Shown here piece by piece: positions 1 through 58,368 of a stretch of DNA of 58,368 bases. The first letter of the stretch is position 1, and each line of letters opens with the position of its first letter. The DNA comes from a virus (taxonomy: Duplodnaviria; Caudoviricetes). The position numbers and the translations under genes are program-made. Location: positions 1 through 58,368 of IMG/VR virus record IMGVR_UViG_3300025769_000126; one strand, written 5' to 3'. The notes beneath the pieces were generated by a model. It had not been told where the DNA came from. It saw nothing but the letters and a program-made list of their open reading frames with translations, and searched no databases.

Positions 1-3000
1 TTGTTTTTGCGTGTAGTACATCTACCCAAGTAAGTGTTGAGTTTGCTGTGCGGCTTGGTGCAGTCCTAAGTTTTATTCCGCCTGTTGAACCTGTGAATAT
101 ATATGCTGCACCTTTAGAGTGTTTATGCTTAAAACCACCCGTTTGACCATGATAAGCATTAGCCATTAAACCTATAAATACTTCCGCTGCTGTGCTGTGA
201 CTTCTCACAAGTGAAGAACCGTTGCCCTCTATTGCTCGAAAAATCGTATGCCAATTTTCAACATCACTTGTACCCCATCCTATATTGCCGCTATCTTGTT
301 GCAACCATAATGTATCAGTACTACTATTTTGTACTAGTAATGCCGTTGTTGCTGATGTTGTGCCGCCGCCTTTTACGTGTAATCGCCCTAGGTTTGTTCC
401 ACCTGTATTTATTCCAACAGAACCTGTGTCGTAATATATATCTGAACCACTTGTTGTCCAAGGTGAAGAACCACCACCTCCACCACCACCACCACCACCA
501 CTCAACAAATTTGTTGTGGTTGTTCCATCGTAAAATTTCAAGCTTGTGCCATCAAACCACAAATCCCCGCTATTTGGTGCGGTTGGGTCTACACCACTTC
601 TCATTCGTAGAGATGCTTTGGCTGTCGTGGCTGCTGCTAAATCAATAAAAGCTGTTGGTGATGTAGTTCCTATACCTATATTGCCACCAACAAAGACGTC
701 TCCATCTAAAGTACTGTCTCCAGTATTATGAAATTTAGTTGATGGATTTGAAGTACCTAATCCAAATGGAGATGTGATTATGTATGATGGTTGGCTAGAA
801 TAATGAAACCTAACCGAATTACCTCCCGTACTGCCAAAAACCTCCAAGATACCGCCACCGCCACCGCCTTGCGATACTCTCATTATCGTATCATCATCAG
901 TAGCTTTTACTGTAAAGTTGGTGTATGTGGTTAATGCTCCACTATGCGTTATAGCACCATCATCCGTAACCTTCAACAAATCCGTTCCCGCACTGTTCTG
1001 TGCTAAGAAGGTGGTTGTAGCAGATGTTGTGCCGCTGCCTACTATGTGAGTTCTTGCTGTTGGAGATGACACTCCAATACCAACATTGCCATCTTTGGTT
1101 AATTTCAGTCCAACATAGTGTGTACCCAAATTTTTGTATTGTAGAAACACTCCATCGTTTTCATCGTTTTGTCTGTCAAAACCAATAGCATTATAAATTA
1201 ACGTATTGCCTATTGAATAATATCCAAAAAAACCATTTGACCCACTATAAATTGAACCTGAGTTATTAGACTTTGCAGCTATATATCCTTCTTCGTCAAA
1301 TCTCCATCCATTGTTCCCCGACATTGGTAATAGCAATATATCTCCAGCTGCGTCGGTAGATTTTATCTCAATATCTCTCCTTGCAGTCAAAACCAGATCT
1401 GTGCCATCTGCGTATAAAGTAGCAGTATAATTATTACTTGCACTTTTTAGTTTTAATACACCACCATCAAAGATGGTTACTGTGCCATCGTCAGTTACAT
1501 TTAACTTGTCCGTTCCATCGCTATTCTGCACCAATAATGCAGTTGTTCCGCTTGTTGTTCCGCTGCCTTTAACGTGTAGTCTTGCTGTTGGAGATGCTTC
1601 GCTTATGCCTACGTTGCCGCTTGTGTTAATCCGCATTGCTTCGGCATTGTTACTGTACCAAGTTGGAAAAAATAATGCAGCCGCAGTATGTCTAATCTCA
1701 CCTGTTGTAGGAATTATTGATATTTCGTGATAATTAGCCGTATTCAAACTATTGCGAAATGCGAGTCCGTATTCTCCAACTCCACTTGCTTGTATTCTCG
1801 GTTTAGGGTTGTTTCCCAAAAAATAGAATTGCCCATCATCCGTAACCTTCAATAAGTCCGTTCCCGCACTATCTTCTAATAAAAATGTTGTTCCAGTTGT
1901 TGTTCCTTCGCCTTTTACTCCAAGTCTTGCACCTAAAGATGTTACATCGTTGCCTATTGTTACTTGACTGCTTTCATTGTAATTAATAGCACCTACGAAC
2001 GAAGAACCATTAAAATATTGAAGGCTTGTTACGCTACCTTGTTGTTGTAATCTTGTATAACCCCTAGTTTGGGTGGTATCTCTTAAAGTTATATATGCAG
2101 CACCAGCTACATTCATAGTTAATCGTTCGGCAAACAATCCAGAACTTGTTACATATGCAACTTCGGTTCCTTGTACTGCTAATGATAGTCTGTTAAATCC
2201 TATTGCATCTATTTGTGGTCCAACACTTGTATTGTAACCAATATCTACCCCTTCATTAACATTAGCATCTCTTCTAACTCTTATAAAGTTTTCATCCCTC
2301 GTAAAACTTGCCGAATAACTCAAATCAGTACCACCAACATTGGTAAATGGTATCTGCCCATCTGTGCCTAACGAATGGAATGTGTTACCATTAATGTCTG
2401 TTATGGTTCCATTATCTAACACCTTCAACAACTCTGTATCCGCACTATTTGTCAATAAGAATGTTGCTTGAGTTGTTATGCCTCTACCTTTTACGCCAAG
2501 TCTTGCACCCATAGAACCATCGTTTCCAATAGATACTACCTCAGATGCACTACCATAAGCCCAATAGCTAAAACCCGAATGTCTATAATAACTACCTAAT
2601 AAGTAAACGGAATTACCACCACCCATATAGATTGTGTTAGAACCAACACCATAAATGCGAAAATCCGAACCGCTTTGTCCGTTTAATTGTAGTCTTAAAT
2701 CACCTTCAGCATATAGTTCTGTCCCACCATAATGCAGTCCACTCGAATAAGCCAAGTTATCATTCGTAGCATTAACAAAGGGTATCTGCCCATCTATGCC
2801 GAGTGAAACACCAGCTGACCTGCTTGCTATAGAATAGTAACCACCATCTATCAAGCTACCTGAACCACTTGTGTAAGATAATGTTAGGTTATAAAAATTA
2901 GAATCAGTGGGGTCTACCGTTGCAGCTGTACAAGTGTATATTGCAAAGGCATCTGGATCTTGATTATTAGCTATTATTATGTTGCCACCTCCAAAGGCAG

Positions 3001-3322
3001 TTATTACTGTTATTGCGTCGACGTCATACCCACGCGCAACAGTACTAATTCGCAGTGTTGTAACATCAACAAACTGTATCGATGTCTCAACAAGGTCAGT
3101 GATAGCCATAGATCCCTCTGGTTGAGTAGATGATCCCCCAAAGTATGAATTAAAAAACATATACGGAAGCTGACCTATAACCCCCGCAGCGTTTGTATTA
3201 GCTGTAAAAGCAACTATGTCTTCGATAGCAAAGTTTTTTGTAGTTCCGTCTGTATTAGAGCCGACTAACCTATCGCTACCTTGTATAGTGGTATCGTTGA
3301 CGTATTTACTTATTCTAGCCAT
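1..3322 (-). CDS. Tail fibre / receptor-binding protein, 3'-truncated at contig edge (>1107 aa)
   Basis: Absent from the ORF track, consistent with no stop before the edge. ATG at 3322 (MARISKYVNDTTIQGSDRLVGS...); the same frame reads ...WVDVLHAKT at positions 2-28. Contains GNVGIG-type motifs, a poly-Gly linker and five RLxVKGxGTT...LLKVTDDG-like repeats. Confidence 0.85.
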   Translation of the reverse strand, partial: MARISKYVNDTTIQGSDRLVGSNTDGTTKNFAIEDIVAFTANTNAAGVIGQLPYMFFNSYFGGSSTQPEGSMAITDLVETSIQFVDVTTLRISTVARGYDVDAITVITAFGGGNIIIANNQDPDAFAIYTCTAATVDPTDSNFYNLTLSYTSGSGSLIDGGYYSIASRSAGVSLGIDGQIPFVNATNDNLAYSSGLHYGGTELYAEGDLRLQLNGQSGSDFRIYGVGSNTIYMGGGNSVYLLGSYYRHSGFSYWAYGSASEVVSIGNDGSMGARLGVKGRGITTQATFLLTNSADTELLKVLDNGTITDINGNTFHSLGTDGQIPFTNVGGTDLSYSASFTRDENFIRVRRDANVNEGVDIGYNTSVGPQIDAIGFNRLSLAVQGTEVAYVTSSGLFAERLTMNVAGAAYITLRDTTQTRGYTRLQQQGSVTSLQYFNGSSFVGAINYNESSQVTIGNDVTSLGARLGVKGEGTTTGTTFLLEDSAGTDLLKVTDDGQFYFLGNNPKPRIQASGVGEYGLAFRNSLNTANYHEISIIPTTGEIRHTAAALFFPTWYSNNAEAMRINTSGNVGISEASPTARLHVKGSGTTSGTTALLVQNSDGTDKLNVTDDGTVTIFDGGVLKLKSASNNYTATLYADGTDLVLTARRDIEIKSTDAAGDILLLPMSGNNGWRFDEEGYIAAKSNNSGSIYSGSNGFFGYYSIGNTLIYNAIGFDRQNDENDGVFLQYKNLGTHYVGLKLTKDGNVGIGVSSPTARTHIVGSGTTSATTTFLAQNSAGTDLLKVTDDGAITHSGALTTYTNFTVKATDDDTIMRVSQGGGGGGILEVFGSTGGNSVRFHYSSQPSYIITSPFGLGTSNPSTKFHNTGDSTLDGDVFVGGNIGIGTTSPTAFIDLAAATTAKASLRMRSGVDPTAPNSGDLWFDGTSLKFYDGTTTTNLLSGGGGGGGGGGSSPWTTSGSDIYYDTGSVGINTGGTNLGRLHVKGGGTTSATTALLVQNSSTDTLWLQQDSGNIGWGTSDVENWHTIFRAIEGNGSSLVRSHSTAAEVFIGLMANAYHGQTGGFKHKHSKGAAYIFTGSTGGIKLRTAPSRTANSTLTWVDVLHAKT

Positions 3323-3328
3323 TTTACA

Positions 3329-4309
3329 TTACTTTTTTGACTTAGATCCAAAGCCGTTCATTTTATATGTAGCTGGAGAGTTATATCTTTTTCCAATTAT
3401 ATTCTCTGTACTAGCTTTACCTTTATTCCTGAACTCAAAATACCCTTTTTCTGTAAATGGTTTACCTGTTGTTGGATCTATTGTTTTTCTATTAAATCTA
3501 GATACCTTTTCTCCATCCCTCTCTTCTTTCATTTTATAATAGTCTCTAGTTGCTCTTCTTATCTCTTGATTCTGCGCTCTACGTAGTATTGTGTTACTGC
3601 GTTTGACATTCTGTCTTTCTGCAGCACCTTGGTTGTATTTGCTCTTAGGTTTATCTATATCCCCTTGTATTGGTTCTTTTGTACTATTACTTTCGATGCT
3701 TTGTGTTGCGTACTTTAAGCCAGCATTAAAAGCATTACCACCAAGAGTGTAAGCATCGCCGCTGAAAGGGTCTTTATAACTAGATGATCTACCAAGTCCC
3801 TCAGCCATTTCCGCTTTTGTTGGTACTTCATAATCCAAACCATCTGCTTCTTCGAAGTCTTCTGAAGTTAGTACGTCTGGTATGAATACATCTGTCTTAT
3901 ACTTTAATGCAGAGCTTTTATATGTTATTGGTGATGACTGTGACAGTGAGTCAAAGCCCATTTTTAATACTGAGTTTTTCTTGTTGCTTTTCATGTTTTT
4001 AGTTTTATTATAGGCTTCGCGTTCCCAAGGCAACGTACCTGCTCCTTCGTTCATACTGCTTCTAGGGTATATTTTACCCTTCCAGTAAACGTTGTTGTCA
4101 TCGTAGTCTAAGTCTCCGCGTTTCATTTGTTCTATATGTACTTTCTCGTGCGCTATGGCTTCTTTCTCTAATGGCGAACCCTTCTTAACACTCTTGTCTA
4201 CATATATAGACCCATCATTATTAGCTTCAGCTATAACGTCGCCATCTAAGTCTTTTCTAATTACAGGTGTTCCACCTTGTTTTAATTTTTTTCTTTTTGA
4301 TTTTGCCAT
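3329..4309 (-). CDS. Zincin-like metallopeptidase domain protein with low-complexity basic C-terminus
   Basis: AHEKVH (HExxH) followed by LPWEREAY. Confidence 0.6.
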   Translation of the reverse strand: MAKSKRKKLKQGGTPVIRKDLDGDVIAEANNDGSIYVDKSVKKGSPLEKEAIAHEKVHIEQMKRGDLDYDDNNVYWKGKIYPRSSMNEGAGTLPWEREAYNKTKNMKSNKKNSVLKMGFDSLSQSSPITYKSSALKYKTDVFIPDVLTSEDFEEADGLDYEVPTKAEMAEGLGRSSSYKDPFSGDAYTLGGNAFNAGLKYATQSIESNSTKEPIQGDIDKPKSKYNQGAAERQNVKRSNTILRRAQNQEIRRATRDYYKMKEERDGEKVSRFNRKTIDPTTGKPFTEKGYFEFRNKGKASTENIIGKRYNSPATYKMNGFGSKSKK

Positions 4310-4310
4310 T

Positions 4311-4754
4311 TTATCTAGTATTATCTTTGAGCATAATATCTATGGCTTTATTGAATACCTTGTCCGTGTACGATTTGTTTTCAAAAAACACACTACGTTT
4401 AGAAGTAGGTAAATCTTCTTCAGCCAGCAATATGCGATATATTCTGCTTATTAGTTGTGAGCACTTAAATGATGTCTTAAAAATGCTGTATTTGATTGTA
4501 GTGCGATTGCGATTCCTCCATACCTCTATCCAGCCTTGTTTCCGCATTTTATCCCAGCGGCGTTTGTCCCAAGACAAGAGGTATTCACCATCCATAAATT
4601 CTTTTCTAGTAAACCTACCCATACAGTCTAGTGTTATTAACAACTCTAATTCTGCATCGGTTAGATTATAAGTTTTACAGGCCCACTTTCGAACGAGCCT
4701 GTAATACTTTAATAATCCTATTTCTCTTAAATCAGAGGGTTCTATCCTCTTCAT
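4311..4754 (-). CDS. Hypothetical protein, possible winged-helix DNA-binding protein
   Basis: LTDAELELLITL...KMRKQGWIEV resembles MarR-type wHTH; tightly coupled to groES. Confidence 0.4.
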   Translation of the reverse strand: MKRIEPSDLREIGLLKYYRLVRKWACKTYNLTDAELELLITLDCMGRFTRKEFMDGEYLLSWDKRRWDKMRKQGWIEVWRNRNRTTIKYSIFKTSFKCSQLISRIYRILLAEEDLPTSKRSVFFENKSYTDKVFNKAIDIMLKDNTR

Positions 4755-4756
4755 AG

Positions 4757-5014
4757 CTATTCTACTATAACTACATCGTTAACCCTTATTACTTTGTAGA
4801 CGATGTTATCTTTTGTTATGCTGTGGCCAGCATGCTTGTCATAATATATTATATCACCTTCCTTTAAAACGTCTGGTACAAGGTCCCCATTACTTATTAT
4901 TTCACCCTTTAGATACCTATTTTCGCTGTCGATGCTATCTGAAATATCAAGACCAGCTATTTGCTTTTTTTCTTTGATATTTTTTACTATCATATAATAA
5001 CTAACTGCTCGCAT
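4757..5014 (-). CDS. groES: Co-chaperonin GroES (short, divergent)
   Basis: 85 aa; mobile-loop-like IAGLDI, KGEIISNG, LKEGDIIYYDKHAG; overlaps the groEL stop. Confidence 0.85.
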   Translation of the reverse strand: MRAVSYYMIVKNIKEKKQIAGLDISDSIDSENRYLKGEIISNGDLVPDVLKEGDIIYYDKHAGHSITKDNIVYKVIRVNDVVIVE

Positions 5015-6599
5015 TTTCTATTCTTATATTAGATACTACACAATCAGCTGAAATTATAGTAGATACTACACTAACCGCATTCTTTAATGCTGTTTTAGTA
5101 ACTAGCAACGGATCAACTATACCCGCTTTTATCATATCAACATACTCACCTGTTACAACGTTGCAACCTACACCAGTATCACCCTTGTCTTTAAGCTCTA
5201 TACCAGCGTTTTCTAGTATTGTTTTGTATGGTGCTTTTATCGCATTAAAGAATATCTCTAAACCTGGATGGTCTTCAAACGATGCGTCCTGTTGATTATA
5301 TGTCTCTATGAGGCTATCCGCAGCATCTACTAGTGCAACACCGCCTCCAGGTACAATACCTTCCTGTAGTGCAGCTTTAACCGCGTAAATTGCGTCTTCA
5401 ACCCTGTCTTTCTTTTCTTTTAACTCAACCTTAGAGCCAGCTCCTACCTTTATAACACCAACAGAACCAGATAGCATAGCTAACCTTTGCTCTAATTTGC
5501 GCTTTAAAAACCCATTTTTCTCGTTTTTAATCTGTTTTTTTACATCTTCTATCCTACCTGTCAAACTTTCATCTATCGGTAGTGTAGTAAGTACCGTACT
5601 GTTGCTGTCAGTAACTGATAGTTTGGCTTTTCCAAGGCAACTAGGATCAATTAAGTCCAAATCATCCCCAAGCTCTTCATTAATTACGTCAGCACCTGTT
5701 AATATCGCTAAATCCTCTATAGTTTGGTTCCTTGTTGGTCCAAAACCAGGTGGGTCTATTATATTAACCTTTATGTTACCCTTAACTTTGTTCATTAGTA
5801 GGGCTGATTTAACCTGTTGTTCAACCTCTGCCACTATAAGTAGTGACTTTTTGTTCTTTATTACATATTCTAGTATGTTTTGTATCTTCCTAAGATTAGG
5901 TATCTTACTAGATACAATCAAAACAACAGGATTTTCAAGTTCACACTTGTTTTTCTCTGTATTTGTTACTAGGTATGGAGATGTGAGACCAGATTCTATC
6001 TTGACTCCATCAACAACGTCAACGTACGTCTCATCTGTTTGTGACTCTTCCATCAATACCACACCATTCTTACCTACTTTCTTATAAGCTTCTGCGATTA
6101 TCTTACCCAATACAGCGTCGTTGTTACAGCTTATAGAGCTAACATGATCTAATGTTGCTTTCTTTACTTTAACACTAACATCTTCTAAGTATGCTTCAAC
6201 CTGCTTTAAAGCTACGTCGATACCATTCTTAATGTGTCTTATAGAATAATCTTTGTATTGCGGCTTGTTTACTTCTTTCAGTAGTGATTCAGCAAGGACG
6301 ATAGCCGTAGTGGTACCGTCCCCTGCCTCTTTCACGGTATTTTTCGATGCCTCTTTAATTAGTGTTGCACCTATGTTTTCAACCGGATCGTATAAGACTA
6401 CGCTGTCTGCAACGGTTACACCGTCTTTTGTAATCACCGGTTTTCCTAATCCATCTTCATAAATAACACACTTCCCTGAAGCACCTAAGGTTGATTTAAC
6501 TGCCTTCGCTAGTTTCTCAACCCCATTAATAACCTTCGTTTTTGCGTCGATGCCAAAATCTAAATTCTTGACAATCTGACTTGGTAAATTATATTCCAT
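5001..6599 (-). CDS. groEL: Chaperonin GroEL (Cpn60)
   Basis: ITKDGVTVA, AGDGTTTA, PGFG, KKDRVEDA and EGIVPGGG motifs. Confidence 0.97.
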   Translation of the reverse strand: MEYNLPSQIVKNLDFGIDAKTKVINGVEKLAKAVKSTLGASGKCVIYEDGLGKPVITKDGVTVADSVVLYDPVENIGATLIKEASKNTVKEAGDGTTTAIVLAESLLKEVNKPQYKDYSIRHIKNGIDVALKQVEAYLEDVSVKVKKATLDHVSSISCNNDAVLGKIIAEAYKKVGKNGVVLMEESQTDETYVDVVDGVKIESGLTSPYLVTNTEKNKCELENPVVLIVSSKIPNLRKIQNILEYVIKNKKSLLIVAEVEQQVKSALLMNKVKGNIKVNIIDPPGFGPTRNQTIEDLAILTGADVINEELGDDLDLIDPSCLGKAKLSVTDSNSTVLTTLPIDESLTGRIEDVKKQIKNEKNGFLKRKLEQRLAMLSGSVGVIKVGAGSKVELKEKKDRVEDAIYAVKAALQEGIVPGGGVALVDAADSLIETYNQQDASFEDHPGLEIFFNAIKAPYKTILENAGIELKDKGDTGVGCNVVTGEYVDMIKAGIVDPLLVTKTALKNAVSVVSTIISADCVVSNIRIENASS

Positions 6600-6627
6600 T
6601 AAATTAAATTGTTTTGTTAAAGATTAA

Positions 6628-6927
6628 TTACTCACCATCTTCTTCAAAGGTTTTAATCACCTTAGGCCCATCTAAAAAATCAAGCTTCTTAGTATAGTGA
6701 TCGATGCTTCCATCAATTGCTGCTTCTGCTCCTTCGATAGTTTCCCTTCGTGTTACATCAGTCCAGCCTCCATTTTCATGCTTGCATTCAGTCTGATAAA
6801 ACCCATTAGGTAGTTGTGTAATTCTCCAGTTTTTCTTCTGTGATAAAAACTTCCAGAGGTTAATTGTCTCCTCTGGCACTTGTGGACGACCACTCCACGT
6901 ATTGGTCTTGTAATAAATATACGTCAT
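6628..6927 (-). CDS. Hypothetical protein
   Basis: ORF track gives 6628..6975; ATG at 6927 (MTYIYYK) is the likelier start. Confidence 0.7.
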   Translation of the reverse strand: MTYIYYKTNTWSGRPQVPEETINLWKFLSQKKNWRITQLPNGFYQTECKHENGGWTDVTRRETIEGAEAAIDGSIDHYTKKLDFLDGPKVIKTFEEDGE

Positions 6928-6971
6928 TATATATGGTAATTTGGTTTGTAAGGCACTTGGTTTCGCGGACC

Positions 6972-7229
6972 TCACTTACGCGTTATTTTATTTTTTTTCT
7001 TTACTTCACCCCTGGTGTATGTTGCGCGGTTATACGCTCTAGATACTCTCTTCAAAGTACCATCTGATGCATGGTGAATATCAGAATCAGATCTCTGCCC
7101 GAACCTCTGGTTTTCTGCCTTTCTCTTACGTCTTTTAGGCGTCATAGCTGCAGCCTTGTCTCTAGCCCGCTTTCTTTTTAAAGCAGTAGGAGAAAGCCCC
7201 TGAGAGTTCCCTTTTCGCTTGATTCCCAT
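6972..7229 (-). CDS. Small basic protein with HNH-like remnant
   Basis: K/R-rich; DIHH...SRAYNRA resembles a minimal HNH motif. Confidence 0.5.
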   Translation of the reverse strand: MGIKRKGNSQGLSPTALKRKRARDKAAAMTPKRRKRKAENQRFGQRSDSDIHHASDGTLKRVSRAYNRATYTRGEVKKKNKITRK

Positions 7230-7235
7230 GGTGAA

Positions 7236-7262
7236 ATAATCACATGTATATGTTTAAATTTA
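7236..7262 (-). promoter_or_regulatory. Class B promoter-like motif TRRA-N15-GTRAYWAT
   Basis: Minus strand TAAA-N15-GTGATTAT just upstream of the ATG at 7229. Confidence 0.45.
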
Positions 7263-7270
7263 AAAGGGGG

Positions 7271-7313
7271 TGACAATAGCTAGTTACTTCTATATCTTAA
7301 CAGGCTAATGTCA
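7271..7313. repeat. 43-bp inverted-repeat element, copy 1
   Basis: TGACAATAGCT-N21-GGCTAATGTCA. Confidence 0.9.
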
Positions 7314-7567
7314 TACTTTTCTTTGCTTGGATATTTTTTGTATTAGATATAGGGATATTTTTTATAGCAAGCTATACATTTTATTTTTATTTGCCACAGA
7401 GAAACTCTTTTTTTTTTACAAGCCCCCATGTTGTTTATATTAATCACAAATAGTTTTTTGGCTTTTTTATTTAAACATTTTCACACACTTTAATAAGCAT
7501 GATAAAAATCTTATCAATATTTTAGATAGCGGCCCCCGCCCGTAGGGCGTTTGTGTATAGCATTTTA

Positions 7568-7594
7568 CAAGAATTTTACGATGCTCGATCGATA
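7568..7594 (+). promoter_or_regulatory. Class A motif CAA-N6-TACG-N10-GATA, copy 1
   Basis: CAAGAATTTTACGATGCTCGATCGATA. Confidence 0.75.
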
Positions 7595-7634
7595 GTATTA
7601 CTGAATTTAATATAAAGTACGTAGACGATAAAGT

Positions 7635-7661
7635 CAAATAAAATACGAAGTATATAAGATA
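7635..7661 (+). promoter_or_regulatory. Class A motif, copy 2
   Basis: CAAATAAAATACGAAGTATATAAGATA, upstream of the ATG at 7689. Confidence 0.75.
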
Positions 7662-7688
7662 GTAAAACCAAATAAAATAATAAATATC

Positions 7689-7925
7689 ATGAACAAAGTA
7701 AACACATTAATCTCAAAAAGATTCGTAATCAGAAAATCTCTAATCGGTAAAAACACTGTAATCAAAGTTGAATTCAAGAATGGTAAAACATTTGAATACA
7801 ACCACGACAAGGCGTGGGAACTCATGAAAGACAACTTAGAAAATCTCGCGTGTTGGGAGAAGTACAAAAGTTATACAAGTAGCACTTCGATACCAAGAGT
7901 ACTACAATCGGCGGAGGTAGTGTAA
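7689..7925 (+). CDS. Small early protein, paralog A
   Basis: Shares RKSLIG, V.FKNGK, YNHD and CWEKYKSYTSSTSIP with 8403..8630. Confidence 0.85.
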   Translation: MNKVNTLISKRFVIRKSLIGKNTVIKVEFKNGKTFEYNHDKAWELMKDNLENLACWEKYKSYTSSTSIPRVLQSAEVV

Positions 7926-7936
7926 CAACTACTTCC

Positions 7937-7949
7937 ACCCCTTCGGGGT
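7937..7949 (+). terminator. cUUCGg hairpin downstream of paralog A
   Basis: ACCCCTTCGGGGT; no U-tract, so it may be a stabilising hairpin rather than a terminator. Confidence 0.35.
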
Positions 7950-7971
7950 CGATCTATTGATCGATCGATCT

Positions 7972-8021
7972 ATCTTGCACTAAAGGTTAGTCAAATGAGA
8001 GTTCGATTCTCTCTGCAAGAT
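7972..8021 (+). ncRNA. Minimal tRNA-like element (acceptor stem plus T-arm, no anticodon arm)
   Basis: ATCTTGCA/TGCAAGAT stem enclosing a perfect T-arm GAGAG-TTCGATT-CTCTC. Confidence 0.55.
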
Positions 8022-8023
8022 CT

Positions 8024-8173
8024 ATGAAATATGAACTAAAAAAAGAAAAGAACGAGAAAATAACAGTATTCCACGTGCTGCTGTTCTTAGTGTATGTATG
8101 GCAAACAACAGGTGTTTTGATACTTATTGGGTACTTAATAACTGGTAAACTTAACCCAATATTGTGGTTCTAA
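8024..8173 (+). CDS. Small membrane protein (49 aa)
   Basis: Read manually: MKYELKKEKNEKITVFHVLLFLVYVWQTTGVLILIGYLITGKLNPILWF. Confidence 0.65.
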   Translation: MKYELKKEKNEKITVFHVLLFLVYVWQTTGVLILIGYLITGKLNPILWF

Positions 8174-8180
8174 AAAAGGG

Positions 8181-8223
8181 TGACAATAGCCTGTTACTTC
8201 TTAACCTTAATAGGCTAATGTCA
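8181..8223. repeat. 43-bp inverted-repeat element, copy 2
   Basis: TGACAATAGCC-N21-GGCTAATGTCA. Confidence 0.9.
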
Positions 8224-8268
8224 CACTTTGCTTAAACTCCGCCCCTTGGGCGAAAATACACCGCCAGG

Positions 8269-8301
8269 TGTATAGCATAGTGTATAGCACTATGTATAGC
8301 A
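8269..8301 (+). repeat. Three tandem TGTATAGCA repeats, 12-bp period
   Basis: Copies at 8269, 8281 and 8293; single copy at 7554. Confidence 0.85.
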
Positions 8302-8338
8302 CTTCGCTTCGCCGTAAAGTCTTTGTTCCGTCGTCTCA

Positions 8339-8365
8339 CAAACTTATTACGATGCTCTATCGATA
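8339..8365 (+). promoter_or_regulatory. Class A motif, copy 3
   Basis: CAAACTTATTACGATGCTCTATCGATA. Confidence 0.75.
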
Positions 8366-8402
8366 ATATTACTGAATTTAAACTAATAAATATAGTAAAA
8401 CC

Positions 8403-8630
8403 ATGAAAGTATTAAAAGCAAAAAGATTCTTCTTAAGAAAATCTCTAATCGGACAAGACCAAGTAATTGAAGTTACCTTTAAAAACGGAAAAGTAGCAAA
8501 GTATAACCACGATGCAGTGTTTGAGGTAATGAAAAGTAAACTAGAAGAAATGAACTGTTGGGAAAAGTATAAAAGCTACACAAGTAGTACTTCAATACCT
8601 GTTCCAGCAAGAGAGTTACTGCTTGATTAA
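8403..8630 (+). CDS. Small early protein, paralog B
   Basis: Paralog of 7689..7925. Confidence 0.85.
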   Translation: MKVLKAKRFFLRKSLIGQDQVIEVTFKNGKVAKYNHDAVFEVMKSKLEEMNCWEKYKSYTSSTSIPVPARELLLD

Positions 8631-8645
8631 CAGCGAGTTGCAGAC

Positions 8646-8678
8646 AGAGGTGTGGAGTAACACCCTACACCTCTTTTT
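8646..8678 (+). terminator. Rho-independent terminator
   Basis: AGAGGTGT...ACACCTCT stem followed by a T-run. Confidence 0.7.
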
Positions 8679-8706
8679 AATACTTAAACAATAGTGCACC
8701 TTTTAA

Positions 8707-8733
8707 CAATAAAAATACGGCACTTAATCGATA
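8707..8733 (+). promoter_or_regulatory. Class A motif, copy 4
   Basis: CAATAAAAATACGGCACTTAATCGATA. Confidence 0.75.
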
Positions 8734-8759
8734 ATAATACCAAATAAATAACAAAAACC

Positions 8760-8945
8760 ATGAATAAAGTAAAAACACTTGCTAAAGACGACTTCGGAGT
8801 ACCATCTCTACTATTATTAACTAAAAACGGAACAGAAACTAAGTTAGAAAAAGTAGACTATACACGCTTCAAGTTTGAAGGGGAGTATGTATCTTACTCA
8901 GTTTTCTATCGCTTCAACAACAACACTTACATAGAAGTATGCTAA
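8760..8945 (+). CDS. Hypothetical protein
   Basis: ORF track; A-rich leader; first gene after a class A motif. Confidence 0.7.
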   Translation: MNKVKTLAKDDFGVPSLLLLTKNGTETKLEKVDYTRFKFEGEYVSYSVFYRFNNNTYIEVC

Positions 8946-9181
8946 TCATGAGTGACATAGATAAAAACACATTCCGTTTACATGTATTACTTGCAAGTTG
9001 TAAAGATTACACATATCTCAATAGCTTGAGTAAAACCAAAGACTTTCAAATCTCTACGCTGTGCCGACAAGTGTGCACTGAAAACGCTGAATGGGTGGAT
9101 GAAATACTGAGTTTAGACGCAGAAAAAGTCAATAAAAACGCATTAATAGACAAATTTATAAGAATAGTAAAGCATTTATAG
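8939..9181 (+). CDS. Hypothetical protein
   Basis: ORF track; coupled to the upstream gene. Confidence 0.7.
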   Translation: MLIMSDIDKNTFRLHVLLASCKDYTYLNSLSKTKDFQISTLCRQVCTENAEWVDEILSLDAEKVNKNALIDKFIRIVKHL

Positions 9182-9194
9182 AACAAAGTAGATA

Positions 9195-9374
9195 ATGAGC
9201 ATAGAAGAATTAAAAGATAAAACAAAAGAATTGTGCTTAGATTACCCGGAGTTTAAAGAAGACTTGATGGACTTATACCATCTTGCACTTGACGAGATCG
9301 GTCAAGGTGGATCAACTTGGCACGAGTGTGAACTAGCACTATCAGATATGGAGTATTTAATAAACACTAAATAA
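9195..9374 (+). CDS. Hypothetical acidic protein (59 aa)
   Basis: Read manually: MSIEELKDKTKELCLDYPEFKEDLMDLYHLALDEIGQGGS...; fills the gap in the operon. Confidence 0.7.
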   Translation: MSIEELKDKTKELCLDYPEFKEDLMDLYHLALDEIGQGGSTWHECELALSDMEYLINTK

Positions 9375-9382
9375 TTATAAAA

Positions 9383-9565
9383 ATGAGATATTCAGTAGAA
9401 TTAAGAGAACACACAGAAAGCGGTGACTACACAGAAGAGCACTACGACTTCGAAACAGAGAGACAAGCATTGACATTCGCAAGAATTAACATGAGAGATT
9501 TACACTCTGTACTTGACTATGGAGAAGAAGAATATGACCCTAAAGATATAACACACAGAGCATAA
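9383..9565 (+). CDS. Hypothetical acidic protein
   Basis: ORF track. Confidence 0.7.
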   Translation: MRYSVELREHTESGDYTEEHYDFETERQALTFARINMRDLHSVLDYGEEEYDPKDITHRA

Positions 9566-9759
9566 TGAAAATAGATTTAAGTAAAATAGAAAACCCATAC
9601 GTCAACGGAATAGATTGGAGCGACTACCCACGCTTCTGTGACGCCTACTTGGAATCAGGTGAGATTGATGGTAGAGAATTAACCGACGAAGAAGTAGAAT
9701 TAGTGAATGAAGAACACACTGACTGGGTGTATGAACAGTTAAACAGACAACTATACTAA
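9565..9759 (+). CDS. Hypothetical acidic protein
   Basis: TAATG overlap with the upstream gene; GIDWSDYPRFCDAY. Confidence 0.75.
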   Translation: MKIDLSKIENPYVNGIDWSDYPRFCDAYLESGEIDGRELTDEEVELVNEEHTDWVYEQLNRQLY

Positions 9760-9771
9760 AGAAAAAATAAA

Positions 9772-9981
9772 ATGAAATTAGACATAGACATGTATGAAAC
9801 ATCGTATCTACTCACTATGATTGAAGAGGAGATATCTAAAACAGAGAAGCTTCAAATAAACTGGTATGGTGAGGATATAGATTTTGAAACACCAACAATA
9901 CTCCAGCAGAAGATCGCTAGACTTAAATCATTAAAAGAAAGAATACTTAATAAAGCACAAGAAACACTAAGTTATGAGTAG
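9772..9981 (+). CDS. Hypothetical protein
   Basis: ORF track. Confidence 0.7.
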   Translation: MKLDIDMYETSYLLTMIEEEISKTEKLQINWYGEDIDFETPTILQQKIARLKSLKERILNKAQETLSYE

Positions 9982-10156
9982 TAAGAAAAAGAACGATAAC
10001 ATTACACCTAAAGGTAAAATCAACAGTAAAGTAGTGCATGTAAGAGCAGGGTCTCTGATTGCTGTAGAAGAAGACTACTATGTGAGAGTAACTAAAGATT
10101 ACGAAGAGAGGGTTTCTAACAGTGAGATACCTTCATGGATAAGGGGAATGTACTAA
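9974..10156 (+). CDS. Hypothetical protein
   Basis: ORF track; overlaps the upstream stop. Confidence 0.65.
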   Translation: MSSKKKNDNITPKGKINSKVVHVRAGSLIAVEEDYYVRVTKDYEERVSNSEIPSWIRGMY

Positions 10157-10165
10157 TAAAAAACT

Positions 10166-10363
10166 ATGAGTAAGAAACAAACATTTCCACAAGTATGGCG
10201 AACCATTAAGTTTAAGAGTGATGTTATAGGTAGAAAGTATAGCGACGAAGTTATGTATTCCTACGACACTACAATTAATTCTGAAAAAGAGCTGAATAAA
10301 TTCTTTGAAGATGCACCACACGAAAGTTGTTATGAGTTAAGAAGATACACTCGTTTCAAATAA
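10166..10363 (+). CDS. Hypothetical protein
   Basis: ORF track. Confidence 0.7.
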   Translation: MSKKQTFPQVWRTIKFKSDVIGRKYSDEVMYSYDTTINSEKELNKFFEDAPHESCYELRRYTRFK

Positions 10364-10383
10364 AATACGATAACTATAAGATA
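10357..10383 (+). promoter_or_regulatory. Class A motif, copy 5
   Basis: CAAATAAAATACGATAACTATAAGATA. Confidence 0.75.
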
Positions 10384-10391
10384 ATAATAAC

Positions 10392-10610
10392 ATGAATATA
10401 CAAATTTGCAAATGCGGCGGTCCTATCCACCCAGTTAGAATTAAACTATCATACAACACTTGTGTCAAGTGTAGTACAACTGAACCATATGGCGCAGTGC
10501 CGATCACTAACCATAAAACAGGTAATAGCTTTCAGTTCATGCCAAAGTCACAAGCAGATAGTATTAACAAAGCTGCAAGGCGCAAAGGTTATGGAACATG
10601 TTTAAGATAA
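10392..10610 (+). CDS. DksA/TraR-like C4 zinc-finger protein
   Basis: CKCGGPIHPVRIKLSYNTCVKC resembles the C..CG..I...R.......C..C finger. Confidence 0.6.
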   Translation: MNIQICKCGGPIHPVRIKLSYNTCVKCSTTEPYGAVPITNHKTGNSFQFMPKSQADSINKAARRKGYGTCLR

Positions 10611-10677
10611 TTAAATAATATACACTATATGAATAAAATTAAAACATCTCAATAGTACACAATAAATAGTAACACTT

Positions 10678-11073
10678 ATGTATAATTATAATAATATACC
10701 ATTTAAGGATCGCCACAAGGTGGAAGATGCTTACGCTAAGTCACTAGAAATAATATATGGCATACAAGAAATAACCACCTCTAGCCAACGTAACAATGGT
10801 ACAAGATCATTTCTTATGCCAACAGGTCAACGTATCGCTTGCTTTGAGTCAGGTTATGTAAGAAAATTATCTCCTACGAGTAGATGGTATCAACTAAACA
10901 GAAAATACCTAAAAGAAACTAGGTATACTTTAATGAACAGCAATGGCGATCTTAGCACTAGAAAAACTATGTGTTGGGAGCGTGAACTAATACTAAACCC
11001 ACTTGCGCGCATGAAGTATATGCTAGAGTTTTACTTGAGAAACTATAAAAAAAATAAAGAAAAAATAAAATGA
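10678..11073 (+). CDS. Hypothetical protein
   Basis: ORF track, 131 aa. Confidence 0.8.
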   Translation: MYNYNNIPFKDRHKVEDAYAKSLEIIYGIQEITTSSQRNNGTRSFLMPTGQRIACFESGYVRKLSPTSRWYQLNRKYLKETRYTLMNSNGDLSTRKTMCWERELILNPLARMKYMLEFYLRNYKKNKEKIK

Positions 11074-11080
11074 AAAATAA

Positions 11081-11281
11081 ATGAATTTTAAATATATAAC
11101 AGTATTAGATTACGAAGACGGCATAGTATATGAGTATAAGCTACAACAACTGCTAAAAGAGTACTCTTTAGACGAAGATAAATTTCAGGCAGAGGATATA
11201 GAAGATATACTATACAAGAGAGGACACTCTAAATGGCATATCGAGTGGATGTGTAATAAAGAGTTTATTGCATGTGACTAG
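11081..11281 (+). CDS. Hypothetical protein
   Basis: ORF track. Confidence 0.75.
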   Translation: MNFKYITVLDYEDGIVYEYKLQQLLKEYSLDEDKFQAEDIEDILYKRGHSKWHIEWMCNKEFIACD

Positions 11282-11318
11282 TATTTCTTCGAAATGTAAG
11301 TATAAATATAAAAGACAA

Positions 11319-11534
11319 ATGAAGAAGAATAAGAAGAAGAGTGAAGACACAGAACTAGACGCAACAATAAGAGACCTGTCTAAGGTTCTAGCTGAAGACC
11401 TAATGGAGAGCTTAAACCATGCTATATCTTGGGCTATAACAGATACAGTGATAAACGAACTACCAGGTGATGAGTGGATTACTGCTATAAATAGATTATT
11501 CGATGCTACTATAAATGAAATAAGTTGCAAATAA
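11319..11534 (+). CDS. Hypothetical protein
   Basis: Likely start ATG 11319 (MKKNKKK) within track ORF 11268..11534. Confidence 0.7.
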   Translation: MKKNKKKSEDTELDATIRDLSKVLAEDLMESLNHAISWAITDTVINELPGDEWITAINRLFDATINEISCK

Positions 11535-11554
11535 AATACGATCGCTAATCGATA
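11528..11554 (+). promoter_or_regulatory. Class A motif, copy 6
   Basis: CAAATAAAATACGATCGCTAATCGATA; the downstream ATAATACCAAATAAA is shared with copy 4. Confidence 0.75.
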
Positions 11555-11577
11555 ATAATACCAAATAAAAAACAAAC

Positions 11578-11772
11578 ATGAAAACAGTTAATTTAAAAAC
11601 TTTTGTAGAATTCACACCAATAGAGAAAAACGTGTTAATTATGTCCTTAGAGTGTTTAAAAGAAGTAGTTGATGATGTACTACAGGATACTAATACACCT
11701 ATTGAAGCAGAACCAGTACTACAAGAAAGAATAAAAGCTTTTGAATCTATAAGACAAAAGCTGGGCATATAG
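11578..11772 (+). CDS. Hypothetical protein
   Basis: ORF track. Confidence 0.7.
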   Translation: MKTVNLKTFVEFTPIEKNVLIMSLECLKEVVDDVLQDTNTPIEAEPVLQERIKAFESIRQKLGI

Positions 11773-11932
11773 TTAGAGGTTGCAGTGTGCTATACACGTT
11801 CATGGTTTTATTAGTTGCAGCGGCGGCAAGGAAAAAGGGTTAACAGTACTGTGTACAAACCAATAACCCCGAAAAACACGGTGAAAGCCCAGTTGTTAGG
11901 TACACGCAGTCGCCGCTAACCTCTAACATATG
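11766..11932 (+). ncRNA. Candidate structured non-coding RNA, class unknown
   Basis: Nested helices 11772-81/11918-27, 11819-27/11909-17 and 11837-42/11864-69, plus a GGT-GAAA-GCC tetraloop; no ORF of 60 aa or more. Confidence 0.6.
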
Positions 11933-12013
11933 TTTAGTATAAATTTGTCACCTGAAACACAAGCCTTAGTTTTTCAGTAAAAACTAGTTCTTTTTGGAAC
12001 GAACGGTGGATGC

Positions 12014-12114
12014 CAGCTAGGTCAGGTAAAACATTGTACAAGTAAACGTTTTCACGAGCTTGTAGTGTACATAGGCTACCGACGGGTATAAGAGTTCGAT
12101 TCTCTCACTAGCTG
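12014..12114 (+). ncRNA. tRNA-like element with a long inserted helix
   Basis: CAGCTAG/CTAGCTG stem; T-arm AGAG-TTCGATT-CTCT; internal helices GTCAGGTA/TACCGAC and TACAAG/CTTGTA. Confidence 0.5.
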
Positions 12115-12116
12115 CT

Positions 12117-12374
12117 ATGTTAAAACAACTTAATAAAATGAAGAAAAACAAAGAAATAGATCTACCTAAGTGGTACGATGGAGCTAAATATTTTAGCGGG
12201 GATATTGTAACAAACCCTTTTTCTGGCCAAAGTTATGAGTTAACAGCTAACGAGCTTGCTATGTATGACTTAATAATGGGTGCTAACTTAACGCGTAACT
12301 GGAAGATAGTTCAAAAAGGCTGCGACTGGTTTAGGCGAGCAAACCCTGAAGCGTATATGTGTCTCTTAGACTAG
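12117..12374 (+). CDS. Hypothetical protein
   Basis: ORF track; ends NPEAYMCLLD. Confidence 0.8.
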   Translation: MLKQLNKMKKNKEIDLPKWYDGAKYFSGDIVTNPFSGQSYELTANELAMYDLIMGANLTRNWKIVQKGCDWFRRANPEAYMCLLD

Positions 12375-12410
12375 TATCAATAACGAAGCAGAACAAATAA
12401 AATTAGCGTT

Positions 12411-13016
12411 ATGAATCTACTTACACAAAATAGTAAACTTAAAAAAACAAGTCAAGAGCTAGGCGTACGAGTGTTCAACTTCGGCCTACCAGCATACAAA
12501 TCACAGTCTGGTAAACTAATATGCCCTATGGCGGACTCTTGCGTGAAGTTTTGCTATGCACGTAAAGGTGCGTACATCTGGTCCAATGTAAAACCAGCGT
12601 TTGAGAAGCGTTATGAATTATCAAAAACAGACGACTTCGTTAATAAAATGTACGATGAGATAGTTAAGAAGAAGCCTGACTACGTAAGGGTACACGACAG
12701 CGGTGACTACTATTCCCGTAAGTATCTTAATAAGTGGATCGACATAGCCCTGCTCTTTCCTAAAGTAAAATTCTATAGCTATACTAATATGGTGCAGCTA
12801 ACGAAAGAAGTAGACTTGCCTTCAAACTTTGATATCATATATAGTGATAGCGGTAAACAATCGCATCTTATTGATACTGAAGTAGATAGACATACAAAAA
12901 TATTTGGTTCTGAACAAGAACTGGATCGAGCAGGGTATGTTAACGCGTCTAAAGTTGATTTGTTTGCGACAAAGTGGTTCAGTAAAAATAAAAAAGTAGG
13001 ACTAATATTTCACTAA
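12411..13016 (+). CDS. GP88-like (radical-SAM-like Fe-S) protein
   Basis: NSKL, CPMADSCVKFCYA, RVHDSGDY and FYSYT motifs. Confidence 0.75.
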   Translation: MNLLTQNSKLKKTSQELGVRVFNFGLPAYKSQSGKLICPMADSCVKFCYARKGAYIWSNVKPAFEKRYELSKTDDFVNKMYDEIVKKKPDYVRVHDSGDYYSRKYLNKWIDIALLFPKVKFYSYTNMVQLTKEVDLPSNFDIIYSDSGKQSHLIDTEVDRHTKIFGSEQELDRAGYVNASKVDLFATKWFSKNKKVGLIFH

Positions 13017-13017
13017 A

Positions 13018-13245
13018 ATGACAAGAAAAGACATATTAAATAAGTCTAGAGAATATAGTACCAAAGATAAAGAGGTTTCAGGAATGTTAGAATCTTTAAT
13101 ACAGTTAAAGTTTCACTACATACCACAGCTGCTACAGTATTTTGAACCAATAAAAGAAGGGAATAGGTATTTCCCACATATGGTAAAGCTTAAAGAAAAG
13201 TTTAAAAACTTAGATAACAAACAGAATACGATCACTAACGGATAA
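13018..13245 (+). CDS. Hypothetical protein
   Basis: ORF track. Confidence 0.65.
   Translation: MTRKDILNKSREYSTKDKEVSGMLESLIQLKFHYIPQLLQYFEPIKEGNRYFPHMVKLKEKFKNLDNKQNTITNG
13218..13244 (+). promoter_or_regulatory. Class A motif, copy 7
   Basis: CAAACAGAATACGATCACTAACGGATA. Confidence 0.7.
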
Positions 13246-13264
13246 CGATATATAATAATTAAAC

Positions 13265-13696
13265 ATGGCAAGTACAAGAGAATTAGATTCGGTATATATG
13301 GGCATAGCTCATGAAGTAAGTATACTGAGTAAGTGTAACAGGAAGAAAGTCGGAGCTGTAATAGTAAAAGACAACAATATATTATCGTTTGGCTACAACG
13401 GAACACCGAGTGGCATGTGTAATGACTGTGAAGAAAACAATACTACTAAGTGGTATGTACTTCACGCTGAGTCAAATGCAATATTGAAAATTGCTAAGTC
13501 AACACTGAGCTCAGAAGGTAGCACGTTATACTGTACGCTTTCTCCGTGTGATGAATGTTGCAAACTAATTATGCAATCTGGGATAACTAGAGTTATATAT
13601 GAAGATGTTTACGAAAAATCTACAAAGGGATTAGATCTTATGATTGAGCACGGAATTGAGGTTGCAAGTTTATATAAAAACACAGCATGGAGTTAA
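13265..13696 (+). CDS. dCMP deaminase
   Basis: KVGAVIV, GYNGTPSG, HAESNAI and SPCDEC. Confidence 0.92.
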   Translation: MASTRELDSVYMGIAHEVSILSKCNRKKVGAVIVKDNNILSFGYNGTPSGMCNDCEENNTTKWYVLHAESNAILKIAKSTLSSEGSTLYCTLSPCDECCKLIMQSGITRVIYEDVYEKSTKGLDLMIEHGIEVASLYKNTAWS

Positions 13697-13720
13697 TTTT
13701 TAACCACATAGAGCAAACTT

Positions 13721-14218
13721 ATGAACAAATTATTAATAACAACTATAGCAATAAGCTTAGCGATGCCAAAGAGCAACACGAGTAATGTTATACACAAGTC
13801 CTTTCCGACAGACGAGCAAGTAAAAGTAACGATCGAGTCCGCTCCGACAGACGAGCAAGCAAAAGTAACGATCAAGTCGTCATTGGAAGATCTAATCAAC
13901 GCGATCATTTATGTAGAAAGTAGAGGCGATGACTCTGCGATAGGTGATAATGGTTTAGCTGTAGGTTGTTTACAAATACATCCTATATGCATCAGGGAGG
14001 CCAATAGAATCATCGGGTTTGATTCTTTTTGTCTAGATGACAGATATAATAGGCAACAGTCTATAAACGTATTTAAGACCATTAAAAAACGTTATGCAAA
14101 TAAGTCGAATGAAGCTATAGCGCGCAACTGGAATGGCGGACCACTTGGTTATAAAAAGAAATCAACTATTAAATATTGGAATAAAGTCCAAACACGTTTA
14201 CAAAATAAATACGAATAA
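13721..14218 (+). CDS. Lysozyme-like (i-type/destabilase or transglycosylase) protein with N-terminal signal
   Basis: AIIYVES, GCLQI and ARNWNGGP motifs; hydrophobic N-terminus. Confidence 0.75.
   Translation: MNKLLITTIAISLAMPKSNTSNVIHKSFPTDEQVKVTIESAPTDEQAKVTIKSSLEDLINAIIYVESRGDDSAIGDNGLAVGCLQIHPICIREANRIIGFDSFCLDDRYNRQQSINVFKTIKKRYANKSNEAIARNWNGGPLGYKKKSTIKYWNKVQTRLQNKYE
13804..13878 (+). repeat. 39-bp-period in-frame tandem duplication
   Basis: Encodes PTDEQVKVTIES / PTDEQAKVTIKS. Confidence 0.9.
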
Positions 14219-14227
14219 CTAAAGATA
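14201..14227 (+). promoter_or_regulatory. Class A motif, copy 8
   Basis: CAAAATAAATACGAATAACTAAAGATA. Confidence 0.75.
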
Positions 14228-14235
14228 ATAAATAC

Positions 14236-14760
14236 ATGAATATATTTTATTTAGACGCAGATCCAGATACGGCTGCTAGGTTACAGTACAACAAACACGT
14301 TGTAAAAATGGTTCTTGAGTCAGCTCAAATGTTATGCTCGGCGCATCATTTTCATGGCAATGGTGACAACGTTCCATACAAAGTAAGCCACATTAACCAT
14401 CCAAGCACTATCTGGACTCGTTCTAATACTAAGCATTACAATTGGTTATACAACCATATGATGGCTTTAGGAGACGAATATACTAATCGTTATAAGAAAA
14501 CACATCTTACAATAATTAAATGCAAAGATGCTCTTAAATGGCCTCCTATGGGTATGACTACGTCAGATTTTAAGCAACCTCCACAGGCAATGCCAGACAA
14601 ATATAAAAGCGAATGTAGTATTAAGGCTTATTGGAAATATTATATAGCGGAAAAACACACAGTGGCTAATAAAGACGAAAAAATTTATGAAGAATATCCT
14701 ATTAACTATTCATTAATAAGATTATTTAAACGAAAATTGAATATGAATTATACAACTTAA
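14236..14760 (+). CDS. Pyrimidine-dimer glycosylase / T4 endonuclease V-like protein
   Basis: MNIFYLD, KHVVKMVLESAQML, HINHPSTIW and PPQAMPD. Confidence 0.7.
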   Translation: MNIFYLDADPDTAARLQYNKHVVKMVLESAQMLCSAHHFHGNGDNVPYKVSHINHPSTIWTRSNTKHYNWLYNHMMALGDEYTNRYKKTHLTIIKCKDALKWPPMGMTTSDFKQPPQAMPDKYKSECSIKAYWKYYIAEKHTVANKDEKIYEEYPINYSLIRLFKRKLNMNYTT

Positions 14761-14778
14761 ATATAAAAGCATAAAACA

Positions 14779-14821
14779 TGACATTAGCCCTATAGGTTCC
14801 TTAAATAATAGGCTATTGTCA
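14779..14821. repeat. 43-bp inverted-repeat element, copy 3 (opposite orientation)
   Basis: TGACATTAGCC-N21-GGCTATTGTCA. Confidence 0.9.
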
Positions 14822-14870
14822 CCCTGAGTAATTCAACACATGTAAAAATAAACAAAGTAAATATTTAAAA

Positions 14871-15266
14871 ATGGAAAAAACACAAACAAAATTAAAGCAA
14901 GAACTACAAGCAAGCCTAGAGTCACTTGAGAGAATTAACAAAATGAATATGCGGCTAAACCAGGATCAAATTAATGCAGCTAAATTAGAAATTGAAGCAG
15001 CTAAAGTTAAGCTAAATGAAATAGATTGTAGACCAGTGTTGGGACGTCAAGATGTTGATGCTATTGATAAAGCAATAAGTGAAGCTTTTGAGGAGTTTGA
15101 CTTCGAAGATCCTCGTGGCTATGATTTTCAATACTCAATAGATTACGATAATACTATATATGTTGATTCTATGGAAACAAATAAAGTTCAAGATGTTATG
15201 TACGAAATATCTAGTGCTATTCTTAAACTATTTAAAATCGAAGAACATGGAGAAAATGAAGAGTAA
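14871..15266 (+). CDS. Hypothetical coiled-coil protein
   Basis: ORF track. Confidence 0.8.
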   Translation: MEKTQTKLKQELQASLESLERINKMNMRLNQDQINAAKLEIEAAKVKLNEIDCRPVLGRQDVDAIDKAISEAFEEFDFEDPRGYDFQYSIDYDNTIYVDSMETNKVQDVMYEISSAILKLFKIEEHGENEE

Positions 15267-15483
15267 AATAATGTCTATAATATTTAGTGATTCATCAGTA
15301 GTTAGTGGAGCATCGTTTGATAAGTTCAAAAAGAAACTATCAATACAGTTTAAGTCCAGAGAAGAACCTTACGTCTTTGATAACGTACCATTTTCGATCT
15401 TTAATAAGCTTCGTAATGCTGAATCTAAAGGTGTATTCATAAATGAGGAGATCCTTGGAGTATATAAGAATGAGGCTAAATAA
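15247..15483 (+). CDS. KTSC-domain protein
   Basis: SSVVSGASFD...LSIQFK...YVFDNVP...AESKGVFINEEI; start ATG 15247. Confidence 0.8.
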   Translation: MEKMKSKIMSIIFSDSSVVSGASFDKFKKKLSIQFKSREEPYVFDNVPFSIFNKLRNAESKGVFINEEILGVYKNEAK

Positions 15484-15560
15484 GCTGCAAAGCAAGTAGG
15501 AAATATTTTTTTAAAAAAAAATAAAACAAGATGAAGATTAATGTTGCGGCATTTAAAACA

Positions 15561-15603
15561 TGACAATAGCCTATAAAGATCCTTAAGTAATAGGCTAATG
15601 TCA
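15561..15603. repeat. 43-bp inverted-repeat element, copy 4
   Basis: TGACAATAGCC-N21-GGCTAATGTCA, 27 bp upstream of the HTH gene. Confidence 0.9.
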
Positions 15604-15630
15604 TCCCCCCCTAGATATAAAGTAATAACG

Positions 15631-16251
15631 ATGTCACAAGAAAGAAAAATACAATGGTTACATAGTAAACGCGTAATAACCCGCTGTATCCCTTGGAGTG
15701 ACGAACCTAGTGAGGAAACTGATATATACATGTACTATAAACACGGAACACACCAATGTTATACATTGTTTGCTAGTAAGGCAAAGATTACAACATATAG
15801 GTCTCTTAAGTGGCATTTTTTAGCAATATACTTTTTAAACCAAGAGTACTCCGATGATAAATTCTTAGAACATGTCTTTAGATTTATAGCTGACAAAGAA
15901 AATGGTTTTACAACTTTTTTTATAAGCAAAAAAACACTGAACGATATAATAGAAGATGTGTTTGCACAAGGCGGTGAGCCTCCAGTAAATAAGATACGTA
16001 AGGTTATATTTAAACCACCTGCTTGGCATTTTACCTTAAGTGAAAAACTAAGTATTGTGGGTAGGTTAATCGGCAGGGTGAAGTTGGACAAAACTATATT
16101 ATACCAGTGCATGTTAGATATAAACGATGCTGGTCAAAAAATAACAGTTAAAAGGCTATCGTCACTACTCGGTGTTACACCTAGAACAATTTATCGCCAC
16201 ATGTGCGACACTTTAAAACAAGAAAAAACAATATTAAATGAAAAGCTATAA
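15631..16251 (+). CDS. DNA-binding protein with C-terminal helix-turn-helix
   Basis: ITVKRLSSLLGVTPRTIYRHM; likely start MSQERK at 15631. Confidence 0.75.
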   Translation: MSQERKIQWLHSKRVITRCIPWSDEPSEETDIYMYYKHGTHQCYTLFASKAKITTYRSLKWHFLAIYFLNQEYSDDKFLEHVFRFIADKENGFTTFFISKKTLNDIIEDVFAQGGEPPVNKIRKVIFKPPAWHFTLSEKLSIVGRLIGRVKLDKTILYQCMLDINDAGQKITVKRLSSLLGVTPRTIYRHMCDTLKQEKTILNEKL

Positions 16252-16990
16252 TGTAGATAATTATATTAGATATAAAAAAGACGTAGATCGATCAATAATC
16301 GATGGTAAATTCTGGGACGAATATTCTAGAGATGAACTAATAACAAAGTTTTTACCGTTAGTAGAAAACTTAGCCAAGAAATTTTCAACATCACAACAAG
16401 CATCTGGTGTACTTAGCATAAATGATCTAATACAAGAAGGATCTGTTGGTCTGGTTGCTGCTGTAGATAGGATTGATTGGGAAAAGTTACTAGCCTCTAA
16501 CGATATTGAGAAAACAATAAAGTCTTTTTTAAGTAAAAGAATTAAAGGAGCAATAAGAAGAGCTGTAGACACACACAGAGGTAACATACGCATACCAGAG
16601 CATAAGCTAAATGAAATACGAAAAGATTTCGGTAAAGATAAGAGAATGGTTGAAATGTTCTTTAATAGTATATTTTTAAGCACCGATGCAAAACCTAACC
16701 AAGACGAAAACTTAGCTTACCAGATAGCTGACGAGTCAGAGCCATACAATGTAGAGCTATTAAACGCATATCTAAAAAGCTTACTTAAAAAACATCTTAA
16801 CGAAAGAGAATATGAAGTTTTAAGATTGAGCTACGGGTTGGACTGTGATAAGCACAGCGCTAAGCAAATAGCAGAAGAACTTAATATAAATGGTTCATCT
16901 GCTTATGTCCGCGTATCACAACTAAAAAAGCAGGCTGTTGATAAACTAATAGACAAAGTAGACCACTCGCAAGTGCTTGACTATCTTTAA
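16238..16990 (+). CDS. Phage sigma-70-family RNA polymerase sigma factor
   Basis: DLIQEGSVGLVAAVD (region 2.2), IRIPEH (region 3.0), LNEREYEVLRLSYGL...RVSQLKKQAVDKL (region 4). Confidence 0.92.
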   Translation: MKSYNVDNYIRYKKDVDRSIIDGKFWDEYSRDELITKFLPLVENLAKKFSTSQQASGVLSINDLIQEGSVGLVAAVDRIDWEKLLASNDIEKTIKSFLSKRIKGAIRRAVDTHRGNIRIPEHKLNEIRKDFGKDKRMVEMFFNSIFLSTDAKPNQDENLAYQIADESEPYNVELLNAYLKSLLKKHLNEREYEVLRLSYGLDCDKHSAKQIAEELNINGSSAYVRVSQLKKQAVDKLIDKVDHSQVLDYL

Positions 16991-16999
16991 GTTAAGTAT

Positions 17000-17026
17000 T
17001 AAATTTCAATAAAAACATGTAATTAT
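17000..17026 (+). promoter_or_regulatory. Class B promoter-like motif
   Basis: TAAA-N15-GTAATTAT upstream of the ERF gene. Confidence 0.45.
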
Positions 17027-17050
17027 AATTAAACATACCAAGATACCAAA

Positions 17051-17584
17051 ATGACAATTAATGAAAAATTAACAGAAATTCAAACAAGGTTTAAATCTAA
17101 AAAATCAAGATTTAACTCTTTCGGCAAGTATTATTTCAGGAGTGCCGAAGACATTCTCGAAGCAACAAAACCCTTTTTAAAGGAGTTAGGAGTAACAGTT
17201 ATAATTAACGAAGAATTAATAGTAACAGATCCACCTATTTTTAAAACAACTGCATCTGTGAGCGATGGCAAGAATGCTATACATGCGACAGCTGTGGTTG
17301 GTGTCGATCTAGATCAAAAAGGTATGCAGATGCCACAAAAATTTGGATCAGCCTCTAGTTATGCTAAAAAATACGCGTTAGGTAATCTATTTCTAATAGA
17401 TGACACGCAAGACAGTGATGCTGCTAATACACACGGTAAAGACAAAAAAGAGACGATAACATCAACTAAAGATCCAGCATACGAAAAAGCAAAAAACTAT
17501 ATAAGGGAAGGCGGAACAGTAAGTGCAATAAAGAGTAAATATGCACTTAGCCCAGAGATTGAAAAGTCTCTGTCTACACTATAA
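17051..17584 (+). CDS. ERF-family single-strand annealing protein
   Basis: FGKYYFRSAEDIL, GSASSYAKKYAL and DDTQDSD. Confidence 0.88.
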   Translation: MTINEKLTEIQTRFKSKKSRFNSFGKYYFRSAEDILEATKPFLKELGVTVIINEELIVTDPPIFKTTASVSDGKNAIHATAVVGVDLDQKGMQMPQKFGSASSYAKKYALGNLFLIDDTQDSDAANTHGKDKKETITSTKDPAYEKAKNYIREGGTVSAIKSKYALSPEIEKSLSTL

Positions 17585-18316
17585 ATGAACAAAAAACAAA
17601 TTATAGACAAACTACGTGAAGATGAGCACTATTATGGACAGTTCGGTAAACAGTACTTAAGTAATAGTGACATCATAACGTTACTAACAAACCCTTTATG
17701 TTTTGGTAATCAAAGCAAACCGTCGCCAGCATTGTTGGTTGGTGGTTATTTTCACACGGCAATACTAGAACCTCACAAATTAAAGAGCTTCAAGATAATA
17801 CAGTCGTCAACTAGGAATACCAAAGTTTACAAAGAGATGTCAGGTGGCGAATTATGCCTGTTACAAAAAGAAGTTGATAATATAGAATTACTTACTGAAA
17901 AAGTATTATCTAATACTATATGTAAAGATCTTATACGTAATGGCGATACAATATACGAAGAACCTGGCATTAAGGAGATAAACGGTTATATGTGGAAAGG
18001 TAAAGCAGATATAATAAACAAAAGCGAGAAACTAATAATAGATCTTAAAACCACAAACGACATTAACTCGTTCAAATCTTCAGCTTGGAAGTACAACTAT
18101 GATAGCCAAGCTTACATTTACAGTCAAATATTTGGTTATGAGTTGATATTTATAGTTATAGATAAAAACACACACCAAATAGGAATATTTGATTGCTCAA
18201 CAGAGTTTATAGAACGCGGAATTGAAAAAGTACAGAAAGCCACAGAGGTTTATGAACTATTCTACGAAACAGAACACTTTGACAGAGATCAATATTTCAT
18301 CAACAAAACTCTCTAG
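17585..18316 (+). CDS. PD-(D/E)XK exonuclease (RecE/DUF3799-like)
   Basis: GGYFHTAILEP, KGKADI, IIDLKTT and YDSQAYIY. Confidence 0.85.
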   Translation: MNKKQIIDKLREDEHYYGQFGKQYLSNSDIITLLTNPLCFGNQSKPSPALLVGGYFHTAILEPHKLKSFKIIQSSTRNTKVYKEMSGGELCLLQKEVDNIELLTEKVLSNTICKDLIRNGDTIYEEPGIKEINGYMWKGKADIINKSEKLIIDLKTTNDINSFKSSAWKYNYDSQAYIYSQIFGYELIFIVIDKNTHQIGIFDCSTEFIERGIEKVQKATEVYELFYETEHFDRDQYFINKTL

Positions 18317-18321
18317 GTTTA

Positions 18322-18348
18322 CAAACTAAATACGATTAACCTAGGATA
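18322..18348 (+). promoter_or_regulatory. Class A motif, copy 9
   Basis: CAAACTAAATACGATTAACCTAGGATA. Confidence 0.75.
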
Positions 18349-18368
18349 ATAATAAAACAAAAAATAAT

Positions 18369-18545
18369 ATGAGAAAAACCAAAAGAAGAGGAGTAAAAGT
18401 TTGCACAGTAACCGGAATGAAAACCAAATTAGACAACTTTTACCCAAAACAAACGCACGTAAAAGCTGTTGACAATTTAAGGAGAAACACCGGAGCAACT
18501 AAAAACCAATTAATTAGAATGTTTAAACAGTTAAGTACTTATTAA
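18369..18545 (+). CDS. Small basic hypothetical protein (58 aa)
   Basis: Read manually: MRKTKRRGVKVCTVTGMKTKLDNFYPKQTHVKAVDNLRR... Confidence 0.7.
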   Translation: MRKTKRRGVKVCTVTGMKTKLDNFYPKQTHVKAVDNLRRNTGATKNQLIRMFKQLSTY

Positions 18546-18548
18546 AAA

Positions 18549-18872
18549 ATGGCAAGTATAATAGCAACAAGTATCGATCTTAGTAAGATTACTAAAGACA
18601 AAATTATTAACGGAAAAAAAGGTAAGTATTTACCTATTACTATCACGTTAAACGATGAACTAGATCAGTTTGGCAATCAAGGTCCAGTAGTTATTCAGCA
18701 GACAAAAGAAGAACGCGAAGCTAAAGTAGGCAAAACTTACTTAGGCAATGCGAAGGTTGTTTGGTCTAATGGAGTAAACGTTGAACCAGCCCCTAGAGAC
18801 GGGCAACAACAGAGATCACAACCGATGACTGTTAACACCACAGTTGTTGATGCTAACGATCTTCCATTTTAA
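18549..18872 (+). CDS. Single-stranded DNA-binding protein (putative)
   Basis: Beta-rich N-terminus, flexible linker, C-terminal NDLPF; lies between the exonuclease and the primase. Confidence 0.75.
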   Translation: MASIIATSIDLSKITKDKIINGKKGKYLPITITLNDELDQFGNQGPVVIQQTKEEREAKVGKTYLGNAKVVWSNGVNVEPAPRDGQQQRSQPMTVNTTVVDANDLPF

Positions 18873-18873
18873 T

Positions 18874-18966
18874 ATGGAACAATGTGAAATGTGTGGACAA
18901 GATATGTCACAGGAGGAATATGACTTCTGTGACATATGTCCAGATTGTAGAGACGGCCAACACTAA
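18874..18966 (+). CDS. 30-aa zinc-ribbon microprotein
   Basis: Read manually: MEQCEMCGQDMSQEEYDFCDICPDCRDGQH. Confidence 0.65.
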   Translation: MEQCEMCGQDMSQEEYDFCDICPDCRDGQH

Positions 18967-18978
18967 TTAAAAACTAAA

Positions 18979-20712
18979 ATGCAAACAACCGAGATAAATG
19001 GATTCACGATTGACCGGTTCAATCAATATGGCTTAAAAGAAGGGGCAAGTCAAGGTATATGTCCTCTTTGCTCACATAATAGAAAACCAAAAAACCAAAA
19101 AGCAAAATGTTCGTCTTATGATTGGGACAGAGGAATAGGTACTTGTCATAACTGTAACACATCGTTTCAATTACACACATACCAAAGAAAGGGTGCTAGT
19201 GAACGAAAGTATGTTAGACCAGAAACAAAACTAATGATGCAGGGTTTAACTCTGAGGAGTAAAGATACACCAACAACAGATAAAGTTTCGGAATGGTTCG
19301 AGTCTAGAGGAATATCTCAAAAGACATTAAACGAACTACACGTTGGTCAAGGTGCTGAATATATGCCTCAAACTGGTAAAGTAGAAAACACCATACAATT
19401 TAACTATATGATGGGTGATCAACTTATCAATGTTAAATACAGAGATGGTCGTAAAAACTTTAAGTTATACAAGGGTGCTGAAAAAGTATTTTACAATATA
19501 AATAGCATAATAGGTTATGATAGCTGTATTATAACCGAAGGCGAGATGGATGTGTTAGCACTTCATGAAGCTGGTGTTAAGAATGTAATATCGGTACCAA
19601 ACGGTGCAACATTAAATAACAACAATTTAGATTACTTAGACAACTGTATAGATTACTTCGAAGATAAAGAAAGAATACTGTTAGCGGTTGATAAAGACGA
19701 ACCGGGTCAAATGCTACAACAAGAGCTTGTCCGTAGGTTAGGTGCTGAGATCTGTTTCATAGTTGACTTTGATGATTGTAAAGATGCTAATGAGTATTTA
19801 ATTAAATACGGTGCGGAAAGCTTATCAGAATCAATAGCAAAAGCTAGACCATATCCACTAGAAAACGTAACAACGTTCAAAGATATTGAGAACGATATAA
19901 CAGACTTTGTTAAGAATGGCTTTAAGCCAGGTTTTCAAGTTGGTCTATCTAATTTTGATGATATATTTTCAACATACACTAAACAGTTTATAACAGTAAC
20001 GGGTATTCCTAGCTCTGGCAAGTCAGACTTTGTTGATCAAATGGTTGTTGGTTATAACCAAAACTATGGTTGGAAAACAGCGTTTGCCTCACCGGAGAAT
20101 CAACCAACGTATTTGCACGCACATAAACTAATGCGTAAAGTATGGGGTGATATGCCAAATGTGGGTGATATAGGTGGTGCAAAATGGAACGAAGTAGCTG
20201 AACACGTTAACGATCATTTTTTCTTCATAGATATGGATAAATATGATTTAGACTCAGTGTTACGTAAAGGTGCAGAATTAGTTAAGCGTAAAGGTATCAA
20301 ATGCTTAGTAATTGATCCATACAACAAAGTGCGAGATATAAATGCTAAGACTGACGATGTAAATCGTTACACGATGGATTACTTAATGAAGATAGAGATG
20401 TTTGCAAAAAAGTATGACTGCTTAGTTTTTATAGTAGCGCATCCAACTAAGATGTATAAAGGTAGTGATGGTAAAATTGAAGAACCAACTATGTATAACA
20501 TTAAAGGTGGTGGTGAATGGTACGACGCTAGTTATCACGGGTTACTGGTACACAGGGATTATGAAGCTGGTACAACTAAAGTTAAAGTTCTTAAGGTTAA
20601 GTTTCAAAACCTTGGAGAGAACGGTGCTGAGGCTTTGTTTACTTGGGATCCAGCCTCTGGAAGGTTTATACCTGAAATATCTATAAAATCTAATGACTTG
20701 CCGTGGGAATAA
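18979..20712 (+). CDS. Primase-helicase (T7 gp4/Twinkle-like)
   Basis: Zn finger CPLC...CHNC; TOPRIM ITEGEMD and DKD; Walker A GIPSSGKS; VIDP and VAHP. Confidence 0.95.
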   Translation: MQTTEINGFTIDRFNQYGLKEGASQGICPLCSHNRKPKNQKAKCSSYDWDRGIGTCHNCNTSFQLHTYQRKGASERKYVRPETKLMMQGLTLRSKDTPTTDKVSEWFESRGISQKTLNELHVGQGAEYMPQTGKVENTIQFNYMMGDQLINVKYRDGRKNFKLYKGAEKVFYNINSIIGYDSCIITEGEMDVLALHEAGVKNVISVPNGATLNNNNLDYLDNCIDYFEDKERILLAVDKDEPGQMLQQELVRRLGAEICFIVDFDDCKDANEYLIKYGAESLSESIAKARPYPLENVTTFKDIENDITDFVKNGFKPGFQVGLSNFDDIFSTYTKQFITVTGIPSSGKSDFVDQMVVGYNQNYGWKTAFASPENQPTYLHAHKLMRKVWGDMPNVGDIGGAKWNEVAEHVNDHFFFIDMDKYDLDSVLRKGAELVKRKGIKCLVIDPYNKVRDINAKTDDVNRYTMDYLMKIEMFAKKYDCLVFIVAHPTKMYKGSDGKIEEPTMYNIKGGGEWYDASYHGLLVHRDYEAGTTKVKVLKVKFQNLGENGAEALFTWDPASGRFIPEISIKSNDLPWE

Positions 20713-20975
20713 AAAAAGTACCAGAAGGCTATGCTATGACTGAGTATGAGATGGAAGCAAATAAATGGTGTGTTAACAATAATATTACCATAACAGTAAG
20801 ACAAGTTACTTGGAGGGAAAAGAAATACTATGTTGATATAGAAACAGGTAGGTTCCCTAATAGAAAGCTTATTGCAACGTCTCCAGAGAAATATAATTAC
20901 AAAACTGCACAAAAAAAGGCAGCAGAATACAGAGTTTATTACTATAATAAAAGAGAAATAAAAGATGAGGACTAA
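20703..20975 (+). CDS. Hypothetical protein
   Basis: ORF track; overlaps both neighbours. Confidence 0.7.
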   Translation: MGIKKVPEGYAMTEYEMEANKWCVNNNITITVRQVTWREKKYYVDIETGRFPNRKLIATSPEKYNYKTAQKKAAEYRVYYYNKREIKDED

Positions 20976-21606
20976 ATTTGAGAATGCTAACGAAGCATAT
21001 GAATACTTTTACGATAAGATATTAGTTGAAGGTATTGAGTTTGATAACACGAGAGCGCTATTTAATGTTGGCTTTTATATTACTAATCCAGGCATGAAGT
21101 CTATAACAAATATAGAACGTAAATGGAAATTACACTACGCTTATGCTGAATGGCAATGGTACTTATCTGGCGATCCTAATATAAGCAAGTTAGGATATAT
21201 ATACGGTAAAGTCCCTAAAATATGGAAACGTATGGCTGACAAGTATGGTGATGTTAATTCTAACTATGGGTACCAATGGCTAAGAGGTGATCAACTTGAA
21301 AAAGTAATTAATCTTTTAAAAGAAAATCCAAAAACAAGACAGGCTGCGATAAGTATATATGATGGCAAAGAAATAGACAAATATGATAACGACACGCCAT
21401 GTACTTATGCGATACAATTTACGATAATAAACAATGAGCTGTGTATGTCTGTCTATATGCGATCTAATGACCTCTGGTATGGTTTCTGCAATGACCAATA
21501 CCAATTTGCATCATTGCAGCAGTTAGTTGCAGACGAACTGTCTATGGACACCGGGTGGTACTACCACCACGCACATAATTTACACTTATATAATGATAAG
21601 ATTTGA
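20965..21606 (+). CDS. Thymidylate-synthase-fold enzyme, probably dCMP hydroxymethylase/methylase (T4 gp42-like)
   Basis: PKIW, VNSNYG, PCT, MRSNDLWYGFCND (Asp at the base-specificity position) and NLHLY. Confidence 0.8.
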   Translation: MRTKFENANEAYEYFYDKILVEGIEFDNTRALFNVGFYITNPGMKSITNIERKWKLHYAYAEWQWYLSGDPNISKLGYIYGKVPKIWKRMADKYGDVNSNYGYQWLRGDQLEKVINLLKENPKTRQAAISIYDGKEIDKYDNDTPCTYAIQFTIINNELCMSVYMRSNDLWYGFCNDQYQFASLQQLVADELSMDTGWYYHHAHNLHLYNDKI

Positions 21607-22400
21607 AATATAAAATATACCACATTTTTAATAAAAAGATCGGAGTAACACGTGATCTTTATAAGAGAGTTACGGAGCAACAAGGTTATGCTCCAGGAGA
21701 ATATGAAGTTCTACTCGAGTCAGATGATATAGATTTAGTATCAGACTTAGAGTTAGAACTTCAACAGTCTTATGGCTATAATGTTGATAGTAAACCATAT
21801 AACCAATTGTACAAAAACCAAAAACCAAATAATAATAATAATAATATGAAAATAAACGCAACAGAACAAACATCAACCTTTCCATGTCCAGTTAACAAGT
21901 TAAAAGGTAGGCTTATGGATAATAAAGGTTTGACTTGGGAAACAGACCACGGTGAATTTGAGATTAACAGTGAAACAATACCTTGGATAGTAGCTAACGC
22001 CAAGACATCTATGTATAACCCAAATAGATGTTATATCTACAACAAAGCTTATAACTATGTTTTCTTAACAGAAGATACTTATCCACAAGCCTACAGTCCA
22101 TCAAACCACAGTATAATATTTGAGCGTATAAGAAATTGGGCTCAAGAACGAGGGCTTTATGACTCTGGTGATTTAAAGACACAGTATGTCAAGTTAATAG
22201 AAGAAAGTGGTGAATTAGCTAGAGCTATATTAAAACACGACGATGATGAGTTTGTAGATGCTATAGGTGATATGGTTGTAGTATTAACCAATTTAGCACA
22301 TCTAGGTGGTACAACAATAGAACGTTGTATTGACTCTGCATACAACACTATAGCAAACAGAACTGGTAGCATGATAAACGGAACATTTGTTAAGGATTAA
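21603..22400 (+). CDS. Multidomain protein with C-terminal MazG-like NTP pyrophosphatase
   Basis: KLIEESGEL...DAIGDMVVVL; N-terminal KIGVTRDLYKR is GIY-YIG-like. Confidence 0.8.
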   Translation: MKYKIYHIFNKKIGVTRDLYKRVTEQQGYAPGEYEVLLESDDIDLVSDLELELQQSYGYNVDSKPYNQLYKNQKPNNNNNNMKINATEQTSTFPCPVNKLKGRLMDNKGLTWETDHGEFEINSETIPWIVANAKTSMYNPNRCYIYNKAYNYVFLTEDTYPQAYSPSNHSIIFERIRNWAQERGLYDSGDLKTQYVKLIEESGELARAILKHDDDEFVDAIGDMVVVLTNLAHLGGTTIERCIDSAYNTIANRTGSMINGTFVKD

Positions 22401-22615
22401 TGGCTATACGAGATCCAAAAAGTACTCACTACGAGTTATATAAAGGTACACAAGCTATCGACGTTATTGAGGCTGCTTTAACTAAAGATGAATTTATAGG
22501 TTTTTTGAAAGGCAACGCTTTGAAATATCAGCTACGTCTTGGTAAAAAAGATAATATGAGTAGAGAGTTTGAGAAAATAGAGTTTTACACTAAAGAAATA
22601 GAAAGATTAACATGA
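22400..22615 (+). CDS. DUF3310-like protein
   Basis: THY...QAIDVI...GFLKGNALKYQLRLGKK. Confidence 0.8.
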   Translation: MAIRDPKSTHYELYKGTQAIDVIEAALTKDEFIGFLKGNALKYQLRLGKKDNMSREFEKIEFYTKEIERLT

Positions 22616-22869
22616 GAAATTACGTAACAAGAACACGAGATCAAATAGTGCTAGATGTTATTGAGAAAATAGATAACAGAAGCGTTATGGGTAACGACAA
22701 ATATGGCGGAACCATGATGAAAGAGATAGAAAATGGTGAAAAAGATTTAAAAGACTTCATCATCGATGTACAAGAAGAATTAATGGATGCTTTATTATAC
22801 CTTGAATCTGCAAAACATTGTCTAAACGATGCTATACAAGATGCTGCACTACGAATGGTTGCCGAGTAA
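22612..22869 (+). CDS. All-alpha NTP-pyrophosphatase-like small protein
   Basis: RSVMGNDKYGGT...QEELMDALLYLE. Confidence 0.6.
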   Translation: MRNYVTRTRDQIVLDVIEKIDNRSVMGNDKYGGTMMKEIENGEKDLKDFIIDVQEELMDALLYLESAKHCLNDAIQDAALRMVAE

Positions 22870-23324
22870 TGAAGAATCGATCAAGAAAAAAAAGAGGCCC
22901 TGTCAGAAGTAACAAAGTTACCTATGACGGGGTGACTTTTGCCTCTGGTTTAGAAAAATATATGTATCGAGCGCTTAAAAAAGCTAAGATAAAATTTGAA
23001 TATGAGCCAAGAACATACCAACTGTTAGAGTCATTTGAGTTTAGTAGTTGCGCTATAGAAAGACAAGCTAATGGTAAGGGTGACTTTAAAGACCGAGGAA
23101 ACAAAAAAATACTTGGCATTAAATACACACCAGATTTTGAAGGCGTTGGTTGGACATGTGAAACAAAAGGTAGAGCAAATGATAGCTTCCCTATTAGATA
23201 CAAGTTATTTAAACATTGGGTTCAGAATAATGATCCTGGTAGGTTGCTTCTAAAGCCACAGTGTCAACGCGAGTGTGACGTAGCAATTGAATTAATACTA
23301 CAATTAAAGAATGAAAAGGAATAA
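22869..23324 (+). CDS. PD-(D/E)XK endonuclease (T7 endonuclease I/DUF1064-like)
   Basis: FASGLE, FEYEP, YTPDF and ETKG; start ATG 22869. Confidence 0.8.
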   Translation: MKNRSRKKRGPVRSNKVTYDGVTFASGLEKYMYRALKKAKIKFEYEPRTYQLLESFEFSSCAIERQANGKGDFKDRGNKKILGIKYTPDFEGVGWTCETKGRANDSFPIRYKLFKHWVQNNDPGRLLLKPQCQRECDVAIELILQLKNEKE

Positions 23325-23472
23325 TAAGATCGTAACCGCACAACAAAAAAGACTAGCACGAATAAAATATGGTGAACGTCAAGTTGACAAATGGATAAAA
23401 TGGAGATTGCAGCGATTTGGCTGTGTAAAGTATAAAGATTTAATAAAACAACAAGAAAAAAACGGAATATGA
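23311..23472 (+). CDS. Small basic hypothetical protein (53 aa)
   Basis: Read manually; ATGA overlap with the next gene. Confidence 0.6.
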   Translation: MKRNNKIVTAQQKRLARIKYGERQVDKWIKWRLQRFGCVKYKDLIKQQEKNGI

Positions 23473-23651
23473 GAACAGACTGGAGTTTAAGTATCGGGCT
23501 ATATCCTGGTATGTTGTTCGGATTTAGAACATACGAACACGAAAGTGAAACCTTTAATAAGGTAACACATGTATTTTATTTGCCATTTGTAGATTTGGCT
23601 TTAGAAATAATGAGAATAAATAACGAAGAAGAAAACAATGACGAAGGATAA
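23469..23651 (+). CDS. Hypothetical protein
   Basis: ORF track. Confidence 0.7.
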   Translation: MRTDWSLSIGLYPGMLFGFRTYEHESETFNKVTHVFYLPFVDLALEIMRINNEEENNDEG

Positions 23652-25509
23652 AAAGTTGTTAAGTGATATAACTGTGCACAATAAGTATGCGCGTTATTTA
23701 AAAGATGAAAACCGTAGAGAGACATGGTTAGAGCTAGTTACCAGGAACAAGGATATGCACATAAAAAAATATCCAAACTTAAAAGATAACATTGAGGAAC
23801 TATATGTTAAATACGTAATACCTAAGAAAGTATTACCTTCGATGAGATCGTTACAGTTTGGTGGTAAAGCAATAGAGCTAAATAACTCTAGAATATACAA
23901 TTGTGCATTTATGCCTGTTGATAGTATACACTCTTTTAGTGAAGCTATGTTTTTATTATTAGGTGGAACAGGTGTTGGCTATTCTGTGCAAAATCACAAT
24001 ATAGAAAAACTACCTGAGATACGTAAACCTAACTACAATAGACACAAGAGATACATAGTACAGGATAGCATAATGGGTTGGGCTGACGCTATTAAAACGT
24101 TATTTAAGTCCTACACCGGAAAGCTAACATCGCATATAACATTTGATCTATCTGATATTAGAGAAAAAGGTGCTGCGTTAGTAACAGCTGGAGGTAAAGC
24201 TCCTGGACCTGAGCCACTTAGGTTGTGCTTAGTTCAAATTGAAGCCATACTTAGACAGAAAAAAGATCGACATCAATTAACAGATATAGAGTGCCACGAT
24301 ATAATGTGTCATATAGCTGATGCTGTTTTAGCTGGTGGTATAAGAAGAGCAGCTATGATCTCGTTGTTTGATTTAAACTCAGAAGCAATGCTTAGCGCTA
24401 AGGTTGGAGCTTGGTGGGAAACAAACCCACAGAGAGGTCGAGCTAATAATTCAGTATCATTATTAAGACACAAGATCGATAAAGAGACCTTCTTTAATCT
24501 AATGGAAAGAGTAGAAGCATCTGGATCTGGTGAACCTGGTATATACTTAACCAACGATAAAACCTGGGGTACAAATCCATGTTGCGAAATAGCTTTAAGA
24601 CCATATCAGTTTTGTAATTTGACTGAGATTAACATGTCTACAATTAAAGATCAAGAGGACTTTGATAACTGTAGTTCTGCTGCGGCATTCTTAGGAACGT
24701 TACAAGCTGGTTATACAGACTTTCATTATCTAAGGGATATATGGCAAAGGACTACAGAAAAAGATGCGTTAATCGGCGTATCTATGACGGGTATAGCTGA
24801 TAAAAATGTTTTAGGTTTAAGCTTCAACAAAGCCGCAGAGACTGTTAAGAGCACAAATGCTTTTTATGCTAATAAAATAAATATAAACCAAGCGGCAAGG
24901 GCTACTTGTGTTAAACCAGCTGGAACAACTAGTTTAGTTTTAGGTACTAGTAGTGGGATTCATGCTTGGCATAGTGAATACTATATTAGAAGAATGCGTA
25001 TAGGTAAAAATGAAGCTATATATAAATACTTAAACGCTGTGTTACCAAAAGGGTTTTTAGAAGACGAGTTCTTTAGTCCAACAACAACAGCAGTTTTATC
25101 TATTCCACAAAAAGCACCAGATGGAGCTATAACTAGAAAAGAGTCTGCATTAGATTTGCTTGAAAGAGTTAAACAAATATCTAAAGATTGGGTTCAACCA
25201 GGCACAGTTGATGGTGCTAATACACACAATGTGTCTTGCACTGTTACAGTTAAACCTAGTGAATGGAAAGAAATTAGTAGCTGGATGTGGGAGAACAAAA
25301 AATACTATAATGGTCTATCTGTATTACCAGAAGATGGTGGAACATATAAGCAGACACCGTTTGAAGACTGTTCTAAGGAAACATATGAGAGAATGATGAA
25401 CGATTTATTAAGCGTTAATCTTGACATGTCATTAGTTTCAGAGGATTTTGATGCGACGTCGTTCTCAGAAATACTTGCTTGTGCTGGTGGTGCTTGCGAA
25501 ATCAAATAA
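23638..25509 (+). CDS. nrdJ: Class II (adenosylcobalamin-dependent) ribonucleotide reductase
   Basis: YNCAF, GTGVG, RRAAMI, TNPCCEI, KPAGT and C-terminal CAGGAC; no beta subunit gene seen. Confidence 0.9.
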   Translation: MTKDKKLLSDITVHNKYARYLKDENRRETWLELVTRNKDMHIKKYPNLKDNIEELYVKYVIPKKVLPSMRSLQFGGKAIELNNSRIYNCAFMPVDSIHSFSEAMFLLLGGTGVGYSVQNHNIEKLPEIRKPNYNRHKRYIVQDSIMGWADAIKTLFKSYTGKLTSHITFDLSDIREKGAALVTAGGKAPGPEPLRLCLVQIEAILRQKKDRHQLTDIECHDIMCHIADAVLAGGIRRAAMISLFDLNSEAMLSAKVGAWWETNPQRGRANNSVSLLRHKIDKETFFNLMERVEASGSGEPGIYLTNDKTWGTNPCCEIALRPYQFCNLTEINMSTIKDQEDFDNCSSAAAFLGTLQAGYTDFHYLRDIWQRTTEKDALIGVSMTGIADKNVLGLSFNKAAETVKSTNAFYANKININQAARATCVKPAGTTSLVLGTSSGIHAWHSEYYIRRMRIGKNEAIYKYLNAVLPKGFLEDEFFSPTTTAVLSIPQKAPDGAITRKESALDLLERVKQISKDWVQPGTVDGANTHNVSCTVTVKPSEWKEISSWMWENKKYYNGLSVLPEDGGTYKQTPFEDCSKETYERMMNDLLSVNLDMSLVSEDFDATSFSEILACAGGACEIK

Positions 25510-25530
25510 CTATTTAATTTAAAACTATAC

Positions 25531-25561
25531 ATGAGCCATAAATACAACTTTTATGGCTCAT
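25531..25561. terminator. Hairpin between converging transcription arms
   Basis: ATGAGCCATAAA-N7-TTTATGGCTCAT, a perfect 12-bp stem. Confidence 0.6.
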
Positions 25562-25574
25562 TTAACCAACAAAA

Positions 25575-25852
25575 ATGATCTATTAAATACTACTTTTTTA
25601 GAGATACAGATAACGAAAGCAACCTTTTGGATGGGAAAACTTACCACGCAGCAGGTTATGTTGAAAAACTATATTGCGAAATAGGAAAGCCGAACAGGAG
25701 TGGGAAAGACCTTGCAGTAATTTTTTTTTGAACCATTTGAAGGAACAATAACAAGTGCTTGGAGAGCATTGGATGAAGTTGAACTATTTGAGGTTGCTGA
25801 ATGGGAATACAAACAACTGATTGAAAAGTTTGATATGTTCTTTGATTATTAG
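25575..25852 (+). pseudogene. Probable frameshifted gene remnant
   Basis: KYYFFRDTD...DLAVIFF frame stops at the T9 run (25721-29); an adjacent frame continues FEPFEG...MFFDY*. Confidence 0.4.
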
Positions 25853-25871
25853 CAACTGTTATGCTTTCGTT

Positions 25872-26246
25872 TTAATGCAGCAACCCAAACAACAAAGCAA
25901 TAATAACCCCTCCTAACGCAATCTTACGTGTTCTAAGCAACTTTCTATTTTTCTGTATTGTTTCATCTTTATAGTAAATTAGAGAGTCGTTTAGAATGCT
26001 TGAGATATTCTCCCAGTTCTTTATTTCCATTTTATATGTTAGCATCTTCTTGTCTTGTAAACCAATGACAGCACCTTGTTCGCTCCTAGTGTTAAGTAAA
26101 TCAACAATCATTATGTTGTCTAACCTATATTGGTCAACTGTTGTACACACACTATCTCTCTTGAGCGTATCTTGTGCGCAAGCTATCCCTGATAATAAGC
26201 TGAACGCTGTCGTTACTAAGATAAATATACTTAATCTCTTTTTCAT
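25872..26246 (-). CDS. Spanin-like envelope protein
   Basis: Signal peptide (...SGIACAQ), coiled coil and C-terminal TM; overlaps the upstream gene. Confidence 0.55.
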   Translation of the reverse strand: MKKRLSIFILVTTAFSLLSGIACAQDTLKRDSVCTTVDQYRLDNIMIVDLLNTRSEQGAVIGLQDKKMLTYKMEIKNWENISSILNDSLIYYKDETIQKNRKLLRTRKIALGGVIIALLFGLLH

Positions 26247-26463
26247 TCTTTATTCTCCATTTCATAACTACCTCTCGCTCTATTATAGTTAAAGTATCCC
26301 TAACGTTTCTTATAGAGTCTATTCGAGAGTATAAATTGCTTAATGTTTCTTTTTCACCTTTGTCTTTAACGGTTAAAAACAATATATTACCAATACTTAT
26401 AGCTAGTATACAGACTAATACAATTACAAAGGTTCTACGCACTGATCTTTCTGGCAAACTCAC
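26152..26463 (-). CDS. Membrane-anchored protein, i-spanin-like
   Basis: N-terminal TM followed by a helical region; directly after the endolysin. Confidence 0.55.
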   Translation of the reverse strand: MSLPERSVRRTFVIVLVCILAISIGNILFLTVKDKGEKETLSNLYSRIDSIRNVRDTLTIIEREVVMKWRIKNEKEIKYIYLSNDSVQLIIRDSLRTRYAQER

Positions 26464-26953
26464 TTATTAAATCAGCATACTTGCAAACATCTTTGAATTT
26501 GTTTGCTTCTAAATTTGTCCCAAAAAAAGGCTCAACTAACAAGCCAGTTGGGATACCACTTGCTACAGCCCAGTAACCTCTTTGATTACTATTACTTAGT
26601 GGCTTAGCACCCCTATTTCTACTGCCATATTCATCGGCAACCATATCACAAAACAATTTAGAAAATCTTTTACCCTCTTCGTTTGTGTGAAAGTATAAGC
26701 ATTCAACACCACTCGCTTGTGGAATAGCTGCATTAAAATGTAACTCTATAGTTAGATCATAGTTAGATAACTTACCGTATGTGGCTTTCATCTTTCTACG
26801 ATAACTGCTGTTGGGTTTATGTACAAAATAATCTAAACCAGTTTTCTTAGCAACCTCGATATTATAATTATATTCAGACTTACCTATATAGCTAGACTTA
26901 GCACCTTTGCTAATCCAATCATGTCCAACAACTAGTGCTATATCTCTTTTCAT
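26435..26953 (-). CDS. Endolysin, N-acetylmuramoyl-L-alanine amidase (Amidase_3)
   Basis: VVGH, SEY, IELHFNA and LLVEPFF zinc/catalytic motifs. Confidence 0.9.
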   Translation of the reverse strand: MKRDIALVVGHDWISKGAKSSYIGKSEYNYNIEVAKKTGLDYFVHKPNSSYRRKMKATYGKLSNYDLTIELHFNAAIPQASGVECLYFHTNEEGKRFSKLFCDMVADEYGSRNRGAKPLSNSNQRGYWAVASGIPTGLLVEPFFGTNLEANKFKDVCKYADLISEFARKISA

Positions 26954-27126
26954 TTCACTAGTTTAATTGTATCCACAACCATTGAGTCTTTAACACATAT
27001 AAAGCTCGTATCAAACTTAACAACTACAGAATCAGCTATATAATTATCTACTAAAAACGAATTGCTTTTTTTAACACAAGAAACCATTGCTAACAACGTT
27101 AACGATGCTATAATTACTTTTTTCAT
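26950..27126 (-). CDS. Small lipoprotein
   Basis: MKKVIIASLTLLAMVSC lipobox; start at the ATG at 27126. Confidence 0.65.
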   Translation of the reverse strand: MKKVIIASLTLLAMVSCVKKSNSFLVDNYIADSVVVKFDTSFICVKDSMVVDTIKLVK

Positions 27127-27133
27127 ATTTATT

Positions 27134-27160
27134 ATTATCACTTATTAGCCTATAAATCTA
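27134..27160 (-). promoter_or_regulatory. Class B promoter-like motif upstream of the lysis cassette
   Basis: TAGA-N15-GTGATAAT. Confidence 0.45.
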
Positions 27161-27171
27161 ACACTGTTGTA

Positions 27172-27214
27172 TGACATTAGCCTATTACTTACTTATCTTT
27201 ATAGGCTATTGTCA
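27172..27214. repeat. 43-bp inverted-repeat element, copy 5 (opposite orientation)
   Basis: TGACATTAGCC-N21-GGCTATTGTCA upstream of the lysis cassette. Confidence 0.9.
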
Positions 27215-27221
27215 CCCTTTA

Positions 27222-30200
27222 TTACTTTTTAGTTTTTATTTCGTATTTTTTACCATCAAAGATATATGATGTCTTACCTGCGGCTTTAGCTTCTTTTTTA
27301 GCTTTAGCTTTAGCTTTCCTTTTTTCAACTTGCTTTTCTTTTTTTAACCTTTTGTATACAATCTTTATGTAGTCTTGTTCTTCATTTTTAACATTAACAT
27401 CCCAAGTCCTCCAACCAAGACCTAAAGCCATTCTTTGGTATGCATTATTCCTGCTATCTAAAGCTTCTGATACACCTTTTACTTCTACTAAAGCTCTATC
27501 TAGTGGTAGGTTTAAAGCTGCTGAAGCTACACTAGCCCATTTTTGATATACAGGAGATGGATTTAATTTTCCGTCTAAGGTAACATCCCAACCCATTGCG
27601 TTTATAACATCTTTTTCGTACCTATCGGTTTGTATTGCACTATATATTTTTCTAAACTTAGACCCAATAGGTGGAGACACATTCATTAATTCTAAAATAG
27701 TTTGTGTATGATCTGCAGTATAACCTTTCTCTTCTTCTTTGTAATATCTAAGTATACCGTTTTTTAATGTTGACACAACTGCACCAGCTAATCCACTACC
27801 TCTTAATAAAGTATCAATCATGTTGTTTATTATTTTTTCGTACTTTTTATCTAATACTTCTTTTCTTTTTTCGTCATCATCATCTGGGTTAAACTCAGGT
27901 AACATAGCAAATAATGCAGTTTGTAACGATGCAAATATAAGGTTCTGTATAAACCCATAATAGGCTATTTTACTTAGGTTTGTTTTCCAATCACCTCTAC
28001 CAGCAATTAAGTCTTGTCCAGCTTTCTTTATTAACCTAGTATATTGCATCGGAGTATTTTGAAAAGCTAATATTAAACGTCCTAAATGACTAGCTTGTTG
28101 CTTAGATACGAGCATAGGATCTCCAGATTGCTGTGTTTCATCTGATATTGTACTAAAGTCCTCAAACGCCTTAGCTTCTGCTTGAGCATCAGACATCCCT
28201 TGTTTTTTGTATGTCTTAGTTCTATTTATTAAGAATGATGCACCACCTGTTGCTATTGCAAAACTATCAGCTATTTGTGTTGGCTTGAAACCTATCTTGA
28301 GTAAGTACGCTATAACAGCAGAGGCTTTGTCTTTTGCATTTATTGCTTGACTAGCAATTTCAGCTTCTTGAATATCTGACTTTAAACCAGCACGTCTTTC
28401 TTTTAGTTTGTCAGAGTTAAATATTTTAGCCCAAGCTTTCCAATAAGCTGGTTGGTTAGCAAAAGCTGCACCCGCTTTCAATGGATTGTTATCACTCCAG
28501 TTCATGAAGTTAGTAAAAGATAACATCTGAAGCAATGCGGATCTTCTATTGAAGAACATTATAGTACCAACTGAGTTGTTCACCCAGTTCAACCATCTTT
28601 GTTCTATATCTCCAGATCGTCCAGGTCTGTTACTACCAGATTTCATTCTATCTATAGAGTTAACTAAAGCTTTGACATAGTTGGTTCCATATACAGCTTC
28701 TAACTTGTTCAGGTTTGTTTTACTAAATATCTCGTCAGCATTTTCTATAAACTCTGCAAGGTACTCCTTTCTGTTTATGTTGTCACTTATGTCGTTTAAG
28801 TCTTTTAATATACTACCAATATCCCAGTGTTCTTTTGGTTCAACCCATGCTTCCTTTTTAGATAGAGCCTGCAGTCCTTCTGCAAAGCCAACTAAGTCTG
28901 GGTCGTTTTCAACGAGTTTACTTATTTTTTTCTGAGACCTCTTGTATACACCAGGTATAGTTTGTCCTTGTTTATTCCAGAGATATATCCTAATTGCTTG
29001 ATCTATAGTATAATCAGTGTCTGCGATCTTATCACCAAGTCTATTTCTAATATCATACATCTCTAGAAGAGCCTTGTAATCCTTTTTTAGAGCTTGACTA
29101 GCTTGCTCGAGTGCTGCAACACCACGCACATACGGTCTAACGAGGTTCGTTTCGAAAAACTCTTGATCTGCTTCACCTTGTTTACCTTTGCCAGCTAAAG
29201 TATAAGATGTTAAACCTCTAAAGTCTTCTGCACTAGGAGGAATAAAGTATTTGTATTTACCTTTACTAGCGCCTTTCTTTCTAGCTATAACCTGCGAATA
29301 AAAAGCTTTAGCTTTAACACCCTTATTACGCTCTACCATTTTGTTAAGATCAGAGCTCATGCTTTTTTTCCTACTGGCTACAGCTTGTTGTACTTTGCTT
29401 TTTACATCAAACGTCTCTAATACTTCTTTAACAGCAGTTACATTTTTAATAGCATCGTCAACAAAATAAAAGTCATTATATCCTTCAGCAACTTTACTAA
29501 CCATCCAATCAGCTTTAGCCTGAGCAGTGCTGTTAGCTAAACCTGTTATGTTTTTAATAGGTATTTCTAAACCTAAACCTTTCATGAAGGCATGTATAGC
29601 ACGCTCTGAAGCCTCAGGTCTAGCCGTTAATATAAAGATGTTTTTGTTACCAAATTTATCTATAGCTTTTTTAATTCTAGGAATCAATGGACCTGGAGTA
29701 CCTTGAACCACTTTGTTAAATTCGCTAAAATCAAAAGTAGCACCCTCCTCTAGTAATGATTCTCCATTGCTAGCAAACTCAGCTGGCGTTATCTTATAGG
29801 TTTCGTCATCTTGGTTTACTATAACTTTGCTTTCACTAAAAGCTAAAGTATCATCAAAATCATACACACTTATACCTTTTGGGTTTTGGTGGTAAGACAT
29901 GCTTCTAGATTTGGCAATAGCTTTTTGTTGAGCGTTTATTTTTCTAGCCTCTAATAGCTTGTTGGTTTTGTTTGTTAGTTCTTTGTTGTACTGCGTTAGC
30001 GTTTTTGATTCACTGAACTTTTGTAGCTTTATTTCTGGTAACTTGGTTTTAACAGCATTTGAAGTACTGTCCATAGCAGAGACAACACTAGGGTCGGCAT
30101 ACCTAGCCACGTATACGGCATCTTCTAAGTAAGCTTCTTCGTTGAAAAATATATTACCACCAGGCATACTTGATCTATAGAAATCACTTAAAACACGGTC

Positions 30201-33200
30201 GTGTATTTTAGGTATTATAGCTACTTTATAGTTTTTAAATATTTCATCAAGTGTTCTTGTATAGTTGTCATAAGTTATATACCTAGCAACCTCCTGTAGT
30301 ATTTCAACAGCTGGTATCGTATGCTCATATCTATAGTCTTTATCACCTAAATTTTTCGTTTTAAAGAAATAAGATGGAATTGCTGCTGTTCTAACCAATC
30401 CTCTTATGCTAGAGTTAAACCAATTTAAAATCATGGTTAAGTCTTCTTTGCTTAATTCTTTTTTGTCGTATTGCTCTTTAAGCTTATTTGCTATCTTTAA
30501 AAACCCTTTTCTTTGGTTGATAGCATAATCTTGCCTCTCGCTTAAAGTCCATTTAGTATTGTCCCAGTCGCTAAAGTTGTTTGCAGTTTGTCCTGGTGAA
30601 GCTTTTATTTTAAATTTCTTATCATCAAATTCATAAGTTCTAGAGGTTTTATCATATTTAACGTCGTAGCCATTGCTACGTAGAAAACCAAACCAATCGT
30701 CCCTGCTTAAGAAAAGAAAACTCTGAGTAATAGGTTTTAGCTCTCCATTTTTACCATAGTAACCAACAAACTCATCTGCAACTTGGTTTTCAAAGTCAGC
30801 TTTTTCAAACTTAACAGGTACACTGTACACCTTACCCCACCCAGCACTTATTGTTGGCATTAGTGTATCTATAATTTCAGAAAAACCAAAATCTTCTACT
30901 AGCGGTGTAAAAACATTTTTAACAAAAGATGATCTAACTCTGTTAACATTTTCTATGTTCGAGAACTTTGATTTAAACGGATTGCTATCAACAACGACAC
31001 CAACCTTAGTTATCCATGTCTTATATTTGGTCGAGTAGCTTTTCATTATGTCACGCTTACCAGATGCAGCACCAGCAATTTCGCTTTTAGAAAACCCTGA
31101 TACACGCATCTCTTGTCTAATGAAAGTGTTAGCAGCTAAAGATGAATATGTTTTAGCCATACCTTTGAGTAACTGTCCAATGGGACTACGTAATTCTCCT
31201 TTAGGCAACACATTTGGAACCCCCTTTGGTGTAATACCTATAGCAGTTTTTAGGTCTTCTAATGTCTCCTTAGATATACTGCCGATAAACTCAGGTTTAA
31301 GCTTTCTAACATTAGTTTGACTTGTTAAACCTTTACTTCTACCTTTTGGACTGGTTAATTTACCGGTTGGGTCGATGTGTGGTTCATAAAAGTAGTCAAG
31401 TACTCTTTTCGGTAAACCTAGAGCAGTACCTTTTATGTTTTTTGGTACATCTAGTGTTTCTTTACCTATAACTGCTTCTGGTAAAGCTATATTGTATTTA
31501 GGGAGTATTTTAACAAACTTTGCTAAGTTGTCTGCTTTAAAGAAAAACTGTTGTATTGTTCTAGCTTCCACTATAGAACCTAAGTTTGCTGCGGCTTCAT
31601 CTATTTTTTTAGCGGGTATACCTATTATTTGCTCACCTATTTCACCAGCATACTGCTTAGCTATATTTTTAAACGTAGGGCTACCTTCAGGTTCTTTAGT
31701 TATAGTTATATTCTCTGGTGCGCCAGTAAACCCAAGGGGATTTATGGTTGGTCTTTCTTTTACACCAACAGTCTCTTGCACGGGAACATCAACACTATCG
31801 TCAGCTACTTGTCTAGCTTCTTTAACATCTAAACTCTCGGCTCTTCTCTCTGCTTCTATTGCTAGCTTTTTCTTAGCGTCTAGCTTACTAAATCTAGTGT
31901 TAGCAAATATAAACTCACCAAATGTAATTGGTTCACCACCCTCTGTTTTTCTAACAGCAGCTGGATCATAGTTTATCATTCTATCTACTACACCTTCAAG
32001 CATTAGTTCTGCTTCTTCTTTTGATATAGCCCTAGAGTTTACATAATTATATATTGCCCCGCCTGGCAAGGTTGATTCATACGCTTTGTTGAACACGTCT
32101 CTAGATAAGAAGTCTTCCTTTGTTTTTATGCTTTCTGGAACTAGTGAATTTATATCACTAAGAACACTTTTAGATGGCTTAACGCCTCTTGTTGTTTTCT
32201 CTGCATCGGTTTTAAGCTTTTTAAACATCTCACTTTCTTCTACAGACTTTAAGTCTTCTTTGTTAAAAGTGCCATCGTTTATTTTTTTAGCCATATCAGA
32301 AATAAACTTAACTACAGCTGGTTGTGTTGAAATATCTGAAGGTATGTTTGCTTTATTCTTAAATAAACTACCTAGATTATATAAGAATGTTCTACTTACT
32401 TTTTTGTCTTTTTTAATCCTACCAATACGCTCTATAAAACCAACAATTATCTCCTCAGAGTTAAACATTATATCATCAGTCTCGCTAACTGTTTCAACAA
32501 CTTGTGCTGGATCTACAAATCCAAACATTTCTTCAGCTATGTCTGGATGTGTTTCCTCTAAAAAGTTCTTTATTTCTTTTGCTACAACATCTACGTCAAA
32601 CCCGTTGTCAATCCAATCCCATAAAACTAAGTGACTAACTTCGTGTGTTCCTGTGTTAGCTCTTTCGTTCTTGATTTGTGACTCTTTTACTGTTATGTAT
32701 GTATATACACCGTCTATTTTAGATGCTTGGCCATTAAGTGCGCCACCATCTTCAATTACACCCCTCCAAAACTTCTTCTCCGAATCACTAGTTTTTTCAT
32801 CATCTATTTTTTTGTTTGCAAAATCAGTGGCTTCTTTTTCTGTTTCAAAGTTATAACCTTTGCTTTTTTTATCTTTAACACTTTTCAAGACAGCATTAGC
32901 CGCTTTATTGTTTTTATCAACTTCCTCTGCTAGATATATCTCGTAAGCTTCTTTGTTTAACGCACCTTCGTTTGGATCTAAACCTTCGCTAAGTAACTTA
33001 TCTTTTGCTTGCTCTGTTATTTTGTTATATCGTGCCTCATCATTAACTTTAAGTAATTCAAACTTATTACTACTCTGCTTAAATGCTTCTATAGATACTT
33101 GACTTATAGCATACTGTTCTGCTAGTTCATTTATTTTTGTTTTTTTGTACCTATTACTTGCTTTAGAGTTTTGCACCGCTACAGCCTCATTTCGCAGTTC

Positions 33201-35366
33201 ACTTTGTTTAGCAAAGGCTTTTTTGTATGCGTTAAAAGCACTATAACTCATATTTTTTCTAAATATAGCTTCGTGCTCCTCTATTTTTTTATATATATCG
33301 TTGTTGGTCTTTTTTATATCGTCTTTTATCCTTGCAACATCATTATTGTCAAGTTCTGGATTCAGCAATTCTTCTTGTAAACCGAGCAACCTCTTTGATA
33401 GAGCGTCAACCTCTGTTTTACTAGATTCAGGCATCAAGGTTCTAACAGCTGCACCCATCGCTACGCTACCACCACCTAAAAAACCGCCGAAGAACCCACC
33501 AGAAAATGTGGCATGGTCAACACCTTCCCATATGTTGTCGTTTCCAGATATAATATTTTGAGTTAACTGTGTTAGTCCTTCCGTTATAGCTTCACTAGAA
33601 GTACCAATAGCGAACTCTTTTGCTATCTTTGTTGCATAAAACCTGTTCGCAGCATTACCTGTTAACAGATCACCCATTGCTTCTTTCTGCATAGTCTTGG
33701 TTGCATTCTTAAAAAACCTTGCACCAAGTATATATGTTGGTGCAGTACCAAGTAAGCCCTCAGCTGCACCATAGCCTGTAGCTACTAGAAATTTATCTAA
33801 ATCAGACCTGCGCTTATCATTAAACTCTAAGTTCTCACCATACTTCATTACGTCGTCGTATTGGTCTAAGAACTCTTCATAGTTCATTTCGTTAAGTTGT
33901 TGACCAGCAGACATTACACCCATTGACGTACCAGACATAGCAGCAGCGGCTCTAGTACTTAAACCAGCTACAGAACCAGCTCCACCAGTGGCAGCCATTA
34001 CAGCAAATATAGGTAGTTGTCTAAATGTTTCCTCTGCTATAAACCTACCTAAATTTTCTGGACTAGAGAAAGCATCATCAAAAGCTACATCGGGTCTATA
34101 CTCTTCCCTTGCTACCTCAACTCGTTTCTTTCTCTCTAAAGCGTACTCACTTATGTCACCACCCATAACCTTAGCATAAGGGTCAAACATTTCATATCCA
34201 GCTTCAAAATACTGTGCAGCACCAACGAACAAGTCTCCAAAAACATTAGCAGAAGTAAAAGCACCTTTCCTGAGTAGGCTATAGTCTTTTTTTAGTAAAA
34301 ACGCTATATCCTCAAACTCTTTTAACTTATCGTATTCAATGCTTAAGTCCTCATAATCGCTGTTTATTGCTTTTCGACCTTCTTTAAACTCTTCTACTCG
34401 TTGATTGTGTCTCTCTAGTTCAATTGGATCTACAACTTCTCCAGCTTTTTGTCTTGCTAGTATATTTGCGTGGTTTTTCTCTATGTTATTACCTTCTAAT
34501 TCTAAGATTGACCACTGCTTTTCTATCTTCTTTATATCTTCTGATACACCAGTTTCTAAGCTACCAAGCAACTCTTCCGCTGCTTGCTTCTCGCCACGCT
34601 CTAAGCCAGCAACAAATTTATCACCTATGGATAACTTTAAATCTAGCATATCCTTAGCTTTTAGTCTCTTAGCTAGTAAGTCTTCAACTATTTCTTTCGG
34701 TGGCTCTATACTACTCCAAGGTTGAACACCTTCTGGTAGTTTTAATCCTTTTTGTTTTATTTCTGCTAGCTCTTGTCTTATCTTATTCTTTTCGTCAGCA
34801 TACGGATAGACTTTTTTATAATCTGTTCCGACTACACGACCTGTATTATCTTTTACAGCTACAGGTGTTTCAACAACAGAAAACAAAGCATTTTTGTCGG
34901 CATACTTATTGTATATCTCTAATTCGCCTTTCTTATAATCTGGGTTTTTAAAAGGGTCGAACAACTCAGAAAATGCGATATAGCTCTCGCTACCATCATC
35001 CCATCTTACTGGTATATTGCGCTCATTAGGTTTAAAGGTTTCTTTTTTATCAACATATCCAGCTTGTGCACCTTTGGATTTATCTAGCATATCTTTACCA
35101 CGTGTACTAATATACTCGTCTGGTAATCCAGTTTCTGCTTTAGATCCTTTTTCATAGACGCTTAGGTAGTCTTCTGGACTGTAAACCGGAGCTCTACCAT
35201 CTCTATAGTCAACATCTGGCGTAAAGCTTTGTTCAGGTTCATATAAAGACACCCCTGAGTAGTCTTGTAGTTCTTTTGCCGTTGGGTTTTGAGTAAAAAA
35301 ATAATTACGCTCTTCTGGCGTAAACCCGCTTATGTCGTATATATCACCTTCTTCTGTTTCGAACAT
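27222..35366 (-). CDS. Giant internal virion / ejection polyvalent protein (2714 aa)
   Basis: Last gene of the structural operon; Gly/Ala hydrophobic segments; HEVSH zincin motif; HAD motifs YDFDDTL, ILTAR and FVDD. Confidence 0.75.
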   Translation of the reverse strand: MFETEEGDIYDISGFTPEERNYFFTQNPTAKELQDYSGVSLYEPEQSFTPDVDYRDGRAPVYSPEDYLSVYEKGSKAETGLPDEYISTRGKDMLDKSKGAQAGYVDKKETFKPNERNIPVRWDDGSESYIAFSELFDPFKNPDYKKGELEIYNKYADKNALFSVVETPVAVKDNTGRVVGTDYKKVYPYADEKNKIRQELAEIKQKGLKLPEGVQPWSSIEPPKEIVEDLLAKRLKAKDMLDLKLSIGDKFVAGLERGEKQAAEELLGSLETGVSEDIKKIEKQWSILELEGNNIEKNHANILARQKAGEVVDPIELERHNQRVEEFKEGRKAINSDYEDLSIEYDKLKEFEDIAFLLKKDYSLLRKGAFTSANVFGDLFVGAAQYFEAGYEMFDPYAKVMGGDISEYALERKKRVEVAREEYRPDVAFDDAFSSPENLGRFIAEETFRQLPIFAVMAATGGAGSVAGLSTRAAAAMSGTSMGVMSAGQQLNEMNYEEFLDQYDDVMKYGENLEFNDKRRSDLDKFLVATGYGAAEGLLGTAPTYILGARFFKNATKTMQKEAMGDLLTGNAANRFYATKIAKEFAIGTSSEAITEGLTQLTQNIISGNDNIWEGVDHATFSGGFFGGFLGGGSVAMGAAVRTLMPESSKTEVDALSKRLLGLQEELLNPELDNNDVARIKDDIKKTNNDIYKKIEEHEAIFRKNMSYSAFNAYKKAFAKQSELRNEAVAVQNSKASNRYKKTKINELAEQYAISQVSIEAFKQSSNKFELLKVNDEARYNKITEQAKDKLLSEGLDPNEGALNKEAYEIYLAEEVDKNNKAANAVLKSVKDKKSKGYNFETEKEATDFANKKIDDEKTSDSEKKFWRGVIEDGGALNGQASKIDGVYTYITVKESQIKNERANTGTHEVSHLVLWDWIDNGFDVDVVAKEIKNFLEETHPDIAEEMFGFVDPAQVVETVSETDDIMFNSEEIIVGFIERIGRIKKDKKVSRTFLYNLGSLFKNKANIPSDISTQPAVVKFISDMAKKINDGTFNKEDLKSVEESEMFKKLKTDAEKTTRGVKPSKSVLSDINSLVPESIKTKEDFLSRDVFNKAYESTLPGGAIYNYVNSRAISKEEAELMLEGVVDRMINYDPAAVRKTEGGEPITFGEFIFANTRFSKLDAKKKLAIEAERRAESLDVKEARQVADDSVDVPVQETVGVKERPTINPLGFTGAPENITITKEPEGSPTFKNIAKQYAGEIGEQIIGIPAKKIDEAAANLGSIVEARTIQQFFFKADNLAKFVKILPKYNIALPEAVIGKETLDVPKNIKGTALGLPKRVLDYFYEPHIDPTGKLTSPKGRSKGLTSQTNVRKLKPEFIGSISKETLEDLKTAIGITPKGVPNVLPKGELRSPIGQLLKGMAKTYSSLAANTFIRQEMRVSGFSKSEIAGAASGKRDIMKSYSTKYKTWITKVGVVVDSNPFKSKFSNIENVNRVRSSFVKNVFTPLVEDFGFSEIIDTLMPTISAGWGKVYSVPVKFEKADFENQVADEFVGYYGKNGELKPITQSFLFLSRDDWFGFLRSNGYDVKYDKTSRTYEFDDKKFKIKASPGQTANNFSDWDNTKWTLSERQDYAINQRKGFLKIANKLKEQYDKKELSKEDLTMILNWFNSSIRGLVRTAAIPSYFFKTKNLGDKDYRYEHTIPAVEILQEVARYITYDNYTRTLDEIFKNYKVAIIPKIHDRVLSDFYRSSMPGGNIFFNEEAYLEDAVYVARYADPSVVSAMDSTSNAVKTKLPEIKLQKFSESKTLTQYNKELTNKTNKLLEARKINAQQKAIAKSRSMSYHQNPKGISVYDFDDTLAFSESKVIVNQDDETYKITPAEFASNGESLLEEGATFDFSEFNKVVQGTPGPLIPRIKKAIDKFGNKNIFILTARPEASERAIHAFMKGLGLEIPIKNITGLANSTAQAKADWMVSKVAEGYNDFYFVDDAIKNVTAVKEVLETFDVKSKVQQAVASRKKSMSSDLNKMVERNKGVKAKAFYSQVIARKKGASKGKYKYFIPPSAEDFRGLTSYTLAGKGKQGEADQEFFETNLVRPYVRGVAALEQASQALKKDYKALLEMYDIRNRLGDKIADTDYTIDQAIRIYLWNKQGQTIPGVYKRSQKKISKLVENDPDLVGFAEGLQALSKKEAWVEPKEHWDIGSILKDLNDISDNINRKEYLAEFIENADEIFSKTNLNKLEAVYGTNYVKALVNSIDRMKSGSNRPGRSGDIEQRWLNWVNNSVGTIMFFNRRSALLQMLSFTNFMNWSDNNPLKAGAAFANQPAYWKAWAKIFNSDKLKERRAGLKSDIQEAEIASQAINAKDKASAVIAYLLKIGFKPTQIADSFAIATGGASFLINRTKTYKKQGMSDAQAEAKAFEDFSTISDETQQSGDPMLVSKQQASHLGRLILAFQNTPMQYTRLIKKAGQDLIAGRGDWKTNLSKIAYYGFIQNLIFASLQTALFAMLPEFNPDDDDEKRKEVLDKKYEKIINNMIDTLLRGSGLAGAVVSTLKNGILRYYKEEEKGYTADHTQTILELMNVSPPIGSKFRKIYSAIQTDRYEKDVINAMGWDVTLDGKLNPSPVYQKWASVASAALNLPLDRALVEVKGVSEALDSRNNAYQRMALGLGWRTWDVNVKNEEQDYIKIVYKRLKKEKQVEKRKAKAKAKKEAKAAGKTSYIFDGKKYEIKTKK

Positions 35367-35388
35367 TTGTTATTTTAACTCGTTTTTA

Positions 35389-36681
35389 TTATTTACCCTG
35401 CATGTTTCTTACGAATTCTTCGGAAACACCATGCTTTTTAGCCTCTGCTTTTATCTCAGCTTCGGTCATAGTTTTCTTGCCACTAGTATTACTACTTGTT
35501 GTTTTGTTGTATTGTGTCTGTGGAGTATATGTTGGCTCATATTTAGACACGCCTGGGCGATAGCCAGGTGTTACAGACCCAGGCTCAGATAGAATATTGC
35601 CATTCATATCTTTTATAATTGTTTCGTCATTCAAGTCATATGGAATCCAAGCAGTCACTCTTTGATTATATTTTTTGCTAAAGTAAGTTTCCGGTGTTTT
35701 ATATTTACCCTTTTGAGAACGGTAGCCGCCACTATAACCTCTACTACCTCTCTTTGATTGTTTCTCTTTAGCTTTAAAGCCCTGTTTAGACATATCAGAT
35801 ATAACACCCATATATTGATCTACTACAAGGTTTTTTAGTCCTTCAAAACTCAATTCGTTATTGTAATAAGCTTTAACATTCTCAGCAACATATGGGTCAT
35901 CTATTAGCTTCTTATTACCAATCAACCCATCGTGTATTAGTGACATTAGGGTGTTTTTACCACCTTGGTCTATACCTATACTGATAGCATTTTTAGAGCT
36001 GTTGTAAACAGGGTCACCTGGTTGCATATCGATACCTCTAGTATATGCTCTTTCAGACATTTTAACAATAGCTTCAGCTGCTTTATAAGACTTTAATTCG
36101 TATCCTGGAGCATCGTCATAAAGTATAGTACCATCATCTCCTGAGAAATTTATTCTACCCTGGTCATCTATTGATAAGTCTAACTCTTCGTTGTACATAG
36201 ACCGCAACAAGTTAACATTAGCTTGGTTTTCACCATATAATGATGTTGCATTTGACTCTATATCTTCTATAATCTTCCCTTTGTTTTCTCCGTATTTTTT
36301 AAACTGTGCATCAAGATTTACAAACGAATTTTTAATATTATTCATCTCTTGTTGCATAAGTAAATACTCATCACTACCTACTTCATAATCGTCTAAATCC
36401 CTAGCTATCTGAACATAGTTTTGCTTTTGCTTTATTAAGAAGTCTTGTATTTGACCTCTGTATCTATCTGGTATCGCTGTTAGGTCTGTTCCTTCAGGGA
36501 GCTTATTTAAGTATGTTTGTAATCTTCTTTCGTAGTCGTTTTTTACTGCACCGATTGGGTTTACTGTAGCATTAATACCAGCTTCTGCAGCAGCCATCAA
36601 ACCTTTATTAAATGCCGCACCGACATCTACAAATCTCTCATATGGATTAGCTGCTCTTCTCTTTGTTTGTTTATTAGCCAT
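35389..36681 (-). CDS. Putative internal virion protein
   Basis: Position between other internal virion proteins; appears helical. Confidence 0.55.
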   Translation of the reverse strand: MANKQTKRRAANPYERFVDVGAAFNKGLMAAAEAGINATVNPIGAVKNDYERRLQTYLNKLPEGTDLTAIPDRYRGQIQDFLIKQKQNYVQIARDLDDYEVGSDEYLLMQQEMNNIKNSFVNLDAQFKKYGENKGKIIEDIESNATSLYGENQANVNLLRSMYNEELDLSIDDQGRINFSGDDGTILYDDAPGYELKSYKAAEAIVKMSERAYTRGIDMQPGDPVYNSSKNAISIGIDQGGKNTLMSLIHDGLIGNKKLIDDPYVAENVKAYYNNELSFEGLKNLVVDQYMGVISDMSKQGFKAKEKQSKRGSRGYSGGYRSQKGKYKTPETYFSKKYNQRVTAWIPYDLNDETIIKDMNGNILSEPGSVTPGYRPGVSKYEPTYTPQTQYNKTTSSNTSGKKTMTEAEIKAEAKKHGVSEEFVRNMQGK

Positions 36682-37355
36682 TATCCTAAGTTTAAAAAAT
36701 CCTCTCTGTTACCCATAAAACCAGTAATAGCTCCACCTGCTATCTGTCCAAGTCCACCCATTATAGCTTCTGTAGCTTGTTGTCTAGCCAGTCTAGCGCT
36801 TGCTAATCTATCTTGTGACATGCCTAACAATAAGTCTCCTTTTTGTTGCTCCATTCTTCTTGAAAGTAACTCTCCTTGCATTTCTTGTTGCTGTATTTGA
36901 GATGCCATACCTCTTTCTGCCATTAGGTTTGATCTCTCTTGCTTTCCTATATCAACAGACGCCGTTTGTGCATTAAGTGCTTGCTGGTTTGCCATAGCTT
37001 GAGCTAACGCAGCAATACCACTACCACCAGCTGCACCTTTAAGTTGGTCCAGTGTGTTAGCCATACCTTGGCTCTGTTGCTGTGCAGTAAAATCAGCAGC
37101 CTGTGTATTAACTGTTAAGTCTTCATACACGTTTTCCATACCAGTAAAAGGATTTGAAGTATCTCTTTGCTCTAATTGAGACATATACTGGTCAAATTGC
37201 CGTCTTGCCACTCTCTCTTCCTCCTTTCTTCGCTTACTGCCAACAATAGCTCCACCAATCTGAGCTAAACCACCAACTCCAGATATTATCCCCATTGTTA
37301 TTGGGTCAAACTTCAGTGGTGAGGCATTTTTATTTAAAGGTTTTTTGTCTTTCAT
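36681..37355 (-). CDS. Putative internal virion / pilot protein
   Basis: Gly/Ala hydrophobic termini with a Gln/Ala-rich coiled coil. Confidence 0.65.
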   Translation of the reverse strand: MKDKKPLNKNASPLKFDPITMGIISGVGGLAQIGGAIVGSKRRKEEERVARRQFDQYMSQLEQRDTSNPFTGMENVYEDLTVNTQAADFTAQQQSQGMANTLDQLKGAAGGSGIAALAQAMANQQALNAQTASVDIGKQERSNLMAERGMASQIQQQEMQGELLSRRMEQQKGDLLLGMSQDRLASARLARQQATEAIMGGLGQIAGGAITGFMGNREDFLNLG

Positions 37356-37370
37356 TTTACTTCAATTAAT

Positions 37371-37397
37371 ATAGTTACATGTTATTTACTGCTTTCA
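37371..37397 (-). promoter_or_regulatory. Class B promoter-like motif
   Basis: TGAA-N15-GTAACTAT upstream of the internal virion genes. Confidence 0.4.
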
Positions 37398-37753
37398 AAC
37401 ATCTCTGTTCCAACAGTATAAAGCTCTACTTTTTCAGTAGAATTATTTATTACTTCAACTTCAGCATAGTAACCGAGTAAACTTGTCATGTTAGCTCTGT
37501 TATCTTTACTAAAGAATATATAGTCGTTTACAGCTGGTAGTATTGTTGTAGTTTCTAGACTACATGTTATCTGTTTATTTGGATAATCTATAGCAATTAT
37601 AGGGCCAAGCTCTACAAACTCGCTAGCGTTACTAACTGTTGATCCATTAGCTAGCGTATAGTCTTGTATATCAGCATAATAAGCTACATCTGTTGTACCA
37701 GGTTGTATTGCCTGATTTAGTGTGTGTGATAGTGTGAATGTTATATCTGGCAT
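37382..37753 (-). CDS. Putative tail protein
   Basis: FSKDNRANMTSLLGYYAEV; tail-module context. Confidence 0.55.
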   Translation of the reverse strand: MPDITFTLSHTLNQAIQPGTTDVAYYADIQDYTLANGSTVSNASEFVELGPIIAIDYPNKQITCSLETTTILPAVNDYIFFSKDNRANMTSLLGYYAEVEVINNSTEKVELYTVGTEMFESSK

Positions 37754-37763
37754 ATTTTATTTG

Positions 37764-40232
37764 TTAATACGATGCTAGTGGTGTACTTTGTGGTTCAGGT
37801 ACGGCATCTTGTTCTGCAATATCAATTACTTTGTACTGGTCGCTTAATCTATGTATGATTTGTGCATTAAAAAAGTAATCCTCAGTTATAACAGCTGGGT
37901 TTAAGTTAACACCAAAATCAAATGTTACATACATAGTAGCTATAGCAAGATTCCTGTTTAAGTCACTACCATTCGTTAGCGTAACTGTTGGTTGTATTAC
38001 TTCTATAGTGTCGGCTTCAAAACTATTATCCGGATCTACTTCTACGGCTAGTGTGTAGTCTGATGTATTAAAGTCTACAGGCAAAGCATCTTCGGCGGTT
38101 AAGAAAGCACCAGATATTGCGAATTGTACATGAGTCGTACTTGTTGTTATATTTTCTTTAGCAAAAGTTACACCGTCGGTAGACGTGGTCATTGCTATTG
38201 AGTAGGAAGGATCATTTACATAAGAAACAGAGCGTAATATATCATTTATATATTTTTTAAGCCCTTGCGTTATACCAAAAGACAACGTTAGTGTATTGTT
38301 AGACGCTGGAGCTGCGGTGTAAGTAAATGTATTGAGGTCGTGTTGGAAGTCCATATCGCTGTCTCCCCATTCTCTAATAGTTAACCCTGTACCTGTTATA
38401 TAAAGTTTTTCCCTATCTAAAGGCGGTGATGCTATTGATGTGGTATTTTGTTGTCCATCTGCTCCACCTTCAACTTGAAAATCAGAATATATGTGTATAG
38501 TTTGACTAACGTAATCCATAGTGCCTGTAATATCACTCCAAAAGTAAATCTTAAAGTATTGACTTGCACCTGATACAGCAAAAGAGTCGTTAAAACTCTC
38601 CGCACTAAAGCCAGCCATATTAGTTAAGGCTTTTCTTTGTTTGTCTGTTATAACTATATCAACAGTTGGTTCAATAGCATCGGCAGCAGTATGACTAGCT
38701 TGGCCGACTGGAGACATTTTAGCGTGGTTAAAACCGCTAGGGTAAGCTCTAATATCTGCTATTACAGTTGGTTCATTTATTAACCCATTATTGAGTGTCG
38801 ATGTATAGTTTTGATTTATTAGAGTATACGACTCAGTATCATTTGGTAGGTAAAAATCAGTAACTGTATCTGTTATAACGATGTTATACGAATATGTGTT
38901 TAATGTTTGATTAGCTTCTTCTCCATCTAAACCACTTGGAGCTGTACTACCAAGTGAGTCTCCGTTATGATCAAAATACTCAATTGTATCAGTTGTTGTT
39001 CTAGTAGTATCGTATGTTGCATCTAAGTCAACCTGTGTTCTACTTGATATAGTAAATGTTATTTCATCTGGATCAGGAGTGGTATTAATATCTGGTGCGT
39101 TTAAATCTATTGTTGTAGTGTTTTGTGGTATTATAGTAAACCTATAAGCTCTTTTGTTACCACCACCTGGATCAGTATCTTCTGGTATTATAATATCTTT
39201 ATAAAACACACCAGAGCTGTTTATTTCGTATGGATCAGTTGCTGGATCATATGTACCATCACTCTGTATTTCAGATGGATATGTTGTAGTAGAGGTACTC
39301 GGTTCAAATGCTTCAGCTGTTGTTTCACGCGTGTTATCAAAAACGTATATACCATCTGTAGTATCTATTGTAAACGTACTACCAGACAGAGAGCCTCTCT
39401 CCATTTTAATTCTAAATTCAGAACCTTCATCTCCATATATTTCTAACCTTCTGTTTGTTCGCCCAAGATTAGTTGGAGTTGTGTCCATTTCGTAGTTGTA
39501 TATCTTACTACTAATACTAGGTAGATCTTCACCAGCACCTGTAAATGTTATTAAATCGTCACTTCTACTTACCTTAGGTAGTGTTATTGTTATTACATAA
39601 ATAACCTGTGTTAGTCTTAGTTCGCTGTCATAAGTATTTGTTCGTGCAATATGTGTGTAATCCAAACTAGCTGTAGTATCAGACACGTTTGTTATCGCAA
39701 TAGTTGGATCTTCATCTATAAAATCACCAGCAGTGGCGTCTATAGTCATAGTCATTAATTCAACTTCACTACCTGGAGTACCAAGCACAGAAAAGTCTGT
39801 TGTAGATACGCTCGACAAGTAATCAACAACACTTGATGGTGTAAACGTTGTTTTAACTGGACTACCAGGAACAGCAAAAGTTCCTTGCACTAACACTGGA
39901 ACTAAATGCTTGGCGACAGCTGAGCCAACAGGCTCTATATCTATAGTGGTGTCTTCTGCAAAAGCATAAGCATCTACGAAGTCTACGGTGATTAACACTG
40001 TATTATTATCGCTGTACGCGCCGTCGTTTAGCGGACCACCAGTTACTTCGGAGTTTGAAAAAGTCAAGCTCTGTATTATAAGTGGATCAAGGGTATTCGA
40101 TTCCTCAAAGTCACTAGCAGCAACAACGAACCCTTCGTTGGGTGTTATTGTTAGCACCATGCTAGCCACATTTGTTGAACCAGCAGGTATTATTACTTCT
40201 TGTGCTTCAAAACTGCAATTTATTAATGCCAT
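37764..40232 (-). CDS. Putative tail/structural protein, acidic and beta-rich
   Basis: 822 aa, T/D/S-rich; tail-module context. Confidence 0.6.
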   Translation of the reverse strand: MALINCSFEAQEVIIPAGSTNVASMVLTITPNEGFVVAASDFEESNTLDPLIIQSLTFSNSEVTGGPLNDGAYSDNNTVLITVDFVDAYAFAEDTTIDIEPVGSAVAKHLVPVLVQGTFAVPGSPVKTTFTPSSVVDYLSSVSTTDFSVLGTPGSEVELMTMTIDATAGDFIDEDPTIAITNVSDTTASLDYTHIARTNTYDSELRLTQVIYVITITLPKVSRSDDLITFTGAGEDLPSISSKIYNYEMDTTPTNLGRTNRRLEIYGDEGSEFRIKMERGSLSGSTFTIDTTDGIYVFDNTRETTAEAFEPSTSTTTYPSEIQSDGTYDPATDPYEINSSGVFYKDIIIPEDTDPGGGNKRAYRFTIIPQNTTTIDLNAPDINTTPDPDEITFTISSRTQVDLDATYDTTRTTTDTIEYFDHNGDSLGSTAPSGLDGEEANQTLNTYSYNIVITDTVTDFYLPNDTESYTLINQNYTSTLNNGLINEPTVIADIRAYPSGFNHAKMSPVGQASHTAADAIEPTVDIVITDKQRKALTNMAGFSAESFNDSFAVSGASQYFKIYFWSDITGTMDYVSQTIHIYSDFQVEGGADGQQNTTSIASPPLDREKLYITGTGLTIREWGDSDMDFQHDLNTFTYTAAPASNNTLTLSFGITQGLKKYINDILRSVSYVNDPSYSIAMTTSTDGVTFAKENITTSTTHVQFAISGAFLTAEDALPVDFNTSDYTLAVEVDPDNSFEADTIEVIQPTVTLTNGSDLNRNLAIATMYVTFDFGVNLNPAVITEDYFFNAQIIHRLSDQYKVIDIAEQDAVPEPQSTPLASY

Positions 40233-40235
40233 TAT

Positions 40236-43200
40236 TTATTCTACTCTTAGTTTTATTTCTGTTCCACCAACACCAGAAGCAGCTGTAACTAAACCTAAGC
40301 CTTGTACAGAGTATTCTCTTGTATCTAGGTTTGTTGGTGTTGTTTCAGTGCCTAGTATGTTGTAAAACCACTTACCTTCTTTGTTTTTAAATGTCTTAAC
40401 TTGACCACTCTGTAGGTCTGACTCTATTGAATCAACCCACCAACCACTTTTTGCTGCCCTGTTTTCGAACTTATTATCTGTATCTGGGTTATCAACAAAA
40501 ACTCTAGCTTGCGATCCTTCATAGTTTAATGTCTTGAAAGATTTTATAGAACCAGGTGCTTCGTTGAATATAAACTTAACAGATGAGTTATATTGAACAC
40601 CATAAAAATTATTCCTTGTTTCATTATCGTGTGACCAAAGATCTCCACCACTGAACGTATAATATTTGTTATTCAACGACAACCCTTCTTCTTGTATAAA
40701 ACTCTTTCTAGATGTCCAACTATTTGTATCTTCTCTAAAAGCAACCGTGTCGTTATACTGAGCGGCGTTCTCTAACTTCTTAACAGTTAAATTATATTCA
40801 TTCTTGTTTTCGTCGTAACTACCTATAACTTGCTCAGCCTCAGATAGTTTGTCCCTGAAGTAATCCTCAAGTCCATACCTAGATATTGGTTCTAACCCAT
40901 TACCTGACAATCTAAGAATAACACCCCTGTTTTTATCCGAAAAATATGCTCTATTACCATACCTAGAATATGATTCTGGATTTTTGCTTATACCATAATC
41001 GCCGGCATACGGCCTTACTGCTCCAAGCACCTTGCTACTTGATACCACGTTAATACTACCATCGGCATTAAACAGTGCATCTTTGTCAGAGAAAATCTTC
41101 ACGACGTTATCTTCTAGGTATACATCTAAATCTCCAAGCCTAAATTGCATTAACTGAATAGAACCATAAGCTGGGTTTATTGATTTTGTTATCTTTTCAG
41201 CTTGTATAAACTGGTTTAATCTATTAACACCAGACGTAGCATTATATATACCGGAGTATATTATATCAGACTTTTTTCTAACCTCCTTATATTGCTCCTC
41301 TGTAACCGAGGAAGCTTTAACTCCTTTACCTATTATTGGTGCATTGAAATCATCTCTAATTCTATCTGATTCAACGCCATTACCAAAGCTATAACAATTA
41401 CTGTAGTCTATATCATTTATAAGACCATGCTCGTTATCAACACCAGCAACGCAGCTATATGTTCTACCAGTTTCGTAGTATATATCTAATTCTGCAACCT
41501 CTTTAGGTTCTGTCTCAAAAACTGCTGGATTTTCTGTAAATTCACCACTTTCTTCATCGTAAAATGTCTCTACTATTTCAATATTAGTTTTGCTTGGCTC
41601 TGTTGTTCTTAGTTGACCACTACTATAGTTGAAACTATTGCTTTCTGGAGCCCATACTATTTTTTTATCTAACTTTAACGTAAACTTTATAACCCTTTGC
41701 TGTGGTAGTTCACCTTCTTTTTTAGCCCTAGAACTATCAGTGAACGCCACCATATATGATTTTGCCCAATTGGTGATAGTATAAGTGTTGTTTTCTTTAT
41801 CAGGGTCATCAGCAAACCTAAACCTAGTACCAATTCGCGTTAGTTTTGAAACTAAGGTGTTATATTCGAAGAAATACTCGTCGCCAGCGTTGGTGGCAAA
41901 TTTGTCATATTCTTCTATTATATTTTCTGTACCAGTAACGTCTTTACCAAAACCATGAAACGCAATCTCTACATAGTTGTTTTTTTCTTTTGCTCCCCAG
42001 CCATACGTGTTGTGTGGTCTTTCGTTTCCATTTTGAGTGAATAAACTGTGTACAAACCTTAGTGGTCCAGTTGTACTAAGTGTTTTATGGTACAATAAGC
42101 CACACCAGAACCACCCAAACCCAAGCGGTTCTCCAGTGTAACCCCTAAAAGGGGCCAACCAAATATCTCTAGATGGTTGTATGTTGTCGCCAAAGCTAAA
42201 CGTTGGTGTTGAAGCTGTTGTTTTTAAGCTTGTTGACGAGGTGCTACTAGCCATTATGGATTCTTCTAAAACTGCATCTCTCTGCAGCTTTGTAAAAAAC
42301 CTTCCGTAGTATTCTGGTTTTATCTTTGTCTTTTTTTGGAATATTTCTATAGACAAAGTAGGGGTAGTATCTTCTTCGGAAATAGTTCCCATAAAAGACA
42401 CGTCTTCTGAGTCTAAAGATCTTTCCATATTTAACCTGTATAGATCTACACCGGAGTACTGTACGTATGCTACGCTTAGTATTTCGTATTTTTTAGTCTT
42501 ATTTTTGGTGTTAAACAACGAAAGACTTAAGTTGTCTAGCTGGTGCACTGGCTTGCCACTAGATACTTCTGTACCACTTCCGCCAAACATGCTTTTCCAA
42601 TCGTCAGCTTTTATGTCTATGTAGTTATTACCAGACACTGGATAACCTTCACTTGAACCAAATATACTAGTAGTAGTTCTACCTAATAGTTCGGCGCTTA
42701 AAACACCTTGAGATACGTATTCTTCTTTTATAAATTCTGGAGCTTCATTATCAACAGCAAGAACCTTATATCTTGCTTGTTCTTTTACAAAAGCATCAGA
42801 ATCATGTTCTTTTTTTAATATTAAGTATGTGTCGTCCTGTATTTTGTTTCTATCAGATGATGAAAAAGAAACCCAAACATTACCGTCTTCAGCGTTGTAA
42901 TGTCTATCTATGGCTAAGTTGTAATACGGTTGAGATGTTTCTTTTATAAAATATTTATAACCAACAGCCCAATCAGGTGGATACGACTGTAGTCTTACTG
43001 ATATTGTATTGCTGTTCTCAGCATAACCTTTGTTTAGTTTTACAGAACCACTTGGGTGTGTTAGCACCGGTGTTTCTCTTCCGTGCTTATCAACATATAC
43101 AACACCTATTTGATATGTTCTTTGAGACTTAATTGATTTAACGGGTTGATTAGATGTAACTTTCTCACTCTTAACGACGACAGAGAACTCTGGTGTAACA

Positions 43201-44666
43201 ACACCTCCGTTATACTCTAAGTTATAGTTTTCTAAATAGTTACCAAACAGCAATCGATTACCAGCTGTAGATAGCGCTTTAGCTCTTCTTGGTACGTTAT
43301 CATAAGGTCTAAGTAACTGATTAGACGGAATTAACTTGTATATAGTTTCAGATACTAACTCTAATCGTCCTTCGTAAAAACCAGTTGGAGAAGGTACTGT
43401 ATTATCTGTAAACTCGCTATCAGTTGACTTCACAGTTTGAACTACATATATATTATTAGATACTGAATCCTTGTATAAGATGTCTATTTCTTCGACACCA
43501 TAAGGAACATCATAAGCCCAATTTAATATCTCTAATTTTCTAAGTTGATTAACCATACCAAGGTTATACCCCTTAGAGTGATTATAATCAAATGCGTCAC
43601 CTATAAAAGCAACCTCACTGTACGGTGCTATAGTTGAATATTGACCATCTGTGTACTTATATCTATAAGAAAACCTAACAAACTTATCTTCAAACAAAGC
43701 CGGTGTTTGTATTAACTCTATTTTCCAGTTTTGTACGTTCTGTTCTATGTTTTCATTTATAGAATCAATATTAATCTTGAATACGTTAGGATTAGTAGCG
43801 TACACATTTAAAACAGAAACTATAACAGACACGTCAGCATTTACATTACCATCATTATCTATTAACCTTATCTTTAGTTTATCACCAATTCTAAAATCAG
43901 GGGCAGTACCACTAACAAGTATCTGACTATCAACTGGATCTGGTAAAACACCAGTGCTAGAGTCAGAGGCATCATCACCGTCTTGGTTGGTGTATGCTCC
44001 AGTAGGCACTAAATTCCATGTTCCATCAGCATCTAAGAATGTAAAAGAATAACCAATAAGTGTACCAGATACTGCACCATCTCTAGTTGTGTTAGACATA
44101 TTCAGTACTGGCGGTAGCTTTGGTGCCGGTTTTATAACTGTACAATGTTTCTCTTCAAAGTTACCACCGTCAACCTGTGTATGTGTCCAATTACCGTCAG
44201 TGTATGCTTTCCAGTCTGTTATGTTTATTATCTTTGGCTCTGTTTTGTCGTCTGTCCAAATAAGGAAATCATCTAATATTTCCACTCCCGTTATTAAGTT
44301 ATCCCTAGAGAAATTAAGAACTCTCAAGGTGTCAACTAAAACTGGTGTTACTGTTTCTTGTTTTTGATTATATTCTACTATAGAGCTTTTAGAATCGCTC
44401 TCTACGAACCAATATATGCACTCTGTGTCATCTTTTCTTATAGCACCAATACATATAGCATTTAAGCCTAAGCGATAAAAGTCGCTCAAAGCTGGAGAGT
44501 AGGGTATCTCGTTACCCAGTATATTTTGTAATGTCCCAACATCTGCACCTTCTGATGTTGATACCTGCACATTTAAAGCATCTCTGTATTGACCATTTGG
44601 AACTAGTCTTTCATCGAGATCTTTGTTCATAGCCCCGCTACTGAATGTCCTTTTTAGTTCTGGCAT
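40236..44666 (-). CDS. Tail stabilisation / muzzle-like protein
   Basis: MNKDLDERLVPNGQYRDALN, RFSYRYKY, GNRLLFGNY and YGISKNPES motifs recall podoviral nozzle proteins. Confidence 0.75.
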   Translation of the reverse strand: MPELKRTFSSGAMNKDLDERLVPNGQYRDALNVQVSTSEGADVGTLQNILGNEIPYSPALSDFYRLGLNAICIGAIRKDDTECIYWFVESDSKSSIVEYNQKQETVTPVLVDTLRVLNFSRDNLITGVEILDDFLIWTDDKTEPKIINITDWKAYTDGNWTHTQVDGGNFEEKHCTVIKPAPKLPPVLNMSNTTRDGAVSGTLIGYSFTFLDADGTWNLVPTGAYTNQDGDDASDSSTGVLPDPVDSQILVSGTAPDFRIGDKLKIRLIDNDGNVNADVSVIVSVLNVYATNPNVFKINIDSINENIEQNVQNWKIELIQTPALFEDKFVRFSYRYKYTDGQYSTIAPYSEVAFIGDAFDYNHSKGYNLGMVNQLRKLEILNWAYDVPYGVEEIDILYKDSVSNNIYVVQTVKSTDSEFTDNTVPSPTGFYEGRLELVSETIYKLIPSNQLLRPYDNVPRRAKALSTAGNRLLFGNYLENYNLEYNGGVVTPEFSVVVKSEKVTSNQPVKSIKSQRTYQIGVVYVDKHGRETPVLTHPSGSVKLNKGYAENSNTISVRLQSYPPDWAVGYKYFIKETSQPYYNLAIDRHYNAEDGNVWVSFSSSDRNKIQDDTYLILKKEHDSDAFVKEQARYKVLAVDNEAPEFIKEEYVSQGVLSAELLGRTTTSIFGSSEGYPVSGNNYIDIKADDWKSMFGGSGTEVSSGKPVHQLDNLSLSLFNTKNKTKKYEILSVAYVQYSGVDLYRLNMERSLDSEDVSFMGTISEEDTTPTLSIEIFQKKTKIKPEYYGRFFTKLQRDAVLEESIMASSTSSTSLKTTASTPTFSFGDNIQPSRDIWLAPFRGYTGEPLGFGWFWCGLLYHKTLSTTGPLRFVHSLFTQNGNERPHNTYGWGAKEKNNYVEIAFHGFGKDVTGTENIIEEYDKFATNAGDEYFFEYNTLVSKLTRIGTRFRFADDPDKENNTYTITNWAKSYMVAFTDSSRAKKEGELPQQRVIKFTLKLDKKIVWAPESNSFNYSSGQLRTTEPSKTNIEIVETFYDEESGEFTENPAVFETEPKEVAELDIYYETGRTYSCVAGVDNEHGLINDIDYSNCYSFGNGVESDRIRDDFNAPIIGKGVKASSVTEEQYKEVRKKSDIIYSGIYNATSGVNRLNQFIQAEKITKSINPAYGSIQLMQFRLGDLDVYLEDNVVKIFSDKDALFNADGSINVVSSSKVLGAVRPYAGDYGISKNPESYSRYGNRAYFSDKNRGVILRLSGNGLEPISRYGLEDYFRDKLSEAEQVIGSYDENKNEYNLTVKKLENAAQYNDTVAFREDTNSWTSRKSFIQEEGLSLNNKYYTFSGGDLWSHDNETRNNFYGVQYNSSVKFIFNEAPGSIKSFKTLNYEGSQARVFVDNPDTDNKFENRAAKSGWWVDSIESDLQSGQVKTFKNKEGKWFYNILGTETTPTNLDTREYSVQGLGLVTAASGVGGTEIKLRVE

Positions 44667-44668
44667 AC

Positions 44669-45757
44669 TTAATGTTTGATTACTTTTGATTTATTCTTCA
44701 TTACAAGGTTTATCTCTTCTATCTTTAGGTTAGATAACCTTAGCTTCGCTTGCCTGGTTGCAGCTCTTTTCTCTTTCTTAAATCTATTTATAACATATTC
44801 AGGAGTACCCATTTTAGTAGCTAATATTGCGTGTGCTATATGTTTATACACAGCTTCTTCTGCAAACTTATGTACGCGCATTTCTTCTTCTGTACCCAAG
44901 CTGTCGCTAATATATTTCATTGTAACAACTTTACCAACCAAACCAGAGCTAAAAAAAACAAAACCTCTAGCGTTATCTATATAGAAAACACCGTTAGATT
45001 GAGTGTGTTCTGGGGTAGCACCATACCTAGCACCCTCTGATAGACTCATGTCTGCGTCTATTTCGGTAGAAGTGTTTAAAGTCCCGTTATCTGATGTTGC
45101 ACTTTTAAAATCAATCCAAGTCTCAGAATCACTAGATTTAAGCAGGGTATCATCATTGTCATACAAGTAATCGTAATCACCATCCTGCATTATAGCTGTT
45201 GGGTTACTTGTTTTTCTAGCTGGATATATTATTCTCTCAATACCAGAGCTGTCTTTCCACGATAACTGTACATAACTTACATAGTCATGTGGAAGTTTCA
45301 TTTTTAATGTTGGTGGTATGTCTATTTCTTGTGATTTTTTAGATCTTAGAGTATCGTAGCTTAACTCTGCTATAGCTCTTTGTGCGTGAAAATTTATATC
45401 TGGTATCTTTACTTTGCTTATTATTTTACCTTCACCAACATACGCAACTCTAAAATTGTTTACGATATCATCTATTGATATGTATTGGTAGCTACCTAAT
45501 TGTTCATTTGTTAGTATTTGCTTAACAATTATTACAGCGCCTTCGCTTGGTGCAGATAAAAATGTTACAGTGCCAGTACCTCCATCATACGTGTACAACG
45601 AGCTAACTTGCTCACTACCATCTATATAAACTTCTAGTTCAGCCTTTGCTGATGGTGTTGGGTTAAGCGTTAATATAAAACCAACTGTTACACCGTCGCC
45701 GGTAAACTTTTGACTATTATCATAATATTGTCTTTGTGTACCTTTAAATAGTGCCAT
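44669..45757 (-). CDS. Tail ring / adaptor protein
   Basis: LPHDYVSYV motif; position upstream of the muzzle-like gene. Confidence 0.6.
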   Translation of the reverse strand: MALFKGTQRQYYDNSQKFTGDGVTVGFILTLNPTPSAKAELEVYIDGSEQVSSLYTYDGGTGTVTFLSAPSEGAVIIVKQILTNEQLGSYQYISIDDIVNNFRVAYVGEGKIISKVKIPDINFHAQRAIAELSYDTLRSKKSQEIDIPPTLKMKLPHDYVSYVQLSWKDSSGIERIIYPARKTSNPTAIMQDGDYDYLYDNDDTLLKSSDSETWIDFKSATSDNGTLNTSTEIDADMSLSEGARYGATPEHTQSNGVFYIDNARGFVFFSSGLVGKVVTMKYISDSLGTEEEMRVHKFAEEAVYKHIAHAILATKMGTPEYVINRFKKEKRAATRQAKLRLSNLKIEEINLVMKNKSKVIKH

Positions 45758-45760
45758 CTC

Positions 45761-46489
45761 TTATTGTTTTTCTTGTTGATTGTTCTTAGCGTCTTCTGCT
45801 GCGGCTATTTGATATAGTTGTGGATCTTTTATTGTTATGCCAGAAAGCATTAATATTTTTATAACTAAGTCAGTTTCTTCTGACTCGTGTAATTGGAAGT
45901 CTACTGATGTAGTTGGATTGTATAGGGCTTCGTCGTTAATCATGCTATAACCCCAATAAACGTCTGCGGGCTTTGCTATGAAGTTGCACGTTACATTATC
46001 TTCTATTGTTGTTGGATAAACCTGTATTGCTGTCTCCGATGTTTTAATGTATACAGGTCTCTTTGTTGTTGGCTCTGTCAGTGGTGAGTTCAAGTATTGT
46101 CGTAACTCATTCTTATTTAGATGCTCTGCCTCTACTATTTGCGTTACATTGTTAACAGATGCTTGGCAATAAACAGCTCCTAATCTATATATATCGTTAG
46201 CGCCAGCGTTGGTTAAATCACCAACACCGCCAGTGGTCATTGCTACTGTTTGATTAAACTTATCAAATATTTCTATCTTTTCCTCAAGTATATCAACAGT
46301 ATCAGCGTGAATAGTATCATTACCTTGTAGTCTTAAAAATTGGTTGAGATCATAAAAATATTGTTCAAAAATATCTAACTGTGCTTGATTAGCAAGCGTA
46401 TTAAATTCTTGTGGAGTTATATAGCCTCTTTGCTCTTTATTAGCTATAGCTAAAACTCTTAGATAAACTGTATTTACATTTACTGCCAT
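45761..46489 (-). CDS. Head-tail adaptor / ring protein
   Basis: NKEQRGYITPQEFN...AQ motif; position. Confidence 0.6.
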   Translation of the reverse strand: MAVNVNTVYLRVLAIANKEQRGYITPQEFNTLANQAQLDIFEQYFYDLNQFLRLQGNDTIHADTVDILEEKIEIFDKFNQTVAMTTGGVGDLTNAGANDIYRLGAVYCQASVNNVTQIVEAEHLNKNELRQYLNSPLTEPTTKRPVYIKTSETAIQVYPTTIEDNVTCNFIAKPADVYWGYSMINDEALYNPTTSVDFQLHESEETDLVIKILMLSGITIKDPQLYQIAAAEDAKNNQQEKQ

Positions 46490-46496
46490 AATTTTT

Positions 46497-46730
46497 TTAT
46501 TTCTTTACGCAGCTACCGTCACTGAATTGTTTAGTGCCAGGTTTTCTTTTATATCCTTTCCAACATTTTAATGCTGAAGGGCTAGGTGTCATTTTAAATG
46601 GAGACTTCATTTTAGCAGCCGAGTCTTTTAAAGCTTTGTCTGTTGGGTAATCTTTATCACCAGGTTTTGCCGGTGCTTCACCCCTTTTTCTTTTAGCGTG
46701 CATATTTGCCCACAATCCTTTTTTTCCCAT
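46497..46730 (-). CDS. Small basic protein
   Basis: GLWANMHAKRKRG and CWKGYK modules joined by an SPFK/SALK linker. Confidence 0.7.
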   Translation of the reverse strand: MGKKGLWANMHAKRKRGEAPAKPGDKDYPTDKALKDSAAKMKSPFKMTPSPSALKCWKGYKRKPGTKQFSDGSCVKK

Positions 46731-46741
46731 ATTTTATTTAT

Positions 46742-47173
46742 TTAACAGTTCCATCTACGTCTAGCAGCTCGACCTCTTTCACTAGTCCAACCTTTTGATC
46801 TAGCGCAAAACGATTTTCTTCTTTTAGCATCTTTACTACCGGGTTTAAGCTTTGATGGCTTAGTTGTTACTGCTGTTTTCAGCTTACTACCAGGATTATT
46901 TCTTTTATATTCATCTACTCCTTTCTGAGTCATACCACCACCAGCGGCAGCACCTGTTCCGGTAGGATTAGCTTTGTTAAAGTTTTTACCTCTACCTATA
47001 GTTCTTCTTGGATCGGCTTTTTTTAACGGTGAACATTTGGCTTTTAACGGTGAACATTTGGCGCACATACCACAGTTACAGCTGTCTCCACAATTACATT
47101 TACCTACGCATCCGCAAGAATTTGTAAATGGGTTATTTGATTGCTTATATCCAGTTGATCCTTGAAATTTCAT
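46742..47173 (-). CDS. DUF6321-like basic protein with Cys-rich N-terminus
   Basis: GGMTQKG...NPGSKLK...RRKSFCAR...RRWNC. Confidence 0.7.
   Translation of the reverse strand: MKFQGSTGYKQSNNPFTNSCGCVGKCNCGDSCNCGMCAKCSPLKAKCSPLKKADPRRTIGRGKNFNKANPTGTGAAAGGGMTQKGVDEYKRNNPGSKLKTAVTTKPSKLKPGSKDAKRRKSFCARSKGWTSERGRAARRRWNC
47021..47062. repeat. Exact 21-bp tandem duplication
   Basis: TTTTAACGGTGAACATTTGGC twice, encoding AKCSPLK twice. Confidence 0.9.
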
Positions 47174-47254
47174 ATGTCTTTATATTCTGTTGTATTATTC
47201 TTTATATAGTTTGTGGCCACCTATACAGATGACCACATCCCTATAAGTGACTAA

Positions 47255-48109
47255 TTATTTTAATCGTTTTTCTACGTTTTTAAATACCTCTACACCTTCA
47301 TCTGTTTTAAACCAAGCAGCTAGCGCTGAATATGGGTTTTCATCAAATGGAATTGTAAACAGCTTTCTTCCGGTTGAGCTCCAAGAAAAACTTCTTTGAT
47401 CTTGTGCTAACTTTATGAATCCTTGCTCAACAGCTCTAATTCCAATATTACGTAGTTGAACATTATCGTCTTTAGCTAACGATATAAAGGTTTCGGGGTT
47501 TCTTCTAGCGTATATTAAAGCATCTCTCTTTAGTTCTTTAGATGTCATACTAGATACTTTATTACCAAATTCTACACGTAGTATTGCTTCTAGCATATCA
47601 ACATCAAGTTCTCTAGCTAGGTTTAACGCATCAATCTCTAACTCTATGTCTTCCAAATCGAAACCAGCGTTTTCAACTGCATCGAATTCATAGTATAGTT
47701 TATCTTTTAATGGATGATATAAAGAGAGTAGTTTTTGTAAGTTCTGTTTTACTGCAGGAACTGTTAGCGAACCATTTCTAAAAATAATATGATCTAGTGT
47801 TACTGGTCCTTCTTGTTCGTCTACAAACGGACTTGGTTGGTTAGTTGCATACCTCAGTTCTCTTTGGTGACCTTTATCTGGGTCAAACCAAAGCAAACTT
47901 CTTTTTGTAGAATGCTTACCAGGTATTGTGGTTATGATTGGTCTTTTACTACCTAAAGTATAATAGGTTCTATCCTTTATTTCCCACTCTGGTTTTTTAT
48001 TTTCTCCTGCTATAATCGTAGGAGCATCTTCTTTCTGCATGATAGCAGGTTCTTTTTTGCTTGATTGTGCTGTCGTTTTTGGCTTAGCACTTGTTTTCTT
48101 TGTTGTCAT
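47255..48109 (-). CDS. Putative structural protein downstream of the capsid gene
   Basis: 284 aa; RELRYATNQPSPFVDEQ; position. Confidence 0.65.
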   Translation of the reverse strand: MTTKKTSAKPKTTAQSSKKEPAIMQKEDAPTIIAGENKKPEWEIKDRTYYTLGSKRPIITTIPGKHSTKRSLLWFDPDKGHQRELRYATNQPSPFVDEQEGPVTLDHIIFRNGSLTVPAVKQNLQKLLSLYHPLKDKLYYEFDAVENAGFDLEDIELEIDALNLARELDVDMLEAILRVEFGNKVSSMTSKELKRDALIYARRNPETFISLAKDDNVQLRNIGIRAVEQGFIKLAQDQRSFSWSSTGRKLFTIPFDENPYSALAAWFKTDEGVEVFKNVEKRLK

Positions 48110-48137
48110 GATATAATAAAATTAAAAAGTTTAAAAT

Positions 48138-48170
48138 AGGGTGGTAGGGCTCCGAAGAGCCCTAAACCCT
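48138..48170 (-). terminator. Terminator after the major capsid gene
   Basis: TAGGGCTC-TTCG-GAGCCCTA on the minus strand with an extended stem, followed by ATTTT. Confidence 0.8.
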
Positions 48171-48191
48171 TAGTAGTGTTAAGCTTAGTTA

Positions 48192-49631
48192 TTAACTAGC
48201 TGTATCCTTTAGTAATACAAAGTTGTTAGCTCCTTGAACGCATAAACATCTTTCAGAAAGCATGTTAACATTCATTTCATCAACATCAGAAGTGTAGTTA
48301 CCTCCAACTGAGCCAGTAATCCAAGACTTCATTCTTCTATCGTCAGCTTCAGAAGCTCTGTATCTAACGTGTAAGAAAGGTCTAGAAATATTCTTACCTA
48401 GTGTTTGATCGTAAACAGTAGAAGTTCCAGCTGGAACAATAACACCATCAAGATCATCTGTAAGTCCTCTAGTAGCAGCATCGTTAAGGTATTTCCAGTC
48501 GGTTTTGTAGAAGTCATAAGAACCTCTTCTGAAACCCGAAAAACCTAAGTTAAGAGCCATATCTTCAGAGTTGTTAAACACACCATATGAAGTGCCACCA
48601 GTTCCATAAGAATTAGCTCTTGCTAGCATGTTGTCAATAGCCAAAGAAGTATCGCGATCTAAGAACATCATGTTCTCTTCAATAGCTCCTTGTTTGTCTA
48701 ATTCTGCTAATATAACATCAAATTCAGCTAAACCAGTAAGACCAGTTGCATTGTCAAAGTCGTGATCATTGAACACTAACCCTCTACTTTCGATGGCAGC
48801 AAAAAGACCTTCAGTACCTCTAACTGTATCAGAGTTAGCATCTGTGATAGCTGTAGTTGCTGTAACTTTTTCAGATTCTACCATTGACATTTCAAGATAG
48901 TCTTCAAAACGCAATCTAGCTTCATGCTCAGACTTTAAGTACCATAGGTAGCCAGAAGCACCGTTTTCACTAGTAACTTCAACCCAACCAATTTGAGAGG
49001 CGTCAGAACCAGATACGCTATACTTGTCCTTTAGTATGATAGGACTGTTTGAGAATTTCTGAAATCCAGCGTCTACTGAACCAGTCATTCCTGCAGTACC
49101 TTTACCAAACTCAGAACCGTATACAAATACTTTAAGATCTGGGTTTGTAACAGCTGCAGCAAAAGATGCTGGCCACGTGTCTGAATCAAGCGGGTAAGCT
49201 TCGATTGAGTCAGTAGTAACGGATTTAACAAAAGCTCGAACAGTAACAAATCCATTAGCAACAATGATAGTTTGGTTAGCTCTAATAGCGTGACCAGTAA
49301 TATTAATTGTGTTATCAGCTAATGTAGCAGTAAAAGGAGTTGCAGATACTGTAGCAATTTTTGCGTTGTCATAAGCAATGTGAAGACGACCTTGTTCGCT
49401 CCATACTACTTCATCAGAAGCCATTGGCATTTCAGCACCAACCATACGTAAGAAAGAAGAGATAGATCTATTTCCATATCTTTCCACTTCTTTTTCATAT
49501 ACTTCTGGTAAGAACTGTTTTGTAAAATTAAAATCGTTGCTACCTATAGCAAGGTAGTTTCCATTGAATAACGATTTAGTCGGTGCAGGAGTTAAACCTG
49601 CGGGGAATGCTCCCCCTGTTGCAAAACTCAT
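48192..49631 (-). CDS. Major capsid protein
   Basis: Follows portal and scaffold; WSEQGRLH and RGTEGLFAAIESRG; strong terminator downstream. Confidence 0.85.
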   Translation of the reverse strand: MSFATGGAFPAGLTPAPTKSLFNGNYLAIGSNDFNFTKQFLPEVYEKEVERYGNRSISSFLRMVGAEMPMASDEVVWSEQGRLHIAYDNAKIATVSATPFTATLADNTINITGHAIRANQTIIVANGFVTVRAFVKSVTTDSIEAYPLDSDTWPASFAAAVTNPDLKVFVYGSEFGKGTAGMTGSVDAGFQKFSNSPIILKDKYSVSGSDASQIGWVEVTSENGASGYLWYLKSEHEARLRFEDYLEMSMVESEKVTATTAITDANSDTVRGTEGLFAAIESRGLVFNDHDFDNATGLTGLAEFDVILAELDKQGAIEENMMFLDRDTSLAIDNMLARANSYGTGGTSYGVFNNSEDMALNLGFSGFRRGSYDFYKTDWKYLNDAATRGLTDDLDGVIVPAGTSTVYDQTLGKNISRPFLHVRYRASEADDRRMKSWITGSVGGNYTSDVDEMNVNMLSERCLCVQGANNFVLLKDTAS

Positions 49632-49652
49632 AGTTTTTTAATTTTTAAATTT

Positions 49653-50852
<1,200 letters not shown>

Positions 50853-50883
50853 AATAAAATATTATAAAATTAAATAATTGTTG

Positions 50884-53310
50884 TTATCTTGGATCAAAGG
50901 CATTTAACCCAAATCCACCACCCATTATATCATTACCTGATGACTCGAAGTTTTTAGGCGGGGTTTCTTTTTTTCTTTGATCTATTAATTCAGACTGTTG
51001 TGTGGCCTGTATTTTTGTTCTTTCGTCTTTTCTGTCTTCCTTTTGGCTCTCTCGTTCTTTAAGAATTTCAGTTTCCATTTGTTTTAACTGCATGTTAAGT
51101 TGAAACTCATAGCTCATCAACTCTTTCTTTAACGCGGCCTCTTGTTGCATTTTTTGCATTTCAAGTTGAGCAGAACCTTTTTCAACCATCATCTTACTTT
51201 GAGACAATACTTGTTGTTTTTGAATTTCTGCTTGTGCTGCAACCTGCTGTGCTTGAGCATTAGCTTGTGATTGCATTTGAATATTTTGCTGACTTATCAG
51301 TTGATCTTGTTTGGCTTTTTTCTTTCTGCGTATCTTAAGTAGCTGATTAGCTAGTTTTACATTTTTTATCTCTCTAATGTCTATAGCGTCTTCAAGCTCT
51401 ATTCCATTTTTAGACAATGCTACCTGAATGTTATTCTCAAGCGTCTGTTTTTCCTCTTCATCTGGAGCTAACTCTATAAAGATACCAAAATCATATAAAT
51501 GTAAATCTGCCATCTCTGATAGTGTTGCCACATTATGACCACCTATCTTTTGAATAAAAGCGTCTCTAGTTGGCGAATATTCTATTACATCTGATATTCT
51601 AAGCGATATACACTCTGCTAATTCCGCAGTTAAAAACAAACCACTTTGTAATATGTGTCTAGTAGCTGTATTCGAGTTTGCCGCCGCCATTTTTTGTACA
51701 CCAACTAATGCGTTCTTGTCTGGAGTACTTCCATCACGCGCCTCGTTCAATCCCGTGACATCTCTGATCATTTGGAGGTAGTAGTTGTATGTTTGTATCA
51801 AAGCGCCGAGCTTTGCTCCTCCTGAGCCACTCTGTATCTCCTGTATAGGTACTTTACCTGGGTTCATATCCCCATCGGCAGTCATAGACCTACCTATTAT
51901 GCTACCTGTTTGGAAGAACATATTTAAAGCCTCTTGAGGATTATAGTTCGTTCCGTTACCTAAATCAACTTCAGCTAAACCATCTGCGTCTAAATATATA
52001 CCATCAGGTATCATTCTAGACAAAACCTGTTGCAGTTTTAAATGCGTAAGTTGTATCATATCAGCAAAAGTGGTAGTTCTACTAACTAAGGACTCAATCT
52101 TACCTTTGTACATCCTAGGAGCAACAATAGAATAATTCATCTTAACCTTAGTGTAGTCACTTTTTGGTCTCATCATATTCTTAGCAAGCTCCCACTTCAA
52201 TAAGTGTTTGGTGCCTAATACAAGCGCACCTTCATATAAAACTTCTATTTGTCTAGACATTTTACCAAACCTCTCGCCAAGTAATTCTTCTGGTGGATTG
52301 AATTGGTCGTCTTTTATTATTATTTTATTTGCACCAGTTGCTGTCTCTTTAACCTTATAGACCTCGTTTGCAAACGTCTTAAAATTAAAGTATAATATCT
52401 GTATCTGATTGTTGTCTGTTTCGCTTGATTCGTATATGCTTCTACTATAATACCCCGTAGATTGATGACCTTGTTCACTAATCTCTTTTAAGTCCTCCAT
52501 GCTGAGATGTGGGAACTCTTTTACAAGTTCGTTTATAGAAACAGTTTTAATCTCACCAACGTAGTATACATCATCGAAATATGGTGACTCTGTATATGAA
52601 TAAACGATATTAGCTGGATCTACGTACTCTACTTTTATACCTTCAGATTTTGTAAAGGTGTTTTTTACCGCACCTATGCCAAGTACTGTTAGATCGTAGT
52701 TAACTCTTTTCTTTGTTAGCTCGTATCTATTTCCTTCTAATATAACGTTAATTGCTTGCTCTTCAGCTAGTTCTACACCTTGCTTGTAGTTTAACTGCAT
52801 ATGTAATTGCAATTCCTCTTCGCTATCTGGTAGTTTATCTGGTGGTGTCGATGCAATTGATACACCAAAAGCCTCTTCTGCAAACTGGTTTAAATCCCTT
52901 GTCTGCATATCAGCTAGTATATCATTCATATACTTCGTTCTCTTAGACACACCAAATGGATCTTGAGAGTAAGCCTTTATATCAAAGGTTCTTTCAGAGA
53001 TACCATTAACAACTATGTCTACAAATTTAGGTATAATAGGTATAGGCTTCCAATCAAGGTTTAAATAACTTAAGTCACCGTTTATAGATAACTCGTCCTT
53101 ATATTTTTGTATTGATTGTTCTCCTCTAGCATACAAGCGAAGCTTGTGAAAGTTGTTTTGATTACTAGTAAACCTGCTTAGGCCTGATCCCCTGTTGAAC
53201 CACTCGTGTTCTATAGCTTTACCAACCTTAAGACCATACTCTACAGAGTTTTTTTCTAAATCACTAACAACTTGACTAGGAAAATAATGCGATGTAACTG
53301 ACTCAGCCAT
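50884..53310 (-). CDS. Portal protein
   Basis: 808 aa after the terminase; IIPKFVDIVVNG; Gln-rich C-terminal helical tail. Confidence 0.85.
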   Translation of the reverse strand: MAESVTSHYFPSQVVSDLEKNSVEYGLKVGKAIEHEWFNRGSGLSRFTSNQNNFHKLRLYARGEQSIQKYKDELSINGDLSYLNLDWKPIPIIPKFVDIVVNGISERTFDIKAYSQDPFGVSKRTKYMNDILADMQTRDLNQFAEEAFGVSIASTPPDKLPDSEEELQLHMQLNYKQGVELAEEQAINVILEGNRYELTKKRVNYDLTVLGIGAVKNTFTKSEGIKVEYVDPANIVYSYTESPYFDDVYYVGEIKTVSINELVKEFPHLSMEDLKEISEQGHQSTGYYSRSIYESSETDNNQIQILYFNFKTFANEVYKVKETATGANKIIIKDDQFNPPEELLGERFGKMSRQIEVLYEGALVLGTKHLLKWELAKNMMRPKSDYTKVKMNYSIVAPRMYKGKIESLVSRTTTFADMIQLTHLKLQQVLSRMIPDGIYLDADGLAEVDLGNGTNYNPQEALNMFFQTGSIIGRSMTADGDMNPGKVPIQEIQSGSGGAKLGALIQTYNYYLQMIRDVTGLNEARDGSTPDKNALVGVQKMAAANSNTATRHILQSGLFLTAELAECISLRISDVIEYSPTRDAFIQKIGGHNVATLSEMADLHLYDFGIFIELAPDEEEKQTLENNIQVALSKNGIELEDAIDIREIKNVKLANQLLKIRRKKKAKQDQLISQQNIQMQSQANAQAQQVAAQAEIQKQQVLSQSKMMVEKGSAQLEMQKMQQEAALKKELMSYEFQLNMQLKQMETEILKERESQKEDRKDERTKIQATQQSELIDQRKKETPPKNFESSGNDIMGGGFGLNAFDPR

Positions 53311-53311
53311 A

Positions 53312-55513
53312 TTATTTTTCTATTATTCTTGAATTATAACCATTATTTTTATATTTGGCTATGCTTAAGCTTATTTTTTCTTTTTTTATATTTTGTTTTG
53401 GTGAATATAGGTGTCTATTACACGCCATTATAGCTAGACCAGAGCTTATAGTGGCATCGTATTTGGTTCTATTGGTTATGTCGAATTTAGCCCAATCATT
53501 TAGAGTGTTATTGAAAGGCATAGTACCAAAGCTATCTCCTTTCTGGCCAACATGACTGTTGATATACATCTCTATAGCGGCTGCGTGTGCTTGCTTTATG
53601 TCTTCACTGGAATTTGGAATACCACCAATCTCTCTTTCTGTTACAGATAACTTGTTCCATATTTTATCTGGTCTGTTCATAGAAAACCCTCTGTAACCTC
53701 TTCGCCTTAAATAATATAATAGTCTTGGTTTGTTATTTTCAGCTAGAATAGGCATCCCGTAAAATACCAGTGCCATCAAAACATCCTCGAAAAATATCTC
53801 TGCTGTTTGTGGTCTAGCTATATATTCAAGAAAAAACTCACTTGGTGGAGCATCTTCCATGCTAAATTTTGTTAACCCATGCAAAGAACCTTTAGAGCCT
53901 TTACCACTTACTGTACCAGATATATCGTAAGAATCACAACCAAAAGCACCTAAGTGCTCATTACCAGGGTATTTAATACCGTTCTTTTTTACAACCTTAT
54001 TTTGTAGGTGTTTAGGTGGAACCCAGTTAATCTTAAACCTACCTTTTAGGTTTGGTGTAAAAACGACTGATGTATCTTTAATACCGTTAGCCCACTGGAA
54101 GTCACCCGTAGTAACTGATACCGCTTCTTCGTTAAAATCTATTTGTTCGTATATCTTTGTTAAGTTAAATATACTATTCTTGGTTTCATCTCTAAATGCG
54201 TGCTCCTCTGTTCTAGGGAACTGCCTATAGAATTCGTTTAAGGCATCTTGATCAGACTTTAAGCCGTCAACTTCATTCTGCCAGTGGTCTATTACGCCAA
54301 CGTTTATTCTATCTCCATGTGGGTCGCATACGACATCCCCAGGTGTTTCGAATACAGGTAATCCATAAGAATCAATGAATCCCTCGTAGTTCCATTCCAT
54401 AGGTATGAACAAAGAATAGAGACCCGAATTTGTCTGTCCGTTTTTGTTTCGTTTTGTAACATCTGAGTTGTAATAAAGTTTCTTAAATTCCTTGCCACCC
54501 TTGTCTAAGGCATTGCTAGTTGAGCCCATTAAGCACTTGCCAATAATCCTACTACCAAGTCTTAGGGTTGTTTTAGTTACCCTCCAGTTGTTTAATATGT
54601 TATTTGGCCTTTCCCACTTACCACTCTCATCGTGCACAAGTAGTCTTAGTTTTTCACCATCATAACTGTTATCACCAGTATTCTTCCAATCTATTGTAGT
54701 ATCTAACCCGGCTAGCTCCTCTAACTTATCAGAGCTTGTTATATTTTTTCTTGTAAGTTTAGACGCTGGAACCCTATATGCTAGCTCCGTTTTTGGTCTA
54801 TCCATACCGTCTTGTATTGGTTTAAAGAAGAACGGGTAGTTAACCGATATTGGCACTACCTTGTCTGTAAACATCTTTTTAGCATCTGGACCTGATTTAG
54901 ATAATATACCAAATCTTGCATCCGAGCTAATTGTGGCTTGATTAACTACTTCACCTGACGCCATAAAGGAAAAACCAGAACGTCTGTTCTTTAGATAGCA
55001 CATACCGTAGCATCTCTTATCAGCCTTACAAGCCTCCCAAAATATAAAGAACAATCTATTTGCTTCCCTAAAGTCTGGCTTACCAACGTCAATCTTAGAC
55101 CACTGTAGGTACATATAATGTGTACCTGTTATATATGTAGGCTTGCCTTTATTATAAAACCAAAAGCCTTCCTCTCTCTTTCTGAACTCTTCTTCTATGT
55201 AGTCAATATATTGACCTTTAAAGTCATTAGGTAGTTCTTTCCAGTCAAATATTGTTTTTACCCTATTTAACTCTTTTGGATATTCAGCTGCCTCCCATTT
55301 GTTACCTTTAAACTTGTGTACTTTGGTTGCTGGTGGTAGTGCTATCTTTAAGTTCTGTATCTCGTAAACTTCACCAATTTTACCATTTCTACTTAAAACA
55401 ATAACATCGTGCTCTTCGTTGTACCCATATTTCCAACGCTTACCTCTATTGAGTCTTTTAATAGCGTTTACGGGTATGGTGTCTACTACTTTGTATAAGG
55501 TTTGCTCATACAT
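53312..55513 (-). CDS. terL: Terminase large subunit
   Basis: KNRRSGFS (Walker A-like), LVHDESGK (Walker B), MGST, and nuclease motifs FGCDSYD and AENN. Confidence 0.92.
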   Translation of the reverse strand: MYEQTLYKVVDTIPVNAIKRLNRGKRWKYGYNEEHDVIVLSRNGKIGEVYEIQNLKIALPPATKVHKFKGNKWEAAEYPKELNRVKTIFDWKELPNDFKGQYIDYIEEEFRKREEGFWFYNKGKPTYITGTHYMYLQWSKIDVGKPDFREANRLFFIFWEACKADKRCYGMCYLKNRRSGFSFMASGEVVNQATISSDARFGILSKSGPDAKKMFTDKVVPISVNYPFFFKPIQDGMDRPKTELAYRVPASKLTRKNITSSDKLEELAGLDTTIDWKNTGDNSYDGEKLRLLVHDESGKWERPNNILNNWRVTKTTLRLGSRIIGKCLMGSTSNALDKGGKEFKKLYYNSDVTKRNKNGQTNSGLYSLFIPMEWNYEGFIDSYGLPVFETPGDVVCDPHGDRINVGVIDHWQNEVDGLKSDQDALNEFYRQFPRTEEHAFRDETKNSIFNLTKIYEQIDFNEEAVSVTTGDFQWANGIKDTSVVFTPNLKGRFKINWVPPKHLQNKVVKKNGIKYPGNEHLGAFGCDSYDISGTVSGKGSKGSLHGLTKFSMEDAPPSEFFLEYIARPQTAEIFFEDVLMALVFYGMPILAENNKPRLLYYLRRRGYRGFSMNRPDKIWNKLSVTEREIGGIPNSSEDIKQAHAAAIEMYINSHVGQKGDSFGTMPFNNTLNDWAKFDITNRTKYDATISSGLAIMACNRHLYSPKQNIKKEKISLSIAKYKNNGYNSRIIEK

Positions 55514-55785
55514 TACTTGCTCCTCCTTTCAGCAAAACCTCCAAAAGCACTATCGTCTTTTGTTGGCCTGTTTTCTAGAATAGCTTTTTCTTCATCGATG
55601 CGTGTTAATATTTCAAAAGCGTCAAATATAGCTAATTTTTTTGTTGCAGCAGCGTTCTTTAATCTATCTGCTGAGACATCGTCTTCAGTGTTTGTTATAA
55701 TCTTCTCCTCTGCAACCTTTATTAGCTCCTCAACAGCTTTATACCCAGCCTGGATTATACTCTGCTTCTTCTTCTTCGTGTTCAT
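55513..55785 (-). CDS. Putative terminase small subunit
   Basis: Small helical protein coupled by TAATG directly upstream of terL. Confidence 0.5.
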   Translation of the reverse strand: MNTKKKKQSIIQAGYKAVEELIKVAEEKIITNTEDDVSADRLKNAAATKKLAIFDAFEILTRIDEEKAILENRPTKDDSAFGGFAERRSK

Positions 55786-56335
55786 ATTTAATTGTAATAG
55801 CTTTTGTTTGTACTCTATAAAGGCGCTCTCCGTCTATAATGAACTCAAACTCGCTACGTGGAGCAAAACCAACCCTATCACCAACATTTATTCCCTTACA
55901 TCTCAACACGTTGTTAGAGTATTTAATTATGCCGACTAACGGTTTCTCTTTTTCTAAAGAAAATATATCGTCGTTAGATATAGGTTTTACAAAACAATAA
56001 TCATCAAGTGATTTCCACTCATTGTCATGTTTATATATGTATAACTGGTCTTCATTTACAAAGTAAGTTTCTTCATCGAAAAACCCTTTACTGTTCCGCT
56101 CTATACCTCTAACATCATGCCATCTTCTAAATACATTGTGATGAATTATTACTTCATCACCAACCTGTATCTCTGTTTCTATATTTTTAGGTAGCCCAAT
56201 GACTACGGCGTTATTACTTACGTTTTTATGGGTAAATATTTCAGTGTTTAGTATTAACTCAGAATCACCAATTTTTTTAGTGTTTTCATACCTGGTTTTT
56301 ATCGGTTTTACTACAAAGCTATCCCAACCGTTCAT
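55739..56335 (-). CDS. Tandem GroES-like protein
   Basis: Two units: FVVKP...IQVGDEVII and FVKP...INVGDRVGF...IDGERLYRV. Confidence 0.6.
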   Translation of the reverse strand: MNGWDSFVVKPIKTRYENTKKIGDSELILNTEIFTHKNVSNNAVVIGLPKNIETEIQVGDEVIIHHNVFRRWHDVRGIERNSKGFFDEETYFVNEDQLYIYKHDNEWKSLDDYCFVKPISNDDIFSLEKEKPLVGIIKYSNNVLRCKGINVGDRVGFAPRSEFEFIIDGERLYRVQTKAITIKYEHEEEEAEYNPGWV

Positions 56336-56559
56336 TAGTATTCTAAATTATATTCAACTGCAATAGCCATGTTTTTATTAAAATCCTTCCACGGCAAAAC
56401 CTCGTTGTTTTTAGAGATATAAATTCTGTATTTATTCTCCTCTTCCACTATAGCTGTTATTACATGTCCTCCGTAGACCTCTTGGCCTACTGAATAATGC
56501 ATTGCTTCGTTCTTATAATCTTTACCTATACTAATCTTTCTTATTAGCTCCATCTTCAA
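56335..56559 (-). CDS. Hypothetical protein
   Basis: IRKISIGKDYKNEAMHYSVGQ; coupled to the next gene. Confidence 0.75.
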   Translation of the reverse strand: MKMELIRKISIGKDYKNEAMHYSVGQEVYGGHVITAIVEEENKYRIYISKNNEVLPWKDFNKNMAIAVEYNLEY

Positions 56560-56779
56560 CAGGTGTGATAGTTCCGTCTTGAAGATTAACGTTTACGTTT
56601 CCGTACTCTTCTTCAAGTCCTTTTTGAAACTCATCTAAATCTTTCCTTAGCTTAGGCATTATAGCCACTAAGTCGAATTTCCTGTACTCTACTTGGCCAA
56701 GTTCTAATTGTGCCTTGTTAATTCGATTAACTAATGCTTGTAGCTTTGTTAATTGTTCGTCTTTAATTTTTAAATCCAT
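56531..56779 (-). CDS. Small coiled-coil protein
   Basis: ORF track; ends LEEEYGNVNVNLQDGTI. Confidence 0.75.
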   Translation of the reverse strand: MDLKIKDEQLTKLQALVNRINKAQLELGQVEYRKFDLVAIMPKLRKDLDEFQKGLEEEYGNVNVNLQDGTITPVEDGANKKD

Positions 56780-56806
56780 AATTATATTAAATTTGTTTTC
56801 TTATGT

Positions 56807-56833
56807 ATTATCACTCTGTTTTTATTTTTTTTA
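56807..56833 (-). promoter_or_regulatory. Class B promoter-like motif upstream of the packaging/head operon
   Basis: TAAA-N15-GTGATAAT. Confidence 0.45.
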
Positions 56834-56847
56834 CAGTAGGTGTTATC

Positions 56848-57423
56848 TTATATTTTTAGCACAGCAAACGAAACCTTAGAGAAGTTGTCGTTATAGGCTT
56901 TTACCCAATGGCAATTAAACAACTTATCCTCAACTCTCCACTTTGTCTCATAATCTCTTAACTCTTTGTTATGCTTTGAGTCATCCCACACTTTGCTAAC
57001 CTCATTGTGTAACTTCTTTATCAAGTAGTCTTCGTAGTGATTGTTAAGGAAATAGCCATAGTGTACGCCAAAGAAATTATCAAAGGCATCATTGGTGTAT
57101 TCGATTGTTCCATCATATCTAATAATAAGCAGCCCAAACTCTTTGGCTGCGTAATTTTTCAAGAACAACTCCTTAGTGCTCTGCATATTAACTGCTTTGC
57201 AATTCTCTAACTCATTACGTAATTTGTCGATCCGCTTGCTTTGCTCATCTAGTTTTTCGTTAGTATCCACTACCATAGACTTATATGCCTCCTGCATGGC
57301 GGACAGCGCATTACCCTCAATAACCTCAGTCTCGGCATTCTGTTTTTTTCTACCAAACAGCCAACCACCAATACCAGCGCTAGCAGCAGATAATATTGAT
57401 ATTATATAATCACTCACATCCAT
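56848..57423 (-). CDS. Holin-like TM / coiled-coil protein fused to a PAS-like domain
   Basis: N-terminal TM ending GWLFGRKK, coiled coil, then GLLIIRYDGTIEYTNDAFDNFFG. Confidence 0.65.
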   Translation of the reverse strand: MDVSDYIISILSAASAGIGGWLFGRKKQNAETEVIEGNALSAMQEAYKSMVVDTNEKLDEQSKRIDKLRNELENCKAVNMQSTKELFLKNYAAKEFGLLIIRYDGTIEYTNDAFDNFFGVHYGYFLNNHYEDYLIKKLHNEVSKVWDDSKHNKELRDYETKWRVEDKLFNCHWVKAYNDNFSKVSFAVLKI

Positions 57424-57429
57424 AAACTA

Positions 57430-57642
57430 CTAGCTTTTATCGAAGTAATTATATAACGCCAAAACTATAGCACCCCACGCAACGGAAGCACCTAAACCAA
57501 TAACTAGTCCTTCAACATCGCCTTCAAACCTATTGTGCAGCAAGTGTGCTACCCACAGAACTATGCTACCAATCCCAAGTCCAGTTACTAATAACCTTGT
57601 CCATCCGTACTTTCTAAACATTCTTTGTAAAAATAATTTCAT
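57430..57642 (-). CDS. Two-TM membrane protein, holin candidate
   Basis: 70 aa with two hydrophobic helices. Confidence 0.55.
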   Translation of the reverse strand: MKLFLQRMFRKYGWTRLLVTGLGIGSIVLWVAHLLHNRFEGDVEGLVIGLGASVAWGAIVLALYNYFDKS

Positions 57643-57649
57643 GATATAG

Positions 57650-58000
57650 TTAACGCTTGTTTTCTACTGCTTTCTCTACGTGGTACTTGTCAATTTTGTT
57701 GAGGATCCAAACTAATAGTTTGCCAAGCGGTAGTAATTTGCCTTCTTTCTTTAACACACCAAGCACATAACTTGTTGTCTCATTACTATTGCCAAATTTA
57801 TGACCATCTTTCGCTCGCATAGTGTTATTAAACAAGTCTTGACAAATCGTGTTGCCAAGTTCATCGATTGCGATTGCGATTTGCCAAAAATAGACTGACG
57901 CCGAACGCATCATTCTCCACACAATTGAATAAACAAAACCTATCGTTCCAAATATCAGGAACAACAAGATTGCCAATAAGAGCAAAAGGAAATTAATCAT
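57650..58000 (-). CDS. Phage membrane protein
   Basis: Hydrophobic N-terminus; IDELGN...FGNSNETTSYVLG. Confidence 0.7.
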   Translation of the reverse strand: MINFLLLLLAILLFLIFGTIGFVYSIVWRMMRSASVYFWQIAIAIDELGNTICQDLFNNTMRAKDGHKFGNSNETTSYVLGVLKKEGKLLPLGKLLVWILNKIDKYHVEKAVENKR

Positions 58001-58317
58001 TCTTCGATTACTTCAGCTACTTCAGCCCATTTATCCGTTTCGTAGTTCTTATCCGTTTTTCTGAACCACAAATGCAATTGATTGATGCTCGCAACGACAT
58101 CGTCGTAAAGTTCTTTTGCTTCTTGCGTTGGAAGTTCATCGCGACTGAAACTTGACGACCATTGCTTATTTGCATCGCCTTCAAATTTACCAATCACAAT
58201 CACCTTGTCTTTAGCGAATGATACTTCGTAAACTTTTGAAATTGCTTTTCCGATTAATGGTGGTGATACTGACGTGTCAATCGTTACGTCCACCTCTGTT
58301 GTTAGTTCTGTGTACAT
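57997..58317 (-). CDS. Hypothetical protein, possibly tail-fibre associated
   Basis: ORF track; would lie downstream of the fibre gene in a circular map. Confidence 0.65.
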   Translation of the reverse strand: MYTELTTEVDVTIDTSVSPPLIGKAISKVYEVSFAKDKVIVIGKFEGDANKQWSSSFSRDELPTQEAKELYDDVVASINQLHLWFRKTDKNYETDKWAEVAEVIEE

Positions 58318-58368
58318 TTTTTTTAGTTTAAAATTTTGAATGATTGACCCACAATTATTTGTGCGTAG

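Follow-up and report, generated by a model that had tools for sequence, protein, structure and literature searches.

The window analysed here is the whole 58,368-nt stretch of the IMG/VR record, AT-rich (36% G+C) and estimated by CheckV to be 92% complete, so that a gene absent from it could sit outside the record. The features on which the present argument relies are as follows.

13265–13696, + strand: dCMP deaminase, 143 aa (phrog_174, 6.9e-55)
18979–20712, + strand: primase-helicase, heading the conserved gene string (phrog_239, 1.1e-78)
20965–21606, + strand: ThyA-family enzyme, 213 aa, with the signature of a dCMP 5-hydroxymethylase (PF00303 and residue table)
21603–22400, + strand: three-domain protein, 265 aa (Pfam MazG, AlphaFold2, conserved full-length architecture)
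21603–21818, + strand: its residues 1–72, a T5orf172/MUG113-like beta-beta-alpha-beta-alpha domain (T5orf172 profile)
21843–22073, + strand: its residues 81–157, an alpha/beta domain (AlphaFold2)
22110–22397, + strand: its residues 170–265, a MazG NTP pyrophosphohydrolase domain (Pfam, fold)
22400–22615, + strand: DUF3310 protein, 71 aa (PF11753, 3.8e-16; labelled 'nucleotide kinase' in PHROGs)
22612–22869, + strand: conserved two-helix protein, 85 aa (43 homologues in related loci)
22869–23324, + strand: DUF1064 nuclease-like protein (PF06356, 5.1e-6; phrog_190 'Holliday junction resolvase', 6.7e-11)
23638–25509, + strand: class II (adenosylcobalamin-type, RTPR-like) ribonucleotide reductase (phrog_367, 6e-131)

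Megablast of positions 18000–26000 against 50,697 phage records returned no match. Conservation was followed in metagenomic relatives, namely the best 80 of 386 related IMG/VR stretches (66–91% identical), beyond which many further metagenome clusters exist. A conserved string emerged, composed of the primase-helicase, a small ORF, the ThyA-like gene, the MazG fusion, the 85-aa ORF, the DUF1064 gene and the reductase. The MazG fusion is the next + strand ORF after the ThyA-like gene in 66 of 69 loci, and both genes occur together in 68 of 70 relatives recovered through the primase-helicase. In the other two, the ThyA slot is filled by a ThyA of canonical type, naturally Asp at 177 (N177D), and the MazG fusion again comes next; close relatives devoid of the module were thus not found among these 70.

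The 213-aa protein clearly belongs to the ThyA family (PF00303, 1.5e-28, 100.1 bits against a cut-off of 24.3), its best solved relative being the CMP hydroxymethylase MilA (3e-21). An Asp at the position of E. coli Asn177, together with PKIW and G.VNSNYG motifs, had been reported in the preliminary description and was borne out by translation and by HMMER alignments to solved structures. Indeed, the window at 21460–21495 translates as RSNDLWYGFCND, D177 (codon 21493–21495, counted from 20965) aligns with E. coli ThyA N177 (RSCDVFLGLPFN) and with the Asp of MilA (RANDAFRGAVSD), and both VPKIWKR and GDVNSNYG are present. The T4 gp42 motifs given there were also right, as T4 gene 42 translates to TPKIW, EINSNYG and RSNDVVFGFRND. 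C146 (21400–21402), within DTPCT, corresponds to the catalytic Cys in ThyA, MilA and gp42 (E. coli C146, T4 C148), and position Cys-3 is D143 (21391–21393), this region reading DTPCT in the query versus DFMCT in T4 and LAPCH in E. coli. In an alignment of the query with T4 gp42, RB69 gp48, SPO1 gp29 and E. coli ThyA, the query was identical to gp42 at all 14 active-site positions compared (E58, W80, Y94, D143, C146, T147, M165, R166, S167, D169, G173, D177, H207 and Y209), with in addition a Ser at the position of T4 Ser94 (the Ser in NSNYG). Both deoxyribose determinants, Ser167 and Arg126, are present (in RSND and KTRQ), while the second position of the phosphate-binding RR pair, Arg in thymidylate synthase and in T4, is Gln in the query. 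The C-terminal tail is absent, the protein ending in HLYNDKI, shorter than the already short tail of T4. Controls in the same alignment behaved as published, with L143/H147/Q165/N177 in E. coli ThyA, D143 with N177 in the SPO1 dUMP hydroxymethylase (gp29) and N at position 169 in the RB69 5ho-dCMP synthase (gp48).

This signature is not peculiar to the window. DTPCT, D169 and D177 were found in all 73 homologues called in the best 80 of 386 loci, as well as in 116 of 117 cluster representatives (the full-length sequences among the top 150 at 50% clustering), Asp177 alone being present in all 117; the common natural variant at 21495, C to T, is synonymous (GAC to GAT). A quick maximum-likelihood tree of 78 rows, consisting of eight references and the first 70 of the 117 representatives (the other 47 being excluded), split all Asp177 rows from the two Asn177 rows, with an SH-aLRT of 95 and two Asn177 outgroups only. 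T4 gp42 fell on a long branch in a polytomy of Asp177 enzymes, and the query did not group specifically with it.

The meaning of these residues can be drawn from published work. According to PMC13326640, N177D confers dCMP preference, L143D/E accompanies hydroxymethyl products and D169N marks 5ho-dCMP synthases, the rule for position 143 coming from a published correlation and a single T4 mutagenesis study. In T4 dCMP hydroxymethylase, the substrate water is activated by Asp145 (Cys-3), the D145N mutant has no activity, Ser94 is a conserved residue and the site has no sealing C-terminal tail (PMC6400193). Ser167 and Arg126 mark deoxyribose enzymes, while MilA has Ala and Lys there (PMC5175136). 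In environmental contigs, positions 177 and 147 best separated the ThyA homologues of cytosine-modified contigs from those of unmodified ones, and the ThyA domains of modified contigs co-occurred with PRA-PH (MazG-like) and dCMP deaminase domains (PMC8670742). The residues of ORF 20965–21606 support the prediction that it acts on dCMP rather than dUMP. Moreover, Asp at Cys-3 and the absent C-terminal tail favour a hydroxymethyl over a methyl product, and the retained Asp169 argues against a 5-hydroxy product. This gene thus probably encodes a gp42-like, folate-dependent dCMP 5-hydroxymethylase, pared down to 213 residues.

Among the closest known systems, T4 gp42 (PDB 1b49, 1b5e, 6a9b) has the common ThyA fold without a C-terminal tail, shares PKIW, NSNYG and RSND..GF.ND with the query and is about 30–36% identical to it over 140 residues (246 versus 213 aa). 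MilA, from mildiomycin biosynthesis (PDB 5b6d), has Asp at positions 143 and 177, as does the query, but owes its ribose preference to Ala176 and Lys133, where the query has Ser and Arg like deoxyribose enzymes, and carries a C-terminal extension of about 100 residues, unlike the query. The 5-hydroxy-dCMP synthases RB69 gp48 and DLP3 gp80 likewise combine Asp177 with an acidic residue 143 (PMC13326640); their D169N is absent from the query. Among cultured phages, the closest homologues were those of Bacteroides phage BF503P2 (WAX07047.1, 'deoxycytidylate 5-hydroxymethyltransferase', 43% identity), Lactobacillus phage ATCCB (37%) and Enterococcus phage VPE25 (35%), all with DTPCT or DEPCT and Asp177 as in the query, in other phage lineages and hosts than the window. 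The BF503P2 homologue also has a short C-terminus (226 aa); this phage has two ThyA-like genes and a dUTPase, unlike the adjacent MazG fusion of the window, and the ATCCB gene adjoins an annotated beta-glucosyltransferase. A literature search returned no experimental data on the DNA of these three phages. The modified contigs described by MetaGPA combine ThyA (Asp177), PRA-PH and dCMP deaminase domains, all three of which occur in the window genome, and the query has the 'modified' state at positions 177 and 147 (D, and T replacing H); that study concerned other samples and a lineage left unnamed in its available text, and the enzyme it characterised further, a carbamoyltransferase, is absent from the window genome (PMC8670742). 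Literature searches turned up no paper connecting dCMP hydroxymethylase with MazG and phage, and among the papers listed none connected it with Flavobacterium, Cellulophaga or marine phages; the North Sea flavophage paper PMC8776804 lacks all six terms looked for.

The MazG, DUF3310 and DUF1064 neighbours are as the preliminary description had them. The TTG start of the MazG-fusion gene overlaps the stop codon of the ThyA-like gene (ATTTGA), and AlphaFold2 predicted three confident domains in its product (mean pLDDT 85.8), an architecture kept at full length in relatives. The MazG domain scored 28.2 bits with PF03819 (cut-off 22) and 22.5 with PRA-PH (cut-off 21.3); PF03819 matched all 31 homologues, and E200, E201, E204, E216, D219 and D223 are its invariant acidic residues. 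The predicted domain superimposes on 1vmg (VIA Z 9.9, rmsd 2.0, 82 aligned residues), with further structural neighbours among MazG, dCTPase (6sqw, 7mu5), PRA-PH and S-2L MazG-like chains. Its Pfam domain, acidic motif and predicted four-helix fold are those of an all-alpha NTP pyrophosphohydrolase. The T4 partner, the gp56 dCTPase, is likewise of the all-alpha NTP-PPase kind; unlike it, the pyrophosphohydrolase of the window is fused to two extra domains, lies next to the gene of its partner enzyme and is unrelated to gp56 as far as sequence shows (hhalign probability 2%). The structures 7mu5, 6sqz and 5ie9, given as matches of the RB69 and DLP3 dCTPases (PMC13326640, Table 1), are also among the matches of the window domain. 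Under the present proposal dCTP would be the preferred substrate, although MazG specificity is not legible from sequence and the structural neighbours have many specificities.

At the N-terminus of the fusion, T5orf172 matched 9 of 31 homologues, with a best E of 5.4e-5 and only 0.074 for the window's own protein; a lead from the Atlas also agrees with a T5orf172-like N-terminal domain. PHROG search of residues 1–166 gave nothing, and neither Foldseek against pdb nor the VIA wide search gave a structural match for the two N-terminal domains, because the MazG domain filled both match lists. One speculative and rather unlikely reading, by analogy, is that this T5orf172 (GIY-YIG-like)–MazG fusion constitutes a single-polypeptide 'cytosine exclusion' enzyme, its MazG domain destroying dCTP and its nuclease-like N-terminus attacking unmodified cytosine-containing host DNA, in which case this fusion and the 213-residue hydroxymethylase would suffice, as a two-gene module, for fully hmC-substituted DNA. 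In T4, such cytosine exclusion is split between gp56 and the GIY-YIG endonuclease II. If true, a host replisome would make hmC DNA for a phage devoid of polymerase and kinase, and substituted cytosine would be common in aquatic Bacteroidota-type podophages.

Further downstream, the 71-aa DUF3310 protein is 38% identical over 66 residues to residues 124–189 of T7 gp1.7 (BLASTP, E 5e-14), residues 1–123 of that 196-residue protein having no counterpart in it. A DUF3310 gene lies downstream of MazG in only 6 of the best 80 of 386 related loci, and is therefore not a core part of the module; titles and abstracts revealed no functional study of DUF3310. The 85-aa ORF (22612–22869) had been taken for a second all-alpha pyrophosphatase, a likeness that could not be detected by Pfam, hhalign or VIA. 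Indeed, no Pfam family was found at E < 0.001 across 33 members, hhalign against the MazG-fusion profile gave a probability of 0.3%, and the VIA wide search retrieved coiled coils only (best Z 5.9), while AlphaFold2 (pLDDT 83.9) predicted a hairpin of two long helices (11–40 and 46–84); D10, R23, G27, Y31, Q54, E55, E56, D59 and Y63 are invariant. The DUF1064 gene, whose probable start is ATG 22869 (the longest ORF starting at TTG 22818), had been proposed to degrade unmodified DNA. In almost every relative it is found after the MazG gene, as an ordinary replication-module gene, and nothing linked it to the breakdown of unmodified DNA. The reductase scored 4.2e-80 with TIGR02505 (RTPR), under the cut-off of this model, and relatives have at this site either a class II gene or a two-subunit reductase. 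The dCMP deaminase had been overlooked in the preliminary description; it was found in 5 of the best 80 of 386 loci, within the flanks examined, and lies outside the conserved module.

The lack of a glycosyltransferase, dNMP kinase and polymerase, already remarked upon, was confirmed. PHROG scans of early-region ORFs of at least 90 aa and of large late ORFs revealed neither of the first two, and neither DNA_pol_A (PF00476) nor DNA_pol_B (PF00136) was found in the 58,368-bp record. PHROG and Pfam scans, which could overlook small or novel proteins, also retrieved no nuclease for cytosine-containing DNA and no hmC-decorating enzyme. Unlike T4, the window thus has no gp1-type dNMP kinase, glucosyltransferase or phage polymerase, and several components of a complete T4-type hmC system are lacking.

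Taken jointly, a gp42-type dCMP hydroxymethylase and a MazG pyrophosphohydrolase probably yield phage DNA in which cytosine is partly or wholly 5hmC, a reading that we favour with reasonable rather than strong confidence. Family, specificity residues, gene linkage and the absence of site avoidance (see below) form its observed base, from which we infer substrate, product, MazG specificity, phosphorylation and incorporation into DNA. In the proposed pathway, the class II ribonucleotide reductase encoded by the phage would provide dCTP, and the gene translationally coupled to the hydroxymethylase gene would supply a MazG-type pyrophosphohydrolase converting dCTP into dCMP, thereby removing a canonical competitor and giving the hydroxymethylase its substrate. 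The resulting 5hm-dCMP might be phosphorylated by a host kinase or by a phage protein, for example the DUF3310 protein related to T7 gp1.7. As this phage has only a primase-helicase, the host replisome would build the modified nucleotide into phage DNA, which requires a host polymerase that tolerates the modified dNTP. When ThyA homologues were expressed in E. coli and their cognate kinase was left out, incorporation reached trace levels only (PMC13326640). The outcome would be 5hmC-bearing DNA poorly cut by host restriction enzymes. Since the gene carries all known sequence hallmarks of the T4 5hm-dCMP enzyme, cytosine is probably replaced in the DNA of this widespread group of aquatic phages, as a protection against host restriction enzymes. 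Judged from sequence, the system is a predicted new member of an already known kind, pre-replicative C5 modification of cytosine. The central proposal of the preliminary description, that a dCMP-acting ThyA homologue and MazG lead to C5-modified cytosine, is thus backed by every sequence determinant tested, while three elements of the 'T4 logic' attached to it found no support.

Restriction-site content points the same way as a C5-modified cytosine. Phages bearing the module retain GATC and CCGG sites, the observed/expected ratio for GATC being 0.90 in the window, with a median of 1.07 across 52 module-bearing loci and values below 0.6 in only three of these. By contrast, six structural relatives without any ThyA homologue gave 0.00, 0.27, 0.00, 0.49, 0.57 and 0.40 (Mann-Whitney p 6e-5, uncorrected for relatedness). 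At least one C-containing 4-mer palindrome was totally lost in four of the six (for example GATC 0 versus 199, GATC 0 versus 263, CATG 0 versus 149 and CGCG 0 versus 35 expected), two showing moderate avoidance only, while none was lost in the window, where GGCC and CATG stood at 0.60 and 0.65. What these comparators have in common with the window is the structural module alone; replication modules, hosts and waters differ, so that the contrast could stem from unequal restriction pressure in the hosts. For the replication module, the cultured phages structurally closest to the window were of little use as comparators, tblastn with 11 of its proteins giving few, weak hits in them.

Other explanations were weighed against this reading. 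An unlikely one is that the enzyme is a dCMP methyltransferase, following an Xp12-like logic in which DNA would contain 5-methylcytosine instead of 5hmC, MazG clearing dCTP likewise. Asp177 indeed suits any dCMP-specific ThyA homologue, and N177D by itself makes a dCMP methylase out of a thymidylate synthase (as cited in PMC8670742 and PMC13326640). In addition, the canonical-type ThyA with Asp177 found in 2 of 70 relatives suggests that phages of this group may be able to exchange one solution for the other, methylation included; one such relative (L164) combines Asp177, a hydrophobic residue 143 and the sealing C-terminal tail, the methylase signature being defined here from the engineered mutant and L164. 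The query, by contrast, shares Asp177 but has Asp instead of a bulky hydrophobic residue at Cys-3, lacks the tail that closes the active site of thymidylate synthase to allow hydride transfer (PMC6400193) and agrees with gp42 at all 14 active-site positions compared.

It is improbable that 5hm-dCMP is deaminated by the phage dCMP deaminase to 5hm-dUMP, giving a modified thymine (5hmU or a derivative) or a roundabout pyrimidine salvage. The deaminase gene does lie in this early region, the genome is AT-rich, and the deaminase domain accompanies ThyA and PRA-PH on the modified contigs of PMC8670742. However, the ThyA-like/MazG pair is near-universal while the deaminase is rare in the related loci within the flanks examined, and no kinase, pyrophosphorylase or PLP enzyme for 5hmU processing was found. 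In T4, too, a dCMP deaminase gene adjoins gp42, and it is not known to have such an outcome.

Quite improbable, too, is a role restricted to nucleotide pools, whereby dCTP and dCMP would be drained against host DNA synthesis or a nucleotide-based defence and the product would not be incorporated. This would fit with the failure to find a kinase for the modified monophosphate and a phage polymerase, but would leave unexplained both the retention of sites purged in relatives and the alternation of two Asp177 ThyA types in one slot, and a dCTP drain would starve the phage's own replication. Finally, that this is an ordinary thymidylate synthase raising dTTP with the reductase and dCMP deaminase for an AT-rich genome of unmodified DNA is very improbable: pipelines and several source databases do use this name, as had been anticipated, the three enzymes form a common phage nucleotide set, and the record has no other ThyA homologue to use the dUMP of the deaminase, but D, D, T and M replace Asn177, Leu143, His147 and Gln165, the tail is missing, none of the eight NCBIfam ThyA equivalog models comes near its cut-off (best 80.1 versus 327 bits), the Asp177 signature is common to every close homologue, and restriction sites are kept, contrary to relatives without the gene.

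If 5hmC does occur in virions of this group, a base substitution associated chiefly with T-even coliphages would turn out to be commonplace in an aquatic phage lineage of high abundance, under a gene mis-annotated as thymidylate synthase across metagenome databases. Such a minimal two-gene version, without phage kinase or polymerase, would probe the tolerance of host replisomes and kinases, and would matter for predicting hosts and for virome methods based on restriction, deamination or nanopore base-calling. The two Asp177 ThyA types preceding the same MazG fusion would then offer a natural experiment on hydroxymethyl versus methyl cytosine. All the read runs consulted were Logan contigs, blind to base modification; in one of them, an RNA-library run not counted here as evidence of transcription because DNA carry-over is possible, two 151-nt contigs were identical to 21686–21813 and 21859–21969 within the MazG-fusion gene.

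The ThyA-like gene of the window encodes an enzyme with the sequence marks of a dCMP hydroxymethylase, and it belongs to a plus-strand cassette that lies among the early genes.

Cassette genes and associated early genes of the window
13265-13696 (+): dCMP deaminase
18979-20712 (+): primase-helicase
20965-21606 (+): ThyA-like gene (the query), 213 aa
21603-22400 (+): MazG-fusion gene, 265 aa
22400-22615 (+): DUF3310 gene
22612-22869 (+): 85-aa ORF
22869-23324 (+): DUF1064 gene
23638-25509 (+): class II ribonucleotide reductase

The preliminary description had placed an Asp at the position of E. coli ThyA N177, and this was correct to the base, the window reading RSNDLWYGFCND at 21460-21495; PKIW and GDVNSNYG were both recovered in the 213-aa ORF, and the T4 gp42 motifs given there are those encoded in the T4 record. 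HMMER alignments to solved structures pair D177 with the Asp of MilA and with Asn177 of E. coli ThyA, and C146 with the catalytic Cys. Fourteen active-site positions (E. coli numbering: E58, W80, Y94, 143, C146, 147, 165, R166, S167, 169, G173, 177, H207, and Y209) were compared with E. coli ThyA, T4 gp42, RB69 gp48 and SPO1 gp29 as alignment references. At each of the 14 the query has the residue of T4 gp42, and five of them vary among the references (position 143 was assigned by counting from the Cys; in one MAFFT alignment, column 143 is one residue off).

Residues at the five variable active-site positions
Query: 143 D, 147 T, 165 M, 169 D, 177 D
T4 gp42 (dCMP hydroxymethylase): 143 D, 147 T, 165 M, 169 D, 177 D
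RB69 gp48 (5ho-dCMP synthase): 143 E, 147 T, 165 M, 169 N, 177 D
SPO1 gp29 (dUMP hydroxymethylase): 143 D, 147 N, 165 N, 169 D, 177 N
E. coli ThyA: 143 L, 147 H, 165 Q, 169 D, 177 N

Preference for dCMP is conferred by N177D, while Asp or Glu at position 143 goes with hydroxymethyl products, a bulky hydrophobic residue there being thought to keep water out (PMC13326640, excerpt). Positions 177 and 147 were also the best separators of ThyA homologues from cytosine-modified and unmodified contigs (PMC8670742, excerpt). In the T4 enzyme, it is Asp145 that activates the substrate water, D145N being inactive; Ser94 shows conservation, and the site is unsealed, the C-terminal tail being absent (PMC6400193, excerpt). 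The query likewise has Ser at the Ser94 position and is devoid of a C-terminal tail, because the protein ends four residues past the HLY motif; its Cys context is DTPCT, the corresponding residues being DFMCT in T4 gp42 and LAPCH in E. coli ThyA.

Three other activities are disfavoured by the query sequence. A 5ho-dCMP synthase, represented by RB69 gp48, shares Thr147, Met165 and Asp177 with the query, and the mark of these flavin-using enzymes is D169N (PMC13326640, excerpt), a position at which the query has Asp. The CMP hydroxymethylase MilA is the top solved relative (3e-21), ThyA and T4 gp42 ranking behind; deoxyribose enzymes are marked by Ser167 and Arg126, where MilA has Ala and Lys (PMC5175136, excerpt), and the query carries the deoxyribose state at both. 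As for an ordinary thymidylate synthase, the query falls in PF00303 (Pfam, 1.5e-28), and all eight NCBIfam thymidylate synthase equivalogs score far under their cut-offs (best 80 bits vs 327). Every testable sequence-level mark of a dCMP hydroxymethylase was thus found in the query, and the marks of ThyA, 5ho-dCMP synthase and CMP hydroxymethylase were not. Taken together, the sequence points to a folate-dependent enzyme that would act on dCMP, a deoxyribose substrate, with a hydroxymethyl product. We regard modification of C5 of dCMP as very likely, and a hydroxymethyl group as its probable product.

A word-indexed search returned at least 8000 homologues at E 1e-5 or better; for the best 120 of these, identity ranges from 69 to 100% and length is mostly 213-229 aa. 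When 50% cluster representatives were searched exhaustively, 8430 matched at E <=0.001 (40 at <=1e-30). When representatives of at least 195 aa were kept from the best 150 of these 8430, 116 of the resulting 117 combined Asp three residues before the Cys, the Cys itself, Asp169 and Asp177. In IMG/VR, confirmation of 389 pattern matches left 386 loci, of which the best 80 were kept; the ORF caller found the gene in 73 of these 80, and all 73 homologues have DTPCT, D169 and D177. Substitution of C by T at 21495 is a frequent natural variant and is synonymous. A quick maximum-likelihood tree of eight references and 70 of the 117 representatives (the remaining 47 being left out) set all Asp177 rows apart from the two Asn177 rows, with T4 gp42 on a long branch in a polytomy. 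Bacteroides phage BF503P2 (L001), a gut phage available in culture, carries two Asp177 ThyA-like genes, at 5121-5927 and 8001-8681, with a dUTPase gene between them; in one of the two proteins (DKLCT), which has diverged strongly, E58 is replaced by Leu and W80 by Tyr.

The gene that follows is closely tied to the ThyA-like gene. Its TTG start overlaps the ThyA-like stop (ATTTGA), and the next plus-strand ORF is a homologue of it in 66 of the 69 loci having one (exceptions L008, L032, and L082). The fusion measures about 250-290 aa in most relatives, and MazG stands alone, at about 97-100 aa, in six loci (L045, L053, L065, L066, L068, and L077). Three confident domains were predicted (AlphaFold2, 31-sequence alignment). 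Residues 170-265 form a MazG domain, with a Pfam score above cut-off, the invariant acidic motif and a VIA Z of 9.9 to 1vmg; among its structural neighbours are the dCTPases of mouse and human and the S-2L MazG-like enzyme, and no link to T4 gp56 was found. Specificity for dCTP is a prediction, which the sequence itself does not reveal. Residues 1-72 resemble T5orf172/MUG113, the family matching 9 of the 31 homologues (best E 5.4e-5; window copy 0.074), and an Atlas lead agrees on this likeness; we take both families to be members of the GIY-YIG clan. The two N-terminal domains (21603-22073), the T5orf172/MUG113-like one and an alpha/beta one at residues 81-157, are conserved and confidently folded, and are joined in the window copy by a low-complexity Asn run. 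Two 151-nt metatranscriptome-library contigs are identical to 21686-21813 and 21859-21969 of the fusion gene, with DNA carry-over possible.

Further downstream, the 71-aa DUF3310 protein, encoded at this position in 6 of the 80 loci, aligns with residues 124-189 of the T7 gp1.7 nucleotide kinase at 38% identity and covers that third only; it may be a candidate for the missing kinase, as a lead and no more. The second pyrophosphatase proposed in the preliminary description was not supported, the 85-aa ORF matching neither MazG nor anything else; it is conserved (43 homologues) and predicted to form only a two-helix hairpin. DUF1064, labelled Holliday junction resolvase in PHROGs, comes next in nearly all relatives, and the reductase slot holds either a class II enzyme, as in the window, or a two-subunit enzyme. 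The dCMP deaminase gene lies 7 kb upstream of the cassette and was present in 5 of the 80 loci within the flanks compared.

In two relatives, the slot ahead of the MazG fusion is filled by another enzyme. Among 78 further loci taken by primase-helicase, 70 had at least 2.5 kb downstream; 68 of these have the ThyA-like gene and the MazG fusion, and two (L158 and L164) have the MazG fusion only, preceded by a ThyA of canonical type.

Canonical-type ThyA genes in the slot
L164:11990-12810 (+): intact
L158:11909-12825 (+): split over three reading frames

This ThyA shares 38% identity with E. coli ThyA across 278 residues. It has LPPCH, QRSAD and the complete C-terminal tail, and reads GLPYDIA, a natural N177D; such a signature would be expected of a dCMP methylase, for which it is a candidate. 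Two unrelated Asp177 ThyA types therefore alternate ahead of the same MazG fusion, which fits a module for replacing cytosine. In another phage type (L045:120-4613; also L053, L065, L066, L068, L072, and L074), four genes lie ahead of the ThyA-like gene and of a MazG of 97 aa that stands alone: two unknowns of about 300 aa (one fused 639-aa protein in L068), a PLP-dependent enzyme (PF00291, 1.9e-10) and a 186-aa unknown. The first of these gives only a faint hint of T4 beta-glucosyltransferase (E 0.026). Together these genes may represent a hypermodification cluster that builds on this ThyA-like enzyme.

Restriction-site avoidance was evaluated from the observed counts of 4-mer palindromes relative to those expected under a second-order Markov model. 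The comparators were six structural relatives in which no ThyA homologue was found (positive control found in 3/3). Their GATC ratios were 0.00, 0.27, 0.00, 0.49, 0.57 and 0.40, and four of the six had wholly lost at least one C-containing palindrome.

Palindromes lost in ThyA-less relatives
MW202828: GATC 0 vs 199 expected; CCGG 0 vs 26
ElemoF: CATG 0 vs 149 expected
Panino: GATC 0 vs 263 expected; CCGG 0 vs 78
phi40:1: CGCG 0 vs 35 expected

Several 6-mers are missing too from these four Flavobacteriia phages (among L091-L100 and L182-L185), and site purging in such ThyA-less phages is strong and differs from phage to phage. In the window, by contrast, GATC occurs 146 times against 162 expected and CCGG 26 times against 33, the lowest ratios being those of GGCC (0.60) and CATG (0.65). 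GATC ratios across the 52 module-bearing loci of 12 kb or more had a median of 1.07, with values below 0.6 in three; the contrast with the ThyA-less phages gave a Mann-Whitney p of 6e-5, uncorrected for relatedness. Only two of the 52 (L055 and L068) had a palindrome with a ratio of 0.25 or less where 12 or more sites were expected, and the gene contents of both are unlike those of a window-type locus. In the second, primase-helicase set, whose contigs are partly common to the first, 3 of 71 loci were flagged and total loss occurred in none. Retained sites are what one expects if the module renders DNA insensitive to restriction. Caveats apply: the comparators have only the structural module in common with the window, differ from it in hosts and waters and, in two of six cases, show moderate avoidance only.

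The window shares with the T4 scheme a ThyA homologue and a dCTP-clearing pyrophosphohydrolase, this role being predicted for the MazG domain of the window. In MetaGPA, ThyA domains of cytosine-modified contigs were associated with domains of the PRA-PH (MazG-like) and dCMP deaminase kinds, the same trio as in the window (PMC8670742, excerpt). The minimal enzyme size, the fused and adjacent MazG protein and the different lineage set it apart from known systems, and no description of such a system in flavobacterial or aquatic podophages was found in the literature, including PMC8776804. A kinase, a glycosyltransferase and a polymerase are further points of difference. In the 92%-complete record, Pfam scans and PHROG scans of the early-region ORFs of 90 aa or more and of the large late ORFs gave neither a dNMP kinase nor an hmC-decorating enzyme nor a DNA polymerase, in agreement with the preliminary description, in which no glycosyltransferase, dNMP kinase or polymerase had been recognised. 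Since ThyA homologues expressed in E. coli without their kinase gave trace incorporation only (PMC13326640, excerpt), phosphorylation is the step at which the proposed pathway is weakest. Taken whole, up to and including modified cytosine in virion DNA, the pathway appears to us somewhat favoured.

The window is an entire virus record of 58,368 bp with linear ends and a CheckV completeness of 92%. ORFs at both ends, 2-3322 (-) and 57997-58368 (-), run off the record in frames one base apart, so that it probably represents a genome that is permuted or lacks a little of its sequence. Early genes occupy the plus strand at about 7.7-25.5 kb (sigma-factor-like, Erf, exonuclease, primase-helicase, the cassette, and class II ribonucleotide reductase), and late genes the minus strand (terminase, 808-aa portal, virion proteins, endolysin, and GroEL- and GroES-like genes). 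Portal identity is 54% with uncultured podovirus MW202828, 44-47% with Flavobacterium Elemo phages and Maribacter phage Panino, and 25-37% with Cellulophaga and Tenacibaculum phages. Sequencing runs containing window DNA are labelled as freshwater, soil, sediment and seawater metagenomes, and close protein homologues are present in Tara samples as well. The GroEL-type chaperonin lies at 5001-6599 (-) (phrog_5725, 3.5e-141) and the GroES-like co-chaperonin at 55739-56335 (-) (phrog_13932, 8.3e-21); the 2714-aa ORF at 27222-35366 (-) and the ORF of at least 1107 aa at 2-3322 (-) had no PHROG match. Most relatives carry an upstream ATP-dependent DNA ligase of about 277-298 aa (L025:3089-3922; phrog_114, 7.7e-74); PHROG scans of the window found no ligase, and no window ORF matched that of the relatives. 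DNA ligase domains are among the MetaGPA associations (PMC8670742, excerpt). Finally, a 174-aa protein encoded at 14236-14760 is kept in most relatives, with a borderline match to PF03013 pyrimidine-dimer DNA glycosylase (23.2 bits vs cut-off 23) and a strong one to phrog_624, labelled 'DNA binding protein'.
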